Of a DNA stretch of 64,000 nt, positions 1-64,000 are shown one piece after another; position 1 is the stretch's first letter; each line of letters opens with the position of its first letter. The translations under genes were made by a program, and so were the position numbers. This stretch comes from Chloroflexota bacterium (GTDB lineage Bacteria; Chloroflexota; Limnocylindria; Limnocylindrales; CSP1-4), in contig PLLE01000043.1 in the NCBI GenBank assembly GCA_003141245.1, forward strand, positions 36,542 through 100,541. Direction: 5' to 3'. The notes under the pieces were generated by a model. That model was not told the origin of the DNA. It made no database searches and was given only the letters and a program-made list of their open reading frames with translations.

Positions 1-104
1 AGGATCGCCGGATCGGCTGGCGTCGAACCTGCGTCCCGGGGCGGCGGACTGGCAGGTGTCGTCTCATTGGCATCCGATCTGACCTCGGCGGCTTTCGGCG
101 GCGT

Positions 105-1250
105 TCAGCGCGGCAGGTCGGCGATCGTCAGGCGGCTGCGCACGCGAGTCGCCTGACGGGCCTCGGCCAGCTCCACGATCCGGCGGCAGACGGCCGCGAA
201 GCTGCCCAGCCCCGTCGCCGCCATCTGCGGGAAGAGGCTGATCGGGGTGAAGCCGGGGATCGTGTTGATCTCGTTGAGGTAGAGCTCGTCGCCGGCGAGC
301 AAGAAGTCGACTCGCGCGAACCCCTCGCAGCCGACCGCCCGGTAGGCCTGCCGTGCGATCTGCCGGATCTTCTGCGCCAGGACTTCGGGGATCTCAGCTC
401 GCGGCGTCGTCTCGGAGACGCCGTCGCTGTATTTGGCTACGTAATCGTAGAACTCGCGGCCGGGGAAGATCTCGCCCGGCCCGAAAGCATCGAGCGCGTC
501 CGGATCGTTACCGACAACGGCTACCTCGATCTCGCGCGGGTGGTCGAGGTAGCGCTCGACGATCGCCAGGCTATCGAAGCGGAAGGCCTGATCCAGGGCG
601 CGTCCGCGTTCGGCCGGGGTGTGGGCGATCGACATTCCCACCGACGACCCCATCCGAGCGGGCTTGACCATGAGCCGCCGTTCGTTGCAGTGCTCGGAGA
701 AAGTCGCGACCTCGTCCAGGACCCGCCGGCGATCTGCGGTCCAGCGCGCGGACGTGACCTCGACCCATTCCACGACCGGGATGCCGAGGCCGCGGACCAG
801 GCGCTTGTACAGAGCCTTGTCCATCCCGACAGCCGAGGCGGCCACCCCCGCACCGACATACGGCAGGTCGTACGCCTCGAGCAACGCCTGGACCGTGCCG
901 TCCTCGCCGAATGGACCGTGCAGCGCCGGGAAGACGATCGGGGCGACGGGGCGGGAGGCGATGCGATCGAGGGCCTGACCGGGCAGCCAGGGCCCCTCGG
1001 CACCGACGCCGGCGGGGTCGTCGAAAGTGCCGGGGCGTGGCCGGCCGGAGGCGGCCGTCGACGGAACCCGCCACCAACCCCCCGATAGGTCGATGAAGAT
1101 CCGCTCCACGGCGTAGCCCGATTCGGTCAGCGAATCGGCGATCGCCCAACCCGAAACGACCGAGACGTCGTGCTCGGCCGAGGGGCCGCCGAACAGCACG
1201 ACGACTGCCTTTCCATGGTCGCGTCGCGGTTCCGTGGCACGCGATTCCAT
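105..1250 (-). CDS. ddl: D-alanine--D-alanine ligase. The ORF track extends to 1349; the probable start is ATG at 1250 (MESRATEP...KAVVVLFGGPS), and the N-terminus is still longer than in typical Ddl.
   Basis: Translation has the Ddl N-terminal motif VVLFGGPSAEHDVS and an ATP-grasp C-terminus (LYLNEINTIPGFT). It is the last gene of the dcw cluster. Confidence 0.85.
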   Translation of the reverse strand: MESRATEPRRDHGKAVVVLFGGPSAEHDVSVVSGWAIADSLTESGYAVERIFIDLSGGWWRVPSTAASGRPRPGTFDDPAGVGAEGPWLPGQALDRIASRPVAPIVFPALHGPFGEDGTVQALLEAYDLPYVGAGVAASAVGMDKALYKRLVRGLGIPVVEWVEVTSARWTADRRRVLDEVATFSEHCNERRLMVKPARMGSSVGMSIAHTPAERGRALDQAFRFDSLAIVERYLDHPREIEVAVVGNDPDALDAFGPGEIFPGREFYDYVAKYSDGVSETTPRAEIPEVLAQKIRQIARQAYRAVGCEGFARVDFLLAGDELYLNEINTIPGFTPISLFPQMAATGLGSFAAVCRRIVELAEARQATRVRSRLTIADLPR

Positions 1251-1318
1251 GGCACGCGGTTCGGCGGCGCGGCGGGCGTCCGTCGGAGCCGCGTTCCTCG
1301 GGTCGGTCACGTCGCCTC

Positions 1319-2302
1319 TCATCTCTCCTCCTGCCCCCAGTTGGACCAATCCCCCACGAACTTGACCTCGTACACCAGCTCGATTCCGAACCGCCGAGCG
1401 ACCTCCGCGCGGGCCATCTCGGCCAGGTGGCGCACGTCGGCAGCGGATCCCTGCCGGTCGTTGACGATGAAGTTGGCGTGCATTTCGCTGATTGCGGCGC
1501 CACCCACCCGTGTCATCTTGAGCCGGCAGGCGTCGATCAGCCGGCCCGCGGAGTCGCCCGGGGGGTTGCGGAAGACGCTGCCGGCGCTGGGCAGGTTGAT
1601 CGGCTGATGCTCCTGCCGCCAGCGTCGGATCTCGTCGAGGCGGCCCTTGATCTCGGCCGGATTGGCCGGCGTGAGACGGAAGGTCGCCTGGAGCACGACC
1701 TCGGCGGGCCCACCCGACGCGACGCTCCCCTGCCCGATCAGCTTCAGACGGCTGTCGCGGTAGACGAGTGCGAGCGCGGCGGCCGGTTCGTCGGCCACGA
1801 CTCCGTCGGCGCGCAGTATCAGGGCCGACTCGAGAATCCCAGCCATGTCCGAGCCGTGGGCGCCGGCGTTGGCCCAGACCGCTCCGCCGACGGTGCCCGG
1901 GATCGCCAGTCCGAACTCCAGGCCGCTCAGGCCTGCGCGCTGGGCCACCGTCGCCGCGCGAGCGAGCGGCAGGCCGGCCTCCGCGATCAGCCGCTCACCC
2001 TGAATGCTGTGACCCTCCGCCCGGCAGAGGACGACGAGTCCGCGGACGCCGGCGTCGCTCACGACCAAGTCGCTGCCGCGGCCGACGACGAGGTGCGGAA
2101 TCGCCGCCTCGCGGGCAAACCGGACGAGAGCGGAGAGCTGCCCGACGTCGTGGGCGGTGGCGAGAAGGTCGGCCGGACCGCCGACGCGCATCGTCGTGTG
2201 GCGGGCCATCGGCTCGTCGCGGTGCGGCCTGACGCCGACGACACGGGCGATCTCCGCGGCCAGGGCCGCCCAATCGACCGGCAAAGCCGTCGCCCCGGTC
2301 AC
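1319..2302 (-). CDS. murB: UDP-N-acetylenolpyruvoylglucosamine reductase
   Basis: 327 aa with an FAD-binding MurB fold (HTTMRVGGPAD..., RNPPGDSAGRLID). It overlaps the ddl start and lies directly after murG. Confidence 0.85.
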   Translation of the reverse strand: MTGATALPVDWAALAAEIARVVGVRPHRDEPMARHTTMRVGGPADLLATAHDVGQLSALVRFAREAAIPHLVVGRGSDLVVSDAGVRGLVVLCRAEGHSIQGERLIAEAGLPLARAATVAQRAGLSGLEFGLAIPGTVGGAVWANAGAHGSDMAGILESALILRADGVVADEPAAALALVYRDSRLKLIGQGSVASGGPAEVVLQATFRLTPANPAEIKGRLDEIRRWRQEHQPINLPSAGSVFRNPPGDSAGRLIDACRLKMTRVGGAAISEMHANFIVNDRQGSAADVRHLAEMARAEVARRFGIELVYEVKFVGDWSNWGQEER

Positions 2303-3450
2303 GAGGCCGCTCCCCGGGAAATCGCGTCGATCACACCCGGCTCCGGCAGGCCGCGTCGTTCCGCGGCCGCAAGCACCAGCTCCGCGACCGCGTCCGCGGC
2401 GCCGGGCCGTGCCAGTGAGCGGGCGGCCGCCGCCATAGCGGCGTGCTCGGCGGGGTTGTCGAGGATGGCGGCGGCCGCCAGCAGCGCCTCCGCATCGAAG
2501 GCCTCGTCCTCGACCAGCCGAGCGGCACCGGCCCGCACCATCTCCTCGGCGTTGCGGCGCTGATGCCCCGCGGCGTGCGGGTACGGAACCACGACCATCG
2601 GGAGCCCGAACGCGGCCACTTCCGCCAGCGTCGAGGAGCCGGCGCGGCCGACGACCAGGTCGGCGGCCGCCAGTGCGTCGGTCATCTCGCCGCGCAGGAA
2701 ACGCTCCGGGCGGTAGCGCTCGCGCAGCTCGGCCGGGAGTGCCTCGCGCCCGGCCACGGCCGCCTCATAGCCTTCGTCGCCGGTCACATGCAGGACTCGG
2801 ACCCGCGCGACCAGCCGCGGCAAACCCTCGGCCACCGCCCGGTTAAAGCGCCGCACCGCCTGCGATCCGCCGAAGACGAGCAGCAGCCGCTCGTTCGATC
2901 CGACGCCCATGTGCGCCCGGGCAGCGGCGCGATCGACGCCACGCGGGTCGCGGATCGGAGTCCCGGTCACGAAGCACGGCCGCTTCCGATCGAGAGCGCG
3001 GCACGTTTCCTCGAACGAGACTGCGAGGCAACGGGCAAGTCGAGCGGTCGATCGGACGCTCCGCCCCGGCACCACGTTGCCGTCCCACATCACCACCGGG
3101 ATGCGCAGCAAGGCCGCCCCAAGCAGGATCGGCACCGCCGCGTACCCGCCCGTCGTGAAGATGGCCGCGGGTCTGCGCGCGATCAGCATCGCCACCGCCT
3201 GCGGCACCGACAGGCACAGACGGATCGGATCGAGCAGGGCGTGGACGTCGAGGTCGACGGTCCGGAGCGAGCGCAGCGCCAGGCGCCGGAGTGGGATTCC
3301 CGTCTCCGGAACGACCTGCGACTCCAGGCCGCGGTGGCCGCCGACCCAGGCCAGCTCAGACGCGGCCGGTCGAGCCTGCAGCGATCGAGCGACGGCGAGA
3401 GCCGGGTAGATATGTCCTCCCGTACCCCCGCCCGCTATCAGCAGACGCAT
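2299..3450 (-). CDS. murG: UDP-N-acetylglucosamine--N-acetylmuramyl-(pentapeptide) pyrophosphoryl-undecaprenol N-acetylglucosamine transferase
   Basis: N-terminus MRLLIAGGGTGGHIYPALAVA is the classic MurG G-loop; 383 aa. Confidence 0.9.
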   Translation of the reverse strand: MRLLIAGGGTGGHIYPALAVARSLQARPAASELAWVGGHRGLESQVVPETGIPLRRLALRSLRTVDLDVHALLDPIRLCLSVPQAVAMLIARRPAAIFTTGGYAAVPILLGAALLRIPVVMWDGNVVPGRSVRSTARLARCLAVSFEETCRALDRKRPCFVTGTPIRDPRGVDRAAARAHMGVGSNERLLLVFGGSQAVRRFNRAVAEGLPRLVARVRVLHVTGDEGYEAAVAGREALPAELRERYRPERFLRGEMTDALAAADLVVGRAGSSTLAEVAAFGLPMVVVPYPHAAGHQRRNAEEMVRAGAARLVEDEAFDAEALLAAAAILDNPAEHAAMAAAARSLARPGAADAVAELVLAAAERRGLPEPGVIDAISRGAAS

Positions 3451-4699
3451 TGACCCAACCTCGCTCTGCGGTTTCCCGCGAGATGGATAGCAGAATCCCG
3501 ACGGCCGCGAAACTCACGACGAGCGACGAGCCGCCCTGGGACACGAACGGCAGGGTGATGCCGGTCACCGGAACCAGCGCCAGGACGACGCTGATGTTGA
3601 TGATGGCCTGGAAACAGATCCAGGCCGTGATCCCGGCCGCCAGAAGTCCGCCAAAGGTGTCGGGCGCATGAAGCGCGGTTCGAATCCCTGCCCAGGCGAG
3701 GGCGACGAAGAGGCCGATGACGACCATGCCACCGACGAAACCCAGTTCCTGCCCGATGACGGAGAAGATGAAGTCGTTCCAGTCGTTAGGGACGATGACC
3801 CGATCGTTGCCCAGGCCGGTGCCGAGTAGCCCGCCAGCCGCCAGAGCCTCGAGGCCCTTGATCGTGTGATAGCCGGTGTTGCTCGGATCCGACCAGGGAT
3901 CCAGGAAGACCTGGATGCGTTGCAACGGGTAGGCGCCAACCGTCATGACGAGGAAGGCGGCGCCTGCGATCCCTCCGGCCATGGCCATGCCCAGATGAAG
4001 GAGGCTGGCTCCGGCAACGAAGAAGAGGACGAGGGCGATCAGCACGATGACGGTGGTGGTCCCGAGGTCGGGCTCGCGCGCCACGAGCACGACAAACGGG
4101 AGGACGATGATCCAGAACGGAACGGTCCCGTGAAAGAAGCTCTTGATGCGAGTGCCCCTCGTCGCCAGCCAGTGGGCCATATAGACCACCAGGGCAAGCT
4201 TCGCCACCTCCGACGGGTGGATCTCGAAGAACGGCCCGAGCCTGATCCAACGCGCCGAGCCGTTGCGGATGACGCCGAACATCGGGAGCAGCACGATGAC
4301 CAGGAGCGCGATGGCGATCACCGCGAGGAAGACACTCGCTTTGCGTAAGTAGCGGTAGTCGACCCGAGTCAGGATGATCATCACGATGAGGCCGGCAAGC
4401 CCCGCCGCGATTTGCGGCGCGACCATCTGGAAGGTGTTCCGGCTGGCGCTGTACGAGTCGATTGCCGAGGCCGAGTAGACCATCAGAATCCCGATTGCCG
4501 CCAGAGCTACGACGGCGACTACGATCACCCAGTCGGGGTCGTGGAGCTCGCGCTTGGGTCCGCCATTGGCGCCGATCGAGGACGGTCGGACGGCAGGCGG
4601 TCGCCCGACCGATCTGGTCGGGCCGGTGATGCGGCTGACGCGCTCCAGCTCGACCGGCTCACGCGAGCGGCGTGCATAGCCCTGCCCGAAGTCCGTCAT
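3356..4699 (-). CDS. ftsW: Peptidoglycan glycosyltransferase / lipid II flippase, FtsW/RodA (SEDS) family
   Basis: 447 aa polytopic membrane protein with SEDS motifs (GLGNDRVIVPNDWNDFIFSVIGQELGF, GITLPFVSQGGSSL). Its 3' end overlaps murG by about 95 nt. Confidence 0.85.
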   Translation of the reverse strand: MTDFGQGYARRSREPVELERVSRITGPTRSVGRPPAVRPSSIGANGGPKRELHDPDWVIVVAVVALAAIGILMVYSASAIDSYSASRNTFQMVAPQIAAGLAGLIVMIILTRVDYRYLRKASVFLAVIAIALLVIVLLPMFGVIRNGSARWIRLGPFFEIHPSEVAKLALVVYMAHWLATRGTRIKSFFHGTVPFWIIVLPFVVLVAREPDLGTTTVIVLIALVLFFVAGASLLHLGMAMAGGIAGAAFLVMTVGAYPLQRIQVFLDPWSDPSNTGYHTIKGLEALAAGGLLGTGLGNDRVIVPNDWNDFIFSVIGQELGFVGGMVVIGLFVALAWAGIRTALHAPDTFGGLLAAGITAWICFQAIINISVVLALVPVTGITLPFVSQGGSSLVVSFAAVGILLSISRETAERGWVNASADSGRGYGRTYLPGSRRRSIAAGSTGRV

Positions 4700-6297
4700 C
4701 GCCTCGCCCTCGCCGCCGCGCGGCGTTTGGCCATCGCGGCCGCCGCGGCCCTGAAGGCGGCACCTCGGGCGGCGTAGTCGACGAACATGTCGAAGCTGGC
4801 CGCGGCCGGGCTCAGCAGGACCGTGGCGACGGCCGGCTCCGCCGCGTCGGCCGATCGCGCGTTGGCCGACCGCGCGTTGGCCGCCAGCAATTCCGCGAGC
4901 GCCTCGCGGGCGATCGTGTCGGCCAGCTCCACGGCCTCCTCCAACGTAGCCGCCTGCTCGACGCGCATGACGCCGCTGTCACGGAAGAGGGTCGCGAGCG
5001 CGGGACCGGACTCGCCGATCAGGACGGCCGCATCGGCTCGCTCGGCGGCCACCGGGCCCAGGCCGGAGAGATCGACGCCCTTGTCGCGGCCCCCGGCGAT
5101 CAGCACCAGCGGCCGCGGGAAGGCCTGCAGGGCCGCGATCACCGCGTCGGGCTGCGTCCCCTGCGAGTCGTTGATGAAGCGCACTCCGTCGACGGTCGCG
5201 ACCGGCTCGAGTCGGTGCTCGACGCCGACGAAGGCGGCAGCGGCACGGCGGATGGCGTCCGGCGAGATGCCGAACAGCAGCGCGACCGCGACGGCGGCAA
5301 GGGCATTGGAGACGTTGTGATCGCCGGGGATCGCGAGCTCCGCCAGGGGCAGGATCCGGCCGCCCGGCCCCACCTCCGCCGCACCGCCGCCGGCCAGGGC
5401 CAGCCGCTCCACGCCCGCAGCCACGATCCAGCCATCCTCCACGCCCAGACCGCCTGGTAGCGGCCGGTCGCGCCGATATGCCACGACCGGAGCCACTCCC
5501 AATGCCCCGTACGCGGCCACGATCGGGTCCTCCGCGTTCAGGACGAGCGCTCCCGCCGGATCGACAAGTTCAGCCAGGCGCCGCTTCACTGCCCGGTACG
5601 CCTCGAGCGTCCCGTGGCGGTCCAGGTGATCGGAGGTGACGTTTGTGTAGACGGCGACCGTCGTCCCGTGCGAGAGCGTCGGCAGCTGCAGCTCGGAGAG
5701 CTCGATGACGACCCGATCTTCGGGCGTCAGCTCGGTCAGCCGCTCCACGAGTGGGATCCCGACGTTGCCGCCCAGGATAGCGGGGTGGGCCGGATCGGCG
5801 GCCAGCAGCGCCGCCGTCAGCGACGAGGTCGTGGTCTTGCCCTTGGTCCCGGTGACGCCGATCGTCGGGCAGGGGCACATTCGCAGCACCAGATCGGGCT
5901 CGCTGACCAGGGCGGGCGCGCTCCCGGGATCGACTCGATGGGCCGCCACCAGCGCGGCCAGCGCGGCCCGAAGGCGAGGTTCGGCCGTGGGGAAGTCGGG
6001 GTTGATGCTCGGCGAAGTCGCCACCAGGTCGGCCGATGCCCACGCGCTCGCCGGGTCGACCGCCGGCCCCAGGGCCAGCTCGATCGGCCGGCCGCCAAGG
6101 GCCGCGATCGCCTGCGCGAGCTCGCCCGCGGATCGGCCGTCGTAGATCGTCACGCGTGCGCCCGCGTCGGCGAAGAAGCGCGCCATCGCGATCCCGCTTC
6201 GCGCCAGGCCTAGGACGGTGACCGACCGTCCGCCGAGCGCGCCGTCGCGGACTCCCGCCGCGGTCAGCCGGTCGAGTTCGACGATGCGTCGCACCAT
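4696..6297 (-). CDS. murD: UDP-N-acetylmuramoylalanine--D-glutamate ligase
   Basis: Mur ligase motifs GVTGTKGKTTT and NVTSDHLDRHG; Rossmann N-domain (VTVLGLARSG). Confidence 0.85.
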   Translation of the reverse strand: MVRRIVELDRLTAAGVRDGALGGRSVTVLGLARSGIAMARFFADAGARVTIYDGRSAGELAQAIAALGGRPIELALGPAVDPASAWASADLVATSPSINPDFPTAEPRLRAALAALVAAHRVDPGSAPALVSEPDLVLRMCPCPTIGVTGTKGKTTTSSLTAALLAADPAHPAILGGNVGIPLVERLTELTPEDRVVIELSELQLPTLSHGTTVAVYTNVTSDHLDRHGTLEAYRAVKRRLAELVDPAGALVLNAEDPIVAAYGALGVAPVVAYRRDRPLPGGLGVEDGWIVAAGVERLALAGGGAAEVGPGGRILPLAELAIPGDHNVSNALAAVAVALLFGISPDAIRRAAAAFVGVEHRLEPVATVDGVRFINDSQGTQPDAVIAALQAFPRPLVLIAGGRDKGVDLSGLGPVAAERADAAVLIGESGPALATLFRDSGVMRVEQAATLEEAVELADTIAREALAELLAANARSANARSADAAEPAVATVLLSPAAASFDMFVDYAARGAAFRAAAAAMAKRRAAARARR

Positions 6298-6304
6298 GGC
6301 CGAC

Positions 6305-7327
6305 CTACTTCGGGATCGAGGAGACGAAGAGCGTCACCCCGAGCAATCCCGCCAGCGCGCTGACGATCCAGAACCGCATCGTCACCTTCTCCTCGTCCCA
6401 GCCGCCCAGCTCGAAGTGATGGTGAAGCGGGGCCATCCGGAAGACCCGCTTGCCGCGGAGCTTGTAGCTGCCGACCTGGATGATGTCGGACGCGGTCTCG
6501 ATCACGAAGATCAGGCCGATGAAGGGCAGGATCATCACCTGGCCGGTGATGAGCGCCACCACGGCCAGCATTCCGCCCAACGAGAGCGCGCCCGAGTCCC
6601 CCATGAAGACCTGGGCGGGGTGGACGTTGAACCACAGGAAGCCGACAATCGCGCCGACGACGATGGCGCACACCAGCGCCAGATTTGGCTGCCCGGGATC
6701 GTTGAGCAGGGCGATCATCAGGTAGCTGATGAAGGCAAAGGCGAGCGTGCCGCCGGCCAGCCCGTCGAGTCCGTCGGTCAGGTTCACGCCGTTGCTGCAG
6801 CCGACGATCGCCGCCACGGCGACGACGATGAAGAAGATCCCGCCCAGTTCCACGTTCCGATCGAGGAGCGGCACGAAGATCGTCGAGGTGAACTCGACGT
6901 CGCCGACGAACGGGACGCGGACGCCGTTGAAGCCGAAGTGGTTCTGGACGTAGATGGCCACGCCGATCGCAACGACCGTCTGCCAGACGATCTTGTGGCG
7001 GCCCCGCAGGCCGTATCCGGTTCGGGCGTTGAGGAAGTCGTCCAGCGCACCGAGAGCGCCGACGAGCGCCAGCACGGCGAGCGGCGAGTAGGTCGAGGCA
7101 TCCATGGCGTCGAACAGATATGCCAGCGACAGGATCACGGCTACGAGGAGCACTCCGCCCATCGTCGGCGTTCCCTGCTTGACCAGGTGCGTCCCCGGCC
7201 CGTCCTCGCGGATCTTCTTGCCCATGCCGATCCAATGAAGCAGCCGGATGTACGGCGGCATCAGGATCACGACGCAGGCGAATGCGAGCAGCAATCCCTG
7301 AATGAACACGACCCCGTGCTCGTTCAA
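6305..7327 (-). CDS. mraY: Phospho-N-acetylmuramoyl-pentapeptide transferase
   Basis: 340 aa membrane protein with MraY motifs (NGVNLTDGLDGLAGG, MGDSGALSLGG). Confidence 0.9.
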   Translation of the reverse strand: MNEHGVVFIQGLLLAFACVVILMPPYIRLLHWIGMGKKIREDGPGTHLVKQGTPTMGGVLLVAVILSLAYLFDAMDASTYSPLAVLALVGALGALDDFLNARTGYGLRGRHKIVWQTVVAIGVAIYVQNHFGFNGVRVPFVGDVEFTSTIFVPLLDRNVELGGIFFIVVAVAAIVGCSNGVNLTDGLDGLAGGTLAFAFISYLMIALLNDPGQPNLALVCAIVVGAIVGFLWFNVHPAQVFMGDSGALSLGGMLAVVALITGQVMILPFIGLIFVIETASDIIQVGSYKLRGKRVFRMAPLHHHFELGGWDEEKVTMRFWIVSALAGLLGVTLFVSSIPK

Positions 7328-8859
7328 CGGTCGTCCTCCACGCCATCGGTCGCCGACAAGTCCAGTCCCGTGTCGGCGCCTGCCCTACCCCCGCGATCCC
7401 CCATCAGCCATTCGACTATCCACTCGAATTCGGCCCCGCGTGAGGCCTTGACCAGTACCACGTCGCCGGGCCGGAGAAGCTTGCGCAGAGCCGCCAGGGC
7501 GGCTTCGCGATCGGCCACCGGCACGACCGCCTCGCCCAGCGAGGCCGCCCCGGCCGCGATGCCGCTCGCTTCTTCGCCCACGACCACCACCACGTCGGCG
7601 AGACCGGCAGCTGCCGAGCCCACCGAGCGATGGCCTCGCTCGTGCGCCTCACCGAGCTCCCGCATGACCCCGAGAACCGCCACGTGGCGGCCCGGAAGCG
7701 ACGCCAGCAGCTCCAGCGCGGCGATCATCGACGTTGGAGAGGCATTGTACGAATCGTCGAGGACGGTCAGGCCGCCGGCGCGCACTATCTGGTCGCGGTG
7801 CGGGGCCTGCCAGCCGCGACGCAGGCCAGCCACGATGAGATCGAGATCCAGCCCCGCTGCCAGACCGACGGCCGCGGCTGCCAGCCCATTGTGGATGCCG
7901 TGCCGGCCCAGGGCCGGAGTGGACGCCGCGATCCGGCCGGTGGGAGAGACCAGCGTGAAGCTCATCCCGTCCAGACCGGCCGACACGACCTCCTCGGCAC
8001 GCACCTCGGCGTCCGCCGCGAAACCGTAGCTCAGGGTCCGGGCTGCGGTGCGACCTCGTATCCGCAGCACCCGCGGATCGTCGGCATTGAGGACCGCAAC
8101 CCCGTCCTCGGGAAGCGCCTCTACCAGCTCGGCCTTGGCCCGCTCCACCGCGTCGATCGAGCCGATGCGCGACAGATGGACCTCGCGCACGGCCGTGACG
8201 ACGCCTATCTTCGGCCGCGCTATCGCCGCCAGCTGCGCGACCTCGCCGCCTACGTACATTCCCATCTCCAGAACCACGGCCTCGTGCTCGGGACCCAAAC
8301 GCAGCACGGTCAGCGGCAGGCCGACTTCATTGTTGGCGTTGCCCTCGCTCTTGAGTGTCACGAAGCGTTCGGCCAGGACGGCGGCGATCGCTTCCTTGGT
8401 GGAGGTCTTGGCGATGCTGCCGGTCACGCCGACCACGAGCGGCGAGAAGCGAGCGCGCCACGCGGCGGCCACGGCATGCAGGCCCAGGAGCGTGTCAGGG
8501 ACGGCCACAATGGTGGGTCCGCCCTCCCCCGCCAGGTCGGCCGTTTCGCTGGGCAGGTCGTTCACGAGAAGGGCCGTCGCGCCGGCGTCGACGGCGGCTC
8601 GAAGGAAGCGGTGGCCGTCGGTTCGCTCCCCCCCCAGCGCCACGAAGAGGTTGCCTGGCCGAACCAGCCGTGAATCGACCGCGCCGCCGCGAATCTGTCG
8701 ATCGGAGGAATGCACCAGTCGGCCGCCTGTCGCGGCGGCAAGCTCGGCCGCGGTCAGGGTCAGTAGCCCCGCGCCGAGCCGAGGCTCCGGTTGGCGGGCG
8801 TCGGTCACCTTGTCAGTGTCGCACAGCCAACGGCGCTCGGTGCGGGACCCTCCCGTCAC
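7324..8859 (-). CDS. murF: UDP-N-acetylmuramoyl-tripeptide--D-alanyl-D-alanine ligase
   Basis: MurF-type motifs GSIAKTSTKE and GNANNEVGLP. The MurE signatures are absent, so this ORF is MurF rather than MurE. Confidence 0.8.
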   Translation of the reverse strand: MTGGSRTERRWLCDTDKVTDARQPEPRLGAGLLTLTAAELAAATGGRLVHSSDRQIRGGAVDSRLVRPGNLFVALGGERTDGHRFLRAAVDAGATALLVNDLPSETADLAGEGGPTIVAVPDTLLGLHAVAAAWRARFSPLVVGVTGSIAKTSTKEAIAAVLAERFVTLKSEGNANNEVGLPLTVLRLGPEHEAVVLEMGMYVGGEVAQLAAIARPKIGVVTAVREVHLSRIGSIDAVERAKAELVEALPEDGVAVLNADDPRVLRIRGRTAARTLSYGFAADAEVRAEEVVSAGLDGMSFTLVSPTGRIAASTPALGRHGIHNGLAAAAVGLAAGLDLDLIVAGLRRGWQAPHRDQIVRAGGLTVLDDSYNASPTSMIAALELLASLPGRHVAVLGVMRELGEAHERGHRSVGSAAAGLADVVVVVGEEASGIAAGAASLGEAVVPVADREAALAALRKLLRPGDVVLVKASRGAEFEWIVEWLMGDRGGRAGADTGLDLSATDGVEDDR

Positions 8860-10694
8860 CCCTGTGGCGTCGATTTCTTGGTCCCGGGCGGCGCCGGGCC
8901 GTCGGGGTTGGGCACGATCGAATGGCTCGTGACGGCATCGGTCGCGATTCGGCGGAACAGCTCGTAGGACTGGACCGGCATGTCGAGCACACCCTGCTTG
9001 ATGACCGTCGGCGTGCCTTCATAGATCACAGCACCGATCACCAGTTCCGGCTTGCTGTGGCCCACCCAGCCGTAGAAGCTGTAGTTGTAGACGTCGACTT
9101 TCCAGCCGCCCTTGCCGCCGTCGAGGCCGGGGTCCCAGATCTGGGCAGTTCCGGTCTTCCCGCCGACGTAGTAGCCGGGGATGTAGGTGCGCTGCGCGTA
9201 GGACGGCACCGCGGTCAGGACATACCCCATCAAGCCAGTCAGGGTGCTCGACAGGCTGGCGCTGATCACGCGCGTGTCGGTCAGGGCGGCGGTCGCACTC
9301 TCGCCCACCTTCGCGTCCACGAGCATCACGTGTGGCGTGACGAGGGTTCCACCGTTCGCCATCGCCGCGTACGCACGCGTCAGCTGCATCGGGGTGACCG
9401 CGACGCCCTGGCCGAACGAGGCGTTGGCGAGGTCGATCTGGCGCCACGGCTCGGCTGTGGGGTCGCGGGCGATGCCGGACGCCTCGCCGGCGAGGTCGAT
9501 GCCGGTCTTCTGGCCGATCCCGTAGCTCTGCCAGGTCTGATACAGAACCTTTGAAGCGGCGTCGGTGTTCTTGCCGAGCCGGAAGGCAGCCTGTGAGACA
9601 CCGACGTTGCGTGACCAGGCCACCATGTAGGCGAAGGTCCTCCAGCCCTTGGCCTTGCGGTCGGCATCGGCGACCTCCTGGCCGCCGGCCAGCTTGAGGA
9701 TGCCGTAGTCGTTGATCTGGGTCGTCAGCGCCGTCGTCTTTGATTGCAGTGCGGCCGAGGCGGTGAGCATCTTGAAGACCGACCCGGGTTCGTAAACCTT
9801 GCTGATGATCGGGTCCGTGAACAGGCCCGGGTCCTCGTTGGCGACCGCCACGTAGGAGTTGGCGTCGTACGACGGGTAGCTCGCCTGTGCGAGGATCTCG
9901 CCGGTCTTTGGATCCATGACCACGGCCGAGACGGTCTTTGCCCTGTCAGCGACCCATGCGGCGAACACCTCCTGCTCGAGCTCGAGCTGGAGGCCGGCGT
10001 CGATCGTGGTCCGGATGTCCTGACCGACGGACCCAGGATCGACGATCTTGGTGCCGGCGGGTCCGAGCACGGTAGGATCGATCTGGACGATCTCGGGGCG
10101 TCCGGCCAGCACCGTGTCGTACTGCTGCTCGAGACCGTACTGCCCGATCCCGGCAGCATTGACGAAGCCGAGCACATGCGCCGCCAGCGACGTTCGGGGC
10201 GCGCCTCCGGCTTGGGGATAGATGCGAACCGGCTCCTGCTCGAAGGTGATGCCGACCAGCCCGCCCTGGCTCTGCTGCGTGAGCATTTCCTGGACGACAT
10301 CGGCATCCACGTCGGTGGCGAGCACGATGTAGTACGCGTCCGTGGCCATTGCCTTGCGGAGTTTGGCGGCGTCTTCGTCGCTCAGGGACAGGTAGTCGAT
10401 CAGGGCGGCGATGGTCCGCGCGCTGTCGGTCGCAGAGAGGTCGTGCGGGTCGCCGACGATACGGTAGCGACAGATGGTCCGGGCAAGAACGATCGTCCCG
10501 GTGCGGTCGTAGATGGCGCCGCGCAGGGCCGGGATGCTCTTCTGATAGGTCGAGTTCTGGGCGGACATGGCCGTGAGTTGCTGGCGTTGCCCGATCTGCC
10601 AGTAGGCAAGACGCATCGCCATGCCGGTCGAGGCGAGGAACACGACGAGCAGGAGCAGGAGGAGGCGGACTCGCGAATCGGTTCGGACGAGCAT
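8856..10694 (-). CDS. ftsI: Penicillin-binding protein 3 / FtsI-type transpeptidase
   Basis: 612 aa with an N-terminal TM helix and a transpeptidase domain (SVFK, SxN and KTGTA motifs). It sits at the ftsI position of the dcw cluster. Confidence 0.85.
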   Translation of the reverse strand: MLVRTDSRVRLLLLLLVVFLASTGMAMRLAYWQIGQRQQLTAMSAQNSTYQKSIPALRGAIYDRTGTIVLARTICRYRIVGDPHDLSATDSARTIAALIDYLSLSDEDAAKLRKAMATDAYYIVLATDVDADVVQEMLTQQSQGGLVGITFEQEPVRIYPQAGGAPRTSLAAHVLGFVNAAGIGQYGLEQQYDTVLAGRPEIVQIDPTVLGPAGTKIVDPGSVGQDIRTTIDAGLQLELEQEVFAAWVADRAKTVSAVVMDPKTGEILAQASYPSYDANSYVAVANEDPGLFTDPIISKVYEPGSVFKMLTASAALQSKTTALTTQINDYGILKLAGGQEVADADRKAKGWRTFAYMVAWSRNVGVSQAAFRLGKNTDAASKVLYQTWQSYGIGQKTGIDLAGEASGIARDPTAEPWRQIDLANASFGQGVAVTPMQLTRAYAAMANGGTLVTPHVMLVDAKVGESATAALTDTRVISASLSSTLTGLMGYVLTAVPSYAQRTYIPGYYVGGKTGTAQIWDPGLDGGKGGWKVDVYNYSFYGWVGHSKPELVIGAVIYEGTPTVIKQGVLDMPVQSYELFRRIATDAVTSHSIVPNPDGPAPPGTKKSTPQG

Positions 10695-10706
10695 CGGTCC
10701 GGCGTC

Positions 10707-11102
10707 CTAACGGGCCGGCAGGACGACCGGCGCGCGCAACTGAGTCAGGCCGTCGGCAATCGCCTGCCTGCGGATGGCGGATTGACGACCGACTCGGTCG
10801 ATGTCGGAGAGGATCTGCTGCCGCTGGTTCTGAAGCTGGATGTACTCGTCATTGAGCTGAGCCATGTCATAGCCGCTGGCCGAGATCCGAACCGTCTGGA
10901 CCAGCGAGAAGAAGCTCAGCAGGAATGCCACCACGATCGCGCCAATGATCATTCCGACCGCGCGCGGACGCCGGTTCGCGCGCATGGCGACGCGAGACCG
11001 GCGGCGCGGAAGCGCCGGCGCCTGGGGGCGGAGGAGGGGGGCCTCCAGGCGCCGGCGAGGAAGGAACGTGGAGCGCGGCCGAGCGCCCTCGTAGACGGCC
11101 AT
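10707..11102 (-). CDS. ftsL: FtsL-like cell division protein (start uncertain)
   Basis: Small protein with one TM helix (IIGAIVVAFLLSFFSLV) followed by a coiled-coil region, located between rsmH and ftsI. Confidence 0.55.
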   Translation of the reverse strand: MAVYEGARPRSTFLPRRRLEAPLLRPQAPALPRRRSRVAMRANRRPRAVGMIIGAIVVAFLLSFFSLVQTVRISASGYDMAQLNDEYIQLQNQRQQILSDIDRVGRQSAIRRQAIADGLTQLRAPVVLPAR

Positions 11103-11208
11103 CTAGTCGATTCCTCGATCGGGGTTCAAGCGCTGCCGGTGGCCATAGCTGCGGCGAAGGCTGGCCTGGTGACTCCTGGTCATCGGTTTCCACCTCCCCG
11201 GTCGGCGG

Positions 11209-12228
11209 TCATGCGGCCACTCGCTCCGCGCCCCGTAGTCGCGCACTTCGGGAACGCGGATTGGACTGGATCTCGGCCTCGCTCGGCGTGCGCGACTTGC
11301 CGAGCGATCGAAGACGCGGTAGTCGACCGCAGACGCAGACAGGGACCTCGGGCGGGCAGACGCAGCCCCGCTGCTCGGTCGCGATGAAGCGCTTGACGAT
11401 GCGGTCCTCCAGGGAGTGGTAGCTCAGGACCACGAGGCGGCCGCCAGGGCGAAGCAACACGAGCGACGCGGCAAGTCCGGCCTCGAGGGCGCCAAGTTCG
11501 TCGTTTACGGCGATCCGGAGGGCCTGGAAGACGCGCGTGGCGGGATGGATCCGTCGGGCCCGCGGCGCCGGGACGGATCGCACCACGAGCGCGGCGAGCT
11601 GCTCGGCCGTCTCAATCGGCGTGGCGCGGCGCGTCTCCACGATCGCCCGCGAGATGCGCCCGGCGAAGGGCTCTTCTCCGTAGCGGCGGAAGAGCGCGGT
11701 CAGTTCGGCGGCGGCCATGGTTGCGAGCAGGTCCGCGGCCGGGCGGCCGCGGCCGGTGTCGAAGCGCATGTCGAGACGCCCACCGGCGCGGAACCCGAAG
11801 CCTCGCTCCACGTCGCCGAGTTGGTAGCTGGACAGCCCGAGGTCCATGAACAGCCCGTCGACCGCCCCGAACCCGGCTTTGGGCGCGACTCGCTCCAGCT
11901 CGTGGAAGTTGGTCTGGCGCAGCACCGCCCGATCGCCGAAACGGGCCAGGCGGCGGCGCCCCCTGGCGATGGCCGCCCCGTCAGCGTCGAGTCCGAGGAG
12001 GCGGCCATCAGGGGCGCACGCCTCCAGGATCCGCTCGGCATGGCCGGCTCCACCGAGGGTGGCGTCGATCTGGAGGCTGTCAGGATGCGGTGCGAGTGTC
12101 TCCAAGACCTCGTCGGCCATCACCGGCAGGTGCCCTACCTCCCGTTCGGCGCCCCCCTCGGGAGAGCCGTCGACGGACTCGCCGTCACGGGCCGACCCGA
12201 GCGGATCCCGGAAGTTCATCTCGTTCAC
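11209..12228 (-). CDS. rsmH: 16S rRNA (cytosine1402-N4)-methyltransferase. The ORF may start internally near ...HLPVMADEVL.
   Basis: SAM-MTase motifs (DATLGGAGH, DLGLSSYQLGD) and position immediately downstream of mraZ. Confidence 0.85.
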   Translation of the reverse strand: MNEMNFRDPLGSARDGESVDGSPEGGAEREVGHLPVMADEVLETLAPHPDSLQIDATLGGAGHAERILEACAPDGRLLGLDADGAAIARGRRRLARFGDRAVLRQTNFHELERVAPKAGFGAVDGLFMDLGLSSYQLGDVERGFGFRAGGRLDMRFDTGRGRPAADLLATMAAAELTALFRRYGEEPFAGRISRAIVETRRATPIETAEQLAALVVRSVPAPRARRIHPATRVFQALRIAVNDELGALEAGLAASLVLLRPGGRLVVLSYHSLEDRIVKRFIATEQRGCVCPPEVPVCVCGRLPRLRSLGKSRTPSEAEIQSNPRSRSARLRGAERVAA

Positions 12229-12657
12229 CTAGATGCCGAGCCCGGTCAGATGGGAAGCGAGCGCATCGGCGGAATTGACCGCCTGCTGCGACTTCTCCCA
12301 TCGACCCGGTTCCCAGATTTCGACGTGATCCCGCGATCCCACCACGACGGCGTCCGATCCAACCCCGGACCAGTCGCGGATGGCCGCGGGCAGCAGGATC
12401 CGACCCTGCTGGTCGCTCTCGACCTCGAAAGCGCCCGAGAAGAGGAAGCGCGAGAAGGCTCTTGCCCTCTCGTCCGAGAGAGGCAGCTTCGCTACCTTCT
12501 CGGCGAGGTCCTCGAATGAGGCCCGCGGGAAGATGGCGGCGCAGCCGTCGACCCAGCGAGCCAGCACGGCGCCCTCGCCGAGAGGCGTACGGAACCGGAC
12601 CGGGATTGCAATCCGGCCCTTGGCGTCCACCGAGTGTCTGTATTCGCCGGTGAACAT
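12229..12657 (-). CDS. mraZ: Transcriptional regulator MraZ
   Basis: 142 aa with MFTGEY...DAKGRI and a second D..GR..LP repeat (duplicated MraZ/SpoVT-AbrB fold). It is the first gene of the dcw cluster. Confidence 0.9.
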   Translation of the reverse strand: MFTGEYRHSVDAKGRIAIPVRFRTPLGEGAVLARWVDGCAAIFPRASFEDLAEKVAKLPLSDERARAFSRFLFSGAFEVESDQQGRILLPAAIRDWSGVGSDAVVVGSRDHVEIWEPGRWEKSQQAVNSADALASHLTGLGI

Positions 12658-12774
12658 CTATCCGTCGCCCAATCTCGCTCGTTCGCGGTTCGTCGCGTCC
12701 GCGTAGCTCGGCGGCGGTGGGTTTGGGCCCCAATCCGGGCTCGGTTCCCCACAAGGGAGGCTCGAGCTAGGGCT

Positions 12775-12810
12775 GGCCCATCACTCTTACCCACGAACCA
12801 CCACAATTCG
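12775..12810 (-). promoter_or_regulatory. Putative MraZ operator: three GTGG(G)-type direct repeats spaced about 10 bp apart, upstream of mraZ
   Basis: The minus strand reads GTGGTGGTTCGTGGGTAAGAGTGATGGGCC about 120 to 150 nt upstream of the mraZ start. MraZ proteins are known to bind clustered GTGGG/TGGGN direct repeats in their own promoters. Confidence 0.4.
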
Positions 12811-12976
12811 CCACTGAAGCGGATCATACACCCACTCCGCAACGCGTCAACGCTCGAACGACGCAGGGGCGAGGGCGACGGAGCCCGCAGCGCGCGACGA
12901 CGGCGCCGGTCTCGGCGCGCAACAATCCGGGCCGTCAGGCTACCCTGGCGGCGGCCGCGACAACCGGAGGAGAGCG

Positions 12977-13278
12977 ATGCGCATCCTGGCTATCGAGCGC
13001 CCGGTCGAGGGCGTGACCGACGACCGCTTCACGCCCGAGCTGCCGTCCGCCGAGGCTCGCCGGGCCTGGGAGCTGCATCAGGTCGGGTCGATTCGCGAGA
13101 TCTTCTTCCGGGCTGACGAACCGGCCGCGGTGCTGATGCTGGAGTGCGCCGACGCGGAGAGGCGCGCGGGATCCTGGCGACGCTGCCGCTCGCTGTGACA
13201 GGGCTGATCGACTTCGAGCTGATCCCGCTCCGGGCCTACCCTGGCTTCGCGCGCATCTTCGCTAGCGCGGAGTCGTGA
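12977..13278 (+). pseudogene. Muconolactone delta-isomerase-family gene disrupted by a frameshift near 13157-13162
   Basis: Frame A (12977-13165) translates to MRILAIERPVEG...EARRAWELHQVGSIREIFFRADEPAAVLMLECADAE. A second frame (13171-13278) continues with ILATLPLAVTGLIDFELIPLRAYPGFARIF. Together these align to the full ~96-aa muconolactone isomerase (CatC) fold. A single-base indel in the gagag/gcgcgcggg run joins the two halves. Confidence 0.55.
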
Positions 13279-13666
13279 CGCAGGGTCGAACCATCGTCTC
13301 GGGGCCCGGAATGTAGTTCGCCACCCACTCGGCGAGCTGGCAGGAGAGGCTCTCGGCCAAGTCGGGAGTGGCCCCGCCGCGCTCGAAGGACTGGCGGAAG
13401 CCGGCCATGATCTTGATCAGCTCGGCTCGAGCGGTGCCATTCCATTCCAACGCGGGACACCTGCCGCGCTGCGCGCAGTCCTCGTCCATGGAGAAGTGAC
13501 GAATGGAGTAGTCGCCGAATTCGCGCAGGACGCGCTCCACGACGGGACGCTCGCCACCGGCCTCAATGGCTGCGACCAGGGCGGCGGCGCGCTCCACGAG
13601 CGACCGATGCTGGGCATCGAGAAGCGGAGAGCCAGTCTCCATGCTTGGCTGCCAGGCGATGCCCAT
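13262..13666 (-). CDS. Bacteriohemerythrin-like protein (start at MGIAWQPS...)
   Basis: N-terminus MGIAWQPSMETGSPLLDAQHRSLV with downstream H/D/E ligands (HFSMDED) typical of hemerythrin HHE cation-binding domains. Confidence 0.65.
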   Translation of the reverse strand: MGIAWQPSMETGSPLLDAQHRSLVERAAALVAAIEAGGERPVVERVLREFGDYSIRHFSMDEDCAQRGRCPALEWNGTARAELIKIMAGFRQSFERGGATPDLAESLSCQLAEWVANYIPGPETMVRPCVTTPR

Positions 13667-13880
13667 CGTCTCGCTCTCGTTCGATGCCCCGCCGGACAGG
13701 CCTGGGCTGTCGCTATGCCGTAGCCCGAAGGACCGGGGCGCCTGCATATGAGGCGGCACGGAGCCGCCTTACGGCCAGTGCCATAGGACCCGCGCTAGCG
13801 GGGCCGGGCCGTTCGCGAACGCCGACCGACGCCGACGGACGTCTGCGGCTTCGGGCCGCGGCGCGGACGTTCAGCGCCGG

Positions 13881-14951
13881 TCACTTCGTGGGCGGCGGGA
13901 TCTTCAGCTTGTCTCCGGTGCCGATCGTGCTCCCTTCGCCGAGCCAGGGATTCATCTGCCGAATCGTGGCGAGATCCACGCCGAAGAAGTTGGCGATCGC
14001 CAGGAGGACATCGCCCTTGCGGATGGTGTACACGTAGCAATCGGCCTGGCCCGCGCACGGCACGACGAGGTCCATCCGCGATTTCGTGGCGCCGGGCGGC
14101 CATGAGGAGGAGGCGGACGGAGTGGGCTCGGGCGTCGCGCCGGGTGTGGGCGAGGCGCTCGGACTGGCAGTTGGACTCTCGGACGGCGAGGCCGTTGGAG
14201 CCGGCGAAGCCGTTGGAGCCGGCGAAGCCGTTGGAGCCGGCGAAGCTGTCGGAGCGGAGCTCGGCGTCGCCATCGGCGTCGGGCTGGGAGTCGCCACCGC
14301 AACGCCGGAGGGAGTCGCCGTCGCAACGCCGGAGGGAGTCGCCGTCGGGCCGGCGCTGCCGGTGCCGGGCAGCCAGCCCGCCATCGCCGCCACCAACGCC
14401 AGGCCGGCCAGGGCGACGAGCGCGAGCCCGGCGAGGGTCAGCCGAGGCAGACCTGCCGCAGCCCGCACCTTGGCGGCGGCCGTGGCGGATTCCTCGGCCA
14501 GCAACGTGCCGCGCATGTATCGCGGACAGCTGACGTGGACGCGCTGCAGGCAGACCAGCTCCTGTTGCCTGAGCGATAGCGGCAATGGGTCGCCGTAGGC
14601 GGCGCAACGATGGGTTGGGACAGGTTCCCGGCCAGGGTCGAATAGCTTCCCATCGGGGCCAATACTGCGCAGGAACTTGCAACGCTCCGGGGCGTTGGCC
14701 AGCGGCACAGACTCCGAGCGGCTGCGGAATACGCCTGGCGTTTCGAACCCGCCGGGGGTAGTGCTACCCGTCTCGGCGCCGATCAACTCCGGACCGACGC
14801 CGCCCCTGGGCACCGCCATCTGCAGGGGGTCGCTGCCGCGGGCAGATGCCCTTCCGGCGGCTTGGGCGCGCCCGAGCGTGTTCCCCTCCTGATCGGGCGG
14901 AATGCGACCGTCCCGCCCGTAGCCGCCGTTGGACTCGCCGCGTCCGTCCAC
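13881..14951 (-). CDS. LysM peptidoglycan-binding protein with a cysteine/histidine zinc-finger-like N-terminus, one TM helix and a Pro/Thr/Ser/Ala-rich repeat linker
   Basis: C-terminus YVYTIRKGDVLLAIANFFGVDLATIRQMNPWL...GDKLKIP is a LysM domain. The centre has a hydrophobic helix (LTLAGLALVALAGLALVAAMAGWL) and ASPAPT/ATPSGVA repeats. The N-terminus is CKFL...HRCAAYGD...CLQRVHVSCPRY. Confidence 0.7.
   Translation of the reverse strand: MDGRGESNGGYGRDGRIPPDQEGNTLGRAQAAGRASARGSDPLQMAVPRGGVGPELIGAETGSTTPGGFETPGVFRSRSESVPLANAPERCKFLRSIGPDGKLFDPGREPVPTHRCAAYGDPLPLSLRQQELVCLQRVHVSCPRYMRGTLLAEESATAAAKVRAAAGLPRLTLAGLALVALAGLALVAAMAGWLPGTGSAGPTATPSGVATATPSGVAVATPSPTPMATPSSAPTASPAPTASPAPTASPAPTASPSESPTASPSASPTPGATPEPTPSASSSWPPGATKSRMDLVVPCAGQADCYVYTIRKGDVLLAIANFFGVDLATIRQMNPWLGEGSTIGTGDKLKIPPPTK
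14191..14350 (-). repeat. In-frame tandem DNA repeats (3 x 21 bp, then 2 x ~24 bp) encoding the PT-rich linker of the LysM protein
   Basis: gccgttggagccggcgaagcc occurs three times in a row from 14191 to 14253. cgcaacgccggagggagtcgccgt occurs twice at about 14300-14350. Confidence 0.7.
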
Positions 14952-15091
14952 GGATTCTCCTGACCATCGAAAATGACCCCGGCCACTCGGTCCGGACAGC
15001 CGCCGCCCGGCAGTCTAGTACCTTTCGACCCTTGCCGTGGCGGCTGCTTCGATGGTAGCCTCCCCGCCTTCGGAGGTCGCGAATCGCCGCC

Positions 15092-15334
15092 ATGGCTCTG
15101 CCACAGCGTATCATCGAGTTCGAACCGGTCGCGGGACCCCAACAGGAGCCCCGCATTCGCCGCTGCACTTTCCGACGGCTCAGTCGCATCGAGATCGCGA
15201 ACGAGTCTTCGTACGAGGTGAGTTGCCTGTACCCTGACCGCCGGCTGCCGCTCCCCCTTGGCGACTTGGAGTCGAGCACGGCTGTGTGCGCCGTCTGCGC
15301 CGCGGACCACATCTTCCGTCCGGACGAGGACTGA
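15092..15334 (+). CDS. Hypothetical small protein (80 aa) with two Cys pairs; weak call
   Basis: ORF with high GC3 and an upstream GGAGG, lying in the gap between the LysM gene and rnpB; no recognisable family. Confidence 0.2.
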   Translation: MALPQRIIEFEPVAGPQQEPRIRRCTFRRLSRIEIANESSYEVSCLYPDRRLPLPLGDLESSTAVCAVCAADHIFRPDED

Positions 15335-15389
15335 CGAAGCCCGTCGCCCGCTCGGTTTCCGGTTGCGACTCCCTGCGGTGGCTTCTCAG

Positions 15390-15770
15390 GTGTGGCGGCG
15401 AGCCGGCCTGTAAGCCGAGTTCTGTACCGCGACTCTCGTCGCGGCGACGATCATCCATCTCTGGCCGCCGGTCACCCGACGGCTCAAGCGGCCGACCCGA
15501 GGACTGGGCAGCGCGACCTCTTCCGTCCGAACGACCGGCTTCCCGAACGCTCGAACCGCGTCCTCCTATTTGGCCTTGCTCCGAGCAGAGTTTGCCGCGT
15601 TTCACCTACCGCTCTCGAGTTGCCCCGAGACCGGCTACGTCTCTGTGGCACTGGTCCTCGCCTCACGGCGGACGGGCATTACCCGCTACCCTGCGCTGAG
15701 GAGCTCGGACTTTCCTCGCATGCCGGCCGAAACCGAACACGCGCGACCGTCCGACCGGCTCGCCGATGTC
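15390..15770 (-). ncRNA. rnpB: RNase P RNA, bacterial type A
   Basis: The minus strand reads ...GAGGAAAGUCCGAGCUCC...GGGUAAUGCCC...AGAGAUGGAUGAUCGUCGCC...ACAGAACUCGGCUUACAGGCCGGCUCGCCGCC. The P4 strands (AGGAAAGUCCG / ACAGAAC.CGGCUUA) and the CUAGAUGGAUG-like motif match the RNase P consensus. The 5' GGCGAGCCGG and 3' GGCCGGCUCGCC can pair as P1. The six-frame track covers this locus with spurious ORFs (15392..16399 and others). Confidence 0.85.
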
Positions 15771-15832
15771 GGATTCTAGTCCCGCGGCGAGGGCGGGCCA
15801 ACTCCGGACCGATTTCACGGCAGGAGGCGACG

Positions 15833-16399
15833 ATGGACCCTCAGGACGAGAGCCTGGCGGAGGGAGCCGCGTTCCGGATCCGACGCGCCGGAATCCCGGA
15901 CGCCCGTGCCATCGCCCAGATCGTCGTGGCCGGCTGGCAGGGCGCCTATCGTGGCCTGATGCCCGACGGATTCCTCGATTCGCTCTCGGTTGCGGGCCGC
16001 GAGACCGCCTGGCGAGAGATGCTGGCCCGCGACTCTGAGGGAGGCCTTCCTGCGTGGCTGGCACAGCGAGGGGGGCGGCCCGTCGGCTTCGTCAGCAGCG
16101 GCCGGCCACGGGACGACGACGTGCCACTCTCCACCGCCGAGGTCTACGCGATCTACGTCCTGCCGGAGACCTGGCGTGGCGGCGTCGGCCGGGCACTGTT
16201 GGGGACGGCCACGGGTCACTGGCGAGCGCGCGGATCCGGCACACTGGTCCTGTGGGTGCTCGAGGACAACGACCGGGCTTGCCGCTTCTACGAGGCGATG
16301 GGCTGGCAACCAGATGGGGGGCGCCAGGTGCTCGAGATCGCCGGTGCGAAGCTCTACGAGATCCGCTACCGACTCGGTCCGATCCATCCGGAGGGGTAG
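15833..16399 (+). CDS. GNAT family N-acetyltransferase (true start ATG at 15833, preceded by AGGAGG)
   Basis: Acetyl-CoA binding motif VGFVS...RGGVGRALL and a C-terminal FYEAMGW. The upstream part of the annotated ORF overlaps rnpB and is not coding. Confidence 0.75.
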   Translation: MDPQDESLAEGAAFRIRRAGIPDARAIAQIVVAGWQGAYRGLMPDGFLDSLSVAGRETAWREMLARDSEGGLPAWLAQRGGRPVGFVSSGRPRDDDVPLSTAEVYAIYVLPETWRGGVGRALLGTATGHWRARGSGTLVLWVLEDNDRACRFYEAMGWQPDGGRQVLEIAGAKLYEIRYRLGPIHPEG

Positions 16400-16452
16400 C
16401 ATTGGGGTCCGCCGGCGCGCCGGGCGCGGGCAGACTGAGCCGGGAGCGGACG

Positions 16453-17280
16453 ATGGCTGCCAAGGGCAAGAGTGGTGAGTTCCGGGCGCTTCTCGGCCTG
16501 AAGCCGGGCGACAAGGTCGACCTCGCCAAGTACGACTGTGGCGCGACCTTCGGCCGCAAGAAGGACGAGGCCGAAACCGAGCTGGCCGCCAATCTGGCGC
16601 GCCTTACCGACCTGCAGGCCCGAATCTGGGCGGAGGCAAAGCACGCGGTCCTGATCGTGCTCCAGGGCATCGACGCCGCCGGCAAGGACGGTACGATCAA
16701 GGTCATCGCAGGGGCCTTCAATCCCCAGGGCACGCCGGTGACCTCCTTCAAGGAGCCCTCCTCCCTGGAGCTCGCCCACGATTTCCTGTGGCGAATCCAC
16801 GCCGCCGTCCCGGAAAAGGGCGATATCGGGGTCTTCAATCGCAGCCACTACGAGCAGGTCCTCATCGTGCGTGTCCACGGCCTGGAACCCGAGGCGCGCT
16901 GGCGGAACCACTACCGCCAGATCAATGACTGGGAGGGCATGCTCACCCAGGAGGGCGTGACGATCCTCAAGTTCTTCCTGGCCATCGACAAGGACGAGCA
17001 GCGAAAGCGATTCCAGGATCGAGTCGACGACCCGACGAAGCGCTGGAAGATCTCGCCGACCGACCTCCCCGAGCGCCAGCGCTGGGCCGACTACCAGATC
17101 GCCTTCGAAGACATGCTCTTTGAGACGAGCACCGATTGGGCGCGCTGGCACGTGATCCCGGCCAACCACAACTGGCTGCGCGATCTCGCCATCAGCGAGA
17201 TCGTGGCCGACGCCCTCGACGATTTGAACCCGCAATACCCCGAACCGGCCGCCGGCATCGAGGGCCTCAAGATCGTCTGA
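16453..17280 (+). CDS. ppk2: Polyphosphate kinase 2 (PPK2) family protein, single domain
   Basis: Walker A GIDAAGKDGT, and PPK2 motifs FNRSHYE and FFLAIDKDEQRKRF; start at MAAKGKSGEF. Confidence 0.85.
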   Translation: MAAKGKSGEFRALLGLKPGDKVDLAKYDCGATFGRKKDEAETELAANLARLTDLQARIWAEAKHAVLIVLQGIDAAGKDGTIKVIAGAFNPQGTPVTSFKEPSSLELAHDFLWRIHAAVPEKGDIGVFNRSHYEQVLIVRVHGLEPEARWRNHYRQINDWEGMLTQEGVTILKFFLAIDKDEQRKRFQDRVDDPTKRWKISPTDLPERQRWADYQIAFEDMLFETSTDWARWHVIPANHNWLRDLAISEIVADALDDLNPQYPEPAAGIEGLKIV

Positions 17281-17580
17281 CGGCAGGTTTGGCGGCGCGG
17301 TCCGGGACGAACTGGCCAAATGCTTACCCGGGTAGCCCGAGGCGCGATCCTCTCGTGACGGCGTGCCTCGCGAGGCTCTCAGGGCGATCTCGACCGCCGG
17401 ACCCGAGCGCAAATCCGGCGCCGGAGTCGCGATCGGCAGGCTGACCGCCGACCACCAGCGGGCAGGATCGAGCCACGCGCCACTCCCATTTGCGTCTGGC
17501 AGGAAGCGACCGGCAACCCTTTCTATCCAGCCGTGCGCCCGCCCCGCCCTGTGACCGAACCTCTCGCCCGACCCACTCCC

Positions 17581-18198
17581 CTACTTCGGCCGGACCGCCA
17601 CCGCCCAAGGGCCGCCGGCCTGGACCCGATCGATCGCCTCGTTGCACAACGCGTCGGCCTGCTTGTTCTGGGCCCGCGGAACGTGAGTGGCGCTCCAACG
17701 CGCGAACCGCCCCAGACGAGCCTTCGCCTCGGCGTGGAGCGGGATCAGCTTCGAGTTCTTGACCCGCCAGCGGCCATGGAGCTGCTCGACGATCAGCTTC
17801 GAGTCGAGCAGCATCTCGACCTCGCGCCCGCCCAGTTCCTCGGCCAGGGCCAGGGCTCGCAGCACGGCAGTGTACTCGGCCACGTTGTTCGTCTGGACGC
17901 CGAGGTACTCCGAGATCGAGGCGAGCGGAGCCGCATCGGGGCGTCGCGAGCCGGGGGCCGAGGCATCGATCAGGACCGCGCCCAACGAGGCCGGCCCAGG
18001 GTTGCCCCGCGCCGCGCCGTCGGTCCGGACGACGAAGGCGCGCAGATCGCTGCCGCCGGCCGCCGAGCCGGCCCGGGCAGCAGGCCCGGCTCCAGCGCTT
18101 CCATCCGCACGGGACTCCCCCAGCCCGGCGTCTCCGGCCGCGCGGTCGTCCGGCCTGGCGCCCACCGACCGCCACAGCGAGTCCCACTCCGGATCCAT
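17581..18198 (-). CDS. rnhA: Ribonuclease HI with a low-complexity N-terminal extension
   Basis: C-terminal half has the RNase H catalytic core (VVRTDGAARGNPGPASLGAVLID...TNNVAEYTAVLRALALA...HVPRAQNKQADALCNEA). It starts 8 nt after the sdhB stop. Confidence 0.8.
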   Translation of the reverse strand: MDPEWDSLWRSVGARPDDRAAGDAGLGESRADGSAGAGPAARAGSAAGGSDLRAFVVRTDGAARGNPGPASLGAVLIDASAPGSRRPDAAPLASISEYLGVQTNNVAEYTAVLRALALAEELGGREVEMLLDSKLIVEQLHGRWRVKNSKLIPLHAEAKARLGRFARWSATHVPRAQNKQADALCNEAIDRVQAGGPWAVAVRPK

Positions 18199-18206
18199 TC
18201 TCCCGC

Positions 18207-18905
18207 TCAGCCTCGTCGTCCCACTATCGCCGAAGAGACTTCCAGGATGGCGCGCGTGATGTTGATCCCGCGCGGACAGGCATCGACGCAGTTGAAGATC
18301 GTCCGGCAGCGCCAGACGCCGTCCTCGTCGGACAGGATCTCCAGCCGTTCGGCCGCGCCTTCGTCTCGCGAGTCGAAGATGAAGCGATGGGCCTGGACGA
18401 TCGCCGCCGGTCCGACATAGTCGGACCGGGCCCAGAAAGACGGGCAGGAGGTTGTGCAGGCGGCGCACAGGATGCACTTGGTCGTGTCGTCGTAGCGGGC
18501 CCGATCGGCTGCGCTCTGGAGCCGCTCGCGCTCGGGCTCGGGCTGGTCGTTGATGAGATACGGCTTGACCGAGCGGTACTTGCCGAAGAACCCGCTCATC
18601 TCCACGACCAGGTCCTTCACCACCGGCAGGCCCGGCAGCGGCGCGACCGAGATCTTCTTGCCGAGCTGGTCGACCCGAATGCGGCAGGCCAGCCGGTTGC
18701 GGCTGTTGATGAGCATCGCGTCGGAGCCGCAAATGCCGTGGCCGCAGGAGCGACGGAAGCTGAGCGACCCGTCCCGTTCCGCCTTCACTTTGATCAGCAG
18801 ATCGAGGACGCGGTCCATCGGATCGACGGCGACCTGGTAGCTCTCCCAGTGGGGAGCCGGGTCGCACTCGGGGTTGTAGCGAAGGATGCGCAGATCGACG
18901 TTCAT
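18207..18905 (-). CDS. sdhB: Succinate dehydrogenase iron-sulfur subunit
   Basis: 2Fe-2S motif CGHGICGSD, 4Fe-4S motif CILCAACTTSCP and 3Fe-4S motif CVDACP. Confidence 0.9.
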   Translation of the reverse strand: MNVDLRILRYNPECDPAPHWESYQVAVDPMDRVLDLLIKVKAERDGSLSFRRSCGHGICGSDAMLINSRNRLACRIRVDQLGKKISVAPLPGLPVVKDLVVEMSGFFGKYRSVKPYLINDQPEPERERLQSAADRARYDDTTKCILCAACTTSCPSFWARSDYVGPAAIVQAHRFIFDSRDEGAAERLEILSDEDGVWRCRTIFNCVDACPRGINITRAILEVSSAIVGRRG

Positions 18906-18915
18906 TCGGTCGGCC

Positions 18916-20664
18916 TCAGTACGTCCGCGGCTTCGGCTCGAAGCGGGTGATCGAGACCGGTTTGTACTTGAGAGTCGGCCCCTTCGGCCCCTTGTAGGCG
19001 AGGGTGTGCTTCAGCCACCCGGCGTCGTTTCGCTCGGGGAAGTCTTCGCGCGAATGGGCTCCGCGACTCTCGGTCCTGGCCAGGGCGGAGGCGACCATGA
19101 CCTCGGCCAGATCGAGCAGGTAGCCCAGCTCGTTGGCCTCGAGAAGATCGGTGTTGAAGACCGCGCCGCAGTCGCCGATCGAGACGGCGCCGTTGCGGTC
19201 CTTGAGCTCGCGGACCTTGGCCAGGGCGCCGGTCAGAAGCTTGCCGTCGCGATAGACGCCGACGTTGTCCATCATCACGTCCTGGAGCTCCTTGCGGATG
19301 ACGGCCACCGACTCGCCGCCCGCCTGGCGGCCCCGGATCGCCTCCAGCTCGGCTCGCACCGGCTCCACCGCGTCGGCGATCGGCCGCGGTCGCTCGACCG
19401 AGCCCGCATGGCGCGCCATTTGACGCCCGGCTCGCCGGCCGAAGACCAGCAGGTCCACGAGCGAGTTGGTCCCGAGCCGGTTGGCTCCGTGGACGCTGAC
19501 GCAGGCGCATTCGCCCGCGGCGAAGAGTCCCGGCACCACTGTGCCCTTGTCGTCGCGCACGACCTCGGAGAAGACATTGGTAGGAATGCCGCCCATGGCG
19601 TAGTGAGCGGTGGGCTGAACCGGCACCGGCTCCTTGAGCGGCTCGACGCCCTGGTAGATGCGGGCGAAGTCGGTGATGTCGGGCAACTTCTCCTCGATGA
19701 CCTTGCGGCCGAGATGCCGGACGTCGAGGTAGAGGTAGTCCTTGCCGCCGATGCCCCGGCCGGCACGGATCTCCTGGTACATCGCCCGACTGACCATGTC
19801 GCGTGGGGCCAGCTCCATCAGCTTGGGCGCATAGTTCGACATGAAGCGCTCGCCCTTGTCGTTGAGGAGCGTGCCGCCCTCGCCGCGGGCCGCTTCGGAG
19901 AGAAGGATGCCGATGCCGACTATCCCGGTCGGGTGGAACTGGAAGAACTCCATGTCCTGGATCGGGATGCCGTGGCGGTAGCACAGCGCGACGCCGTCGC
20001 CGGTGAGGCTGTGGGCATTGGACGTGATCCTGAACATCCGCCCGAAACCGCCGGTCGCCAGCAGGACTGCCTTGGCCCGGAAGGTGTGGAGCTGCCCGTC
20101 GGCGACCCTGTAGGCCACGACCCCGGCGGCGCGGCCGCCCTGGGCTGGCTCGCCGCCCTCGAAGAGCAAGTCCACGACCTGGTACTCGTCGAAGAACTTG
20201 ACGCCGTGCTTGATGCACTGCTGGTAGAGCGTCTGCAGGATCATGTGGCCGGTCCTGTCGGCCGCGAAACAGGCCCGCCGAACGGGCGCCTCGCCGTAGT
20301 TGCTGGTATGACCGCCGAATCGCCGCTGGTCGATCTTGCCGTCCGGCGTGCGGTTGAACGGCAGGCCCATGTGCTCGAGCTCGATGACGGTCTCGATGGC
20401 CTCGCGGGCGAGCACTTCGGCGGCATCCTGGTCGACGAGGTAGTCGCCGCCCTTGACCGTGTCGAACATGTGCCACTCCCAGTGGTCCTCCTCGAGGTTG
20501 CCGAGAGCGGCGCAGACACCGCCCTGGGCGGTTCCGGTGTGGGAGCGGGTCGGGTAGAGCTTCGTCAGGACGGCGGTGTTGACGCCTTCGCGGGCCAGCT
20601 CGAGGGCGGCCCACAGACCGGCTCCGCCGGCGCCGACGACGATCGCATCGAACGGGTAGTCCAT
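18916..20664 (-). CDS. sdhA: Succinate dehydrogenase flavoprotein subunit
   Basis: 582 aa with an FAD-binding N-terminus (DAIVVGAGGAGL) and the fumarate reductase/SDH catalytic region (HYAMGGI, RSHTGTAQGG). Confidence 0.9.
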   Translation of the reverse strand: MDYPFDAIVVGAGGAGLWAALELAREGVNTAVLTKLYPTRSHTGTAQGGVCAALGNLEEDHWEWHMFDTVKGGDYLVDQDAAEVLAREAIETVIELEHMGLPFNRTPDGKIDQRRFGGHTSNYGEAPVRRACFAADRTGHMILQTLYQQCIKHGVKFFDEYQVVDLLFEGGEPAQGGRAAGVVAYRVADGQLHTFRAKAVLLATGGFGRMFRITSNAHSLTGDGVALCYRHGIPIQDMEFFQFHPTGIVGIGILLSEAARGEGGTLLNDKGERFMSNYAPKLMELAPRDMVSRAMYQEIRAGRGIGGKDYLYLDVRHLGRKVIEEKLPDITDFARIYQGVEPLKEPVPVQPTAHYAMGGIPTNVFSEVVRDDKGTVVPGLFAAGECACVSVHGANRLGTNSLVDLLVFGRRAGRQMARHAGSVERPRPIADAVEPVRAELEAIRGRQAGGESVAVIRKELQDVMMDNVGVYRDGKLLTGALAKVRELKDRNGAVSIGDCGAVFNTDLLEANELGYLLDLAEVMVASALARTESRGAHSREDFPERNDAGWLKHTLAYKGPKGPTLKYKPVSITRFEPKPRTY

Positions 20665-20666
20665 CT

Positions 20667-21059
20667 CTACTTCCCCAACGGAAGCGGGACGGACATGACG
20701 ACGATCGTGCCCATGACGAAGATCACGGCGCCGACCAGGTAGAGCGTCGCCAGAGCGAGGGTTCGGCGACCGCCCTTGAGGTAGTCCATGGTCACAGTCC
20801 GCAGGCCGAGGAATCCATGGAGGACGACCATCATCAGCAACAGCCAGTCGAAGCCGCGCCAGAAGAGGCTGTTCCAGCGCTGATTGAAGATCCAGGTGCT
20901 GGTCTGCTGCGACGGATCGAAGACGAAATGCTGCAGGCTGAAGTGGACCAGGGCCAGGGCGAAGAGCGCCACACCCGAGAGCCGCATGAAGTACCAGGCC
21001 GCCAGCTCAAAGCCACCGCTTTGCGGTCGGGGCCGGCCGGAGCGCGAATACAGTGCCAT
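20667..21059 (-). CDS. sdhD: Succinate dehydrogenase hydrophobic membrane anchor subunit
   Basis: 130 aa with three TM helices, directly upstream of sdhA. Confidence 0.7.
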   Translation of the reverse strand: MALYSRSGRPRPQSGGFELAAWYFMRLSGVALFALALVHFSLQHFVFDPSQQTSTWIFNQRWNSLFWRGFDWLLLMMVVLHGFLGLRTVTMDYLKGGRRTLALATLYLVGAVIFVMGTIVVMSVPLPLGK

Positions 21060-21071
21060 CTCGACGCTCCT

Positions 21072-21434
21072 CTACAGGCCCAGAGCCGGGCGCATGATGA
21101 TGAAGGCGCCGGGCAGACCCAGGCCGACGAAGATCGCCCAGTTGGCGTACCACATTTGCTTGTGGTACGCGGTCAGCGACGGCCAGAGGTCCATCAGCAT
21201 GATCCGGATGCCGTTGAGGGCGTGGTATAGAAGCGCCGCGCCGAGCAAGACCTCCATGATTCGGCCCGGCGTGCTGGCGTAGAACTTGAGGATGTCGTCG
21301 TACACGTTCGGGTTGCCGCCGGCCAGGTAGATGTCCAGGACGTGGAGCAGCACGAAGAGCCAGATGGCGATCCCCGAGATGCGGTGGAAGGCCCAGGCCA
21401 CCATCCCCTCGGAGCCGCGATAGCGGAGCAGCAT
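21072..21434 (-). CDS. sdhC: Succinate dehydrogenase cytochrome b556 subunit
   Basis: 120 aa with TM helices and HRISG...H ligands; first gene of the sdhCDAB operon. Confidence 0.7.
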   Translation of the reverse strand: MLLRYRGSEGMVAWAFHRISGIAIWLFVLLHVLDIYLAGGNPNVYDDILKFYASTPGRIMEVLLGAALLYHALNGIRIMLMDLWPSLTAYHKQMWYANWAIFVGLGLPGAFIIMRPALGL

Positions 21435-21496
21435 GCAGCCTCCCGAACCTTCTTCGACCGGCTCAACCGATCCCTGCTTACGACGCTTGCGACCGA

Positions 21497-22519
21497 TCAG
21501 GCCGTGGCGGCCACCGATTCCAGGCGGGCGACGATGGCGTGGGCGAACTCTCTTGTGCCGGCGGAGCCGCCGAGATCGTAGGTCACGGTGCGGCCCTCAG
21601 CGATGACCGCCCGTATGGCGTCCTCCACGCGCTCGGCCGCGGCCTGCTCGCCGATGTGGCGGAGCAGCAGCACGCCCGAGAGCATCAGTGCGGTTGGATT
21701 GGCCTTGTTCTGGCCCGCGTACTTGGGGGCGGAGCCGTGGACAGCCTCGAAGACCGCAGCGTCGGCGCCGATGTTGGCCCCGGGTGCGACTCCCAGTCCG
21801 CCGACGAGCCCGGCGGCCAGATCGCTCACGATGTCGCCGTACAGGTTCGGCAGGAGGAGCACGTCGTAGAGCTCGGGCTTCTGTACGAGCTGCATGCACA
21901 TGTTGTCGACGATGCGGTCCTCGAAGGCGATTTTGCCCTCGTACTGCGCGGCTATGGTCCTGCAGCTCTCCAGGAAGAGACCGTCGGAGAACTTCATGAT
22001 GTTGGCCTTGTGAACGGCAGTGACCTTGCGGCGACCGTTCGCGACGGCGTACTCGAATGCGAAGCGCGCGATCCGCTCGGAGGCGGCCCGGGTGATGATC
22101 TTGATGCTCTCGGCGGCATCCGGCCCGACCATGTGCTCGATGCCGGCGTAGAGGTCCTCGGTGTTCTCGCGCACGATGACCAGGTCAACGCCCTCGTAGC
22201 GGGTCTTGAGGCCCGGCATCGAGCGCACCGGCCGAAGGTTCGCGTACAGGCCAAGCGTCTGGCGCAGAGCCACATTGACGGACCGGAAGCCCACCCCGAC
22301 CGGAGTGGTGATGGGTCCCTTGATGGCTACCTTGTTGCGCAGAATCGAGTCGAGGACGGACTGCGGAAGCGGAGTCCCCTCTTTCTCCATGACCGCCTCG
22401 CCGGCGTCGACGACCTCCCAATCGAGCTTGACTCCCGAGGCGTCGAGGACTCGCCTGGTTGCCTCGGCCAGTTCGGGGCCGATCCCGTCTCCCGGAATGA
22501 GCGTCACTGTTAGGGCCAT
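21497..22519 (-). CDS. icd: NAD-dependent isocitrate dehydrogenase / isopropylmalate-dehydrogenase-family enzyme (start at MALTVTL)
   Basis: [20 protein letters not shown] and [19 protein letters not shown] motifs of the beta-decarboxylating dehydrogenase family. Its TCA-cycle neighbourhood favours IDH. Confidence 0.75.
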
Positions 22520-22685
22520 GGGCGGAATTCTAGCCACAAGCCGAGGGGTCTGGCAGCCTGCCCGATAGAGTGGCGGAACGCGGAGACAGCCCGACGCCAT
22601 TCGGGCGGCCTCCTGCTAGGATCGGCCCATTACAAGAGGGCCACGGGCAGATCCGATACCGCCCCTCGTCTGGCAGACATCGGGA

Positions 22686-23869
<1,184 letters not shown>

Positions 23870-23873
<4 letters not shown>

Positions 23874-24754
23874 GCATCCTCGTCGGGCGCGACACGCGCC
23901 TAGTGGTCCAGGGCATCACTGGTCGAGAGGGCGAGTTCCACACCCGTGCGGCGATCGCATACGGGACGAAAGTCGTTGCCGGCACGCGGCCGGGCAAGGG
24001 CGGCCAGACCGCCATCGACGGCACCGTGCCGATCTTCGACACGGTCGTCGAGGCAGTGAACCAGGCCGGCGCCAACACCTCGATCATCTACATCCCCGCC
24101 AACGGCGCTCCGGACGCGGTCCTCGAGTCGGTCGATGCCGGCATCAAGACGATCGTCTGCATCACCGAAGGCATACCTGCGCTCGACATGATCCCGGTCG
24201 TCGAGGCAGTCCGCCGCGCGGGAGCGCAGCTGATCGGGCCCAACTGCCCCGGCGTCACCTCGCCAGGGCGGGCGAAGGTGGGCATCATCCCGGCTTCCAT
24301 CCACAAACCCGGTCGCGTGGGCGTCGTCTCGCGCTCGGGCACGCTCACTTACGAAGCCGTGCAGGCGATGACCGATGCCGGGCTCGGACAGTCCAGCTGC
24401 GTGGGCATCGGCGGTGACCCGATCATAGGCACCACTTTCCTCGACGTGCTCAAGCTCTTCCGCGACGACCCGGAGACCGACGCGATCGTGATGATCGGTG
24501 AGATCGGCGGGTCTGCGGAGGAGGAGGCGGCCGCCTTCGCCGCCGAGCACCTCAAGGGCATCCCGATGGCCGCCTTCATCGCGGGCCGGACGGCGCCCCC
24601 GGGACGGCGCATGGGCCATGCCGGCGCGATCATCTCGGGCGGCACTGGAACCGCGGCGGAGAAGATCGCCGCGCTCGAGGCCGCCGGCGTTCGCGTGGCA
24701 GACTCCCCGACTCAGCTGCCCAGGCTGCTTCTCGAGGCCGGCTACCGGCCGTAA
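23870..24754 (+). CDS. sucD: Succinyl-CoA ligase alpha subunit
   Basis: [10 protein letters not shown], the active-site region [10 protein letters not shown], and a 4-nt overlap with sucC. Confidence 0.9.
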
Positions 24755-24864
24755 TCCCGGCTCGGACGCCCGTCAAAGAGATTCGTGCGGCCCATGAATG
24801 GCATCGCAGCGCTGGATGACCTGATCGATTGCGAGGAATTCGGGTGTCTGGCAGGTTGTTCGGG

Positions 24865-25329
24865 CTAGTAGCCCAGCCTCGCCCAGGCCGGGCCGCCGGG
24901 AGCTTCGATCAACTCGACCAGAACCCCGTGGCAGCTCTTCGGGTGGACGAAGGCGACCGGCCCTTCGGCCCCTTTACGGGCGGTCCCGTCGATGAGCTGG
25001 AGCCCGTCGGCAGCGAGCTTGTCGAGCGCCGCCTGGATATCGGGGACCTCGAAGCAGACGTGGTGGAACCCCTCGCCCTTCGATTCGAGGAACCTGGCCG
25101 CGCCCGTCGTGTCGTCGTTCGGCGCAACGAGTTCGATCTTGACTTCGCCCACCGGCAGGAAGCCGATCGTCACGCGGTCATACGGGATCGGCATGACCGT
25201 CTCTACCGTAAGCCCGAGCTTGTCGCGGTAGAGCTCGAGCGCGGCGTCGAGGTCGCGCACGATGACGGCGACGTGGTGGATCTTGCCGATCCCCAGGCCT
25301 TCGGGCAGGACGGACTTGAGCTGATCCAT
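24865..25329 (-). CDS. mce: Methylmalonyl-CoA epimerase (VOC/glyoxalase superfamily); start at MDQLKS
   Basis: HHVAVIVRDLDAAL...HHVCFEVPDI...GVLVELIE is a two-module VOC fold. It is adjacent to the methylmalonyl-CoA mutase gene. Confidence 0.75.
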   Translation of the reverse strand: MDQLKSVLPEGLGIGKIHHVAVIVRDLDAALELYRDKLGLTVETVMPIPYDRVTIGFLPVGEVKIELVAPNDDTTGAARFLESKGEGFHHVCFEVPDIQAALDKLAADGLQLIDGTARKGAEGPVAFVHPKSCHGVLVELIEAPGGPAWARLGY

Positions 25330-25565
25330 GACACTCCTGCAACCTTCGAGACGGGTGACAGACCGAACAGGCGTTCGATATATGGTGGGCGGCGCGACCG
25401 TATGGCCCGGCCAATGGTACGAAAACGACGGGTGCGCGCGCCAGATCGTCCGTCGAGTCGGCACTGGGCATTCTGTATGGCAGCTGCTGACAGCTGCCAG
25501 GTTCCGGCACGGCAGCTGGTGGCAGCTATTCCAGCTGCGAAGAAGACTCCACTCCCCCACTCGCC

Positions 25566-27269
25566 TCAGACGGTGATCAGCTCGTGGTGCTCACCCCAGA
25601 CCTCGCGCAGTCGGTCGCAGATCTCGCCGACCGTGGCATACGCCTTCACCGCCTCGATCATGGGCGGCAGCAGGTTCTCCTCGCCACGGGCGCATTCCTC
25701 GAGCCGGCGCAGGGCCGCCTTCCATGCCACGGCATCGCGCTCCGCCCTTACCTTCTGGACGCGGGCCACCTGGCGGAGCTCGCCCTCCGGATCGATGCGC
25801 TGAAGCGGCGGCGTGGACGTTTCCTCGTCGCGGAACTTGTTGACGCCGACGACCACCTTCCGGCCGCTCTCCACAGCTCGCTGAACCTGGTATGACGACT
25901 CCTGGATCTGGCGCTGCTGGTAGCCGGCCTCGATTGCGGCGAGGGTGCCTCCGAGCGCGTCGATCTCGGCCAGGTAGTCGTTGGCGGCCTTCTCGAGGTC
26001 GTTCGTCAAAGACTCGACGTAGTAGCTGCCGGCGAGCGGGTCCGGCGTCTCGGTCACTCCCGACTCGTAGGCCAGGATCTGCTGGGTGCGAAGCGCGAGA
26101 CGCGCGGCCTCCGCTGTGGGCAGCGCCAGGGCTTCGTCGCGAGAGTTGGTGTGGAGGCTCTGGGCCCCCCCCAGGACCGCGGCCAGAGCCTGGACCGTGG
26201 TCCGGACCACGTTGTTGTCGATCGACTGGGCCGTGAGCGACGAGCCGGCGGTCTGGACGTGATAACGGCACGCCATCGAACGGGTGTTCGTGGCGCCGAA
26301 ACGCTCCTTCACGATCCGAGCCCACATCCGGCGTGCGGCTCGGAACTTGGCCACTTCCTCGAAGAGCTCACTCCACGAGGCGAAGAAGAAGCTCAGCCGG
26401 TCGGCGAATTCGTCGATGTCGAGGCCACGGCTGAGGGCAGCCTCGACGTACGCGATGCCATCGGCGAGGGTGAAGGCCAACTCCTGGGCGGCGGTGGCTC
26501 CGGCCTCACGCATGTGGTAGCCGCTGATGCTGATGGTATTCCAGCGCGGCAGCTCCTTCGAGCAGAACTCGAAGATGTCAGTCACGAGCCGCATCGAGGG
26601 CCGCGGCGGGAAGATGTACGTTCCCCGGGCGATGTACTCCTTGAGGATGTCGTTCTGGGTAGTGCCGCTGACCTGGCCTCGGGCAACGCCCTGTTTCTCG
26701 GCCGCGGCGACGTAGAGGGCCAACAGGACCGCGGCCGATGCGTTTATGGTCATGGACGTGCTGACCGTGCCGAGGGGCAGCCCGTCGAGGAGAACCTCCA
26801 TGTCGGCCAGCGAGTTGACCGGCACGCCCACCCGTCCGACCTCGCCCTCGGACTGGGGGGCGTCGGAGTCGTAGCCCAGCTGGGTCGGGAGATCGAAGGC
26901 GACCGAAAGGCCGGTCTGACCCTGCTCGAGGAGATAGCGGAACCGGCGGTTGGTCTCCTCGGCCGTGGAGAATCCCGCGTACTGGCGCATGGTCCACAGG
27001 CGTCCCCGATACATGGTCGGCTGGACGCCGCGGGTGTAGGGGTACTCGCCCGGGCGGCCCAGGTCGCGATCCTGGTCGAGGCCGGCCACGTCGGCCGGGG
27101 TGTAGAGATCCTTGACCTCGACGCCGGAGGTGGTCAGGAAGCGCTCCTGGCGTTCGGGCGAGCGGGCGAGCGCCTTCGCCCGCGTGGTGGAGCGCCACCG
27201 CTCCCGGCCCGGATCGGCCGCCGATCCGTCGTTCGCTCCGGCCTTGGGTGTCCCATGGTCCTCCGACAC
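25566..27269 (-). CDS. Methylmalonyl-CoA mutase, catalytic (TIM-barrel) domain only; probable GTG start at 27269 preceded by GGAGGA
   Basis: [50 protein letters not shown] and [12 protein letters not shown] match the MutB/Sbm substrate-binding domain. The protein ends just after ...VNKFRDEE and contains no B12-binding DxHxxG domain. Confidence 0.8.
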
Positions 27270-27556
27270 TTGCCGCTTCCTCCAGCAATGCCCAGCCGCC
27301 GATCGCACACACGTACCGGTGGATGATGGCACGGACCCGGGTCGGCCCGCCAGTCTATTCCCCGAAGGACGCCTGGGTGACGGTCGTTCGTGCCGCTTGG
27401 GTGAAGGCACGGTACATCTGGGGCCTCCGTCAAGAGCCCTCCCCTAGCCCGGCTGTCTTTGCGCAAGGACGATCAACTGTGATCGCGGCGCCGATCTGGC
27501 TTGGCGCGAGGTCCGCATTGCGCATAACTCGTTCGGGGGTGGATTAGATCCGCTGC

Positions 27557-27599
27557 TTATCCACAGAATCGGTGAACAACTCCAAAGTCGTGTGGATAA
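27557..27599. promoter_or_regulatory. Pair of perfect consensus DnaA boxes in inverted orientation, about 110 nt upstream of parA
   Basis: TTATCCACA at 27557-27565 and TGTGGATAA at 27591-27599 are separated by 25 bp. They lie in a 440-bp intergenic region that is comparatively AT-rich for this genome. Confidence 0.6.
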
Positions 27600-27710
27600 G
27601 CTCGGCCGCGGGCGACGGGCTGCGGTAGCATCTTGACACCACTCCGCCTTCCCGGCCCCTCAGAATCGAACCGTCGCGAGACCCAGCGCTCAGTCCGAGG
27701 TGACACTCAG

Positions 27711-28478
27711 GTGGCCATTGTTATCGCGATCGCAAACCAGAAGGGTGGCGTCGGGAAGACGACCACCGCCATCAATCTGGCAGGCGCGCTCGCGGAGCAT
27801 GACCTGCGCGTGTTGTGCGTGGACATGGATGCCCAGGCCAACCTGACGGTCGGGCTCGGGATCAACCTGACGACCGTCGAGAACTCGATGGCGAACGTGC
27901 TGGGTGATCCAAGGATTAGTCTGCGGGAGATCGTGATCTCGACCGAGACTCCCAACATAGACGTCGCCCCTGCCACCCTCGATCTTGCCTCGACAGAGGT
28001 CGACCTCCTGAGCACGATCGGCCGCGAGTACGCCCTCGCCGAGGCAATCGACGACTGGGCTCGGGGCCACTACGACTACATCCTCATCGACTGCCCACCG
28101 ACGCTGGGCCTGCTCACGATCAACGGCCTGGTGGCGGCCAACGGGGTGATCATCCCCGTTCAAACCCAGTACTACGCCCTCAAGGGCCTGGCGGCCCTGG
28201 TCAAGGTCATCGCCACGATCCGCTCCAAGCTGAACAAGGACCTGCGGGTCATGGGTCTGCTTCCTACCTTCCACGACCCCCGCACCGTACTGGGCCGTGA
28301 GATGCTCGAAGAGATGCGGGAGCACACGGAGAACCACGTCTTCCAGACGATCATCCGTAACGCCGTCAAGCTCGGCGAGGCCCCTCTCACCGGCCGCCCC
28401 ATCACCGAGTACGCCAGCGGCTCGGATGCCGCCAACAACTTCCGAGAGCTCGCCAAGGAGGTAATCGCACTTGGCTAG
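27711..28478 (+). CDS. parA: Chromosome partitioning ATPase ParA/Soj (probable GTG start at 27711)
   Basis: Deviant Walker A IAIANQKGGVGKTTTAINLA, ParA signature LLIDCPPTLGLLT, and an 8-nt overlap with parB. Confidence 0.9.
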   Translation: MAIVIAIANQKGGVGKTTTAINLAGALAEHDLRVLCVDMDAQANLTVGLGINLTTVENSMANVLGDPRISLREIVISTETPNIDVAPATLDLASTEVDLLSTIGREYALAEAIDDWARGHYDYILIDCPPTLGLLTINGLVAANGVIIPVQTQYYALKGLAALVKVIATIRSKLNKDLRVMGLLPTFHDPRTVLGREMLEEMREHTENHVFQTIIRNAVKLGEAPLTGRPITEYASGSDAANNFRELAKEVIALG

Positions 28479-29490
28479 GCCAGATTTCCGGGCCGCCGCC
28501 TCTGCTCGCCTGAACGAGGAGCGAGGCCAGGAGCTCTCACACAATGTCCTCAGCCTCTTGCACGCCGATGAGACGACCGTCATCCGGCCGTCCGCGGTCC
28601 GGAACATCCCCGTCGACCGGGTAGATCCGAACCCAAACCAGCCGCGCCTGGCGATGGACCAAACGAACCTGGACGAGCTCACCTCGTCCGTCAAGCAACA
28701 CGGCGTCCTCCAGCCGATCCTGGTCCGTCCGTTGCCTGCCGGTCGCTACCAGATAGTCGCGGGCGAGCGTCGCTGGCGCGCCGCCACAGCCGCGGGCCTC
28801 AAAGAGATTCCCGCCCTGATCGAGGAGATCGACGACGACACGGCCCTCGAGATCGCAATCATCGAGAACCTCCAGCGCGAGGACCTCTCCCCGATCGACG
28901 AGGCTCAGATCTACGACAAGATGATTCGCCAGCACGGCTACAGCATCCGCAAGCTGGCCCAGAAACTCGGCAAGGACAAGGGCTATCTGGAGAACCGCCT
29001 CCGCCTGGCCGATGCCCCGCCGGAGGTACGCGAGCTGGTGTCTGTGCGCAAAGACACCCTCTCCCACGCCTACGAACTGCTCAAGGTCGCGGACCCTCGG
29101 AAGCGTAAGAAGCTGGCCGACATGGTCGCCCGCGGCGAGCTCTCGTTAGTCAAGCTGCGCGAACAGATTGGCGAGACGCCCCGGGCCAAGCGCGCCGGCA
29201 AGACCGACTCCACCGAGGCCAGCCCCGCGGGCGCCGTCGAGGACACGACCGACGTCGAAGCCAACCGGTTGGGGAGCGGCCCCAAACGTTTGCTCACCGA
29301 CGACTCGCTGATTGACGTCCGGGCTCAGCTCGCCGACGCCATTAGCGAGCTGATCTCCGTCATCCAGTCGGATGTGATGAAGTCGATCGACGACACCGAC
29401 CGCCAGAACCTGGCCAAGTTCCTGATGATCTCCCGCGTCCGGCTCGAGAACGCCACCACGCTCGTCCGGCGTGGCAGCTCCGATCACTGA
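28471..29490 (+). CDS. parB: Chromosome partitioning protein ParB/Spo0J
   Basis: ParB box motifs (LQPILVRP, IVAGERRWRAA, IIENLQREDLSPIDEA) and a C-terminal HTH and dimerisation region. Confidence 0.9.
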   Translation: MARPDFRAAASARLNEERGQELSHNVLSLLHADETTVIRPSAVRNIPVDRVDPNPNQPRLAMDQTNLDELTSSVKQHGVLQPILVRPLPAGRYQIVAGERRWRAATAAGLKEIPALIEEIDDDTALEIAIIENLQREDLSPIDEAQIYDKMIRQHGYSIRKLAQKLGKDKGYLENRLRLADAPPEVRELVSVRKDTLSHAYELLKVADPRKRKKLADMVARGELSLVKLREQIGETPRAKRAGKTDSTEASPAGAVEDTTDVEANRLGSGPKRLLTDDSLIDVRAQLADAISELISVIQSDVMKSIDDTDRQNLAKFLMISRVRLENATTLVRRGSSDH

Positions 29491-29640
29491 CCGGCGGCAC
29501 GGCTCAGGCGTCAGCGTGGCCCTGCTCTGGCACCGCACCCTTCGGGCCCGCCCCTGGGGATCCCCCCGCAGCTCCGCTCCAAGCAGCCACCGTCCGCACC
29601 ACAACACACCGCACCGGACGACTCGACGATCCGCGACGAC

Positions 29641-30363
29641 TCAGCCGGTCACGAGCAGACCGGCCGATCCCAGCGTCGCCAGCCAGCCGGCTCCCATGAC
29701 GACCACGCCGACCGCCTGAACCTCCCAGCCCAGCCGCCGTGCCCGCTCGTTCGGGGAGGCCGCAAGACCCAACCCGAGCCAGCCCAGCACCGCTCCTGCC
29801 AACTCAGCGGCCAGGCTTGCCGGAAGCGGCCCGACGACCACCGATGAGGTCACGACGGCCAGCTGCAAGAGCCCCAGGGTGAAGGCGGATCCGACCAGGG
29901 CGCGACCCCGCCCGAGTGCAGTCGCCACGGAGGCGGCCCCCGCCAGTAGATCTCTTTCGAGATCGGCCAGGGCATTCGCGAGGGCCAGTGTCGTGCCGGC
30001 CACGAATGCCAGGGGCACGATCCCCCAGAAGGCGGGAGACAGCGTGCCGGCGACTCCAAGCCACGCGTACACGGGCAGTAGCCCTACGCCGAGAGCGAAT
30101 GGTACCCAGGAGACGGCGGTCCCCTTGAGACGGAGGTCGTAGATGAGCCCGTCGGCGAGTCCCAACACGCCGACGGCAAACGCCGCTACCCCCACCGAGC
30201 CGGCGGCGCACAACCCCGCGGACGAGGCGACAACCAGGACCGCCACCGCATGGCGCGGATTCACCAGGCCGGCCGGGATTGGCTTGTCGGGACGGCTGAC
30301 TCGATCTCGGGGGGCGTCGGCGAGGTCGTTGGCGGCACCGATGGCGAACTGCAGGCCCAGCAT
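29641..30363 (-). CDS. UbiA-family prenyltransferase. The ATG-initiated ORF is N-terminally short; the in-frame upstream region (to 30576) encodes further UbiA-like sequence but has no ATG/GTG/TTG.
   Basis: NDLADAPRD (first Asp-rich motif) sits at residues 11-19 of the ATG-started ORF. The 71 codons upstream in frame read ...RRSGLARLVGFFRLVHPFPSTLDAVAAATIAL..., which is typical of the start of UbiA helix 1. A TGA lies at 30577-30579. Confidence 0.6.
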   Translation of the reverse strand: MLGLQFAIGAANDLADAPRDRVSRPDKPIPAGLVNPRHAVAVLVVASSAGLCAAGSVGVAAFAVGVLGLADGLIYDLRLKGTAVSWVPFALGVGLLPVYAWLGVAGTLSPAFWGIVPLAFVAGTTLALANALADLERDLLAGAASVATALGRGRALVGSAFTLGLLQLAVVTSSVVVGPLPASLAAELAGAVLGWLGLGLAASPNERARRLGWEVQAVGVVVMGAGWLATLGSAGLLVTG

Positions 30364-30532
30364 CCCAAGCGCGAGCCGGACGGCGACAGAAGTCTCCGCG
30401 CCGGCGATCAGGGCAATCGTTGCCGCCGCGACAGCGTCCAGCGTCGACGGGAAGGGATGGACGAGACGAAAAAAGCCGACAAGGCGAGCGAGACCGCTCC
30501 GCCGCGGCGAGTCGGCCGTGCGAGACGCCGGA

Positions 30533-30898
30533 TCAGACGTAGACGATCTCGTCGAAGTTGGCCACCAGGTACTCGATCAGGCGCGCCCTGGCATCGGGGA
30601 GCGCCGCCCGAAGCCCGCCCACGAGGCTGTGGAGTGAGATCGCCGGGACCATCAGATGGCCCTGGGCGTCGAAGCCGACCGTTTGGGGAGCGCCACCGCC
30701 ACGAGCGAATACCCGGCGCAGTTCCGCCTCGTCGAGGTGAGCGGTCCGCTGCACGTCGGTTAGGACCTTGATCACGCCCCGCCGCATGGCGACATCCCTC
30801 ATCAACTCCTTCGACCAGGAATCGAGCTGTTCGTCGGTCTGTTCGCCGAGTCTCTTGCGGTACTCCGTCGGATTGGCGGCAAGGCTCGTAGCGCCCAC
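30533..30898 (-). CDS. Hypothetical protein (121 aa), co-directional between the PlsC-like and UbiA genes
   Basis: ORF with consistent GC3 bias and no recognisable family motif; its 3' end overlaps the extended UbiA reading frame. Confidence 0.4.
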   Translation of the reverse strand: MGATSLAANPTEYRKRLGEQTDEQLDSWSKELMRDVAMRRGVIKVLTDVQRTAHLDEAELRRVFARGGGAPQTVGFDAQGHLMVPAISLHSLVGGLRAALPDARARLIEYLVANFDEIVYV

Positions 30899-31011
30899 TT
30901 CTCCTCCTTCTACTGTCGGCCGCAGTATCGCAGACTCCGTGCTGGAGCCCCGCGCCTCGGGCTCTGCACGCCGGGGCCGTCGGGACCTCGCCCAGGCGGC
31001 TCGACCGCGGA

Positions 31012-31842
31012 CTACGACGTGGCCCCGGCCGAATCTCCTCGCGGTGGAACCGGTGGTCTTGACCCCTCGGGCCAGTCGTTGAAGAGCTCGGTCAGTCTGC
31101 CGCCGATCCAGCGCGATCGGGGTGGGTCGGGATAGTCATCCACCAACTCGAGGAGGGCGTCTCGGACCCGGGCCGTCAGAACACTGACGGCCTCTGGTGT
31201 CGGTCGATCCCCGCCGATCGGCGATGGCTGGATGGGCGGTCCTACTCTCACACGCACTTGCCTCCTGAAGGCCAGCCAGCTGGTTCCGTTGATGGCCATC
31301 GGAACGATCGGCACGCCCGACCGTAGCGCCATGTAGGCCGGGCCTTCCAGCAGCGGCAGGATCACAGCCTCGCCGGCGTGGATCCTTCCCTCCCCCGCGA
31401 TGGCGATTCGATCGCCGCGGATCAGCAGCTCCTCGACTCGGCGCGTGGCCGCGACAAGCCCGCGCTTGCCGGGCCGGTAGGGCAGAGCCACGCCGCCCCA
31501 ACGCATCAGGCGGTTCCGGACGCCGTGGGTCATGTCCTCCTGTTCGGGCCCGAAGAAGTGAATCCGCGGCCTATCGGGTAATGCAGCGATCACGAAGAAC
31601 GGGTCGACCCAGTTCTGGTGGCTGAAACAGACGATCGCCGGCCCGGAGGGCAGCAGCTCGGCTCCCTCCAGCCTGAATCCTGAATACGCCCTCGTAACGA
31701 CGCCCAGGGCGATCCTGATCAGCCGAAACCGTCGATACGACCTCGCGGGAGCCTGAACCCCGAGTCGATCGGCCCTGGACGCCGAGATCGGGACCGAATC
31801 GCCCCCCTCGGGCATTCGCTCGCCGGACGGCCTTCTGAACAT
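31012..31842 (-). CDS. plsC: 1-acyl-sn-glycerol-3-phosphate acyltransferase (PlsC/LPLAT) family protein; start at MFRRPSG
   Basis: Acyltransferase HX4D motif FSHQNWVDP plus FFGPEQE and PMAINGT blocks. The annotated 377-aa ORF's N-terminus runs through the opposite-strand promoter and is not coding. Confidence 0.7.
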   Translation of the reverse strand: MFRRPSGERMPEGGDSVPISASRADRLGVQAPARSYRRFRLIRIALGVVTRAYSGFRLEGAELLPSGPAIVCFSHQNWVDPFFVIAALPDRPRIHFFGPEQEDMTHGVRNRLMRWGGVALPYRPGKRGLVAATRRVEELLIRGDRIAIAGEGRIHAGEAVILPLLEGPAYMALRSGVPIVPMAINGTSWLAFRRQVRVRVGPPIQPSPIGGDRPTPEAVSVLTARVRDALLELVDDYPDPPRSRWIGGRLTELFNDWPEGSRPPVPPRGDSAGATS

Positions 31843-31947
31843 GGCGCGAGTATGCCAAGCCGGAGGGGCCAGCGCTCTGGAGTGGGACTCGCAGCGACCC
31901 GGCGTGGGCGCCCGGAGTCTCCCCGCCGCGCCCCCTGACTGAGCATC

Positions 31948-31975
31948 TTGACATGTTCTCGAAATTGAGTACGCT
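31948..31975 (+). promoter_or_regulatory. Sigma-70-like promoter (TTGACA-16 nt-TACGCT) placed to give a leaderless transcript for the regulator gene at 31982
   Basis: cTTGACAtgttctcgaaattgagTACGCTtgttccATG: the -10 element ends 6 nt before the ATG and there is no Shine-Dalgarno sequence. The block is locally AT-rich. Confidence 0.5.
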
Positions 31976-31981
31976 TGTTCC

Positions 31982-32413
31982 ATGTTTGAGAGCGATCGTA
32001 CCGTGATTGAGAACATCTCGGGGGTTGACTTGGTGATCGGCAGGTCAACCGTTCGACGCCGAATCCTCGCCCTCCTGATGGCCGGGCCGGAGCGGCGTTT
32101 GCACCTGCGCGAGATCCAGCGTCGTGCCACCACCAGCCCGGGCACCGCCAGCCGAGAACTTGGGCGACTCGTCGCCTCGGGCCTCGTCGAGCGCGAGGCC
32201 GAGGGGCACCAGGTCTACTTCCGCACCATCACCTCGCCCTATGCGACGATGATCCGGACCCTGCTCGGGGTCCCCGCCGCGCCGGCGTCGGCAGCCGAAC
32301 CGATCGCCCCGCCTCCTGCCGAACCCGAGACCGAGGGCGAGGGCGAGTCTCGTCAGTTGATGCTGTTCACCAGCGCGCCGCTACGCGACGATTGCCGCGA
32401 CCGATGGGCCTGA
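31982..32413 (+). CDS. Winged-helix transcriptional regulator (ArsR/MarR-like HTH) with a Pro/Ala-rich C-terminal tail
   Basis: ILALLMAGPERRLHLREIQRRATTSPGTASRELGRLVASGLVERE is an HTH plus wing; the stop overlaps the tag start region. Confidence 0.55.
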   Translation: MFESDRTVIENISGVDLVIGRSTVRRRILALLMAGPERRLHLREIQRRATTSPGTASRELGRLVASGLVEREAEGHQVYFRTITSPYATMIRTLLGVPAAPASAAEPIAPPPAEPETEGEGESRQLMLFTSAPLRDDCRDRWA

Positions 32414-32424
32414 CAAGACAGCCG

Positions 32425-33009
32425 ATGGAGCCAGGCGATCGGCCACGCTGCTGGTGGCCGAATGGGATCGCCGGGGTCGACTCGCTCATGGTCGCCTATC
32501 ACGATGAGGAGTGGGGCGAGCCCGTCTCGGACGACCGCACGCTGTTCGAGCGCCTTGCGCTGGAAGGCTTCCAGGCCGGACTCTCCTGGGCGACGATCCT
32601 GCGCAAGCGCGAGGCCTTCCGCCGAGCCTTCGTCGACTTCGAGCCGAAGGTCGTCGCCGGATTCGGCGATCTCGACCGTGAACGCCTCCTGGCGGACCCC
32701 GGAATCGTCCGCAATCGAGCCAAGATCGACGCCACGATCGGCAACGCCGCGCAGGTCCTGGCCCTCGCTGCCGAATGCGGCTCTTTCGCGGCCTATCTGG
32801 CGGCCAGGCTTCCTCGCCCCACCCCTACGTTGGCACACGGATCGGGCTGGGCGGACGTGCCGGCAACCGCGCCGGAATCCGACGCACTGTCGGCCGACTT
32901 GCGTCGTCTAGGCTTCCGATTCGTCGGCTCGACGATCGTCTACAGCTTCATGCAAAGCGTCGGCCTCGTGGACGACCATCTGCCCGGCTGCTACCGGCAT
33001 CGCGGCTGA
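32425..33009 (+). CDS. tag: DNA-3-methyladenine glycosylase I
   Basis: RCWWPNG...YHDEEWGEPVSDDRTLFERLALEGFQAGLSWATILRKREAFR matches Tag (Zn-binding C..H..H..C region and an HhH). Confidence 0.85.
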   Translation: MEPGDRPRCWWPNGIAGVDSLMVAYHDEEWGEPVSDDRTLFERLALEGFQAGLSWATILRKREAFRRAFVDFEPKVVAGFGDLDRERLLADPGIVRNRAKIDATIGNAAQVLALAAECGSFAAYLAARLPRPTPTLAHGSGWADVPATAPESDALSADLRRLGFRFVGSTIVYSFMQSVGLVDDHLPGCYRHRG

Positions 33010-33759
33010 CCGACGCCCGACCGACGCCCGACCGGCGCGTCGATTCCGTGTATGAGAGAAGTTCCCCAGGGAGGGTCGCTTGTCGCGAAGTGCGCCTAGG
33101 ACCCGCTTAGCAGCGTCTCGATGGACCGGGCGGGCATCCGGGTCCTGCGCGAGACGTAGTTGGCAATTCGGGCCGTGTCACAGCCGCATCTTGCGAGAGC
33201 GCGTCGATCCAGTCGCGGCCAGATGACCATCGCGCGAACGGCAGCGGGACACAGGTCCCGCGCGCGTGTGCTCATCGGGCGTGTCAGGGGCTCGACCGCC
33301 ATCGAGATCGCCATTGATCGCCTTTCCTCGCGGAGCCATGAATGGAGTTCGTCCGGTGCGTCCGCTCACCGGACTTTGGGAACATAATCCTAAGTAGAGC
33401 ACTCCAGTATTTCAATATCCTGAAACCGGCGGAAGGGTTGCGAAAGAAGTCGAACGAACTTCTGCACTGTCCCGTCTGAATGGCCGGCGATACGGCAACG
33501 CCTGGGCCGACAGGATGGCGCCGCTGCTCGATCGGCGGCGGGCAGCGCGAACTTCCGAGGGCCATCCGGGGGAGACGGCGGCGACGCTGCCAGTCAGCCT
33601 GCGCCGCCGCTGGCGGCAGCATTGCACAATTCTGAATCGCGTGCCTGCGGCGCAGGACGGCGCGAGCGGCGTGCCTGTCGGCCAGTTCCTCGAGCCTGCC
33701 GGCCAGCGCTGCTCGAACGTCTCCGGGGCGCTTCTCGGGCGCGGCACCATAATGCAACC

Positions 33760-34599
33760 ATGACTCGAGACCGTCGTGCGACCGAGCCTTCGTCTCGGAT
33801 GACGGACACCGTGCCGCTCTTCGGACTGCGGCGGGTCGAGCAGATCATGGGCACCGCGATCGGGTTCGACGTACGCGACCCCGACATTCCCGGGGAGGCG
33901 CTCGACCGGGCATTCGATTACTTGCGCCAGGTCGACCTGCGCTTCAGCACCTACAAGCCCGAGAGCGAAGTCAGCCGCCTGAGCCGCGGCGAGATTGTCT
34001 CCGAGGACGAATACAGTCCGGAGCTGCGCCAGGTCCTGGAGCTGTGTGAGGAAGTACGTCAGACAAGCGACGGCTACTTCGACATCCGAGCACATCGATC
34101 CGGAGGCGGGCTGGATCCGTCCGGCCTCGTCAAGGGTTGGTCGCTCGAGGGCGCAGGCCGAATCCTCGAGGCCGCGGGAGCCCGCAACTTCTGCATCAAC
34201 GGCGGCGGCGACATCGTCGTGCGCGGCGAGGCCGCGCCGGCCACGCCCTGGCGAATCGGCATCCGACACCCGCTCCAGGCCGACAAGGTGGCCACGGTCG
34301 TGAGCGTCCGCGACGGGGCGATCGCCACGTCGGGCGCGTACGAGCGAGGCGAGCACGTGCGCGACCCCTTCACCGGGAAGGCGCCCGCCGGCGTGCTCAG
34401 CGTCACGATCGTCGGGCCGAGCCTGACCTACGCCGATGCCTACGCCACGGCCGCCTTCGCGATGGGACCGACCGGCCTTGCCTGGGTGGCCCGACTCGCA
34501 GGCTACGCCGGCTGCGCGATCACCGTCGACCCGGACGGTTCGAATGGACGCCTGACGTGGACCCCCGGCTTCGAGCGCTGCTTCGCCGACCACCGCTGA
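33760..34599 (+). CDS. apbE: FAD:protein FMN transferase (ApbE family)
   Basis: IMGTAIGFDV near the N-terminus, and GAIATSGAYERGEH and DAYATAAF motifs of the ApbE flavin transferase family. Confidence 0.8.
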   Translation: MTRDRRATEPSSRMTDTVPLFGLRRVEQIMGTAIGFDVRDPDIPGEALDRAFDYLRQVDLRFSTYKPESEVSRLSRGEIVSEDEYSPELRQVLELCEEVRQTSDGYFDIRAHRSGGGLDPSGLVKGWSLEGAGRILEAAGARNFCINGGGDIVVRGEAAPATPWRIGIRHPLQADKVATVVSVRDGAIATSGAYERGEHVRDPFTGKAPAGVLSVTIVGPSLTYADAYATAAFAMGPTGLAWVARLAGYAGCAITVDPDGSNGRLTWTPGFERCFADHR

Positions 34600-34669
34600 A
34601 CACCGGCGATCGTCGAGCTCAGCGGTAGCAGCCCGGGATCCAGCGGCAGCAGCCCGGGGACGCTCACGC

Positions 34670-36037
34670 CTACCAGAGGAACGGTCGAATGCCCAGCGCC
34701 GACTGGGCGGCGATGGCCGCCAGATAGCCAGCCAGGAGCAAGAGCGCCACGACCATGTGCAGCTGGATGTTGGTCCCCATCGACGCCATGAGGGCGTAGG
34801 GGTTGTCGTAGAAGAGGATCAGACCGCCGTGAACCCGGCGGGCCAGCGGGACCGCCAGCAGCACTATGAGGGTGGGCACCGGCAACAGCCCGACCGCCAC
34901 TCCCCCGCCGACCGCCACGAATGCCGCGGCGGCGGCAACGTCCCAGCCGCGGATCACCGCCGCCTGCGACCAGCGCACCGGCAGCGTTCGCTTGCCCGCC
35001 TTCGCGTCGCCGGTCCGGTCGGGGATCTCATTCACATACAGGATGAGCATCACCAGCAGGGCAACGGGGATCGAGGCGACGAAGGCTTCCCAGGAGAGCG
35101 AGCCACGGGTCTGGACGACGTAGGCGCCGAGAAGCATCACCGGCCCGAACCCGATCGCGGTGGCAATCTCGCCCAGACCGCGATAGACCAGCTTGAACGG
35201 CGGCATGGTGTAGGCCAGGCTGATGAAGAGGCCGACAGCCGAGATGACGACCAGCGCCACGGACCCGCGCATGGCGAAGAGGGCCAGCCCCAACGCCCCG
35301 GCGAGGAGGTAGCAGCCGAGCGCCAGCAGCGACATGCCGCGCATGGAGATGAGCCCGTTCTGGAGGACGCGCGAGCCGCCGCTGAACTTGGTCGGCGTGG
35401 CGTTGGCGTCGTCGGCGCCCTGCATCGTGTCGAAGACGTCGTTGGCGACGTTGAGCCCGAAATGGACGACGCTGGCGGCCACGACGGTGATCAGCGCAGT
35501 CGCCGGGTCGAAGAACCCGGCCCGCGCCGCCACGGCCAGTCCGAGCAACACCGGCGCGAAGGTCGCGCTCAGGAACGGCGCCCGGGTCGCGCGAAAGAGC
35601 AGCCAGCCGGTCGAGAGCCGCGGACGAACCCTCCTACCGCGCTCGGCGGAGAGCGCCTCGAAGTAGCGACGGGCCTTGGGCACGTCGCGTTCGTAGGCGG
35701 CCGGGAGCGGCAGGTCGCGCTCATCCCAGGCCCACGTTCGGGTCACGCGAACGGCCAGGCGGCCGTGGGACTCGGCCGAGGCCGCGCCCCACGCAGTCAC
35801 GTGGCTGCGCTCGTCGAAGCCGCCCTGCAGGCCGGGCCGGATGTGGCTGCCCGTGACCGCGACGCTGGCACCGGTCGGAATCGCGAACCCGGTCGGGGCC
35901 GCGAATCGGACGATCCCCTCCCCCGCCCGGACCTCCGCCGCGACGACGACGTTGACCGGGTATCCGTCCTCTCCGACCCAGGCCAGGACCGCCTGCGGGA
36001 AATCCGCCAGCTTCGCGAGATCGTCGGTCGCGCTCAC
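34670..36037 (-). CDS. Fusion protein: N-terminal PNPOx-like / FDOR-like split beta-barrel domain (~150 aa) fused to a MenA-type (1,4-dihydroxy-2-naphthoate polyprenyltransferase-like) UbiA-family membrane prenyltransferase
   Basis: N-terminal domain AVLAWVGEDGYPVNVVVAAEVRAGEGIVRFAAP... is a PNPOx-like fold. The C-terminal domain has about 8 TM helices, the first Asp-rich motif NDVFDTMQGADD, and the MenA-type second motif YVNEIPDRTGDAKAGKRTLPVRW. The start overlaps (ATGA) the stop of the upstream PNPOx gene. Confidence 0.75.
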   Translation of the reverse strand: MSATDDLAKLADFPQAVLAWVGEDGYPVNVVVAAEVRAGEGIVRFAAPTGFAIPTGASVAVTGSHIRPGLQGGFDERSHVTAWGAASAESHGRLAVRVTRTWAWDERDLPLPAAYERDVPKARRYFEALSAERGRRVRPRLSTGWLLFRATRAPFLSATFAPVLLGLAVAARAGFFDPATALITVVAASVVHFGLNVANDVFDTMQGADDANATPTKFSGGSRVLQNGLISMRGMSLLALGCYLLAGALGLALFAMRGSVALVVISAVGLFISLAYTMPPFKLVYRGLGEIATAIGFGPVMLLGAYVVQTRGSLSWEAFVASIPVALLVMLILYVNEIPDRTGDAKAGKRTLPVRWSQAAVIRGWDVAAAAAFVAVGGGVAVGLLPVPTLIVLLAVPLARRVHGGLILFYDNPYALMASMGTNIQLHMVVALLLLAGYLAAIAAQSALGIRPFLW

Positions 36038-36600
36038 CGGGCCGCCTCTGCCGTGTTCACCGCGGGTGCGCCGTCGGTTCGGCCGTCGGCCCAGTAGAGC
36101 GTCCGCTTGGGAGTGAGTTCGATCAGCGCCCGTTCAAAGATCAGCGGGAACCCCACGCGCGCCTTCAGCAGCGCCGGGATCGAGGGATCCTTGCGTCCGA
36201 TCTCGGGCAGCAGGCGCTCCCACCCGGAGTGAAGATCGTCCTCGATCACGCGCGCGTCGCCCTGGATCGTGGCTCGCTCGGTCCTGCCGGCCGACGTGGC
36301 CGGGTCGGTCACGGAGAGGCAGACCCTGGGGTTCGACTTGATGTGGCCGAGCTTTCGGCTGTCGAGCGCGCTCGAGGTCATGACAATGCGGTCGTCATCG
36401 AGGACCGGCACGAGCGGATAGGTCATCGGACGGCCGTCTTCCGCGACGACCGTCAACTCGCCGACGAGGGCAGCGTCCACCAGGCGCGCAACCGGATCAG
36501 GCAGCAAGGGCACGTTGATCTCCGAGACGGGACGACAATGGGAAGGTGGCCGCGCAGATTGTACGTGCCTAGCGGGCCCGGTCACGGTCCGGGGAGCCAC
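36034..36600 (-). CDS. Pyridoxamine 5'-phosphate oxidase-family (PPOX-class, possibly F420/FMN-dependent) split-barrel protein; the start may be internal (GTG at 36513)
   Basis: LVGELTVVAEDGRPMTYPLVPVLDDDRIVMTSSALDSRKLGHIKSNPRVCLSV is the typical PNPOx-like signature. Confidence 0.65.
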   Translation of the reverse strand: MAPRTVTGPARHVQSARPPSHCRPVSEINVPLLPDPVARLVDAALVGELTVVAEDGRPMTYPLVPVLDDDRIVMTSSALDSRKLGHIKSNPRVCLSVTDPATSAGRTERATIQGDARVIEDDLHSGWERLLPEIGRKDPSIPALLKARVGFPLIFERALIELTPKRTLYWADGRTDGAPAVNTAEAAR

Positions 36601-37330
36601 CGAAGAGGCGGACCGAAGCGGCGCTGGCCTCGTGCTGCTCCGTGGTGATCAACTGGCGGCGATCCGACGTGCTGTTGTGGGCGTACTCGGCGAGGGCCTT
36701 CTGCAGCGTCTCCAATCGGGCGAGCTGGACGGCCAGGACCCCGCTCCAACGGCTCTGCACTTCCTTCGGGCCGGCGGCCGCGGCAGTCCACAGCGCGCAC
36801 ATGTCGTCCAGGCAGATCTCGCCGCCGCCCAGCGCCGCGGACCACGCCGCATCCGCCGAGAGCTCCAGAAGCCGGCTCACCGCCGTCCGCGAGGCCTCCT
36901 CGGCCCGGGCGCATACGGGGCACCGGGGCGCGGCCAGTTCCGCCAGCCGACGCCCCTGCGCGGCGGCGTTCGCGCCTGAGAGCTTCTCCAGGGCCGCCAG
37001 GCGCCGCCGCAGGATGGCGTCCAGCAGAACCGCCGTAGCGAGCTGGCTGCTCGTCTGCAGCAGCTCCATCTTCGAGAGGCCGACGCTGTGCGGCTGGCAG
37101 AAGCCCACGCCCTTGTCCAGCTCTGCCCGGAAGCCCCTGTCCGTAGCCCCCTCGCGCGCCAGACCGCGCAGGGCCGCGTGGGAGGCCTCCTGGCGGGCAT
37201 CGCAGATCGGGCAGCGACCGCCCTCGAGGGCCTCGGCCAGGCGGATCTCCTCGAAATCGCGAGCGGGCAGCTTGCCCGGCTGCCCGCTCATCGGTCGAGT
37301 GTCGTTACGATCGGCCACGTCATCGGCCAA
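36569..37330 (-). CDS. Hypothetical protein with two tandem zinc-ribbon-like modules (CPxC...C..H and CPxC...C..C)
   Basis: Internal duplication: RCPICDARQEASHAALRGLA...FCQPH and RCPVCARAEEASRTAVSRLL...ICLDDMCALW; I recognise no family. Confidence 0.45.
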   Translation of the reverse strand: MADDVADRNDTRPMSGQPGKLPARDFEEIRLAEALEGGRCPICDARQEASHAALRGLAREGATDRGFRAELDKGVGFCQPHSVGLSKMELLQTSSQLATAVLLDAILRRRLAALEKLSGANAAAQGRRLAELAAPRCPVCARAEEASRTAVSRLLELSADAAWSAALGGGEICLDDMCALWTAAAAGPKEVQSRWSGVLAVQLARLETLQKALAEYAHNSTSDRRQLITTEQHEASAASVRLFGGSPDRDRAR

Positions 37331-37343
37331 GCCTAGCTCCCCA

Positions 37344-38078
37344 TCAACCCCGCCGCGTCATCGCCGCGTACGTGACCGCAAAGCCGAGCACGCACCACAC
37401 CGCAAGCGTCAGGAACGCACCGGGCGGCAGGGGGAATTCGTTCGGCGCGATAGTGCCGCGGGTCACCTCACCCATCGCCTGGATCGGCAGTAGCCGGTGG
37501 ATCGTCTCCAGCCAGCCAGGCAGCTTGTCGGGCAGGAAGGTCAGCGGCGAGAACATGAAGACGAAGACGACGATCGCCTGGGTGATGATCACGGTGAGCA
37601 TGTACGGCAGGACTGACGCCAGGGCGTAGCCCACGCAAGTCGAGGTCAAGGCCACCATCAGAACGGCTGGGATGACCAGCGGGCTGACCTGCAGGTCCAG
37701 GCCGAACCGCCAGGCCCCAACGAGCACGCCCAGGACCACACCCGGCACGACGATCGCGAGCCAGACCGTGAGGTCGGCGACAAGGTAGGAAAGCCTCGGG
37801 ACCGGCAGCGAGCGCATGTAGGCGAGGCTGCCCTCTGTCTTCTGCTCGCCCACCGTCTGGGGCAGGGCCACCAGTCCGACCGAGAGCATGGAGATCGCAG
37901 GCGCGCCGGTGGCGATCAGGTAGACCGTCACCCGGTCCAGCGTCGGGAAGAGAAGCGGATAGCCGAGCACGATACCGAGCGAGAAGAGGGTCTGAACCGC
38001 CATCATCAACGGCAGGTAGGCCTTCTTGCGCAGGGCCTGCCAGGTCACGAGCAACCGATAGCTACGCAGCGCTTGCAT
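37344..38078 (-). CDS. ABC-2 type transporter permease (start at MQALRSY)
   Basis: Six predicted TM helices, an ABC-2 family fold, and a 17-nt overlap with the upstream ATPase gene. Confidence 0.7.
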   Translation of the reverse strand: MQALRSYRLLVTWQALRKKAYLPLMMAVQTLFSLGIVLGYPLLFPTLDRVTVYLIATGAPAISMLSVGLVALPQTVGEQKTEGSLAYMRSLPVPRLSYLVADLTVWLAIVVPGVVLGVLVGAWRFGLDLQVSPLVIPAVLMVALTSTCVGYALASVLPYMLTVIITQAIVVFVFMFSPLTFLPDKLPGWLETIHRLLPIQAMGEVTRGTIAPNEFPLPPGAFLTLAVWCVLGFAVTYAAMTRRG

Positions 38079-39024
38079 CGAAGCTCTCCTCCGTCTCGGC
38101 GGGTCGGACGTCTCCACCTCCGACCAGCGCCACATACACGTCTTCCAGCGTCGCCGGCCCGAGGGTGAACTCCTCGACCGCTCCGGCCCGTTGCAGCGAT
38201 TCGGCCCAGGCGACGGCGGGGCCGGCGGCGTCCATCGGGACACCGACCATCAGCCGATTACCGACCGCGACGACCGACCGACCGAACGGCGAGACCGGCG
38301 CCTCGGCCGCTCTGGGGTCGACGACGAGCTCCAGCCGAAGCTCCGCGCCGAGGACGGCCTTGAGCTCCGCCGGCGTCCCCTCGGCGATGACCCGGCCCGC
38401 GTCGAGGATCGCCAGGCGATCCACCGAGCGCTCTGCCTCGATGACGTTGTGCGTGACCAGCAGCACCGCGGCGCCGTCGTCGGCGAGCGCCCGCACTTGC
38501 TGCCACAGCAGCCGGCGGCGGACCGGATCCACGTCGTTGGTCGGCTCGTCGAGCATCACCAGGCGGCCCGGGGCGACCGAGGCCATGGCGAAAGCCACCA
38601 GCCGCTTGACGCCACCGGAGAGCCGGGCCGCGTCTACGTCGAGCCACTCCCCGAGTTCGAGGGCGTCGACGAGAATCCCGCGGCGGCGCCGAACCTCCGC
38701 CTTGGACGCGCCGCGCAACTGGCCGAGCAGCTCGATCGCCTGGCGCGGCGTCAGGCCGTCGATCGGGACCTGGGCCTGAGCCTGGAACGAGCACAGCCGG
38801 CGGGCCAGCCCCGGGTCCGCGACCAGGTCATGACCGTCGATCAGGATGGAGCCGGAGGTCGGCTTGAGCAGCCCCACGACCTGGTTGACGAGGGTCGTCT
38901 TGCCGGCGCCGTTGTGGCCGAGCAGACCGAAGACTTCACCCTCCTCGACCGACAGGGTGATGCCGTCGTTGGCCCTTGTTCCGGTCCGGTACACCTTGGT
39001 CAGGTTCTCGATTTCCAGCAACAT
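38062..39024 (-). CDS. ABC transporter ATP-binding protein (ABC-2/DrrA-like exporter ATPase)
   Basis: Walker A GHNGAGKTT, signature LSGGVKRL and Walker B LVMLDEPTNDVD. Confidence 0.85.
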   Translation of the reverse strand: MLLEIENLTKVYRTGTRANDGITLSVEEGEVFGLLGHNGAGKTTLVNQVVGLLKPTSGSILIDGHDLVADPGLARRLCSFQAQAQVPIDGLTPRQAIELLGQLRGASKAEVRRRRGILVDALELGEWLDVDAARLSGGVKRLVAFAMASVAPGRLVMLDEPTNDVDPVRRRLLWQQVRALADDGAAVLLVTHNVIEAERSVDRLAILDAGRVIAEGTPAELKAVLGAELRLELVVDPRAAEAPVSPFGRSVVAVGNRLMVGVPMDAAGPAVAWAESLQRAGAVEEFTLGPATLEDVYVALVGGGDVRPAETEESFDASAA

Positions 39025-39208
39025 CCTTGTCCTCTTTCGCCTCGTCTATCGGCTGCCGGGAGTTGATAGGGCTGGCGCCCCGGTCGGGTCTCGCTCCCGG
39101 CGTCCGCCAGCTGTCTTCCATTTGTTTCAGGCAACACCCGTCCAGGCCGAGGTCGGCGACCGACCCGGGACGGCTCGATGGATTGGATTGCGGCGCGGGG
39201 CCGCGAGA

Positions 39209-39643
39209 CTACTCGATGGCTATCCGAACCTCGTCGCCATCGTCGGAGACCTCCAGAATCGGCCCGGTCATCCCGCTCCGGATCGCCTCCGCGATGCGGG
39301 ACCGGTGGTCCGGCGAAAGACCCGGCACCTGGTCGATCGCGAACCCCGCCGCAGCCAGAGGGATCTGAAGGTTGATTACCTGGCGGCCCTTCTCGGCCAC
39401 ATAGACTCTGATCTTACGACCGTCGAGCAGCTCTTGGGCACCGCCGGCTCGACGGCCTCCTTCACGGCCGGTCTCCTTTGCGCTTTGGCGCGCGCCGGCG
39501 GCGCCGGAACCGGTTCCGACGCCGTTGGGGCGAGTCTCGCTGGGGGCTCTCTCCTCGAGTGCGGCCACGATCGGCGCCGCTTCCTCGGCCGTGATGCGGC
39601 CCTCCGAAACGAGACGGAGCAATACCTCCAGCGCACCGGACAT
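39209..39643 (-). CDS. Small hypothetical protein with a SHOCT-like N-terminal motif
   Basis: LVSEGRITAEEAAPIVAALEE resembles SHOCT/DUF1707 segments; it is the last gene of the DUF2089-DUF4097 string. Confidence 0.4.
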   Translation of the reverse strand: MSGALEVLLRLVSEGRITAEEAAPIVAALEERAPSETRPNGVGTGSGAAGARQSAKETGREGGRRAGGAQELLDGRKIRVYVAEKGRQVINLQIPLAAAGFAIDQVPGLSPDHRSRIAEAIRSGMTGPILEVSDDGDEVRIAIE

Positions 39644-39648
39644 CGCCG

Positions 39649-40821
39649 CTACCTCCCCGTCCGGTCGAGCCGCGACGCGGCCTCGTCGACCCCGATCTCG
39701 CCTCGCTCGAGGGCCTGGAGGATCGCCAGCGCATCATCGTCGGCCTGGTCGTCGCGGGCATGGTCGGCGGCTTCCTCGACGGTCTCGTCCGGGTTCCAGC
39801 TCTCCGCCGACCCATCGGCCGGCGCTTCGGTGGTGGGGGTCGCGGCTGCCACGGCGGCGGTGGCGCCTGGTTGTGGCCGAGCGGTATCGCCGCTGGCGAC
39901 GGCCGCATGGGTCTCGGCCGGCGCGGGCTCGCTTCGCCCGGGGCCAGCGACAGGTTGCGTGGCGGCCGCCCTGCCGGAGGTGCCGACGACCGTGTCGGAT
40001 GGGCGAGGCGCCAGCAGACGCAACGAGCCCGAGGTCGAATTGACTCGCAGGTTCGCCCGCCCGTCGCCGACGATCGCTCGCCAGAACCCACGCGTGCCCT
40101 CGATGTGGCGCTCGATTTCGGAGTGGATCGAGCCCGAGACCGTCTTGAGCTCGGCGCTGACTCCGGATAGAGGCGTGAAGTCCACGCTGCCGGAGATCGA
40201 CTCGGCGCGGTGGTCGCCCGCCGGGTCCAGGGCTCCGACGACGATCATGCTGCCGCTCGTCGTCGAGAGGCTCAGGTCGTGGAAGAGGCCGGCGCGGGCC
40301 TTGATGCCGCCGGAGATGGTGCTGGCCCGGAGGCGCAGCGCCGATCCGCCGTCTAGGGTGATGCCGCCCGAGATGGTTCCGGCCTCCACGTGTCCGCCCA
40401 GATTCCACATGCGGATCTCGCCCGAGACCGTCCTGTACTTCTGGTCGCCGACGAGATTCTCGGCCTCGATGGAGCCGCTCAACGTCTCGAACCGGAGCTT
40501 CGTGCCCCAGGGGGCCTCGACGAGAACGTCGGCGCTGACCCGGGCGCCGCCGAAGAGCCAGGCCAGGCCCGTGGAGAGCCGCCGCTCCGGCGTCTCGATC
40601 TCGAGCGAACCGTCGCCGCGCTCGATGGCCACGCGGCCGCTGTCGAGGGCTCGTTCGGCGGAGGCGTGGTCGGTCGCCCTAATGCGATAAGCCACCGTCA
40701 CGCGCGCGTCGTCACCGTCGATCCCTCGGACGCGAACCAGGCCGGTGACGGTCTTGACCGAAAGCCGTCCGGCGGAACCCAATCGATGCGTGAGCGACTC
40801 CCGGCGCTCCAGCGTGCCCAT
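39649..40821 (-). CDS. DUF4097-family (LiaG/YvlB-like, putative beta-helical adhesin-like) protein with a Pro/Ala-rich spacer and a C-terminal SHOCT-like tail
   Basis: Repeated TVSGSI / TISGGI / SISGSV beta-strand repeats characteristic of DUF4097; C-terminal ALAILQALERGEIGVDEAASRL. Confidence 0.6.
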   Translation of the reverse strand: MGTLERRESLTHRLGSAGRLSVKTVTGLVRVRGIDGDDARVTVAYRIRATDHASAERALDSGRVAIERGDGSLEIETPERRLSTGLAWLFGGARVSADVLVEAPWGTKLRFETLSGSIEAENLVGDQKYRTVSGEIRMWNLGGHVEAGTISGGITLDGGSALRLRASTISGGIKARAGLFHDLSLSTTSGSMIVVGALDPAGDHRAESISGSVDFTPLSGVSAELKTVSGSIHSEIERHIEGTRGFWRAIVGDGRANLRVNSTSGSLRLLAPRPSDTVVGTSGRAAATQPVAGPGRSEPAPAETHAAVASGDTARPQPGATAAVAAATPTTEAPADGSAESWNPDETVEEAADHARDDQADDDALAILQALERGEIGVDEAASRLDRTGR

Positions 40822-40824
40822 CTC

Positions 40825-41298
40825 CTACTCCTTCCGAGAGCGGATCAGGGCCGCGGCCTCGTCCGCCGTGATCTCATGTCGAGCCAGCCGCTCCAGAACC
40901 TCGCGGCGCAGCCCACTCATCTCACCCCGCCCCGAACCGTCGTCAGAGCCGTCGTCGGCGAAGGTGCCTTCCGCCAGGCCGAGCGCCCGAACGAGGGCGT
41001 CGATCCGAGCGCGGACCGTCGGGTAGGAGAGCTTGAGTTCCCGCTCCAGCTCCTTCAGGTTGCCCCGAGCGCGCAGGAAGCTCTCCAGGAGAGCCAGCTG
41101 CTCGCGGCTCAGGCGCCCAAAGCGGCCGACGCTGAAGTCGCCCTCGATGGCGGTGCCGCAGCTTCGACATTGCAGCCGGGTCACGAACAGCTCGCTCGAG
41201 CAGACCGGACAGGTCGAGATCACGTCGCGTGTCATTGGTACCGTCACTCCGGAGATCACGACCGGCCAGTGGCTGGTCTGGACCTCGTGAGTTGTCAC
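40825..41298 (-). CDS. DUF2089-family protein (zinc ribbon plus HTH; YvlA-like). Probable GTG start.
   Basis: CPVCSSEL...CRSCG zinc-ribbon, then LSREQLALLESFLRARGNLKELERELKLSYPTVRARI, an HTH. Confidence 0.6.
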   Translation of the reverse strand: MTTHEVQTSHWPVVISGVTVPMTRDVISTCPVCSSELFVTRLQCRSCGTAIEGDFSVGRFGRLSREQLALLESFLRARGNLKELERELKLSYPTVRARIDALVRALGLAEGTFADDGSDDGSGRGEMSGLRREVLERLARHEITADEAAALIRSRKE

Positions 41299-41358
41299 TA
41301 TTGCATAAGGCCTTTCTATATGTCAAGGACACCTTACCATTTTGATAAACTGGCCTCC

Positions 41359-41373
41359 TAGATACCTAGATAC
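41359..41373. promoter_or_regulatory. Direct repeat TAGATAC-C-TAGATAC in the AT-rich divergent promoter region between the DUF2089 and DUF3090 genes
   Basis: tagatacctagatac lies within the 220-bp intergenic region. A TTGACA hexamer sits on the minus strand (plus coordinates 41321-41326), upstream of the DUF2089 GTG start. Confidence 0.4.
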
Positions 41374-41517
41374 GGCCGGCCGGAGACGGGCATGACGGCC
41401 CGAGTCGCCGGATTCGGCCGGTGAGCGCGCGGTCCCGGACTTCAGAGCCGTCTGGTGTAGGGGGTATAGATTCGCCTCGACGGCGCGCGATGCGCCTTCG
41501 ATCTCCTGGAGGCGCAA

Positions 41518-42098
41518 TGGCTCGTCGGGTCTACCTAATCGAGAATCCCGATCGTTTCGTCGCCGGCGCGGTCGGTCAGCCGGGCAGCCGCATCTTCTAT
41601 CTGCAGGCCCGCGAGGGCTCTCGCGTCGTCACCGTCGTCCTGGAAAAGACCCAGGTCGCGCTGCTCGCGGAACGCCTGAGCGAGCTGCTGGCGGAGGTGC
41701 GCAGCCGCGGCGCGGACGTGCCCGACGATCTATCGACCGACGAGGTGGACCGGGCTCCCCTCGAAGAGCCCCTCGTCGAGGCCTTCCGGGTCGGGACGAT
41801 GGCGATCGTATGGGACGGAGACGACGAGAGCGTCGTCGTGGAGGCGCGCGAGGTCAAGGTAGACGAGGGCGACGAGGGCGACGAAGAGACGGACGAAGAG
41901 ACGGACGAAGCCGCGGACGACGAGGACGACGAAGACGGCGACCTCATGCGCGTCCACATGGAGCCGCGCAAGGCGCTCGCATTCGCCGGCCGAGCCCTGG
42001 AAGTCGTCGCGGCGGGCCGGCCGCCGTGCCCTTTCTGCGGCCAGCCACTCAACGCCGAGGGCCACATCTGCACCCGCCGAAACGGCTACATGCACTGA
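41518..42098 (+). CDS. DUF3090-family protein (three-Cys-motif partner of SCO1664-family proteins) with an internal poly-acidic tandem repeat
   Basis: C-terminus PPCPFCGQPLNAEGHICTRRNGYMH is the family's characteristic ending. The middle is DEGDEGDEETDEETDEAADDEDDEDGD, encoded by tandem 9/12-nt repeats. The start is MARRVYLIENPDRF, preceded by GGAGG. Confidence 0.65.
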
Positions 42099-42105
42099 GA
42101 TCGAG

Positions 42106-42939
42106 ATGGCCGAATCGAGAGCAGACGAGAGCCGCAGTCAGGCCGAGTCGCGTCTCACTCGCGAGGAGATGGAAGCAGCCGCCCTCGACGGACGTCAGGT
42201 CGGCGGCGAGATCGACACGGAGACCGCGCTGCGAGTCCTCAACGACGGCGAGCTGACCGTCGTGGGCAGGCTGCTGTCGGCCTCGAACGCGACCTTCTTC
42301 TGTCTCGTGGAGGAGCATCGGCCCGGCGGCGAGCCAGGGCCGATCGCCAGTTGCGTCTACAAACCGATCCGCGGCGAGCGGCCCCTGATCGACTTCCCCG
42401 ACGGGACCCTGGCCTGCCGCGAGGCGGCCGCTTACGCCGTCTCGGAGGCGAGCGGCTGGAACCTGATCCCACCCACAGTGCTGCGCGACGGACCCTTCGG
42501 CCCGGGCATGGTCCAACTCTGGATGGAGGCCGACGAGACGGTCGACGTGGCCGCGCTCATCGGCGACGACCTCCCCGCACTGCGCCGCATCGCCCTCTTC
42601 GACGCCGTCCTCAACAACGCCGACCGCAAGGGCGGGCACCTGCTGCCACTCCCCGACGGGCGGATCCTGGGCATCGACAACGGGCTGTGCTTCGCCGTCG
42701 AGCCGAAGCTGAGGACGGTCCTGTGGCTGTGGCGCGGTCAGCCGCTGGACGAAGACGAAGTTACGGCGCTGTCGCGTTTGCGCGAGCGACTGGGTGGGAC
42801 GCTGGGCGAGCAGCTGCGCGCGCTGCTGGTGCCGACCGAAATACTCGCGACGGTGCGACGGATCGACGGCCTGCTGACCAACCGCCGCTTCCCCCTCCCC
42901 GACCGCGATCGGCCGGCCATTCCATGGCCGCCGTTCTAG
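42106..42939 (+). CDS. SCO1664-family protein (actinobacterial PI3/4-kinase-like fold, function unknown)
   Basis: LTVVGRLLSASNATFFCLVEEH...VYKPIRGERPL...NNADRKGGHLL...LGIDNGLCF. The last two blocks resemble kinase catalytic-loop and DxG regions. It is tightly linked (7 nt) to the DUF3090 gene. Confidence 0.65.
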   Translation: MAESRADESRSQAESRLTREEMEAAALDGRQVGGEIDTETALRVLNDGELTVVGRLLSASNATFFCLVEEHRPGGEPGPIASCVYKPIRGERPLIDFPDGTLACREAAAYAVSEASGWNLIPPTVLRDGPFGPGMVQLWMEADETVDVAALIGDDLPALRRIALFDAVLNNADRKGGHLLPLPDGRILGIDNGLCFAVEPKLRTVLWLWRGQPLDEDEVTALSRLRERLGGTLGEQLRALLVPTEILATVRRIDGLLTNRRFPLPDRDRPAIPWPPF

Positions 42940-43036
42940 GTCAGGCCCTGGCCGCCGGTTCGCGGCTCCTCTCGTGCGGCGATCGGCGCACGAGGCGCCT
43001 GCTCCTCCGGCACAATCGCGCCAGGAGGGAGATGAC

Positions 43037-44125
43037 TTGCTGAGCTATCTCGCAATCCGGACCCGGATCATCGCCAGCGTCGCCATAGCGGCCACGTGCG
43101 GCGCCCTGGTGTTGCGCGCCGCGGACGCGGCGCCGGCGACCGTCTTCATCGTGACCTGTGTGGCCCTGGCCGGCCTGGCCGCGATGGTCGGCGAGGTGAC
43201 GGACCAGCTCAGCGGGCGACTCGGGCCCGGCGCGACCGGCGTCCTCCAGTCGGCGCTCGGCAACCTGCCGGAGTTCTTCATCGGCATCTTCGCCCTGCGG
43301 GCGGGCCTGGTCGACGTCGTCCGATCGGCTCTCGTCGGCTCGATCCTGGCGAACACGCTTCTGGTTCTCGGCCTCGCCTTCATCGCCGGAGGACTTCGCC
43401 ACGGAGCCCAGAAGTTCGGCGGCGATCAGACCCGCACCATGTCGACGCTGCTGCTGCTGGCGGTCGCGGCCCTGGCCATCCCGACGATCGCGGCGGCCCC
43501 CGGCGGCCCGGATCGCGGTCACGAGACCGAGATTTCGGTCGTCGTCTCGGTCGTCCTGCTGATCGTCTTCGCGGCCAGCATCCCGTTCTCGATCGGCAAG
43601 GGCGGCCCGGCGGTCGGAGCCGAAGAAGGCCTCGTCCTGACCGACACGCTGTGGCCCCTCGGCGTAGCGCTCGGGGTCCTGGCGGCGGCGGGAGTCGGGG
43701 CCGCCTTCGCCTCCGATTGGTTCGTCGAGGCTCTCCAGCCCACGATGCAGACTTTCGGGATGTCGCAGTCGTTCGCCGGCCTGGTGGTCGTCGCGATCGC
43801 CGGCAATGCCGTCGAGAACTTCACCGGGATAAGGGCCATGCTCGCCGACAAGGGCGACCTGGCGATCAGCCTGATCCTCAACTCGAGCCTGCAGGTGGCG
43901 CTTGCCCTCACGCCGATCCTGGTGATCGCCAGCCTGCTGCTGGGCGGGGCCACGCTCACGCTGGTCGTCTCGCCGCTCCTGGTCGTCGCGCTCGCGCTGG
44001 CGACCCTGCTGGCGGCCTTTGTCGTGATCGACGGCGAGTCGACCTGGCTCGAAGGTCTGGCGCTGGTGGGGCTGTACGTGATCGTCGCCGCCAGCGTCTG
44101 GTGGGGCGCGCCGATCGCGGGTTGA
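43037..44125 (+). CDS. Ca2+/H+ (cation/proton) antiporter, CaCA family. The ORF track starts at 42974; a TTG at 43037 preceded by GGAGGG is the more likely start.
   Basis: Two alpha-repeat regions (GNLPEFFIGIFALRAG and GNAVENFTGIRAMLADKGDLAISLILNSSLQVAL) flank a hydrophilic loop; 10-11 TM helices. Confidence 0.8.
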   Translation: MLSYLAIRTRIIASVAIAATCGALVLRAADAAPATVFIVTCVALAGLAAMVGEVTDQLSGRLGPGATGVLQSALGNLPEFFIGIFALRAGLVDVVRSALVGSILANTLLVLGLAFIAGGLRHGAQKFGGDQTRTMSTLLLLAVAALAIPTIAAAPGGPDRGHETEISVVVSVVLLIVFAASIPFSIGKGGPAVGAEEGLVLTDTLWPLGVALGVLAAAGVGAAFASDWFVEALQPTMQTFGMSQSFAGLVVVAIAGNAVENFTGIRAMLADKGDLAISLILNSSLQVALALTPILVIASLLLGGATLTLVVSPLLVVALALATLLAAFVVIDGESTWLEGLALVGLYVIVAASVWWGAPIAG

Positions 44126-44144
44126 CCCGAACGCTCGGCTAGAC

Positions 44145-45245
44145 TTGCCTCCCTTGGATCCCGCCGCGCAGCCGTCACGCGATGCCCGACCGAGCCCGAG
44201 TCAGGGCCGGCGCGTCTTCCGCAGGATCGTCGCCGGCCCGAGGACCTACGAGACGCTGTGGCAAGTCTTCGCCGTCAGCCTCTTCCTGACGATCGGCGTC
44301 CAGGTCGCGGTCGGCGTGGCCACGAGGCTCATGGTCGACTCGTGGCCCGCCTACGACACCAATGCCTACTGGCTGGCGTCGCGTCACATCCTTCAGGGAC
44401 AGCCTCTGTACGAGCAGTCGACGATCTGGGCCGGCGGCGTCTACAAGTACCCACCGATCTTCGCCCAACTCACCTTCCTGATCGCGTTGGTACCCGAGGT
44501 CTTCGTCGACTGGGCCTGGCGCATCCTCGGCATAATGTGCTTGCGCTACCTCTGCGGGTCCTGGCGGCTGACCCTGATCGCGACCCTGCAGTGGCCCGTC
44601 TGGGCCGAGCTCGACTTCGGCAACGTCACGCTGCAGCTCGGGGCAGTGCTGCTCTTCGCGCTGCGCGATCGTCGCGGCGCATATCTGCTGCCTTGGTTCG
44701 CGGCGCTAAAGTTCGGGCCCGGCCTGCTGATCCCCTACCTGTGGCTGACCAGGCCCGACTACCGCCGACCGCTGGCTATCGGCTGCGGGGTCTTCGCGGC
44801 CGCTTGCGCCGTCTCGGCCCTCGCCGCGCCCGGGCTGTGGGTCGACTATCTGGGCACGTTCGGCTGGGAGGCCGCCTCGGAGATGCGGGCCCTGCACGTG
44901 CTTGCGATCGTCCCGGACCACGGCGGATTGGACTTCGCGATTCGCTGTGCGATCGCGGCGGCGGCCGTTCTCGTGGCGATTCGCCGGCGGGCGGACTGGC
45001 TGGCATTCCTGGCCGCCGCGGCGACGATGCCGATCTTCTCCCTCACCCGGCTGGCGGTGCTCGTGGGCCTGTGGCCCTTGTGGCTGCGCGACCGTGTGGA
45101 CGAGTGGCGGCGCAGCGGGGGTCGAGTGCGTGGCGCGGCCTCGGATGCGCTGGAGCATCTGGGACTCGTGTCAGGGCCCGTGGCTCCTGCGCCGACTGCG
45201 GCTCCGGCGCCGACCGCGGGCCCGACGCAGTCCGGTCGGAGCTAG
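44145..45245 (+). CDS. GT87 / DUF2029 family integral-membrane glycosyltransferase (PimE/AftA-like mannosyl- or arabinosyltransferase family)
   Basis: Polytopic membrane protein with the conserved VYKYPP loop after the first helices, as in GT87. Confidence 0.6.
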   Translation: MPPLDPAAQPSRDARPSPSQGRRVFRRIVAGPRTYETLWQVFAVSLFLTIGVQVAVGVATRLMVDSWPAYDTNAYWLASRHILQGQPLYEQSTIWAGGVYKYPPIFAQLTFLIALVPEVFVDWAWRILGIMCLRYLCGSWRLTLIATLQWPVWAELDFGNVTLQLGAVLLFALRDRRGAYLLPWFAALKFGPGLLIPYLWLTRPDYRRPLAIGCGVFAAACAVSALAAPGLWVDYLGTFGWEAASEMRALHVLAIVPDHGGLDFAIRCAIAAAAVLVAIRRRADWLAFLAAAATMPIFSLTRLAVLVGLWPLWLRDRVDEWRRSGGRVRGAASDALEHLGLVSGPVAPAPTAAPAPTAGPTQSGRS

Positions 45246-46264
45246 ACGCGCCTTTCGCGCCAGGCCGGATCGCCGTGGCGCTGTGCCACCAGGGGCCACG
45301 CCCCCACGAGGCCCACGTCCTTGCCCAACTCGGAAGGCACGATCTTGACGCGCGCCGCCGGAGCTCGCAGGGCCGAGCTCTCGACGGCCGCACGCGCCGG
45401 AGCCAGCCAGCGCTCTCCCTGTCGCTCGGCCAGCGTCCCGCCGACGACGATGCGCTCGGGGTTGAAGGCATTGACCCAGCCGACGCAGGCGATCGCGAAG
45501 GCCTGCCGCGCACGCTGCATCAGCCGGGCGCACACCTCGTCTCCCGCCGCTTCGCCCTCGGCCACGTCCTTGCCGGTCAGCGGCGCCAGATCGGCCCGCG
45601 CCCGCAGGAAGTCGGACGCTCCCCGAGCCACCTCGTCCTGGGCCTGCATAGCCAGTCCCGCTCCGGCGGCTATCCCCTCGAGATGGCCCCTGCCTCCGCA
45701 GCCGCAACGCGGCCCGCCGTTCGCGACCAGGCAGACGTGGCCAAGCTCGCCCGCCGTGCCGTCGGGTCCGAGCATCAAGCAGCCGTCGTGGAAGATGGCC
45801 CCGCCCAGGCCCGTGGAGACGGTGAGGTACAGGAAATCGCCACAGCCGCGGGCGGCGCCCAACCAGTGCTCGGCCAGGGCGGCGACATTAGTGTCACGCT
45901 CCAGGTACGCGGGCAATCCGACGCGAGCTTCCATCTCATCCGCGAGCGGCGCGTCGCGGAAGACCTCCACGTTGGGCGGATCGACCACCAGACCTCGCCA
46001 CGGATCCACGGGTCCCATCGAAGAGATGCCGATGGCCGCCACTCGGGCGCGCACCGCCGCCGGCAGGCCATCGGCCGCTTCCCTCAAGAGCGCCGCGCAA
46101 GCCCGATAGATCGCCTCGGCGCCGTCCGCCACAGGCGTCGGAGCCGAGCAGCGACCCAGGCGCATCCCGTCCGGCTCGATGGCGGCGGCCCGGATCTGGG
46201 TGCCGCCGATGTCCAGGGCCAGAACCACCATTCGGTCCGAGGTGGTCTCGGCACCCTCGGCCAC
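45242..46264 (-). CDS. ROK-family sugar kinase (glucokinase-like)
   Basis: N-terminal LALDIGGTQIR, the ROK signature, and the zinc motif GHVCLVANGGPRCGCGGRGHLE. Confidence 0.8.
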   Translation of the reverse strand: MAEGAETTSDRMVVLALDIGGTQIRAAAIEPDGMRLGRCSAPTPVADGAEAIYRACAALLREAADGLPAAVRARVAAIGISSMGPVDPWRGLVVDPPNVEVFRDAPLADEMEARVGLPAYLERDTNVAALAEHWLGAARGCGDFLYLTVSTGLGGAIFHDGCLMLGPDGTAGELGHVCLVANGGPRCGCGGRGHLEGIAAGAGLAMQAQDEVARGASDFLRARADLAPLTGKDVAEGEAAGDEVCARLMQRARQAFAIACVGWVNAFNPERIVVGGTLAERQGERWLAPARAAVESSALRAPAARVKIVPSELGKDVGLVGAWPLVAQRHGDPAWRERRV

Positions 46265-46267
46265 CCG

Positions 46268-47488
46268 TCAGATCTCGCCGACCGGCTGCTCCGGGGCAGG
46301 AGTCGCCGAGGACGGAGACGCCGGCGGGCTCGCCATCGGCCCTGCGGATGCTTTCGCCCGTCGAATCGTCAGCCGGCCCGGGATCGGGTGCCGTCCTTCG
46401 CCTTCGGTCCTATGTCCGGATTCTTCGGGATAGAGTTCGTGCAGGGTCACGTTCAGCGCGGCGGCGACGGGGACGCCCAACAGTCCGCCGAGCACGCCCC
46501 AGACGCTGAGCCCGACGAGCACGGCGAAGATCGTGACGACCGGATGCAGATGGACGGCTCGTCCGATGACAAGCGGCATGACGATCTGGTCCTCGATCTG
46601 TCGCACCACGAGATAGACCACCAGAACGACGATCATCGTGTCCGGGCCGCGAGTTGCGAAGGCCACTGTGCCGGCCAGGCCGGCGGCGATGATCGGCCCG
46701 ACCAGCGGGATGATCTCGAAGGCGCCGCTCAGGATCGCGAGCGCCAGGGCGTACGGCACGCCGAGAATCGGCCCCAGGATCACGTACAAGACCACCGCCA
46801 CGAGGCCGATCAGCAGCAGCTGGCCACGGAGCCAGCGACCCAGGACGACGTGGATCCGATGACCGATGCGGAGCGCCTCGGCCCGCTGAGATCGATCGAG
46901 AAAGCGCAGCGCGAACTGCCCGAATCGCCGCCCGTCGAGCAGCAAGTAGAAGGTGACGATCAACGCCAGGACTGTCTGGAGCGCCACATTCACCGCCTGC
47001 TCGGCCATGTGGATCGCGTCGGACGGGGTCTGGATCATGCCAAGAAGCGAAGCCCTGATCTGGGCCGCTAGGTCTGCGGTCTGGTAGGTCTGGCCGGCGA
47101 CGACGAGCTGATCGCCAAAGAGCTTGCGCAGCGCGGTGGCGATTACGTCCGACCCCCCGGACGAGAGGTACTGGAGCTCCGATCCGGCCCGTTCCGCCGC
47201 GATCACGGCCAGCGCCGCGATCAGGCCGAGGACGAGCACGAAGCCGACGCCAACGATCAGCGCACGCGGCGCATGGGTCTTCTCCGCCACCGCCGAAACG
47301 ATTGGCGAGAAGGCGTACGCCAGGACTGCCGCGACCACGAACGGCCCGATGATCCCGCGGGCGAGCCACAGGACCACCAGCATCGCGGCGCCGAGCGCCA
47401 ACAATCTGCCGCGTCCGCCGAAGAGGCTAAGGATGGGCCCGGGCGAGACGTTGAAGGATTCGCTCTTGGGGCCAGCCGGAGTGGTCAT
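46268..47488 (-). CDS. AI-2E family transporter (PerM/UPF0118)
   Basis: Eight TM helices and the conserved ...ILSGAFEIIPLVGPIIAAGLAG... block. Confidence 0.75.
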   Translation of the reverse strand: MTTPAGPKSESFNVSPGPILSLFGGRGRLLALGAAMLVVLWLARGIIGPFVVAAVLAYAFSPIVSAVAEKTHAPRALIVGVGFVLVLGLIAALAVIAAERAGSELQYLSSGGSDVIATALRKLFGDQLVVAGQTYQTADLAAQIRASLLGMIQTPSDAIHMAEQAVNVALQTVLALIVTFYLLLDGRRFGQFALRFLDRSQRAEALRIGHRIHVVLGRWLRGQLLLIGLVAVVLYVILGPILGVPYALALAILSGAFEIIPLVGPIIAAGLAGTVAFATRGPDTMIVVLVVYLVVRQIEDQIVMPLVIGRAVHLHPVVTIFAVLVGLSVWGVLGGLLGVPVAAALNVTLHELYPEESGHRTEGEGRHPIPGRLTIRRAKASAGPMASPPASPSSATPAPEQPVGEI

Positions 47489-47585
47489 CTCGCGCGTCCC
47501 TTGTGTTCGGTGTGGTCAGGCGCAGACCGACACCCGTAGCCTACAGCGCGCCCTGACAGACGGGGGCTGATGGTACGCTCAGGTC

Positions 47586-48452
47586 ATGGAGAACGAACCC
47601 TTGTCCGAAGAAAGGACATCGATGGCGAGCGCGCCCGGGCCCGATGAGGCCGGCGCCGGCGCACCCGGAGAACCCGAGAAGGCGGTCGCGCCGGATGACC
47701 CAGGCGAGGCCCGCACCGAGATCGAAGCGGCAACCGACTCCGCCGTCGAGCACTCCTCCGGCGGTTTCGTGGGTCACCTCCAGGCCGTCGCGGACGCCGT
47801 TGCCCCTGTCGCCGGGGTCCTGGGAACGGTCCTCGATGCCGCCAACAGCGTTTGGTCCGGGAGGAACGCCGCAATAGAGCGGCGCCTGCACCGCCAGGCC
47901 AGGGAGCCGCTGGCCAACCTGTACGAGCTGTGCCCCGAGGCCCGGTTCGCTTCCCCTCGAGAGTTGGGGCTGCGCTTCGTGCCGGTGGAGGAGATCCGCG
48001 GCACGGCAGTGGCCGGGGCCGCCCAGCGAGGCGGCGACTTCCTGCCACTCAAGCCGTTTCGGGGGGAAAACTGGGAAGCGCGCTGGCAGCGCATCCGGGC
48101 GGCCAACGAGCGCATGCAACCGTTGCCTCCGGTCGATCTCGTGAAGTTCGACGGCGATTACTGGGTCGTCGACGGTCATAACCGGGTGGCCGCGGTTCTG
48201 TACGCCGGCGGCACCGGCCTCGACGCCATGGTTACGGAGCTGGTTCCTCTCGACGGCCAGATGAGCGAGCGGCCATCGCAACTGCTGGCCTTCCTGGGAG
48301 AAGCCGGTGCGCTTCGGGCGGCGGTCCAGGGCCACCGACCGGCGATCGGGATGCGCTACTCGGAGCAACACACGGCCACCGCCCTGGAAGGGCCGTCGAC
48401 CGACGAGTCACCCGCCGCTGACGAAGCGGCCGACCCGCCGGCTGCGCACTGA
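47586..48452 (+). CDS. Hypothetical protein with a ParB/sulfiredoxin-like (ParB N-terminal, DGHHR-type) domain in its C-terminal half; acidic low-complexity N-terminus
   Basis: VDLVKFDGDYWVVDGHNRVAAVLYAG matches the ParB/Srx fold core; no HTH or GERRxR box follows. Confidence 0.45.
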   Translation: MENEPLSEERTSMASAPGPDEAGAGAPGEPEKAVAPDDPGEARTEIEAATDSAVEHSSGGFVGHLQAVADAVAPVAGVLGTVLDAANSVWSGRNAAIERRLHRQAREPLANLYELCPEARFASPRELGLRFVPVEEIRGTAVAGAAQRGGDFLPLKPFRGENWEARWQRIRAANERMQPLPPVDLVKFDGDYWVVDGHNRVAAVLYAGGTGLDAMVTELVPLDGQMSERPSQLLAFLGEAGALRAAVQGHRPAIGMRYSEQHTATALEGPSTDESPAADEAADPPAAH

Positions 48453-48453
48453 C

Positions 48454-49200
48454 GTGACCCGTCACATTGCGATCGTCTGGCCTGATCCGGCACCATTCCG
48501 GGGCCGTGGCGGTGCACCTATCCGGCTGCTGGCCGTCTCCGACCAGCTCGACCCGACGCTCGTCGACCGGCGCAACCGCGAGGCGATCGGCCCGATCGAT
48601 TTGATAGTCGGCTGCGGCGACCTCGACTGCGACGATCTGTCGTTCATTGCCGACGGCTTCGACGCTCCCCTGGTTTACGTACACGGCAATCACGACTCTG
48701 ACGCGCGATGGGCGGCGTGCAAGTCGTATTGCCCGGAGGCGATCGATTCCACGGCGGTGCGCCACGAAGTCGGCCTCTCCATCGTGGGCCTGACCTGGCC
48801 GGGGCCGCGGGGGCCGGGAGCCGCCCGCAGCGAACGCAAGGCATGGAGTCAGGCGCTGCTACTGGCGACGCGTCGGCTGGGTCGACACGGGCCGGTGCTG
48901 GTCATCAGCCACGTGCCACCTCTCGGAGCCGGCGACATTCCCAGCAACGGCTATCACCGCGGCTTTGGCGCCTATCTCTGGCTGCTACGCAGACTGGAGC
49001 CGCCGCTATGGCTCCACGGTCACACGCCGCCGGCGGCCACGTCAGACTGGCATATCAAGCGCGGCCCGACGACCCTGGTGAATGCCACCGGGGCCGTCGT
49101 CATCGAGCTGTCTCCGCCGGGCACGGGAGCAGCGCCGGAGGGCAGCGACGTCACCTCGTCCTCAAGTCAGCATAAGCCTGGGCGAGCACCTCGGCTCTAG
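48454..49200 (+). CDS. Calcineurin-like metallophosphoesterase (GTG start one nucleotide after the upstream stop)
   Basis: GDLDCDD, GNHD and ...GHTP motifs (metal-ligand blocks of the MPE superfamily). Confidence 0.65.
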   Translation: MTRHIAIVWPDPAPFRGRGGAPIRLLAVSDQLDPTLVDRRNREAIGPIDLIVGCGDLDCDDLSFIADGFDAPLVYVHGNHDSDARWAACKSYCPEAIDSTAVRHEVGLSIVGLTWPGPRGPGAARSERKAWSQALLLATRRLGRHGPVLVISHVPPLGAGDIPSNGYHRGFGAYLWLLRRLEPPLWLHGHTPPAATSDWHIKRGPTTLVNATGAVVIELSPPGTGAAPEGSDVTSSSSQHKPGRAPRL

Positions 49201-51902
49201 AGCGAGCGCGGGTCCGGCGCCTCCGGGTCGATGCCCAGCTCGCGCATGACGGCCGCAGCCTCCTTGCCGTCGATCTGCCCGGCGCGCGCCAGGCCAACCA
49301 TGGCCGCGGCGGCGATGTGTGGCGGGTCGATCTCGAACAGCTGGCGCAGCGCCTCGCGCGCGTCCGACCGCCCGAAACCATCGGTGCCGAGAATCAGCCG
49401 GTTGGCCGGCAGCCAGGGCGCAATTAGCTCCGGGTAGGAGCGGATCCAGTCGGTGGCGACCACAACCGGGCCACCGCCGGGCGGTAGGATCTGGGCCACG
49501 TACGGGACCCGCGGAGCGGCCTCGGGATGCAGCCGGTTCCATCGATCGGCCGACAGGCCGTCGGCGCGGAGCTGCTGGAACGACGTGGCGCTGTAGACCT
49601 CGGCGGCCACGCCGCGCTCGGCGAGGAGCTGCCGCGCGGCGACGACCTGCTGCAGGATCGAACCGCTGCCGACCAGCCGCACCAGCGCGTTGGCCGAGGC
49701 GCCGGTTCGGGCCGACTTGCCCAGCTCGGGCGCTCCGTGGAGCCGGTACATGCCCCTGGAGATCTGCTCGTCGGTCACGTCGGCTGCCCGCTTTGGCATC
49801 GGGTAGTTCTCGTTGTAGAGCGTGATGTAGTAGAAGACGTCCTCGCCCCGGACGTACATGCGGTCGATCCCCTCCCGGACGATCGCCGCCATCTCGTACG
49901 CATAGGCCGGGTCGTAGGCGCGAATGTTGGGAATGACCGAGGCCAACACGTGCGAGTGGCCGTCGTCGTGCTGGAGCCCCTCGCCCATGAGCGTCGTGCG
50001 ACCGGCCGTGGCGCCCATTACGAAGCCGCGTCCGCGCTCGTCGGCCAGGGCCCAGAACTGGTCGCCGGTCCGCTGGAAGCCGAACATCGAGTAGAAGATG
50101 TAGAACGGGACGAGGCTCACGCCGTGCGTGGCGTAGGCCGTGGCGGCGGCTTGCAGCGAAGCGACGGCGCCCGCCTCTGTGATCCCCTCCTCCAGAACCT
50201 GCCCGTCGACCGCCTCGCGGTAGCTCAACACCAGGTCCGAGTCCACGGGCTCGTAGCGCTGGCCCAGGGCGGAATAGATCCCGACTTCCTTGAAGAGCGG
50301 GTCGAGGCCGAAGGTGCGGGCCTCGTCAGGGACGATCGGCACGATTCGCGGCCCGACTTGCGGGTCGCGAATCAGGTTCCGCAGCAGCCGCCCGAAGGCC
50401 ATCGTGGTGCTGACCGCCATCTCCGACCCGGCGTCGAACTCACGGTCCACCTCCGGACGCGGCGCCGGCAACGGCTTGGCCCGTACCACGCGCCGAGGGA
50501 CGGAACCGCCCAGGGCCCGGCGCCGCTCGATCATGTAGCGGATCTCATCCGAGTCGGGGCCGGGGTGGTAGTAGGGCGCTTCCTTGAGCTTCGAATCGGG
50601 GATCGGGAGCTGAAGCCGATCGCGGAAGATGCGCAGCTCGGCCTCAGAGAGCTTCTTGGCCTGGTGCGTGATGTTGCGCGCTTCCACGCCGGGGCCCAGG
50701 GCCCAGCCCTTGATCGTCTTGGCCAGGATCACCGTCGGGGCGCCACGGTGCTCGGTCGCCGCACGATACGCGGCGTAGAGCTTGCGATAGTCGTGGCCGC
50801 CGCGCCGCAGTCGAGCCAGCTCATCGTCGGTGAGGTGCTCGACCAGGCGCCGGAGGCGCGGATCCGGCCCGAAGAAGTGCTCCCTAACATAGGCCCCGCC
50901 AGCAACCGAGAACTTCTGGAAGTCGCCGTCGAGCAGCTCGTTCATCTTGTTGACCAGGGCTCCGTCGACGTCACGGGCCAGCAGGTCGTCCCACTCACGA
51001 CCCCAGATGACCTTAATCACGTTCCAGCCGGCGCCGCGGAAGAGCCCCTCGAGTTCCTGGATGATCTTGCCGTTGCCGCGGACCGGCCCGTCCAGACGCT
51101 GCAGGTTGCAGTTGACGACGAAGGTCAGGTTGTCGAGGCCCTCGCGGGCTGCCAGCGAGAGACCGGCCAGCGCCTCGGGTTCGTCCATTTCGCCGTCGCC
51201 CAGGAATGCCCAGACGCGACTGCCGGAGGTATCCGCCAGACCGCGGTTGGCCAGATAGCGGTTGAGGCGAGCCTGATACACGGCGGCCATCGGACCCAGG
51301 CCCATCGAGACCGTCGGGAACTCCCAGAAGTTGGGAAGCGTGCGAGGATGCGGGTAGCTGGGCAGTCCGACTCCCCCGGAGAGCGCTTCCTGGCGGAAGT
51401 GGTCCAGGTTCTCCTCCGTGAGGCGGCCCTCCAGGAAGGCCCGGGCGTAGATGCCTGGCGCGGCATGGCCCTGGAAGAAGATCTGGTCGCCCGAACTGCC
51501 GTCGTCCTTGCCGCGGAAGAAGTGGTTGAAGCCGACCTCGTACAGGCTGGCGGCGCTGGCGTAGGTGGCGAGGTGGCCGCCGATGCCGGGCGCTCGATTG
51601 TTCGCTCGCAGAACCATGGCCACGGCGTTCCAGCGGATCAGCCGGCGGATACGGCGCTCTATCTCCTCGTCGCCCGGGAAGAAGGGCTCCTGCTCGGGGC
51701 TGATGGTGTTGATGTAGCGGGTCTGAGTCAGCGGCGGCAGGCCGATGTGCAGCTGTCGGGAGCGCTTGAGCAGCTTGTACAGGACGAACCTGGCGCGCTC
51801 GTCGCCTTCCTGGGCGTGGATCTGGTCGAGCGAATCCAGCCAGTCCTGCGTCTCGGCAGGGTCGGTGTCGGGCAGCTGATGCTTGAACTGGTCGAAGTAC
51901 AT
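49197..51902 (-). CDS. aceE: Pyruvate dehydrogenase E1 component, homodimeric type (start at MYFDQFKHQLPDTDPAETQDWLDS)
   Basis: 901 aa. The N-terminus matches the AceE start (DP.ET.DWL.S...EG.ERA.YL). The ThDP-binding region is GDGEMDEPE and a transketolase-like C-domain follows. Confidence 0.85.
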   Translation of the reverse strand: MYFDQFKHQLPDTDPAETQDWLDSLDQIHAQEGDERARFVLYKLLKRSRQLHIGLPPLTQTRYINTISPEQEPFFPGDEEIERRIRRLIRWNAVAMVLRANNRAPGIGGHLATYASAASLYEVGFNHFFRGKDDGSSGDQIFFQGHAAPGIYARAFLEGRLTEENLDHFRQEALSGGVGLPSYPHPRTLPNFWEFPTVSMGLGPMAAVYQARLNRYLANRGLADTSGSRVWAFLGDGEMDEPEALAGLSLAAREGLDNLTFVVNCNLQRLDGPVRGNGKIIQELEGLFRGAGWNVIKVIWGREWDDLLARDVDGALVNKMNELLDGDFQKFSVAGGAYVREHFFGPDPRLRRLVEHLTDDELARLRRGGHDYRKLYAAYRAATEHRGAPTVILAKTIKGWALGPGVEARNITHQAKKLSEAELRIFRDRLQLPIPDSKLKEAPYYHPGPDSDEIRYMIERRRALGGSVPRRVVRAKPLPAPRPEVDREFDAGSEMAVSTTMAFGRLLRNLIRDPQVGPRIVPIVPDEARTFGLDPLFKEVGIYSALGQRYEPVDSDLVLSYREAVDGQVLEEGITEAGAVASLQAAATAYATHGVSLVPFYIFYSMFGFQRTGDQFWALADERGRGFVMGATAGRTTLMGEGLQHDDGHSHVLASVIPNIRAYDPAYAYEMAAIVREGIDRMYVRGEDVFYYITLYNENYPMPKRAADVTDEQISRGMYRLHGAPELGKSARTGASANALVRLVGSGSILQQVVAARQLLAERGVAAEVYSATSFQQLRADGLSADRWNRLHPEAAPRVPYVAQILPPGGGPVVVATDWIRSYPELIAPWLPANRLILGTDGFGRSDAREALRQLFEIDPPHIAAAAMVGLARAGQIDGKEAAAVMRELGIDPEAPDPRSL

Positions 51903-52194
51903 CGTCGGCGTTGTCTCCAGGCCGCCGTGAGACGACGGGTCTCGGCCCGCGGAAGCTCCAGTGGCAGAGTAAGCCCATCGCCGTTCGGCCGTGGTTCGGG
52001 TAGGCTCGCGGACCGGCCGTGAAGACGCCGGCGGCGAAGCAACGACCGTCCGATATCCGGTTGGAGCAGGCCGGTAAGCCGAATCGGTCGCTTGCGCCTT
52101 CGTCACGCATCGCGTACAAAGCCGGGGAACGCACGGTACGGCCGCGCAGGCGGGAGCTTCGACTCCGGTCGAGCGGCAGGAGGAATGCCAGGAG

Positions 52195-52854
52195 ATGTCG
52201 GGCAGCTTGAGAGTCCCACGGAGCGGCCCGTGGTCGGCAGTGGATCCGGGCTCGCGCTACGGCCCACAGGTCGGATTGGTGATCGTGGACGTCCAGAACG
52301 ACTTCGCCGATCCCGCCGGCAGCCTACACGTCCGGGGCGGCTCGGAGATCGTGCCGCTGGTGAATGCCGAGATCGAACGAGCGCTGCAGGCCGGCGCGGC
52401 GGTGGTGTACACGCAGGACTGGCACCCGGCCCACACTCCCCACTTCGCCGGCGACGGCGGCATCTGGCCCGCCCACTGCGTGCAGGGAACCTGGGGAGCG
52501 GCGCTTCATCCGCGGCTGTCGGTCCGCGGGCCGATCGTCCGCAAGGGCGCGCACGGCGAGGACGGCTACTCGGGCTTCTCGATGCGTGACCAGGCCGGCG
52601 GCCATCCGATCCCCACCGGGCTCGACACGACGCTGGCCCGCGGCGGCGCCACACGGATTGTCGTGTGCGGCCTGGCCACGGACTACTGCGTCAAGGCCAC
52701 CGCCCTCGACGGCGTCCGTCTGGGCTATGAGACCGCCGTCCTGCTCGATGCGGTGCGGGCGGTCGAACTGCGGCCCGGCGACGGCAATCGGGCGCTGGAC
52801 GAGCTCGTCGCGGCAGGCGTAGTCCTGGTCGGCGATCGAACCAGGGCGGGCTGA
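52195..52854 (+). CDS. pncA: Nicotinamidase/pyrazinamidase (isochorismatase family)
   Basis: GLVIVDVQNDF; catalytic Cys in VCGLATDYCV; metal-binding D/H/H (QDWHPAHTPHF). Confidence 0.8.
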   Translation: MSGSLRVPRSGPWSAVDPGSRYGPQVGLVIVDVQNDFADPAGSLHVRGGSEIVPLVNAEIERALQAGAAVVYTQDWHPAHTPHFAGDGGIWPAHCVQGTWGAALHPRLSVRGPIVRKGAHGEDGYSGFSMRDQAGGHPIPTGLDTTLARGGATRIVVCGLATDYCVKATALDGVRLGYETAVLLDAVRAVELRPGDGNRALDELVAAGVVLVGDRTRAG

Positions 52855-52863
52855 CGCGTCCCG

Positions 52864-53745
52864 GTGGAGCTTCACCTCGTCGACGCCACCTACGAGCTGT
52901 TCCGGGCCCACTATAGCCCGCGCCCGCCGGTCAGAGCGCCCGACGGACGGGAAGTCGGTGCGGTCACAGGGCTGATGTACACGCTCCTGACGCTGCTGCG
53001 CGACGAAGGCGCGACCCATGTCGGCTGCGCCACGGACCAGGTGATCCGATCCTTCCGCAACCGGCTCTACGCCGGATACAAGACGGAGGCCGGCGTCCCG
53101 GCCGAGCTCCTTGCGCAGTTCCCGTTGGCCGAGCGGGCAATGGAGACGCTCGGGGTTGTCGTCTGGCCGATGGTCGAATTCGAGGCCGACGATGCGCTGG
53201 CCACCGCGGCGGCGCGCTGGGCGGATCGACCCGAAGTGGAGCGTATCTGGATTTGCACGCCCGACAAGGACCTGGCCCAGTGCGTTCGGGGCGAGCGCGT
53301 GGTCACGCGCGACCGGCGTCGCGACCGCACCGTCGACGAGGCCGGCGTGGTGGCTCGCTGGGGAGTGGGGCCGGCCTCGATACCCGACTACCTGGCCCTG
53401 GTCGGGGACTCGGCCGACGGCTTCCCGGGACTGCCCGGCTGGGGCGCGCGGTCCGCGGCCGCCGTCCTGGGCCGCTTCGAACACCTCGAGGCCATCCCCG
53501 CGAACGTCGGCGAGTGGCACGTGGACGTGCGTTCGCCGGCCCCTCTCAACGCCACTCTGCGGGCGCGCTGGTCGGACGCCCTGCTGTTCCGACGCCTGGC
53601 CACTCTGGCCACGGACGCTCCGCTGCCCCAGCGAGATCCGGAAGAGTTGCTCTGGCAAGGCGCCCGACGGGCCGAGTTCACGGCTCTGTGCGATGAGCTG
53701 GGGCAGCCACGACTGGCCGAACGCCCCCACCTCTGGCAGGACTGA
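52864..53745 (+). CDS. 5'-3' exonuclease / flap endonuclease (Pol I N-terminal-domain-like, ExoIX/Xni family)
   Basis: MELHLVDATYELFRA...; acidic active-site clusters (EFEADDALAT, TPDKDLAQ) and an H3TH (YLALVGDSADGFPGLPGWGARSAAAVL). Confidence 0.8.
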   Translation: MELHLVDATYELFRAHYSPRPPVRAPDGREVGAVTGLMYTLLTLLRDEGATHVGCATDQVIRSFRNRLYAGYKTEAGVPAELLAQFPLAERAMETLGVVVWPMVEFEADDALATAAARWADRPEVERIWICTPDKDLAQCVRGERVVTRDRRRDRTVDEAGVVARWGVGPASIPDYLALVGDSADGFPGLPGWGARSAAAVLGRFEHLEAIPANVGEWHVDVRSPAPLNATLRARWSDALLFRRLATLATDAPLPQRDPEELLWQGARRAEFTALCDELGQPRLAERPHLWQD

Positions 53746-53756
53746 GTCGCGCGATC

Positions 53757-53797
53757 CTCGCCTGCTCGCAAGTCCTGCTCGCAAGTCCTGCTCGCAA
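53757..53797. repeat. Three tandem copies of a 13-bp unit (TCCTGCTCGCAAG), each with internal dyad symmetry, in the exonuclease-GH26 intergenic region
   Basis: cctgctcgcaagtcctgctcgcaagtcctgctcgcaagg. The core TGCTCGCA is near-palindromic. It sits about 110 nt upstream of the GH26 start. Confidence 0.55.
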
Positions 53798-53907
53798 GGC
53801 ACCTGCCGAGACGGGCGGAAGACTTGCGGCGGTCCCGTCCCGCCGTTAGGCTCGGGCCAGAACAGCCATTCCACACGGAGCGTGGCCCAGCCCTGGAGGG
53901 TACCGGC

Positions 53908-54858
53908 ATGATGATCGGGACGTTCACCTTTGACGGGGAGGCGAGGTTCCCCGACAACGGGGAGGCCGGCATCCGCGCATTCGAGGAACTCATCGGGCGG
54001 AAACTGGCCCAGGTGCTGTGGTTCATCACCTGGGATGACGGCTTCCCGGCGAAAGCCTGCCAGACGGTGATCGATCACGGGTCGATCCCCCAGGTCACCT
54101 GGGAGATCTTCTGGCCCTCCATCAATCCCAACAACGCCGACACGAGATCCACTGCCCTCGACGACGTGCTCGCCCACAAACACGACGCATACATCGACGC
54201 CTTCGCCCGCGATGCAGCGGCCTACGGCAAGCCGGTCCTGATCCGCTTCCTTCACGAGTTCAACGGCAACTGGTACATCTGGGGCGGCGTCAAGAACGGT
54301 GGAGCGGCCGGCGGTCCCCAGAAGGTGAAGGCCGTCTGGAAATACGTGGTGGACCGGTGCCGAGCCGCCGGCGCCGCCAACGTGCTCTGGCTGTGGTGCC
54401 CTCATGGTCCCACCGTGGACGTGCCGACAGACGCCTGGAACGACCTTGAGAACTACTACCCCGGCGATGACTATGTCGACTGGTTCGGCATGGACGGATA
54501 CAACTGGTATCCGAAGGATCCCAGGGGCGGCGTTCGTCCGTTTCAGGATTTCGATACGGCCTTCAAGCCTCTCTACGACAAGCTCGTGGCCCTGGCCGAC
54601 AAGCCGATCGCCATCCCCGAGATGGCTTCAGGCGAGTTCACCTACGGGCAGATCACCAAGGCGGACTGGATCATCGACATCTTCTCGCGAATGAAGGACT
54701 GCCCGGCCCTCAAGATGTTCAGCTGGTTCAACATCAACAAGGAGCTGGACTGGCGCGTCAACTCGACTCCCGCGGTCCTGGCGGCCTTTCGGAAGATGAT
54801 GTCGGACCCGTACTTCGAGTCCGAGTACGAGGATCCTCGCCCGGCCGTTGCGCGCTAG
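53908..54858 (+). CDS. Glycoside hydrolase family 26-like (beta-mannanase-type) protein without a signal peptide
   Basis: RFLHEFNGNWYIWGG (catalytic acid region), WLWCPHG, and YYPGDDYVDWFGMDGYNW blocks typical of GH26. Confidence 0.6.
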   Translation: MMIGTFTFDGEARFPDNGEAGIRAFEELIGRKLAQVLWFITWDDGFPAKACQTVIDHGSIPQVTWEIFWPSINPNNADTRSTALDDVLAHKHDAYIDAFARDAAAYGKPVLIRFLHEFNGNWYIWGGVKNGGAAGGPQKVKAVWKYVVDRCRAAGAANVLWLWCPHGPTVDVPTDAWNDLENYYPGDDYVDWFGMDGYNWYPKDPRGGVRPFQDFDTAFKPLYDKLVALADKPIAIPEMASGEFTYGQITKADWIIDIFSRMKDCPALKMFSWFNINKELDWRVNSTPAVLAAFRKMMSDPYFESEYEDPRPAVAR

Positions 54859-54900
54859 TCGCCTGCGCCCACAGGCGACGGCCAGCTCCCGGCGCTTCGC

Positions 54901-55755
54901 CTACTTGAGCATCGCCAGCATGACGGCGTGGTGGCGCGGCGAGGCAGCCAGGCACGACCACTTCTTAGCAGGGTAGGCCAGGTCGAACCATGGCCTGCCC
55001 TCCAGGTCGGTGACGGTGGCGCCGGCCCCTTCGGCGATGAGCCCGGCCGCGGCCACGTCCCAGGCGGAGAGCCCGGCGCCCTGGGCGTAGACGTCGAACC
55101 GGCCGCAGCCCACGTAGGCCAGAGTCAGCGCGGCGGAGCCCATCGAGCGGTGGGCGCGGATGGCCTTGAGCGCCTCGCGGCGCTTATGGACGGTGCCGCG
55201 ACCGCCGACGGCGAGTGTGGCGACCAGGTCCCCGAGAAACTCCTTGTCGGCAACGTGGATCGGCTCCCCATTGCGAAGAGACGGCCCGTCGATCGCCCCG
55301 GCGAACGTCTCGTCGCGAGTCGGGTCGTAGACCACGCCCACGACCGGACGACCCTCGGCCGCCAGCGCGATCGAGATGCAGAAGAACGGAATGCCGTTGG
55401 CGTAGTTGATCGTGCCGTCGAGCGGATCGACGATCCAGACCCGGCCCGACTTCGTGACGCTCTTTGCGGCCACCTCGCCGATCTCCTCGGCGTAGAACGA
55501 ATCGCTCGGGTAGCGCTCCTGGACGGCCCGCATGACCAGGCCCTCGCACAGGTGGTCCACCTCCGTCACGACGTCGCGCGGCCCTTTGGCCCGGATCTGT
55601 TCGAGCCGCTCGTAGCGCTCCATCTGGATTCGACCGGCCTGGTGGGCCAGATCGATGGCCAGCTCGATCTCAGGGCCGTAGGCAGCCGACCGGCCAAGCC
55701 GGCTCAGCCGGGCCCTCGACTCGGCGGTCGATTCGGCGGTCGATTCGAAGGCCAT
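54901..55755 (-). CDS. Inositol monophosphatase family protein (SuhB/ImpA/CysQ-like); start at MAFESTAESTAES
   Basis: EEIGE..., WIVDPLDGTINYANG and WDVAAAGLIAEGAG motifs. Its start ATG shares a base with the deoD TGA stop. Confidence 0.8.
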   Translation of the reverse strand: MAFESTAESTAESRARLSRLGRSAAYGPEIELAIDLAHQAGRIQMERYERLEQIRAKGPRDVVTEVDHLCEGLVMRAVQERYPSDSFYAEEIGEVAAKSVTKSGRVWIVDPLDGTINYANGIPFFCISIALAAEGRPVVGVVYDPTRDETFAGAIDGPSLRNGEPIHVADKEFLGDLVATLAVGGRGTVHKRREALKAIRAHRSMGSAALTLAYVGCGRFDVYAQGAGLSAWDVAAAGLIAEGAGATVTDLEGRPWFDLAYPAKKWSCLAASPRHHAVMLAMLK

Positions 55756-56501
55756 CAGACCGCGATCCCGGCTTCGAGGGCGATCTCGATCGTCGGCTCG
55801 ATCGATCGGTTCAGCTGATCGAGCGGAAGGTACGACTCCTCGGAGGTGGCTTCCTCGGAGAGCACGTCGCTGACCGTCAGGATCGCCGCCGCGGCGACCT
55901 CCCCGCCGGCCGCCTTCGCTCGCGACGCCAGGTAGTACAGGACCGAGGTCTCCATTTCGAAGGCCAGGACGCCGCGGCTGCGCCATTTGGAGAAGTCGTC
56001 CGAGTCGGGGTTGTAGAAGACGTCGACCGTGGCGACCTGGCCGACGTGTGGCTTCTGGCCGTGGCGCTCCGCCGCTTCAATGAGCGACCGGACCAGGCCG
56101 AAATCGGCCGTCGGCGCGTAGGGCTCGCCGTGGAGGTAGGTGCGGGTGGCGCCGTCGACAGGCGCGGCCGACAAAGCAATCACGATCTCGCCGGTCTTGA
56201 TCCCGGGCCCGATGCCGCCGCAGGTGCCGACACGCACGAAGCGTCTCGCGCCCAGGCGGAGCAGCTCCTCGAGGACGATCGACATGCTCGGCGCGCCCAT
56301 GCCGCTGGTCTGGACGCTCACCGGAACGCCGTGGTAGGTCCCCGTGTAGCCGAGCAACCCGCGGTGGGAGTTGACCAGTCGGGCGGCGCCGGGGCCGCCG
56401 TCGAACTTCTCGGCGATCCAGGTGGCGCGGTTCGGGTCGCCAGGGAGCAGCACTAGTGGAGCGTAGTCGTCCGGTTGGGCCCGGAGGTGGATCTGAGGCA
56501 T
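55755..56501 (-). CDS. deoD: Purine nucleoside phosphorylase, DeoD type (PNP/UDP family 1)
   Basis: PLVLLPGDPNRATWIAEKF...LGYTGTYHGVPVSVQTSGMGAPS...RVGTCGG...EMET. Confidence 0.8.
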   Translation of the reverse strand: MPQIHLRAQPDDYAPLVLLPGDPNRATWIAEKFDGGPGAARLVNSHRGLLGYTGTYHGVPVSVQTSGMGAPSMSIVLEELLRLGARRFVRVGTCGGIGPGIKTGEIVIALSAAPVDGATRTYLHGEPYAPTADFGLVRSLIEAAERHGQKPHVGQVATVDVFYNPDSDDFSKWRSRGVLAFEMETSVLYYLASRAKAAGGEVAAAAILTVSDVLSEEATSEESYLPLDQLNRSIEPTIEIALEAGIAV

Positions 56502-56620
56502 CTTCCGCTCCAGCTCGGCAGGTGAATTGGGATGATCGGTGGCAAGCCGCGAGGCGCGGCGTAGCGCTCAGGTAATTTCCTGCAGGCTCGCGAGACGACG
56601 TCGACGCCGTGCCCGCGCGA

Positions 56621-56642
56621 GGGAGGGGCGGCGCCCCTCCCC
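56621..56642 (-). terminator. Perfect GC-rich inverted repeat (GGGAGGGGCG/GCGCCCCTCCCC), 25 nt downstream of the phzF stop
   Basis: A 10-bp stem with a 2-nt loop and no U-tract. High-GC bacteria often use such tract-less hairpins as terminators. Confidence 0.4.
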
Positions 56643-56668
56643 TTCGCGATCGAGTCTACATGCGACTT

Positions 56669-57514
56669 CTAGCCTGCGAGTTCGCCGCGAATCACCGTCA
56701 CCGCCTGACCGCCCAGGATCGCCCGATCGCCTGCGACGCGAACCCGCACGACGCCGCCTCGGGTGGAGGCCTGATAGCCGACCATCTCGTCCCGACCCAG
56801 GCGGGGCGCCCAGAACGGGCCGAGCGCGCAATGCGCCGAACCGGTCACCGGATCTTCCGGAATCCCCCACGCGGGCACGAAAGTCCGCGAAACGAAGTCG
56901 GCTCCCGCGGCCACCGGCGGCAGTCCCCTCGCCGCTCCCCCGACGGCGGCCGTCACGATGATCATGTCGCCCAGGCGCGCCACCGCCGCGAAGTCCGGCT
57001 CGATTCGCCCCACCGCAGCCACACTCTCGGCCAGCAGCACCCAGTCGCGGCCCCCGCTCGCGGCCGCGCCGACCTCAATGCCCAGGGCCGCGCCGAGCAC
57101 CTCCGCCTCCGGCCAGCGGGCCGCCTCTCGCTCCACCGGCTCGAATCGATTCGCCGGGAAGTCCATCTCGATCCAACCGTCCGGAGCCTGCCACGCCCGC
57201 AGCCGGCCACTGGCCGTGGCGAACTCGATCGTCCGGCCGGCTGGCACGACCCCGCGCTCCCAGAGGACGTGCGCGGCCGCCAGCGTGGCATGCCCGCACA
57301 GCCGGACTTCGACCGTCGGCGTGAACCAGCGCAGGTCGAACGACGACTCTCCACGCTCCACCAGGAACGCGGTCTCGGCGAGATTCATCTCCGCCGCGAT
57401 CGCCTGCATCCACTTCGGATCGCCCGGCGAGGCCAGCAAACAGACCCCAGCTGGATTGCCGGCGTATTGGCGAACCGTGAAGGCGTCGACCTGGAGCAAC
57501 GGAATCGACATCAC
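56669..57514 (-). CDS. phzF: PhzF-family phenazine-biosynthesis-like isomerase
   Basis: MMSIPLLQVDAFTVRQYAGNPAGVCLL...AETAFL and FTP..EVRLCGHATLAAAH motifs (DAP-epimerase-like fold). Confidence 0.8.
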   Translation of the reverse strand: MMSIPLLQVDAFTVRQYAGNPAGVCLLASPGDPKWMQAIAAEMNLAETAFLVERGESSFDLRWFTPTVEVRLCGHATLAAAHVLWERGVVPAGRTIEFATASGRLRAWQAPDGWIEMDFPANRFEPVEREAARWPEAEVLGAALGIEVGAAASGGRDWVLLAESVAAVGRIEPDFAAVARLGDMIIVTAAVGGAARGLPPVAAGADFVSRTFVPAWGIPEDPVTGSAHCALGPFWAPRLGRDEMVGYQASTRGGVVRVRVAGDRAILGGQAVTVIRGELAG

Positions 57515-57785
57515 GTCCTCTGCGGGTTGGGACCGGTTTCGGTGAGACTAGGGCGGTTCGGTGTGGACAAAGTGTGGAAAACCTGGGATACATATGCACG
57601 AACGATCTCATGGAACGCCGGACCGTCGTGTGGGTCCGGACGAACCCAGAATGAGCTGTACGCCCAGATGCTAGGACCGGCGCAAGATAGCGCCAACATG
57701 AGACATCCACGGCCCTCGATCTGGCCGCTTCCATCTCTCGACCAAGGTGCCCGCCCGAAGGGCTACAGGTAGGCGAGGAACAAGC

Positions 57786-58949
57786 GTGAGGCTCACCAGG
57801 GCTCGGCAGGGGGCGGCCGAGCGTCTGCTTTGGTCCCGTGACAGCCGAGTCGTGGCGCGGCTGACCGAACATCTGCCCGAGGCTCGTGTGATCGAGCTCG
57901 CGGATTCGGGCTGGTGTGTCATCGCCTCCGCGGAGAAACTGACGGAGGACCTCGTCGCCCGCGTCGCGGACGGCACGGGCTGCGGCATGGCCGACGTCGA
58001 TCCATCTCTGCCACTCGACGAACGCTATGTCGTGGCTCTCGGTCATGCCGTCCAGGTTTCCGGGCTCGGAGACCGGATCGGTATGGGCGGGACTCCGGAA
58101 ATCGCGAGCCGCAAGGTGATGTCCTTGTTCTTCGTCTGCAAGGAGCACCACGTCGAGTTCCAACCCATCGTGGATCTGCAGACGATGAAAGCCCACGAGT
58201 GGGAGTGTCTGTTCCGTCTGAGCCCCGGCATGGGAACGGAAACGATCGGCAGCGTCGTCGAAGCCGCGCTCGCGGCGAAGCGCCCGGTGGAATTCGACAC
58301 GTTCGTAGTCGACGCCACACTGACGCGCATCGCACAGGTGGTTGAGGCGGGCCCCGCGGGCCGGCGAACGCGGTTCGGCGTCAACTTCTTGCCGGCGAGT
58401 CTGCTGGCGCCGACCTTCGAGGCCGAGGCCCTGGCCGAAATGGTTCGCAGGGCAGGCCTGTCGCCTCGACAGATCATCGTCGAATGCACCGAGCAGCAAG
58501 CCATCCATGACGTGCCGCGGCTCAAGAAGCAGGTCAAAGCTCTTCGCCACCTTGGGTTCGGTTTCGCCATCGACGACGCTGGCGCGGGATACGCAAGCTT
58601 CACCGTCATCGCCGCCCTGGAGCCCTCGATCATCAAGATCGACCGCGAGATCGTCGCCGGGATCGGCAACAAGGATGCCGAGGCCAAAAAGGCCCTCGTC
58701 GAGGCTTTCGTCTCGTTCAGCCGCCGCATCGACGCGCAGATCGTCGCCGAGGGGATCGAGAATCGCCGCGATCTGCTGGCCCTCCAGGATCGCGAGGTCG
58801 ACTTCGGTCAGGGCTACCTACTCGGCCGATCGGCCGTGACGCCGCTGCAGCCGCGACGAATCCGGAACGTCGACGACCTGACGCTGGTGATCTCGAGCGT
58901 CGGCGCCTGGGACGGGGGCGTCTCTCCGAGCGTCGCCTCCAGCGAGTAG
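57786..58949 (+). CDS. EAL-domain protein (c-di-GMP phosphodiesterase-type) with an uncharacterised ~130-aa N-terminal region; GTG start
   Basis: EAL (as ECLFRL), QIIVECTE, FAIDDAGAGYASF and EGIENRRDLLALQDREVDFGQGYLLG blocks. Confidence 0.75.
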   Translation: MRLTRARQGAAERLLWSRDSRVVARLTEHLPEARVIELADSGWCVIASAEKLTEDLVARVADGTGCGMADVDPSLPLDERYVVALGHAVQVSGLGDRIGMGGTPEIASRKVMSLFFVCKEHHVEFQPIVDLQTMKAHEWECLFRLSPGMGTETIGSVVEAALAAKRPVEFDTFVVDATLTRIAQVVEAGPAGRRTRFGVNFLPASLLAPTFEAEALAEMVRRAGLSPRQIIVECTEQQAIHDVPRLKKQVKALRHLGFGFAIDDAGAGYASFTVIAALEPSIIKIDREIVAGIGNKDAEAKKALVEAFVSFSRRIDAQIVAEGIENRRDLLALQDREVDFGQGYLLGRSAVTPLQPRRIRNVDDLTLVISSVGAWDGGVSPSVASSE

Positions 58950-59020
58950 CGCGCGGCCGGGCGCGCCACCTCGCAAGCGGTCGGCACACGTTCGCGTCAA
59001 CTCGTCGTACCATCGAGGCG

Positions 59021-59461
59021 ATGACCGCCCTCGATTCGATCGCACCTGCCTCTCCCACCCTATCGGCTGCCGCATGCCGATTCCTCGAGGCGCCGCGCTT
59101 CGCGGTCGTCGCGACCCTCAACCCGGACGGCAGCCCGCTCCAGGCCGTGATCTGGTACCGCCTCGAGGACGACACGATCGTCTTCAACAGCCGCCTGGGT
59201 CGCCACTGGCCAACCAACATCCAGCGCGACCGGCATGTCTCGATCACCGTGGTCGACGGCTATGACTACATCGAGATGCGCGGCGAGGTCGAGATCGACG
59301 AGGATCCGCAGCTCGGTCAGGCCGTCATCGCGGGCTTGACCCGACGTTACGAGTCGAACGGCGAGGCCGCCGAGGCTCAGATCGCGGGCTTTGCCAGGGA
59401 GCGACGCGTGACCTTCAAGCTGCGTCCGAGCAGAATCTTCGAGCGTCTGTCGAGCAACTGA
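59021..59461 (+). CDS. PPOX-class F420-dependent enzyme family protein (pyridoxamine 5'-phosphate oxidase-like split barrel)
   Basis: FAVVATLNPDGSPLQAVIWYRLEDDTIVFNS... is a PNPOx-like fold of the kind common to actinobacterial F420 users. It lies directly upstream of fgd. Confidence 0.65.
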   Translation: MTALDSIAPASPTLSAAACRFLEAPRFAVVATLNPDGSPLQAVIWYRLEDDTIVFNSRLGRHWPTNIQRDRHVSITVVDGYDYIEMRGEVEIDEDPQLGQAVIAGLTRRYESNGEAAEAQIAGFARERRVTFKLRPSRIFERLSSN

Positions 59462-59499
59462 CGGAGAAGCCCGGCAAGCGGTCCACCGGAGGAGACGAG

Positions 59500-60489
59500 A
59501 TGGCCCAGGCGAAGATCGGCTACGCGGCAATGCTCGAGCAGTTCGGGCCGGCCGAAATACTGGATCTCTGCGCCCGGGCCGAGTCTGCCGGCTTTTCGGG
59601 CGTCATGGCCGCCGATCACTTCCAGCCGTGGGTCCCGCGCCAGGGCCAGGCCTCGTTCGTGTGGGAGGTCCTGGCGGTCGCCGGGGCACGCACCCGCGGC
59701 GACCTGGGACCCGGCGTGGCTTGCCCGTCGTTCCGGATGCATCCCGCCATCGTCGCCCAGGCCGCGGCGACGCTCGAGGTCATGTATCCGGGGCGAACGT
59801 GGCTGGGTCTTGGCTCCGGTGAGGCGCTCAACGAGCACGTCGTGGCCGGCTACTGGCCGGAGGTGCCGGAGCGCATCAACCGCATGTTCGAGGCGATCGA
59901 GATCATCGCCAAGCTCTTCAGCGGCAAAGAGGTCAAGCACGACGGCCGCTTCTTCAAGATGGAGACCTGCCGCCTTTGGACACTGCCGGAGAAGGCGCCC
60001 CCGATCTACATCGCCACGGCCGGCCCGGTGACCGCCAAGCGAACGGGTAAGTTCGCCGACGGGATCATCACCGTCGGCGCGCCGGAGGAGAAGATCGACG
60101 GCATCTTCGCAAAGTTCGCCGAAGGAGCGCGCGAGGGCGGCAAGGATCCGGCGACGATGCCGAAGATCCTGCAGCTCCACCTGTCCTGGGCCGAAACGGA
60201 TGCCGAGGCGGTCGCGAACGCGATCTCCGAATGGCCCAACGGCGGCATGCGCTTCCCCAAGCAGGACATCAGGTCGCCCAAGGACTTCGAGCAGGTGGCG
60301 GCACTGGTCCGGCCCGAGGACTTCACCGGTCGGATGCTCATGTCGGCCGACCCCGAGGTCCACCGCCGCGAGATCCAGAAGTTCCTCGACCTCGGCTTCG
60401 ACCAGATCTACCTGCACAACGTCGGCCGAAACCAGGCGGCCTGGCTCGACCTCTTCGGCCGCGAGGTGCTGCCGAAGCTGACGGCCTGA
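59500..60489 (+). CDS. fgd: F420-dependent glucose-6-phosphate dehydrogenase (LLM-class luciferase-like oxidoreductase)
   Basis: Near-collinear match to mycobacterial Fgd1: KIGY.A..EQFGP.E...L...AE..GF......DHFQPW, YPGR..LG.G.GEALNE, PIYIA..GP..AK..G...DG.I, and a C-terminal F.ELF.R..LP.L. Confidence 0.8.
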   Translation: MAQAKIGYAAMLEQFGPAEILDLCARAESAGFSGVMAADHFQPWVPRQGQASFVWEVLAVAGARTRGDLGPGVACPSFRMHPAIVAQAAATLEVMYPGRTWLGLGSGEALNEHVVAGYWPEVPERINRMFEAIEIIAKLFSGKEVKHDGRFFKMETCRLWTLPEKAPPIYIATAGPVTAKRTGKFADGIITVGAPEEKIDGIFAKFAEGAREGGKDPATMPKILQLHLSWAETDAEAVANAISEWPNGGMRFPKQDIRSPKDFEQVAALVRPEDFTGRMLMSADPEVHRREIQKFLDLGFDQIYLHNVGRNQAAWLDLFGREVLPKLTA

Positions 60490-60628
60490 GAGGCGGCCCT
60501 CGAGCGCGACCCGGAGCCGGTCATCGTGCGCCCAGACGAGCACCGCGTGAGAGACGCCTCGAAGCGACACCATCGTCGCCCGGCGCTACGCTTTCGGGAA
60601 CAGGTTTGGCCGCCAACTGGGAGGAGCG

Positions 60629-61579
60629 ATGCGGGTCGTTTGTCTGGCCGGTGGCGTCGGAGGCGCGAAGCTGGCCGACGGGCTCCAGCGCGCGCTCGAA
60701 CCCGGTGAGCTGACCGTCGTCGTCAACACCGGCGACGACTTTGAGCGGCACTCCCTGCTGGTCTGCCCCGACCAGGACACCGTGCTCTACACCCTGGCGG
60801 GGATCGCCGAGCCGGCTCAGGGCTGGGGAATCGCCGGCGAGACGTGGCAGGTCATGAGCCAGCTCGCTCGCCTCGGCGAAGAGACCTGGTTCCGCCTGGG
60901 CGACAAGGACGTCGCCACACACCTCTTCCGCACTGAGCGACTCCGCGGCGGCAAACGCCTGAGCGCCGTGGCGCTGGAGTTGTGCGCCGCGCTGGACGTG
61001 CCGTCGCGGATCCTGCCGATGGCCGACGAGCCCGTTCGAACGCGGGTCCGAACCGACGACGGCTGGCTCGACTTCCAGGACTACTTCGTCCGCCTGCGCC
61101 AGGCCCCCGAGGTACGCGAGGTCCGTTTCGAGGGCGCCGATCTCTCCTCGATCACCCCGGAGGTTGAGGAGGCGCTGGCGGGAGCCGAAGCCATCGTCGT
61201 GGCGCCATCGAATCCGATCGTCTCGATCGGTCCGATCCTGGCCGTTCCCGGGATCGACGAGGCGATAGCCGCCGCCAGGGCGCGCGGCGTTCGGAGCGTC
61301 GGCGTCTCCGGCATCGTCGGCGGGAAGGCGCTGCGCGGCCCGGCCGATCGAATGATGGCCAGCCTTGGCGACGAGCCGACGGCGCTCGGGGTCGCCCGCC
61401 GATATGCATCGATGGGGCTGCTGGACGTCTTCGTCCTCGACCGGCTCGACGAATCGCTCGCGAGAGACGTCATCGCGCTGGGGCTGGAGGTCGTCGTGAC
61501 CGAGACGGTGATGACCGACGTCGGCGCGCGAGTCCAGCTCGCGCGGGACGTCCTGGCCGCGACCCTGCCTCCCGCATGA
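60629..61579 (+). CDS. cofD: 2-phospho-L-lactate (or EPPG) transferase CofD/FbiA
   Basis: MRVVCLAGGVGGAKLADGL, NTGDDFERHSL, PSNPIVSIGPIL; GGGAGG-like SD upstream. Confidence 0.85.
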   Translation: MRVVCLAGGVGGAKLADGLQRALEPGELTVVVNTGDDFERHSLLVCPDQDTVLYTLAGIAEPAQGWGIAGETWQVMSQLARLGEETWFRLGDKDVATHLFRTERLRGGKRLSAVALELCAALDVPSRILPMADEPVRTRVRTDDGWLDFQDYFVRLRQAPEVREVRFEGADLSSITPEVEEALAGAEAIVVAPSNPIVSIGPILAVPGIDEAIAAARARGVRSVGVSGIVGGKALRGPADRMMASLGDEPTALGVARRYASMGLLDVFVLDRLDESLARDVIALGLEVVVTETVMTDVGARVQLARDVLAATLPPA

Positions 61580-62223
61580 GCGGAGCCGACCTCTCCCGGA
61601 TCGTGGCGATCGTGCCCGTGCGATCGCTGAGCGGAGCCAAGTCGCGCCTCGGCGAGCCGCTCGACCCCGAGGAGCGGGCCGAGCTGATCCTGGCCCTCCT
61701 GCGCCGGACCGTGTCCGCGGCCCTGGCAGCGCGGCGGCTTGACGGTGTGGCCGTCGTCTCCCAGGACGCGGAGCTGCTGACCCAGGCCCGCGCCATGGGC
61801 GCGGCATCGTTCCTGCAGGAGAGCGACGGGCTCAACGAGGGGCTCTCCGAGACGCGAGATTCGGCCTGTACCGAGGCCACCGCCGTGCTGGTGCTGCCGG
61901 CGGACCTGCCTGCGGTCAGCGCCGAGGCGATCGAACGGCTCGTCGAGGCGGGCGAGGAAACGGCCCGGCGCGAGCCCGAGCGGCCGGTCGTCGTGCTGGT
62001 CCCCGATCGCCATGGCACTGGTACGAATGCGTTGCTCGTGGCGCCGCCGAATGCGATCGAGTTCCGCTTCGGCGAGGGGAGTCGGGCGGCGCACGCGGCC
62101 GAGGCGATCGCTGCCGGAGCCACGTACGTAGAGTTGGACGGGCCGCTGGCGTTCGATCTCGACACGCCCGAAGACCTGCGTGAGGCCGACATGGGCGGTC
62201 TCGACCACGAGGCGGGCCGGTGA
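61576..62223 (+). CDS. cofC: 2-phospho-L-lactate guanylyltransferase CofC/FbiD
   Basis: IVAIVPVRSLSGAKSRL...VLPADLPAVS, an MobA-like nucleotidyltransferase fold; 4-nt overlap with cofD. Confidence 0.8.
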   Translation: MSGADLSRIVAIVPVRSLSGAKSRLGEPLDPEERAELILALLRRTVSAALAARRLDGVAVVSQDAELLTQARAMGAASFLQESDGLNEGLSETRDSACTEATAVLVLPADLPAVSAEAIERLVEAGEETARREPERPVVVLVPDRHGTGTNALLVAPPNAIEFRFGEGSRAAHAAEAIAAGATYVELDGPLAFDLDTPEDLREADMGGLDHEAGR

Positions 62224-63071
62224 GCACGGACGGCAGGAGCGCGCGCGAGGCACCCGGTTCGGCCGGGAGCTCATCGAGGGCACCGCTGCCCGCGGAGCCT
62301 CTGCCGGGCGGTCGCCTCGAGGTCTTCGCACTCGACGGGATCCCGGAGATCCGGCCCGGCGACGACCTGTCGGCGCTGCTCGTCTCGGCCCTCCGGGCGG
62401 CGTCCGAGGTGCTGCCTCTGCGCACGGACGACGTCCTGGTCGTCACCCAGAAGATCGTCTCGAAGGCCGAGGGGGCGATCGTCGACCTGACGGCCGTCGA
62501 GCCGCGTCCCGAGGCCATCGAGTTCGCCCAACGCTGGGACCGCGACGCCCGCCAGCTCGAGGTCGTCCTGCGCCAGGCCCGCCGCGTCGTCCGGTGGGAG
62601 CGCGGCGTCCTCATCACCGAAACGCCCCACGGCTTCGTCTGCGCAAACGGCGGCGTCGACGCCTCCAACGTAGGGCCGCAGAGCGGCAACATCGTGACCC
62701 TCCTGCCGAAGGACCCCGACGCCTCCGCCGCTCGAATCCGCGCCGCCGTCGCCGAGGCGCTCGGTGTGGATGTGCCGGTCATCATCTCGGACAGCTTCGG
62801 TCGCCCGTGGCGATGGGGAATCATGGACATCGCGATCGGCGTAAGCGGCATGAAGCCGCTCGACGACATGCGCGGCACGCCGGACGCCGACGGGCGCGTC
62901 ATGCACAGCACAGTCCGCGCCACTGCCGACGAGATCGCCACGGCCGCCGAACTGGCCCTCGGCAAGACCGCACGCCGGCCGGCCGCCATCGTCCGGGGCG
63001 CCAACCCCAGCCGCGGCGAGGGCCGGATCGCCGACGTACTGATGCCGAGCGAGTTCGACCTCTTCCGATGA
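62220..63071 (+). CDS. cofE: F420-0:gamma-glutamyl ligase CofE, single domain with no fused nitroreductase-like FbiB C-domain
   Basis: VVTQKIVSKAEG...ETPHGFVCANGGVDASNV...ISDSFGRPWRWG. It is 283 aa, and the next gene starts 4 nt before its stop. Confidence 0.8.
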   Translation: MSTDGRSAREAPGSAGSSSRAPLPAEPLPGGRLEVFALDGIPEIRPGDDLSALLVSALRAASEVLPLRTDDVLVVTQKIVSKAEGAIVDLTAVEPRPEAIEFAQRWDRDARQLEVVLRQARRVVRWERGVLITETPHGFVCANGGVDASNVGPQSGNIVTLLPKDPDASAARIRAAVAEALGVDVPVIISDSFGRPWRWGIMDIAIGVSGMKPLDDMRGTPDADGRVMHSTVRATADEIATAAELALGKTARRPAAIVRGANPSRGEGRIADVLMPSEFDLFR

Positions 63072-64000
63072 CCGGCCCGACCGTGTCGGCAGGATCGGGT
63101 GGATCGGCCGGGTCGGTAGGCGCGCGCTTCTCCGTCCCCTCCCCGATCGACCTGCGACTTACCCTCGCTCCGCTCCGTCACGGCCGCGACGACCCGACGA
63201 TCCGGTTCGCGAGCGACGGCGTGTGGCTGGCTCGGGCCACGGCCGAAGGACCAGCCACTCTGCGCCTGGCGGCCGCCAGGGTGGCAGAGATGGATCCCGA
63301 GGCTGGCGTCATCGTTGCCGAGGCGTGGGGCCCGGGTGCACGGCTCGCGCTGGAAGCGGCGCCCGGCCTGGCCGGCCTGCTCGACGACCCCGGTCCTCTG
63401 ATCCCGCATCATCCCCTGATCCGCGAGCTCCAGCGCCGGTTCGCCGGCCTGCGCCTGCCACGATCAGGGCAGCTGCTGCCGGCCCTGATACCGGCGGTGA
63501 CCGAGCAGAAGGTGACCGCCACCGAAGCTCACGGCGCATACGCGGGCCTCGTCCGGCGACTCGGCCGACCCGCACCCGGCCCCGTCCCGCTGCTCCTCCC
63601 GCCGGGCGCCGAGATACTGGCGTCCCTACCCTACTTCGAGTTCCATCCGCTGGGGCTGGAGCGACGTCGGGCGGAGTTGCTCCGTCGCATCGGCCGCAGC
63701 GAATCGCAGATAGAGGCGTGGATGGCGCTCCCGCCGGACCAGGCGCGCGCACGACTCCAGGCGATACCGGGAATCGGGCCGTGGACGGCGGCAGAGGCCA
63801 CCCGTGCCGCCTTCGGCGATCCGGACGCGGTCAGCGTCGGGGACGCTCATCTCCCCGATCTCGTCTCGTGGGCGCTCGCCGGCGAGGCCCGCGCCGACGA
63901 TGCGCGGATGCTCGAGCTCCTCGCCCCGTACGCGGGCCAGCGCGCCAGGGTCGTCCGCCTTCTGGAAGCTTCGGGGATACAGATCCCGCGGTTCGGCCCG
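63068..64000 (+). CDS. HhH-GPD superfamily DNA glycosylase (AlkA-like), 3' end outside the window
   Basis: AlkA-like N-terminal domain, then the helix-hairpin-helix IPGIGPWTAAEA and a catalytic Asp region (VGDAHL). Confidence 0.6.
   Translation, partial: MTGPTVSAGSGGSAGSVGARFSVPSPIDLRLTLAPLRHGRDDPTIRFASDGVWLARATAEGPATLRLAAARVAEMDPEAGVIVAEAWGPGARLALEAAPGLAGLLDDPGPLIPHHPLIRELQRRFAGLRLPRSGQLLPALIPAVTEQKVTATEAHGAYAGLVRRLGRPAPGPVPLLLPPGAEILASLPYFEFHPLGLERRRAELLRRIGRSESQIEAWMALPPDQARARLQAIPGIGPWTAAEATRAAFGDPDAVSVGDAHLPDLVSWALAGEARADDARMLELLAPYAGQRARVVRLLEASGIQIPRFGP

What the first reader, a model, noticed from the sequence alone, without database searches (positions are those of the whole stretch)
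41518..42939. DUF3090 and SCO1664-family conserved partner pair of unknown function, with an expandable poly-acidic tract
The 193-aa protein ends with the diagnostic CPFCGQPL..GHICTRRNGY motif. Its neighbour, 7 nt downstream, has PI3/4-kinase-like catalytic-loop and DxG-like blocks. This pairing is reported as near-universal in Actinobacteria and remains uncharacterised. Here the small protein contains a DEGDEGDEETDEETDE... insert encoded by perfect 9- and 12-nt tandem repeats, a probable site of length variation.
Basis: partly seen in the sequence, partly recalled or inferred. Interest (0 to 1): 0.55.

Follow-up and report, generated by a model that had tools for sequence, protein, structure and literature searches.

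The report
Conserved zinc-knuckle protein and kinase pair
Two tightly linked genes encode a small zinc-binding protein with a stretchy acidic loop and a lipid-kinase-like enzyme; the pair is a catalogued but never-studied "actinobacterial signature", and here it sits in a Chloroflexota genome, away from the mycothiol gene it is usually linked to.

Summary
Gene 1 (41517-42098, 193 aa; the start is one base earlier than reported) scores 218.7 bits on TIGR03847 (cut-off 117) and 205 bits on Pfam DUF3090. Gene 2 (42106-42939, 277 aa, 7 nt downstream) scores 300.6 bits on TIGR03843/SCO1664 (cut-off 172).

New points:
- **Organism.** It is a Chloroflexota (class Limnocylindria) MAG, not an actinobacterium.
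- **Pairing.** The pair is adjacent in 74 of 79 informative genome loci and 70 of 72 metagenome loci. The usual third partner (TIGR03848 histidine phosphatase) and mshC are absent from this window.
- **Acidic tract.** It is not a private insert. It is a family-wide disordered loop, 23-43 aa in close relatives and about 12 to over 100 aa family-wide, on a fixed 156-aa core. In-frame tandem duplications are about 10 times enriched there, and one DEG copy is unique to this sequence.
- **DUF3090 model.** It shows two four-strand-plus-helix repeats (weakly Pur-alpha-like) and a CCHC zinc knuckle.
- **Kinase.** All catalytic residues are intact. It resembles type II PI4-kinase only below family thresholds.

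The function is untested in the papers I could search. My best inference is a kinase that acts on or through its obligate DUF3090 partner. This is an ordinary new member of known, uncharacterised families, of moderate interest.

The parts
41462..41474 (+). Conserved box GGGTATAGATTCG about 45 nt upstream of the start codon. It is a candidate -10-type promoter element for the pair (inferred).
   Evidence: At least 80% conserved in 37 aligned Limnocylindria intergenic regions. It was not found by the sigma-70 consensus scan.
41508..41512 (+). Shine-Dalgarno-like GGAGG, 4 nt before the ATG.
   Evidence: CTGGAG is conserved in the alignment of 37 intergenic regions. The sequence is shown.
41517..42098 (+). 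DUF3090 / TIGR03847 gene, 193 aa plus stop.
   Evidence: TIGR03847 218.7 bits (cut-off 117.25) and PF11290 205.2 bits. An identical protein is called on ENA contig k141_176796.
41529..41705 (+). Repeat 1 (residues 5-63): four beta strands plus a helix. Carries invariant R13 F14 G20 G23 R25 F27 L29 Q30 A31 E43 K44 Q46 V47 and the S/T39 position.
   Evidence: AF2 model, pLDDT 76-93 in this stretch. Invariant columns. S/T at position 39 in 171 of 180 sequences.
41781..42017 (+). Repeat 2 (residues 89-167): strands 89-100, 105-112 and 143-148, then helix 150-167, interrupted by the acidic loop.
   Evidence: AF2 model. Invariant F90 R91 G93 W99 E109 V146 F156.
41853..41942 (+). Disordered acidic loop (residues 113-142, VKVDEGDEGDEETDEETDEAADDEDDEDGD; 20 D/E, 1 K).
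   Evidence: pLDDT below 50 for residues 117-137. Charge counts. Length is variable across the family while the core is fixed.
41862..41884 (+). Perfect 9-nt tandem GACGAGGGC x2 (plus 5 nt), encoding DEG-DEG. The second copy is private to this sequence.
   Evidence: All 119 other listed homologues have a single DEG-type unit here.
41880..41910 (+). Perfect 12-nt tandem GACGAAGAGACG x2 (plus 7 nt), encoding DEET-DEET. It is shared with the closest relatives.
   Evidence: DEETDEET is also in P0002, P0003 and P0005.
41915..41932 (+).
   Evidence: checked against the sequence.
42027..42071 (+). CCHC zinc-knuckle motif: C171-P-F-C174 ... G182-H183-x-C185. This is the most conserved segment of the protein.
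   Evidence: Invariant in 36 of 36 diverse sequences from both phyla and in alignment A1. Metal binding is inferred, not shown.
42106..42939 (+). SCO1664 / TIGR03843 gene, 277 aa plus stop.
   Evidence: TIGR03843 300.6 bits (cut-off 172.4).
42355..42366 (+). V84-Y-K86-P: candidate ATP-binding lysine, followed by the invariant G90-E-R-P-L.
   Evidence: Invariant across Chloroflexota and Actinomycetota. Its role is inferred by analogy with VFKP of PI4K2A. This stretch was not inside the hhalign local alignment.
42613..42639 (+). Catalytic-loop equivalent N170-N-A-D173-R-K-G-G-H178.
   Evidence: Invariant. It aligns to RNTDRGNDN of PI4K type II-alpha by hhalign. It lies inside the Pfam PI3_PI4_kinase match, residues 161-201.
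42673..42684 (+). I-D191-N-G: equivalent of the metal-binding DFG/IDNG motif.
   Evidence: D191 and G193 are invariant. It aligns to IDNG of PI4K type II-alpha.

Best explanation
**Shown.**
- These are two co-oriented chromosomal genes with almost no gap between them, in a Chloroflexota (class Limnocylindria) bacterium.
- They are full members of two catalogued but unstudied families: DUF3090/TIGR03847 and SCO1664/TIGR03843.
- The two genes travel together in both phyla that carry them.
- Gene 1 encodes a small acidic cytosolic protein. Its model shows two four-strand-plus-helix repeats, a disordered acidic loop inside the second repeat, and an invariant C-terminal CCHC motif.
- Gene 2 encodes a compact protein whose only detectable relatives are PI3/PI4-type kinases, closest in motifs to type II PI4-kinase. 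The expected lysine (K86), catalytic aspartate (D173) and metal-binding aspartate (D191) are invariant.

**Inferred.**
- The two products work as one unit. The kinase uses ATP to phosphorylate either DUF3090 itself or a ligand that DUF3090 holds. DUF3090 would be the zinc-stabilised target or adaptor.
- In most other lineages a TIGR03848 histidine phosphatase encoded just upstream would reverse the step. That gene is not in this window.
- The acidic loop is constrained only in charge. It grows and shrinks by in-frame replication slippage, and probably acts as a flexible negatively charged spacer or mask rather than a specific site.
For: **Family membership.** Both NCBIfam models and Pfam DUF3090 score well above their cut-offs.

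**Pairing.**
- SCO1664 lies directly downstream on the same strand in 74 of 79 informative genome loci.
- DUF3090 lies directly upstream in 70 of 72 informative metagenome loci found with the kinase as query.
- Where the kinase alignment starts at residue 1, the gaps are 5-20 nt.
- No terminator-like site lies between the genes.

**Asymmetry.** DUF3090 occurs without the kinase in 5 loci that form one clade. The kinase almost never occurs without DUF3090. This fits a kinase that depends on DUF3090.

**Kinase assignment.**
- PF00454 is the only recurrent Pfam hit: 20 of 24 diverse members, best E 5e-6.
- hhalign against PI4K2A (PDB 4hnd_A residues 77-383, sequence verified) gives score 38-41 and E 4e-5 to 1e-4. 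The catalytic loop, IDNG and W.W motifs align.
- The reversed PI4K2A sequence scores 13.7, and 20 shuffles score at most 21.7.
- Catalytic residues are invariant across phyla.

**DUF3090 architecture.** AF2 model with pLDDT 75 and pTM 0.67. CCHC is invariant.

**Phosphatase partner.** TIGR03848 is confirmed upstream in an actinobacterial locus (298 bits) and a Chloroflexota locus (239 bits; cut-off 203.85). It is upstream in 33 of 45 metagenome loci.

**Loop plasticity.**
Against: - No result here shows a physical complex or phosphotransfer.
- The AF2 model of the kinase is poor (pLDDT 52.8). Its Foldseek hits to PI3K/PI4K, Fam20 and HipA/HipT are all non-significant (E >= 0.08).
- The Pfam match is below the gathering score. 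A profile search of PDB sequences finds no kinase.
- His178 replaces the Asn that binds Mg in PI3K/PI4K.
- DUF3090 has no invariant Ser/Thr/Tyr. Only position 39 is S/T, in 95% of sequences, and it is also S in the kinase-less clade.
- The apparent DUF3090-kinase fusions in the representative library contain only fragments of each family. They look like frameshift or gene-call artefacts, so there is no Rosetta-stone support.
- The nearest relatives of the phosphatase partner act on small molecules. Rv2135c was characterised only as an acid phosphatase (PMC3866925). This favours the small-molecule rival.
Confidence: 0.45

Rival explanations
1. This is a small-molecule pathway. SCO1664 phosphorylates an inositol-, sugar- or lipid-type metabolite, for example in inositol or mycothiol metabolism. 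The TIGR03848 enzyme acts as phosphatase or mutase on the product. DUF3090 is an accessory zinc protein, not the target.
For: - The closest motif-level relative is a lipid kinase, type II PI4K.
- After its own family, the best matches of TIGR03848 are alpha-ribazole phosphatase, phosphoserine phosphatase and acid phosphatases.
- Rv2135c has acid phosphatase activity (PMC3866925).
- In Actinomycetota loci mshC lies directly downstream. Chandra and Chater noted invariable linkage of SCO1664 to mshC (PMC4255298).
- DUF3090 has no invariant hydroxyl residue.
Against: - In Chloroflexota the pair is conserved with no mshC nearby. There is none in this 64-kb window, and mshC is downstream in only 12 of 47 metagenome loci.
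- This reading does not explain why the kinase is essentially never found without DUF3090, or why the two genes are so tightly juxtaposed.
- Neither protein has a membrane segment that would suit a lipid substrate. This comes from inspecting the sequences and was not formally tested.
Confidence: 0.3
2. This is a HipA-type toxin-antitoxin module. The kinase is a growth-arresting toxin, and the small acidic upstream protein is its antitoxin.
For: - It is a two-gene operon with a small acidic protein first.
- HipT and HipA structures appear among the non-significant Foldseek hits to the low-confidence kinase model (8ezs_B, 2wiu_A, 3hzi_A).
- One of 24 members has a weak HipA_2 match (E 0.068).
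Against: - The pair sits in the same conserved chromosomal setting in about 40 related genomes.
- The two phyla separate cleanly in a distance tree, with no sign of mobility.
- Neighbouring genes are housekeeping.
- There is no PADLOC match.
- PI3_PI4_kinase, not HipA, is the recurrent Pfam hit.
- Published lists call the family near-universal among actinomycetes (PMC4255298).
Confidence: 0.03
3. The tandem repeats form a programmed contingency locus that switches the protein's function within a population.
For: - Three perfect tandem duplications lie within 90 nt, unlikely from composition alone.
- Length differences among 85-90% identical relatives fall only in this tract.
Against: - Each repeat has only two copies. 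All units are multiples of three, so the reading frame is never switched.
- The variation seen is between species-level genomes, not within a population.
- The loop is disordered and tolerates lengths from about 12 to over 100 residues. This fits neutral or charge-only constraint.
Confidence: 0.04

Closest known systems
TIGR03847 / Pfam PF11290 (DUF3090). From my memory, untested here, the actinobacterial examples are SCO1665 and Rv2134c.
   Same: Full-length match well above cut-offs. It has the same CxxC...HxC C-terminus, the same acidic loop and the same position directly upstream of an SCO1664-family gene.
   Different: The host is Chloroflexota, not Actinobacteria. There is no TIGR03848 gene upstream and no mshC downstream. 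The loop carries lineage-specific tandem duplications.
TIGR03843 (SCO1664 family protein). From my memory, untested here, the M. tuberculosis example is Rv2133c.
   Same: Full-length match at 300.6 bits. All motifs that are invariant in actinobacterial members are present.
   Different: It has about 35 extra N-terminal residues compared with the Frankiales and Acidothermaceae proteins. It lacks the 25-30-residue insertion seen in some Actinomycetota between the QLW and LRR motifs. It is not linked to mshC.
Type II phosphatidylinositol 4-kinase (PI4K2A, PDB 4HND) and Pfam PF00454.
   Same: Same order of motifs: GxxQL(W/F)xE, (N/R)N(A/T)DRxxx(H/N), IDNGL(C/A)F, W.W. PF00454 is the only recurrent Pfam match.
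   Different: The match is below the Pfam gathering score. His replaces the Mg-binding Asn. The protein is about 240-280 aa, with no palmitoylation loop or membrane-binding elements. No lipid substrate is known. Membership of the family is not established.
PUR repeat / PC4-like fold (Drosophila Pur-alpha repeats I-II, PDB 3K44 and 5FGP).
   Same: Two consecutive beta-beta-beta-beta-alpha units in one chain. These are the top two PDB Foldseek hits (probability 0.77-0.80).
   Different: The hits are weak (E 0.017-0.037, TM 0.33-0.44, rmsd 12-14 A). There is no sequence similarity. The internal repeat is not detectable by profile comparison (E 0.26). The core is acidic (pI 5.3). DUF3090 has an extra zinc knuckle and acidic loop. 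Nucleic-acid binding is untested.
Kinase / small-substrate / phosphatase switches such as SpoIIAB-SpoIIAA-SpoIIE. This is an analogy of logic only, from general knowledge.
   Same: The gene trio found in most lineages is phosphatase, small protein, kinase. The small protein has a single conserved S/T position.
   Different: There is no homology to any component of those systems. Phosphorylation of DUF3090 is not shown. The phosphatase is missing from this locus.

Membership tests
TIGR03847 / DUF3090 (PF11290) | Score above the curated cut-off over the full model length. | tested here: met
   TIGR03847: 218.7 bits against 117.25, model positions 2-177 of 177. PF11290: 205.2 bits against 27.
TIGR03847 / DUF3090 (PF11290) | C-terminal CxxC...HxC putative metal-binding motif. 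| tested here: met
   C171, C174, H183 and C185 are present and invariant in 36 of 36 diverse members. The motif is described in PMC9425974.
TIGR03847 / DUF3090 (PF11290) | Restricted to Actinobacteria (as the family has been described). | tested here: not met
   The nearest relatives and about 65 of 80 genome loci are Chloroflexota/Limnocylindria MAGs. This concerns the family's description, not the protein's membership.
TIGR03843 / SCO1664 family | Score above the curated cut-off. | tested here: met
   300.6 bits against 172.4.
TIGR03843 / SCO1664 family | Encoded directly next to a DUF3090 gene. | tested here: met
   7-nt gap here. Adjacent in 74 of 79 genome loci and 70 of 72 metagenome loci.
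TIGR03843 / SCO1664 family | Close linkage to mshC, reported as invariable in actinomycetes (PMC4255298). | tested here: not met
   tblastn finds no mshC in the 64-kb window. mshC (TIGR03447, 634 bits) was seen only in Actinomycetota loci. It is downstream in 12 of 47 metagenome loci.
Three-gene system TIGR03848-TIGR03847-TIGR03843 | MSMEG_4193-family histidine phosphatase encoded beside the pair. | tested here: not met
   No homologue in the window. A divergent DUF2089 operon takes the upstream position. The trio does occur in other Chloroflexota, e.g. L050 at 239 bits, and in 33 of 45 metagenome loci.
PI3/PI4-kinase catalytic domain (PF00454) | Score at or above the Pfam gathering threshold. 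| tested here: not met
   18.5 bits against 27.1, residues 161-201 only. 20 of 24 relatives give the same sub-threshold or weak hit, best E 5e-6.
PI3/PI4-kinase catalytic domain (PF00454) | Catalytic loop DRxxxN and metal-binding D(F/N)G. | tested here: inconclusive
   D173-R-K-G-G-H178 has His in place of Asn. I-D191-N-G matches type II PI4K. Both are invariant. hhalign scores 38 against at most 21.7 for shuffles.
PI3/PI4-kinase catalytic domain (PF00454) | Bilobal kinase fold. | tested here: inconclusive
   The AF2 model has pLDDT 52.8. The top Foldseek hits are PI3K/PI4K, Fam20 and HipA/HipT, but all have E >= 0.08.
PUR / PC4-like nucleic-acid-binding fold | Two beta-beta-beta-beta-alpha repeats packing into one domain. 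| tested here: inconclusive
   The topology is seen in the AF2 model. Pur-alpha gives the best PDB hits, but they are weak. The sequence-level repeat is not significant.
PUR / PC4-like nucleic-acid-binding fold | Binds single-stranded nucleic acid. | not testable with these tools
   Needs EMSA or similar. The core pI of 5.3 does not favour it, although repeat 1 (pI 10.2) and the knuckle (pI 8.7) are basic.
HipA-type toxin-antitoxin kinase | HipA family domain match and mobile or variable genomic context. | tested here: not met
   HipA_2 matched in 1 of 24 members at E 0.068. No PADLOC hit. Synteny is conserved and the tree is phylum-congruent.

The most novel reading that the evidence does not exclude
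DUF3090 is a bacterial PUR/PC4-like binder of single-stranded nucleic acid or another polyanion. Its basic repeat-1 and zinc-knuckle surface is masked within the same molecule by its own acidic loop. The type-II-PI4K-like kinase, with the TIGR03848 phosphatase where present, toggles that masking. This would be a previously unrecognised kinase-controlled switch shared by Actinomycetota (including M. tuberculosis) and Limnocylindria.
Probability: 0.08. Interest if true: 0.75.

Novelty: new member of a known kind. Interest (0 to 1): 0.35.

Why it matters
The pair belongs to the "actinomycete signature" genes. These include genes of M. tuberculosis and Streptomyces, and none of the papers I could search reports a function for them.

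- The pair is a core, syntenic feature of a Chloroflexota class. There it persists without mshC nearby, and in this clade without the histidine phosphatase. This weakens the mycothiol guilt-by-association idea. It points to the DUF3090-kinase couple as the indivisible functional unit.
- The kinase almost never occurs without DUF3090, while DUF3090 can occur alone.
- The invariant kinase residues, the single conserved S/T39 and the CCHC knuckle give concrete mutants to test.
- The acidic loop is a clean natural example of a charge-constrained, length-unconstrained disordered segment that evolves by slippage.

None of this is surprising enough on its own to rank high.

Tried and rejected
- **PDB sequence searches.** Both proteins and three family profiles gave no meaningful hits.
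- **Kinase structure.** AF2 with 26 sequences of 65-92% identity gave pLDDT 52.8. The fold search on it is only suggestive.
- **Internal duplication of DUF3090.** hhalign of the N-terminal half against the C-terminal half gave E 0.26. The halves aligned in register but not significantly.
- **Rosetta-stone fusions.** Long DUF3090 proteins in the 50%-identity representative library contain only fragments of TIGR03843 or TIGR03848. I rejected them as frameshift or gene-call artefacts.
- **Thr94 as a kinase-dependent residue.** It seemed to be Ala only in kinase-less proteins, but this did not hold across all 80 loci. Only positions 60, 64 and 184 separate the two groups, and the kinase-less group is a single clade.
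- **Viral structure library.** It returned only uncharacterised giant-virus and phage proteins.
- **Rfam and terminator scans** of 40500-43500 found nothing relevant.
- **PADLOC** gave no defence-system match.
- **Literature.** Searches for DUF3090, SCO1664, Rv2133c, Rv2134c, TIGR numbers, Limnocylindria plus mycothiol, and bacterial type II PI4K found no functional study. ML1306 turned out to be ParJ/SCO1662, a different gene.
Full report
**Observation.** Two + strand ORFs occupy the reported interval.
- The first starts at ATG 41517. It ends at TGA 42096-42098 and gives 193 aa ending CPFCGQPLNAEGHICTRRNGYMH.
- The open frame extends up to GTG 41421. Three things support 41517 as the true start: every homologue begins at the MARRVY position, the ENA gene call uses it, and a conserved GGAGG lies 4 nt upstream.
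- The second gene starts at ATG 42106 after a 7-nt gap and ends at 42939 (277 aa).
- The acidic tract (residues 113-142) is encoded by three perfect tandem duplications. These are GACGAGGGC x2 (41862-41879), GACGAAGAGACG x2 plus 7 nt (41880-41910) and GGACGACGA x2 (41915-41932).
- I shuffled the 30 loop codons to test chance. A 9-nt and a 12-nt perfect repeat occurred together in 0.11% of shuffles, and a unit of 12 nt or more in 1.4%. The repeats therefore reflect real duplication events.

**Family identity.**
- Gene 1 scores 218.7 bits on TIGR03847 (cut-off 117.25) and 205.2 bits on Pfam DUF3090.
- Gene 2 scores 300.6 bits on TIGR03843, the SCO1664 family (cut-off 172.4).
- The only Pfam match for gene 2 is PI3_PI4_kinase. 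It scores 18.5 bits over residues 161-201, below the gathering score of 27.1.

**Organism and setting.**
- The closest homologues of both proteins (up to 90-92% identity) come from metagenomes. The named ones are 'Candidatus Limnocylindrales bacterium'.
- Of 80 species-representative genome loci retrieved with a DUF3090 profile, about 65 are Chloroflexota/Limnocylindria MAGs. About a dozen are Actinomycetota, including Acidothermaceae, Frankiales, Streptosporangiales, Luedemannella and Nocardioidaceae.
- Limnocylindrales belongs to the phylum Chloroflexota.
- The window is ordinary chromosome. It carries TCA-cycle genes, ParA/ParB, methylmalonyl-CoA mutase, pyruvate dehydrogenase E1 and F420 biosynthesis genes.
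- A crude neighbour-joining tree of DUF3090 separates Actinomycetota from several deep Chloroflexota clades. This fits long residence in both phyla rather than recent transfer. The sampling of Actinomycetota was narrow, because the search patterns required the exact PCPFCGQP and CxRRNG[YF]MH peptides.

**Pairing and neighbours.**
- SCO1664 lies immediately downstream on the same strand in 74 of 80 genome loci. One of the six exceptions is truncated. The other five (L066, L071, L076, L079, L080) are genuine TIGR03847 proteins that form their own clade.
- From the other direction, 80 metagenome loci were found with a kinase profile. DUF3090 is directly upstream in 70 of the 72 informative ones.
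- Where the kinase alignment begins at residue 1, the gap is 5-20 nt. No terminator-like site separates the genes.
- In Actinomycetota and some distant Limnocylindria, the gene upstream is a TIGR03848 (MSMEG_4193-family) histidine phosphatase. It scores 298 bits in L054 and 239 bits in the Chloroflexota locus L050, against a cut-off of 203.85. It is upstream in 33 of 45 metagenome loci with room to tell.
- mshC (TIGR03447, 634 bits) follows the kinase only in Actinomycetota loci and in 12 of 47 metagenome loci.
- In the window's clade, about 40 genomes share a different arrangement. A divergent DUF2089/DUF4097/SHOCT operon lies upstream, and a Ca2+/H+ exchanger lies downstream.
- tblastn finds no TIGR03848 or mshC homologue anywhere in the 64 kb.
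- The DUF3090-kinase bond is therefore much tighter than either gene's link to the phosphatase or to mycothiol synthesis.

**The acidic tract.** It is not an insert peculiar to this protein.
- In 119 near-full-length homologues the rest of the protein has a fixed length (156 residues in 115 of them). The segment between the conserved VEAR and RV strands ranges from 23 to 43 residues. It is 33 here. It is 43-69% Asp/Glu and almost free of Lys/Arg.
- Actinobacterial members have the same acidic loop.
- In the 50%-identity representative library, which holds 2313 clusters at E <= 1e-3, the loop runs from about 12 to over 100 residues.
- Among the listed relatives the second DEG unit is unique to the window. 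DEET-DEET is shared with the closest relatives.
- Across 73 orthologous genes, perfect in-frame tandem duplications occur at 6.5 per kb in loop DNA against 0.66 per kb elsewhere. Different units are duplicated in different lineages.
- AF2 gives pLDDT below 50 for residues 117-137.
- My reading is a disordered loop constrained in charge only, repeatedly resized by replication slippage. I found no evidence for programmed switching. Each repeat has only two copies, and all units are multiples of three.

**DUF3090 architecture.**
- The AF2 model (pLDDT 75, pTM 0.67) has two parts. Strands 5-9, 13-19, 26-33 and 36-42 are followed by helix 44-63. Strands 89-100, 105-112 and 143-148 are followed by helix 150-167, with the loop between the last two strands. 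After that comes the poorly modelled C-terminal knuckle.
- The best PDB fold matches are Drosophila Pur-alpha repeats I-II (5fgp, 3k44; probability 0.77-0.80, E 0.017-0.037, TM 0.33-0.44). This is a resemblance in topology, not a demonstrated relationship.
- The two halves are not significantly similar in sequence.
- Residues invariant across both phyla are R13 F14 G20 G23 R25 F27 L29 Q30 A31 E43 K44 Q46 V47 P85 F90 R91 G93 W99 E109 V146 F156, and the block G167-R-P-P-C-P-F-C-G-Q-P-L...G-H-x-C...N-G.
- No Ser, Thr or Tyr is invariant. Position 39 is Ser or Thr in 171 of 180 sequences.
- The protein is acidic overall (pI 4.3; 5.3 without the loop). Repeat 1 (pI 10.2) and the knuckle (pI 8.7) are basic.

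**The kinase-like protein.**
- Residues invariant across both phyla include K86 (in VYKP), G90-E-R-P-L, R105-E106, Q137, W139, D166, N170-N-x-D173-R-K-x-G-H178, D191-x-G193, K201-L-R-T and a C-terminal P-W-P.
- PF00454 is the only recurrent Pfam hit (20 of 24 diverse members, best E 5e-6). HipA_2 appears once at E 0.068.
- I recalled the human PI4K2A sequence and verified it as PDB 4hnd_A residues 77-383.
- hhalign of the family profiles against it gives E 4e-5 and 1e-4. It aligns GxxQLWxE, NNADRKGGH with RNTDRGNDN, IDNGLCF with IDNGLAF, and the W.W motif.
- As controls, the reversed sequence scores 13.7 and twenty shuffles score at most 21.7, against 38.0 for the real one.
- The AF2 model was poor (pLDDT 52.8). 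Its top Foldseek hits are Vps34, PI4KIII-beta, other PI3Ks, Fam20 and HipT/HipA, none significant.
- I conclude that the protein very probably has a PI3/PI4-type kinase fold with a complete active site, and that its motifs are nearest to type II PI4K. It does not meet the Pfam family threshold, and His replaces the Mg-binding Asn.

**How it most likely works.**
- Shown: family membership, near-obligate adjacency, catalytic-residue conservation, the CCHC motif and the plasticity of the loop.
- Inferred: the two products act as one unit, with the kinase phosphorylating DUF3090 or a ligand it presents. Where present, the TIGR03848 phosphatase would reverse the step.
- The main support is the asymmetry. 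DUF3090 can exist without the kinase, but the kinase practically never exists without DUF3090. DUF3090 also lacks any enzyme-like motif, and the genes sit almost end to end.
- I put this at about 0.45.
- The chief rival, at about 0.3, is a small-molecule pathway acting on inositol, sugar or mycothiol precursors. It is favoured by the lipid-kinase resemblance, the small-molecule relatives of the phosphatase and the mshC linkage in Actinomycetota. It is weakened by the Chloroflexota loci that keep the pair without mshC.
- A HipA-like toxin-antitoxin reading and a contingency-locus reading are both unlikely.

**Literature.** The library held no functional study of either family.
- DUF3090 appears only in lists (PMC13118837; PMC9425974 notes the CxxC..HxC motif).
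- SCO1664 is mentioned once for its linkage to mshC.
- Rv2134c is a Tn-seq hit for rifampicin sensitivity in BCG (PMC11329110).
- The trio's phosphatase Rv2135c is an acid phosphatase (PMC3866925).
- The mapping of Rv2133c to SCO1664 and of Rv2134c to DUF3090 is from my memory and was not tested here.

**Verdict.** The locus is a new, non-actinobacterial member of two known but uncharacterised families. It is useful mainly because its context separates the pair from mycothiol genes and defines testable residues. Interest is moderate to low (0.35).

Noticed in passing
window 39209-41298 (- strand): A three-gene operon lies head-to-head with DUF3090. It encodes a DUF2089 zinc-ribbon/HTH protein, a DUF4097 'toastrack' protein and a SHOCT-like protein. 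The same arrangement occurs in about 38 Limnocylindria loci. A strong TTGACA-18-AATAGT promoter-like site lies at 41326-41297 on the minus strand and is conserved in the aligned intergenic regions.
   Followed up: partly
window 41462-41474 and 41508-41512: A conserved GGGTATAGATTCG box and a GGAGG lie upstream of the DUF3090 start in 37 aligned intergenic regions. They are a likely promoter element and ribosome-binding site for the pair.
   Followed up: partly
loci L066, L071, L076, L079, L080: A separate clade of genuine TIGR03847 proteins has no SCO1664 gene within 6 kb. Their C-terminus is altered (GHFC...NGQxN). They are flanked by an XRE-HTH/TPR regulator and a helicase/nuclease-like protein of about 1030 aa.
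   Followed up: partly
window 44145-45245 (+ strand): A 366-aa hydrophobic, probably multi-pass membrane protein has no Pfam or NCBIfam match. It is conserved downstream of the Ca2+/H+ exchanger in 28 related loci.
   Followed up: no
window 59021-63071 (+ strand): F420 cofactor genes (CofD, CofC-like, F420-0:gamma-glutamyl ligase) are preceded by a PNPOx-like protein and a luciferase-like monooxygenase.
   Followed up: no
window 27633-29490 (+ strand): A ParA/ParB partition pair sits next to TCA-cycle genes (succinate dehydrogenase flavoprotein 18916-20664, isocitrate dehydrogenase 21497-22600, succinyl-CoA ligase 22686-24754) and methylmalonyl-CoA mutase (25566-27410).
   Followed up: no
window 42637-42639 (His178 of the SCO1664 protein): An invariant His occupies the position of the Mg-binding Asn in the PI3K/PI4K catalytic loop (DRKGGH versus DRxxxN), in every member from both phyla.
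   Followed up: partly
representative-library proteins P0276, P0300, P0265: These DUF3090 proteins have the repeat-2 loop expanded to roughly 80-110 residues. The expansion includes non-acidic Pro/Ala-rich stretches, and the flanking core is unchanged.
   Followed up: no

What the first reader, a model, noticed from the sequence alone, without database searches (positions are those of the whole stretch)
59021..63071. Compact F420 locus: PPOX-class enzyme, fgd, cofD, cofC and a single-domain cofE
The window carries a clear Fgd1 orthologue followed by cofD, cofC and cofE with 4-nt overlaps. CofE is only 283 aa and the next gene starts 4 nt before its stop. It therefore lacks the C-terminal nitroreductase-like domain of actinobacterial FbiB, which reduces dehydro-F420-0. 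This points to an archaeal or Chloroflexi-style pathway using 2-phospho-L-lactate or 3-phosphoglycerate rather than PEP, or to a separately encoded reductase. It provides the cofactor context for the many PNPOx/FDOR-like genes in the window.
Basis: partly seen in the sequence, partly recalled or inferred. Interest (0 to 1): 0.55.

Follow-up and report, generated by a model that had tools for sequence, protein, structure and literature searches.

The report
Ordinary Chloroflexota F420 biosynthesis operon
This is a normal cluster of genes for making and recharging the redox cofactor F420 in an uncultured soil bacterium of the Chloroflexota (class Limnocylindria); its short, single-domain CofE is what all 200 of its closest relatives checked here and the studied Chloroflexi species also have.

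Summary
The genes are real and mostly as described. On the + strand lie a PPOX-class enzyme (59021-59461), an Fgd-type dehydrogenase (59500-60489), cofD (60629-61579), cofC (61576-62223) and a single-domain cofE (62220-63071).

Corrections to the finding:
- Only cofD/cofC, cofC/cofE and cofE/next gene overlap by 4 nt. fgd and cofD are 139 nt apart.
- The 'Fgd1 orthologue' is 55.5% identical to the Thermomicrobium roseum Fgd but only 37% to actinobacterial Fgd1. It fails NCBI's Fgd equivalog cut-off.
- The window holds two PNPOx genes, not many.

The host is a Chloroflexota MAG of class Limnocylindria. All 120 best CofE homologues and all 81 CofE copies in related loci are single-domain. No nitroreductase sequence exists in any frame after cofE; the next gene is a DNA glycosylase.

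The missing FbiB domain does not argue against PEP. T. roseum uses PEP plus a stand-alone nitroreductase (FbiE), and there cofE and FbiE lie 245 kb apart. CofC carries the 2-PL/PEP-type residues, so 3PG-F420 is unlikely.

About 78 kb around cofE contains no FbiE and no cofG/cofH. The rest of the genome could not be searched. Verdict: ordinary, a new member of a known kind.

The parts
59021..59461 (+). PPOX-class (split beta-barrel, FDOR-B-like) putative F420H2-dependent oxidoreductase, 146 aa
   Evidence: Pfam PNPOx_N E=2.7e-15. TIGR03618 scores 77.1 bits, just under the 79.05 cut-off. It is 45% identical to the T. roseum PPOX gene that sits directly upstream of cofE. A homologue lies upstream on the same strand in 22 of 27 Limnocylindria-type loci. 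JGI names it 'PPOX class probable F420-dependent enzyme'.
59500..60489 (+). [quoted passage not shown]
   Evidence: TIGR03557 scores 296.7 bits (cut-off 210.4). The TIGR03554 Fgd equivalog scores 216 bits, below its 420 cut-off. The protein scores 429 bits and is 55.5% identical to T. roseum Fgd (PDB 9HAV-9HAY), and 37% identical to Rhodococcus Fgd1 (5LXE) (PMC12750041 section 2.5). His40, Trp44 and Glu108 are conserved. A strong Shine-Dalgarno sequence GGAGGA precedes the ATG.
60490..60628 (+). 139-nt spacer between fgd and cofD, with Shine-Dalgarno GGGAGGAG before the cofD ATG
   Evidence: Sequence read. No Rfam family. No sigma-70-like promoter or terminator.
60629..61579 (+). cofD / fbiA (transferase that joins the activated C3 acid to FO), 316 aa
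   Evidence: TIGR01819 scores 314.4 bits (cut-off 257.45). It is 54% identical to T. roseum CofD.
61576..62223 (+). cofC / fbiD (guanylyltransferase), 215 aa, 2-PL/PEP-type active site
   Evidence: TIGR03552 scores 156 bits (cut-off 105). Alignments to 6BWG and 7P97 give D110/D194/D196 (Mg ligands), L86, L90, T148, T150, G166 and S169. It is 36% identical to T. roseum CofC. It overlaps cofD by ATGA.
62220..63071 (+). cofE, single-domain F420-0:gamma-glutamyl ligase, 283 aa, with an N-terminal extension of about 30 aa of low complexity
   Evidence: TIGR01916 scores 251.6 bits (cut-off 180.65). The FbiB model NF009810 is matched only at positions 11-243 of 449. It aligns end to end with A. fulgidus CofE 2PHN. 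No canonical start codon lies between 62220 and the conserved domain. It is 54% identical to T. roseum CofE.
63068..64000 (+). Downstream neighbour, not part of the F420 system: HhH-type (AlkA-like) DNA glycosylase. It runs off the window (321 aa in the full contig).
   Evidence: Full ORF in L001 10849-11814. Weak matches to AlkA and 3-methyladenine glycosylases (NF007641 34 bits; PDB 2H56/1DIZ, E about 2e-3 to 4e-3). JGI names it '3-methyladenine DNA glycosylase/8-oxoguanine DNA glycosylase'. No nitroreductase signal.

Best explanation
The locus is the lineage-typical F420 'tail' biosynthesis operon of a Limnocylindria (Chloroflexota) chromosome. cofD, cofC and cofE are probably translationally coupled (4-nt overlaps). 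They are preceded by a Chloroflexi-type Fgd, which regenerates F420H2 from glucose-6-phosphate, and by a PPOX-class F420H2-using reductase.

Proposed mechanism:
1. CofC activates a C3 acid with GTP.
2. CofD transfers it to FO.
3. The single-domain CofE adds the gamma-glutamyl tail.

Shown: gene identities, single-domain architecture, host lineage, conserved gene order, and a 2-PL/PEP-type CofC pocket.

Inferred: as in Thermomicrobium roseum, the C3 acid is most likely PEP. The resulting dehydro-F420-0 would then be reduced by a stand-alone FbiE-type nitroreductase encoded elsewhere in the genome, as are the FO-synthase genes cofG/cofH. Neither lies within about 78 kb of cofE.
For: - Family assignments pass curated cut-offs.
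- The exact proteins are on a 123-kb metagenome contig and a 354-kb NCBI contig.
- The nearest genomes are Limnocylindrales/Limnocylindria MAGs, with CofE 62-87% identical.
- The order PNPOx, LLM, cofD, cofC, cofE recurs in 27 Limnocylindria-type loci: cofD in 26, an LLM in 23, PNPOx in 22.
- All 120 best CofE homologues are 251-289 aa with PF01996 only. All 81 CofE copies in the loci end within 32 aa of the alignment.
- Identity to the T. roseum counterparts: Fgd 55.5%, CofD 54%, CofE 54%, PPOX 45%, CofC 36%.
- T. roseum has the same dispersed logic: PPOX-cofE-OsmC at 543 kb, cofD-cofC-DMT-nitroreductase at 786-789.6 kb, and fgd at 667.5 kb on NC_011961.1.
- The literature reports PEP to dehydro-F420 with stand-alone FbiE in T. 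roseum (PMC8498797 section 27; PMC8764529 introduction).
- CofC diagnostic residues are L86/L90/T148/G166.
- FbiE-like stand-alone nitroreductases (TIGR03553 135-150 bits) lie next to cofE or cofD in other Chloroflexota loci: L055, L071, L079, L046.
Against: - No FbiE-type or other nitroreductase, and no radical-SAM FO synthase, is encoded between window positions -5304 and +73071.
- None was found within +/-10 kb of cofE in about 40 Limnocylindria-type loci.
- None of the 240 best FbiE homologues listed sits on a contig whose length matches a cofE-bearing contig of this lineage (354,202; 1,891,453; 1,347,117 bp ...). This is weak evidence, because only the top 120 of each search are shown.
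- CofC enzymes cannot be assigned to PEP or 2-PL from sequence or even from in vitro assays (PMC8764529). The PEP step is therefore inference by analogy with one cultured Chloroflexi species.
Confidence: 0.6

Rival explanations
1. Archaeal-type route. CofC activates free 2-phospho-L-lactate, so F420-0 forms directly, no dehydro-F420 reductase is needed, and none exists in the genome.
For: - CofC has the 2-PL/PEP-type pocket, and all tested CofC homologues turn over 2-PL best in vitro (PMC8764529 section 6).
- CofE's closest solved relative is archaeal CofE.
- No FbiE lies in 78 kb around cofE or near cofE in about 40 related loci.
Against: - No bacterial source of 2-PL is known (my own knowledge).
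- The only studied Chloroflexi uses PEP plus FbiE (PMC8498797 section 27).
- Unlinked FbiE is normal. It lies 245 kb from cofE in T. roseum, so local absence says little.
Confidence: 0.22
2. PEP route with a non-homologous reductase. The PPOX-class enzyme encoded at the head of the cluster (59021-59461), or another F420/FMN enzyme, reduces dehydro-F420-0 in place of FbiE.
For: - A PPOX gene is linked to cofE in both T. roseum and Limnocylindria.
- A different PPOX subfamily (TIGR03668) is fused to FbiE-like domains in L046 and in proteins P0370, P0382, P0384, P0402, P0405, P0427 and P0430. This hints at a functional tie between PPOX enzymes and this step.
Against: - T. roseum has both the PPOX and a validated FbiE, so the PPOX is not a replacement there.
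- The PPOX is missing from 5 of 27 related loci, including the close relative L005.
- The fused PPOX belongs to another subfamily than the window's.
- There is no biochemical precedent.
Confidence: 0.07
3. 3PG-F420 route, as in Mycetohabitans: CofC activates 3-phospho-D-glycerate.
For: It would also need no reductase.
Against: All four positions tied to 3-PG use (M91, C95, H145, S162) are in the opposite state here: L86, L90, T148, G166. The register was verified on both 6BWG and 7P97 (PMC8764529).
Confidence: 0.03
4. Assembly or frameshift artefact: cofE was originally a two-domain fbiB, and the nitroreductase part is hidden after a frameshift near 63060.
For: None found.
Against: - tblastn and an FbiE HMM on all six frames give no hit in the window.
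- The downstream frame encodes a 321-aa glycosylase conserved at 78-79% identity after cofE in L002 and L003.
- The same 283-aa CofE is present in three independent contigs.
- All relatives are single-domain.
Confidence: 0.01

Closest known systems
Thermomicrobium roseum F420 system (cofD-cofC-DMT-NTR/FbiE; PPOX-cofE-OsmC; separate fgd) on megaplasmid NC_011961.1
   Same: - Single-domain CofE (54% identical), CofD (54%), CofC (36%, same L/T/G pocket), Fgd (55.5%).
- A PPOX gene linked to cofE (45% identical).
- Same phylum-level lineage in the literature's usage (Chloroflexi).
   Different: - In the window cofD, cofC and cofE are contiguous and fgd is adjacent. In T. roseum they form three separate loci.
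- T. roseum has the FbiE nitroreductase two genes after cofC. The window has none within 78 kb.
Actinobacterial FbiA/FbiD/FbiB pathway (Mycobacterium)
   Same: Homologous CofD/FbiA, CofC/FbiD and the CofE-like N-terminal domain. The same PEP-binding residues are present in CofC (L92, T148, G163, S166, D116/D188/D190 equivalents).
   Different: - No fused C-terminal nitroreductase domain.
- Fgd is only 37% identical to Fgd1 and falls below the equivalog cut-off.
Archaeal CofC/CofD/CofE (2-PL route)
   Same: Stand-alone CofE that aligns end to end with A. fulgidus CofE (2PHN). Separate CofC and CofD.
   Different: Bacterial host. Associated Fgd and PPOX enzymes that are typical of aerobic soil bacteria. 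The substrate is not determined.
Mycetohabitans 3PG-F420 system
   Same: Stand-alone CofC, CofD and CofE in a non-actinobacterial host.
   Different: CofC lacks the 3-PG signature residues (M91/C95/H145/S162).

Membership tests
CofE (F420-0:gamma-glutamyl ligase, TIGR01916 / PF01996) | Score above the curated equivalog cut-off, and full-length match to solved CofE | tested here: met
   251.6 bits against 180.65. PF01996 E=4.8e-68. Query residues 32-283 align to residues 5-245 of 2PHN.
FbiB (bifunctional CofE + dehydro-F420 reductase, NF009810 / TIGR03553) | C-terminal nitroreductase-fold domain fused to the ligase domain | tested here: not met
   The match covers only model positions 11-243 of 449, at 225 bits against a cut-off of 304. 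The stop codon is at 63069-63071. No FbiE-HMM or tblastn hit in any frame.
CofC / FbiD (TIGR03552) | Score above cut-off; Mg-binding Asp triad and carboxylate-binding Ser | tested here: met
   156 bits against 105. D110, D194, D196 and S169 align with Mtb FbiD D116, D188, D190 and S166.
3-PG-activating CofC (Mycetohabitans type) | Ser at S162, with His145, Met91 and Cys95 | tested here: not met
   G166, T148, L86 and L90 at the aligned positions. The register was checked on nine residues of 7P97. Criteria from PMC8764529.
CofD / FbiA (TIGR01819) | Score above the equivalog cut-off | tested here: met
   314.4 bits against 257.45. 54% identical to T. roseum CofD.
Fgd, actinobacterial equivalog (TIGR03554) | Score above the equivalog cut-off of 420 bits | tested here: not met
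   216.2 bits. 37% identity to Rhodococcus Fgd1.
F420-dependent G6PD family (TIGR03557), Chloroflexi-type Fgd | Subfamily cut-off; close similarity to the T. roseum Fgd (reported to oxidise G6P, structure solved); catalytic His/Trp/Glu | tested here: met
   296.7 bits against 210.4. 429 bits and 55.5% identity to 9HAV (PMC12750041). H40, W44 and E108 are conserved. Of the Rhodococcus phosphate ligands K197/K258/R282 (residue roles recalled from memory), K254 and R278 are kept and the K197 position is Ala, as in T. roseum. Substrate specificity itself was not tested.
PPOX-class F420-dependent oxidoreductase (TIGR03618) | Score above the subfamily cut-off | tested here: inconclusive
   77.1 bits against 79.05. 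Pfam PNPOx_N passes at 57.2 against 28.1. Use of F420 rather than FMN cannot be decided from sequence.
Stand-alone FbiE (dehydro-F420 reductase) as part of this system | An FbiB-C-terminal-like nitroreductase gene in the same genome | not testable with these tools
   Absent from window -5304..+73071. The rest of the MAG could not be read. Homologue searches could not be assigned to this lineage.
FO synthase (CofG/CofH or FbiC) as part of this system | Radical-SAM FO synthase genes in the same genome | not testable with these tools
   None in the 78 kb read. Putative cofG/cofH-like ORFs (judged from motifs, not HMM-scanned) are linked to cofE only in non-Limnocylindria loci, for example L050, L056 and L057.

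The most novel reading that the evidence does not exclude
Limnocylindria, an abundant soil and freshwater class, may lack any FbiE-type nitroreductase. It would then make F420 either from free 2-phospho-L-lactate, a route so far attributed to archaea, or by reducing dehydro-F420 with a non-homologous enzyme such as the PPOX encoded at the head of the operon.
Probability: 0.12. Interest if true: 0.5.

Novelty: new member of a known kind. Interest (0 to 1): 0.12.

Why it matters
It matters little beyond annotation. It shows that an abundant uncultured Chloroflexota class carries a compact Fgd plus cofD-cofC-cofE cluster and is probably an F420 producer. That fits the published picture that aerobic soil Chloroflexi commonly make F420. 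The only open point of some interest is where, or whether, this lineage encodes the dehydro-F420 reductase. The answer would tell whether the PEP route is general in Chloroflexota.

Tried and rejected
1. Frameshifted or fused nitroreductase after cofE. Rejected by tblastn with FbiE seeds and by an FbiE HMM on six-frame translations. The first HMM run was contaminated with unrelated proteins stored in the same file and is discarded.

2. Finding FbiE in this lineage. I ran a profile of three cofE-linked nitroreductases and the T. roseum FbiE against the 5.8-billion-protein set. Only the best 120 hits of each are listed, and they are of Ktedonobacteria or Thermomicrobiales type. Four long-contig hits were looked up. 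They belong to one clade that shares the same local gene order; L088 and L089 have about 60% GC. They cannot be tied to Limnocylindria. This line led nowhere.

3. Literature on F420 in Limnocylindria/Ellin6529: none found. The primary paper on Thermomicrobia nitroreductases (PMC7267189) is not held. Its conclusions are cited through PMC8498797 and PMC8764529.

4. Regulatory RNA or promoter in the fgd-cofD spacer: no Rfam family and no consensus promoter or terminator.

5. 3PG-F420 route: rejected on the CofC residues.

6. Single-linkage clustering of neighbourhood ORFs produced one giant spurious high-GC cluster. Only the small clean clusters were used.

Full report
**Observation.** The + strand between 59021 and 63071 carries five ORFs exactly where the finding places them. 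Third-position GC is 0.83-0.89 for the fgd, cofD and cofE reading frames, which is typical of real genes in this 69% GC window. Their family assignments are:
- 59021-59461: PNPOx_N, E=2.7e-15. TIGR03618 scores 77.1 bits, just under the 79.05 cut-off.
- 59500-60489: luciferase-like. TIGR03557 'F420 G6PD family' scores 296.7 bits (cut-off 210.4).
- 60629-61579: CofD. TIGR01819 scores 314.4 bits (cut-off 257.45).
- 61576-62223: CofC. TIGR03552 scores 156 bits (cut-off 105).
- 62220-63071: CofE. TIGR01916 scores 251.6 bits (cut-off 180.65).

The junction sequences show ATGA, GTGA and ATGA overlaps at cofD/cofC, cofC/cofE and cofE/next gene. A 139-nt spacer separates fgd from cofD, and good Shine-Dalgarno sequences precede fgd and cofD. 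The '4-nt overlaps' therefore hold for three junctions and not for fgd/cofD.

**CofE architecture.**
- The 283-aa CofE matches only positions 11-243 of the 449-position FbiB model.
- It aligns to the very end of the solved single-domain CofE of Archaeoglobus fulgidus (2PHN, query 32-283 to chain 5-245).
- The ORF that starts at 63068 runs 321 codons in the full contig. It resembles AlkA-type HhH DNA glycosylases (NF007641 34 bits; PDB 2H56/1DIZ) and is so named by JGI.
- It follows cofE at 78-79% identity in the two closest related genomes.
- tblastn with FbiE-like nitroreductases, and an FbiE HMM run without filters on every stop-to-stop segment of at least 50 aa in all six frames, find nothing in the window.

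**Where the window comes from.** The exact CofE is on a 123-kb ENA metagenome contig and on an NCBI contig of 354 kb. The closest genomes among 185,579 species representatives are MAGs named Candidatus Limnocylindrales/Limnocylindria or 'Chloroflexota', with CofE 62-87% identical.

Walking the contig with four look-ups gave called genes and Pfam hits from window position -5304 to +73071. A Pfam scan filled the remaining gap at 32.6-36.3 kb. The region is ordinary chromosome:
- the dcw cell-wall and division cluster;
- isocitrate dehydrogenase, succinate dehydrogenase and succinyl-CoA synthetase;
- ParAB, pyruvate dehydrogenase E1, and RNase P RNA.

It contains no nitroreductase-family gene and no radical-SAM FO synthase. 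It contains two PNPOx_N genes, not many.

**The 'Fgd'.** The LLM protein fails the actinobacterial Fgd equivalog (216 bits against 420) and is 37% identical to Rhodococcus Fgd1. [quoted passage not shown]

The catalytic His, Trp and Glu are conserved. At the Rhodococcus phosphate-binding positions it shares the T. roseum pattern: Ala at the K197 position, with Lys and Arg kept at the K258 and R282 positions. The roles of the Rhodococcus residues are from my memory. 'fgd' is thus a fair call, but as the Chloroflexi type, not as an Fgd1 orthologue. PGAP names both this cluster and the T. roseum gene only 'TIGR03557 family'.

**How common the arrangement is.**
- All 120 best CofE homologues in the 5.8-billion-protein set are 251-289 aa and carry PF01996 alone.
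- All 81 CofE copies in the window and the 80 related loci end within 32 residues of the alignment end.
- Among 27 Limnocylindria-type loci with enough upstream sequence, 26 have cofD, 23 an LLM, 22 a PNPOx homologue and at least 23 cofC upstream of cofE on the same strand. Only six have the T. roseum-type Fgd.
- In more distant relatives (Acidobacteriota, Dehalococcoidia and others) cofE is instead linked to an Fno-like ORF and putative cofG/cofH-like ORFs. These identities were judged from sequence motifs and were not HMM-scanned.

The window's cluster is the normal form for its lineage. Its proteins are already annotated with these functions in JGI data.

**What the missing domain means.** According to the review PMC8498797 (sections 26, 27, 32) and PMC8764529 (introduction), fusion of CofE to the nitroreductase is characteristic of Actinobacteria (PMC8498797 also notes predicted fused FbiB homologues in Lokiarchaeota). 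T. roseum (Chloroflexi) uses PEP, forms dehydro-F420 and reduces it with an independent FbiB-C-terminal homologue, FbiE.

I located these genes on the T. roseum megaplasmid NC_011961.1:
- cofD-cofC-DMT transporter-nitroreductase at 786.4-789.6 kb;
- PPOX-cofE-OsmC at 542.6-544.3 kb;
- fgd alone at 667.5 kb.

In the system the literature reports as experimentally studied, cofE and the reductase are therefore about 245 kb apart, so absence of a reductase from the 78 kb around this cofE is uninformative. The window's proteins are 36-55.5% identical to the T. roseum set. The PPOX-cofE linkage is shared.

**Substrate class of CofC.** I used the alignments to Mtb FbiD (6BWG) and Mycetohabitans CofC (7P97). 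The register was checked on eight and nine published residues respectively. The window's CofC has:
- the Mg-binding aspartates (D110, D194, D196);
- the carboxylate-binding S169;
- at the four positions that govern 3-PG use (M91, C95, H145, S162), the residues L86, L90, T148 and G166 (PMC8764529).

This is the 2-PL/PEP state, so the 3-PG reading is unlikely. The same paper states that CofC assays cannot discriminate between 2-PL and PEP as the in vivo substrate, so sequence cannot decide between those two.

**Search for the reductase.** FbiE-like stand-alone nitroreductases (TIGR03553, 135-150 bits) lie beside cofE or cofD in four other Chloroflexota-type loci: L055, L071, L079 and L046. In L046 the domain is fused to a TIGR03668 PPOX domain. 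None lies within 10 kb of cofE in about 40 Limnocylindria-type loci.

Two whole-database searches with FbiE queries returned only Ktedonobacteria- and Thermomicrobiales-like top hits. Four long-contig hits that I looked up form one clade with the same local gene order; L088 and L089 have about 60% GC. I could not assign them to this class. No listed hit lies on a contig of the lengths that carry this lineage's cofE, which is weak evidence at best. Whether this genome encodes FbiE remains untested.

**Conclusion.** The single-domain CofE reflects the host (Chloroflexota) and is the rule among its relatives. It does not argue against PEP. 3-PG is disfavoured. The 'separate reductase' option is the published Chloroflexi solution and the most likely one here (about 0.6), followed by a 2-PL route (about 0.2).

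This is a new member of a known kind, of low interest. The one non-trivial possibility left open is that Limnocylindria lacks FbiE altogether.

Noticed in passing
window 15395-15762 (- strand): Bacterial RNase P RNA class A. Full-length Rfam match: 193.6 bits against a gathering score of 100.
   Followed up: no
L046 19530-20600; proteins P0370, P0382, P0384, P0402, P0405, P0427, P0430: Recurrent fusion of a PPOX-class domain to an FbiE-like nitroreductase domain (357-375 aa). In L046 the PPOX domain is TIGR03668 (Rv0121 family). The listed proteins carry PF01243 plus PF00881, and their subfamily was not checked. They are 65-66% identical to T. roseum FbiE. The fusion suggests a functional tie between that PPOX family and dehydro-F420 reduction.
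   Followed up: partly
window 59021-59461 and L086 6548-6961 (T. roseum): A TIGR03618-like PPOX gene is linked to cofE in both T. roseum (directly upstream, followed by OsmC) and Limnocylindria (45% identity). OsmC also recurs a few kb downstream of cofE in the Limnocylindria loci.
   Followed up: partly
window 36034-36513 (- strand): The second and only other PNPOx_N gene in the window: TIGR03618 45 bits, below cut-off. It sits next to a UbiA prenyltransferase (34670-36037, -) and an ApbE flavin transferase (33424-34599, +).
   Followed up: no
window 62220-62310: CofE has a low-complexity N-terminal extension of about 30 aa (MSTDGRSAREAPGSAGSSSRAPLPAEPLPGG) that most homologues (256 aa) lack. 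No other canonical start codon lies before the conserved domain, so the extension seems to be translated.
   Followed up: partly
window 63068-64000 and 32392-33009: There are two DNA alkylation-repair glycosylases in the window: an AlkA-like HhH protein overlapping the cofE stop, and a Tag (Adenine_glyco, E=7.6e-67). The AlkA-like gene has alternative starts in public gene calls: 321 aa or 247 aa.
   Followed up: partly
L001 12270-13163 (about 420 nt beyond the window end): A second F420-type LLM (TIGR03560, 275.8 bits against a cut-off of 231.4), followed further downstream by a pyridine-nucleotide disulfide oxidoreductase and OsmC. The LLM and the oxidoreductase are conserved downstream of cofE in most Limnocylindria loci and OsmC in several.
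   Followed up: partly
L079 (CAYXXK010000031.1): A MAG contig labelled 'uncultured Klebsiella sp.' carries cofE, an FbiE-like nitroreductase, cofD, cofC, a Chloroflexi-type Fgd (61% identical) and a PNPOx-like gene. The taxon label is probably wrong, or the contig was mis-binned.
   Followed up: no
window 105-12657 (- strand) and beyond the window start: Complete dcw cluster on the - strand, from mraZ at about 12657 down to ddl at about 105, in the order mraZ, rsmH, PBP, murE, mraY, murD, ftsW, murG, murB, ddl. ftsQ, ftsA and ftsZ follow just beyond the window start. This confirms that the window is chromosomal.
   Followed up: no
window 57747-58949 (+ strand): An EAL-domain (c-di-GMP phosphodiesterase) gene lies directly upstream of the PPOX gene on the same strand. 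It is found at the same relative position in several related loci at 47-70% identity.
   Followed up: no
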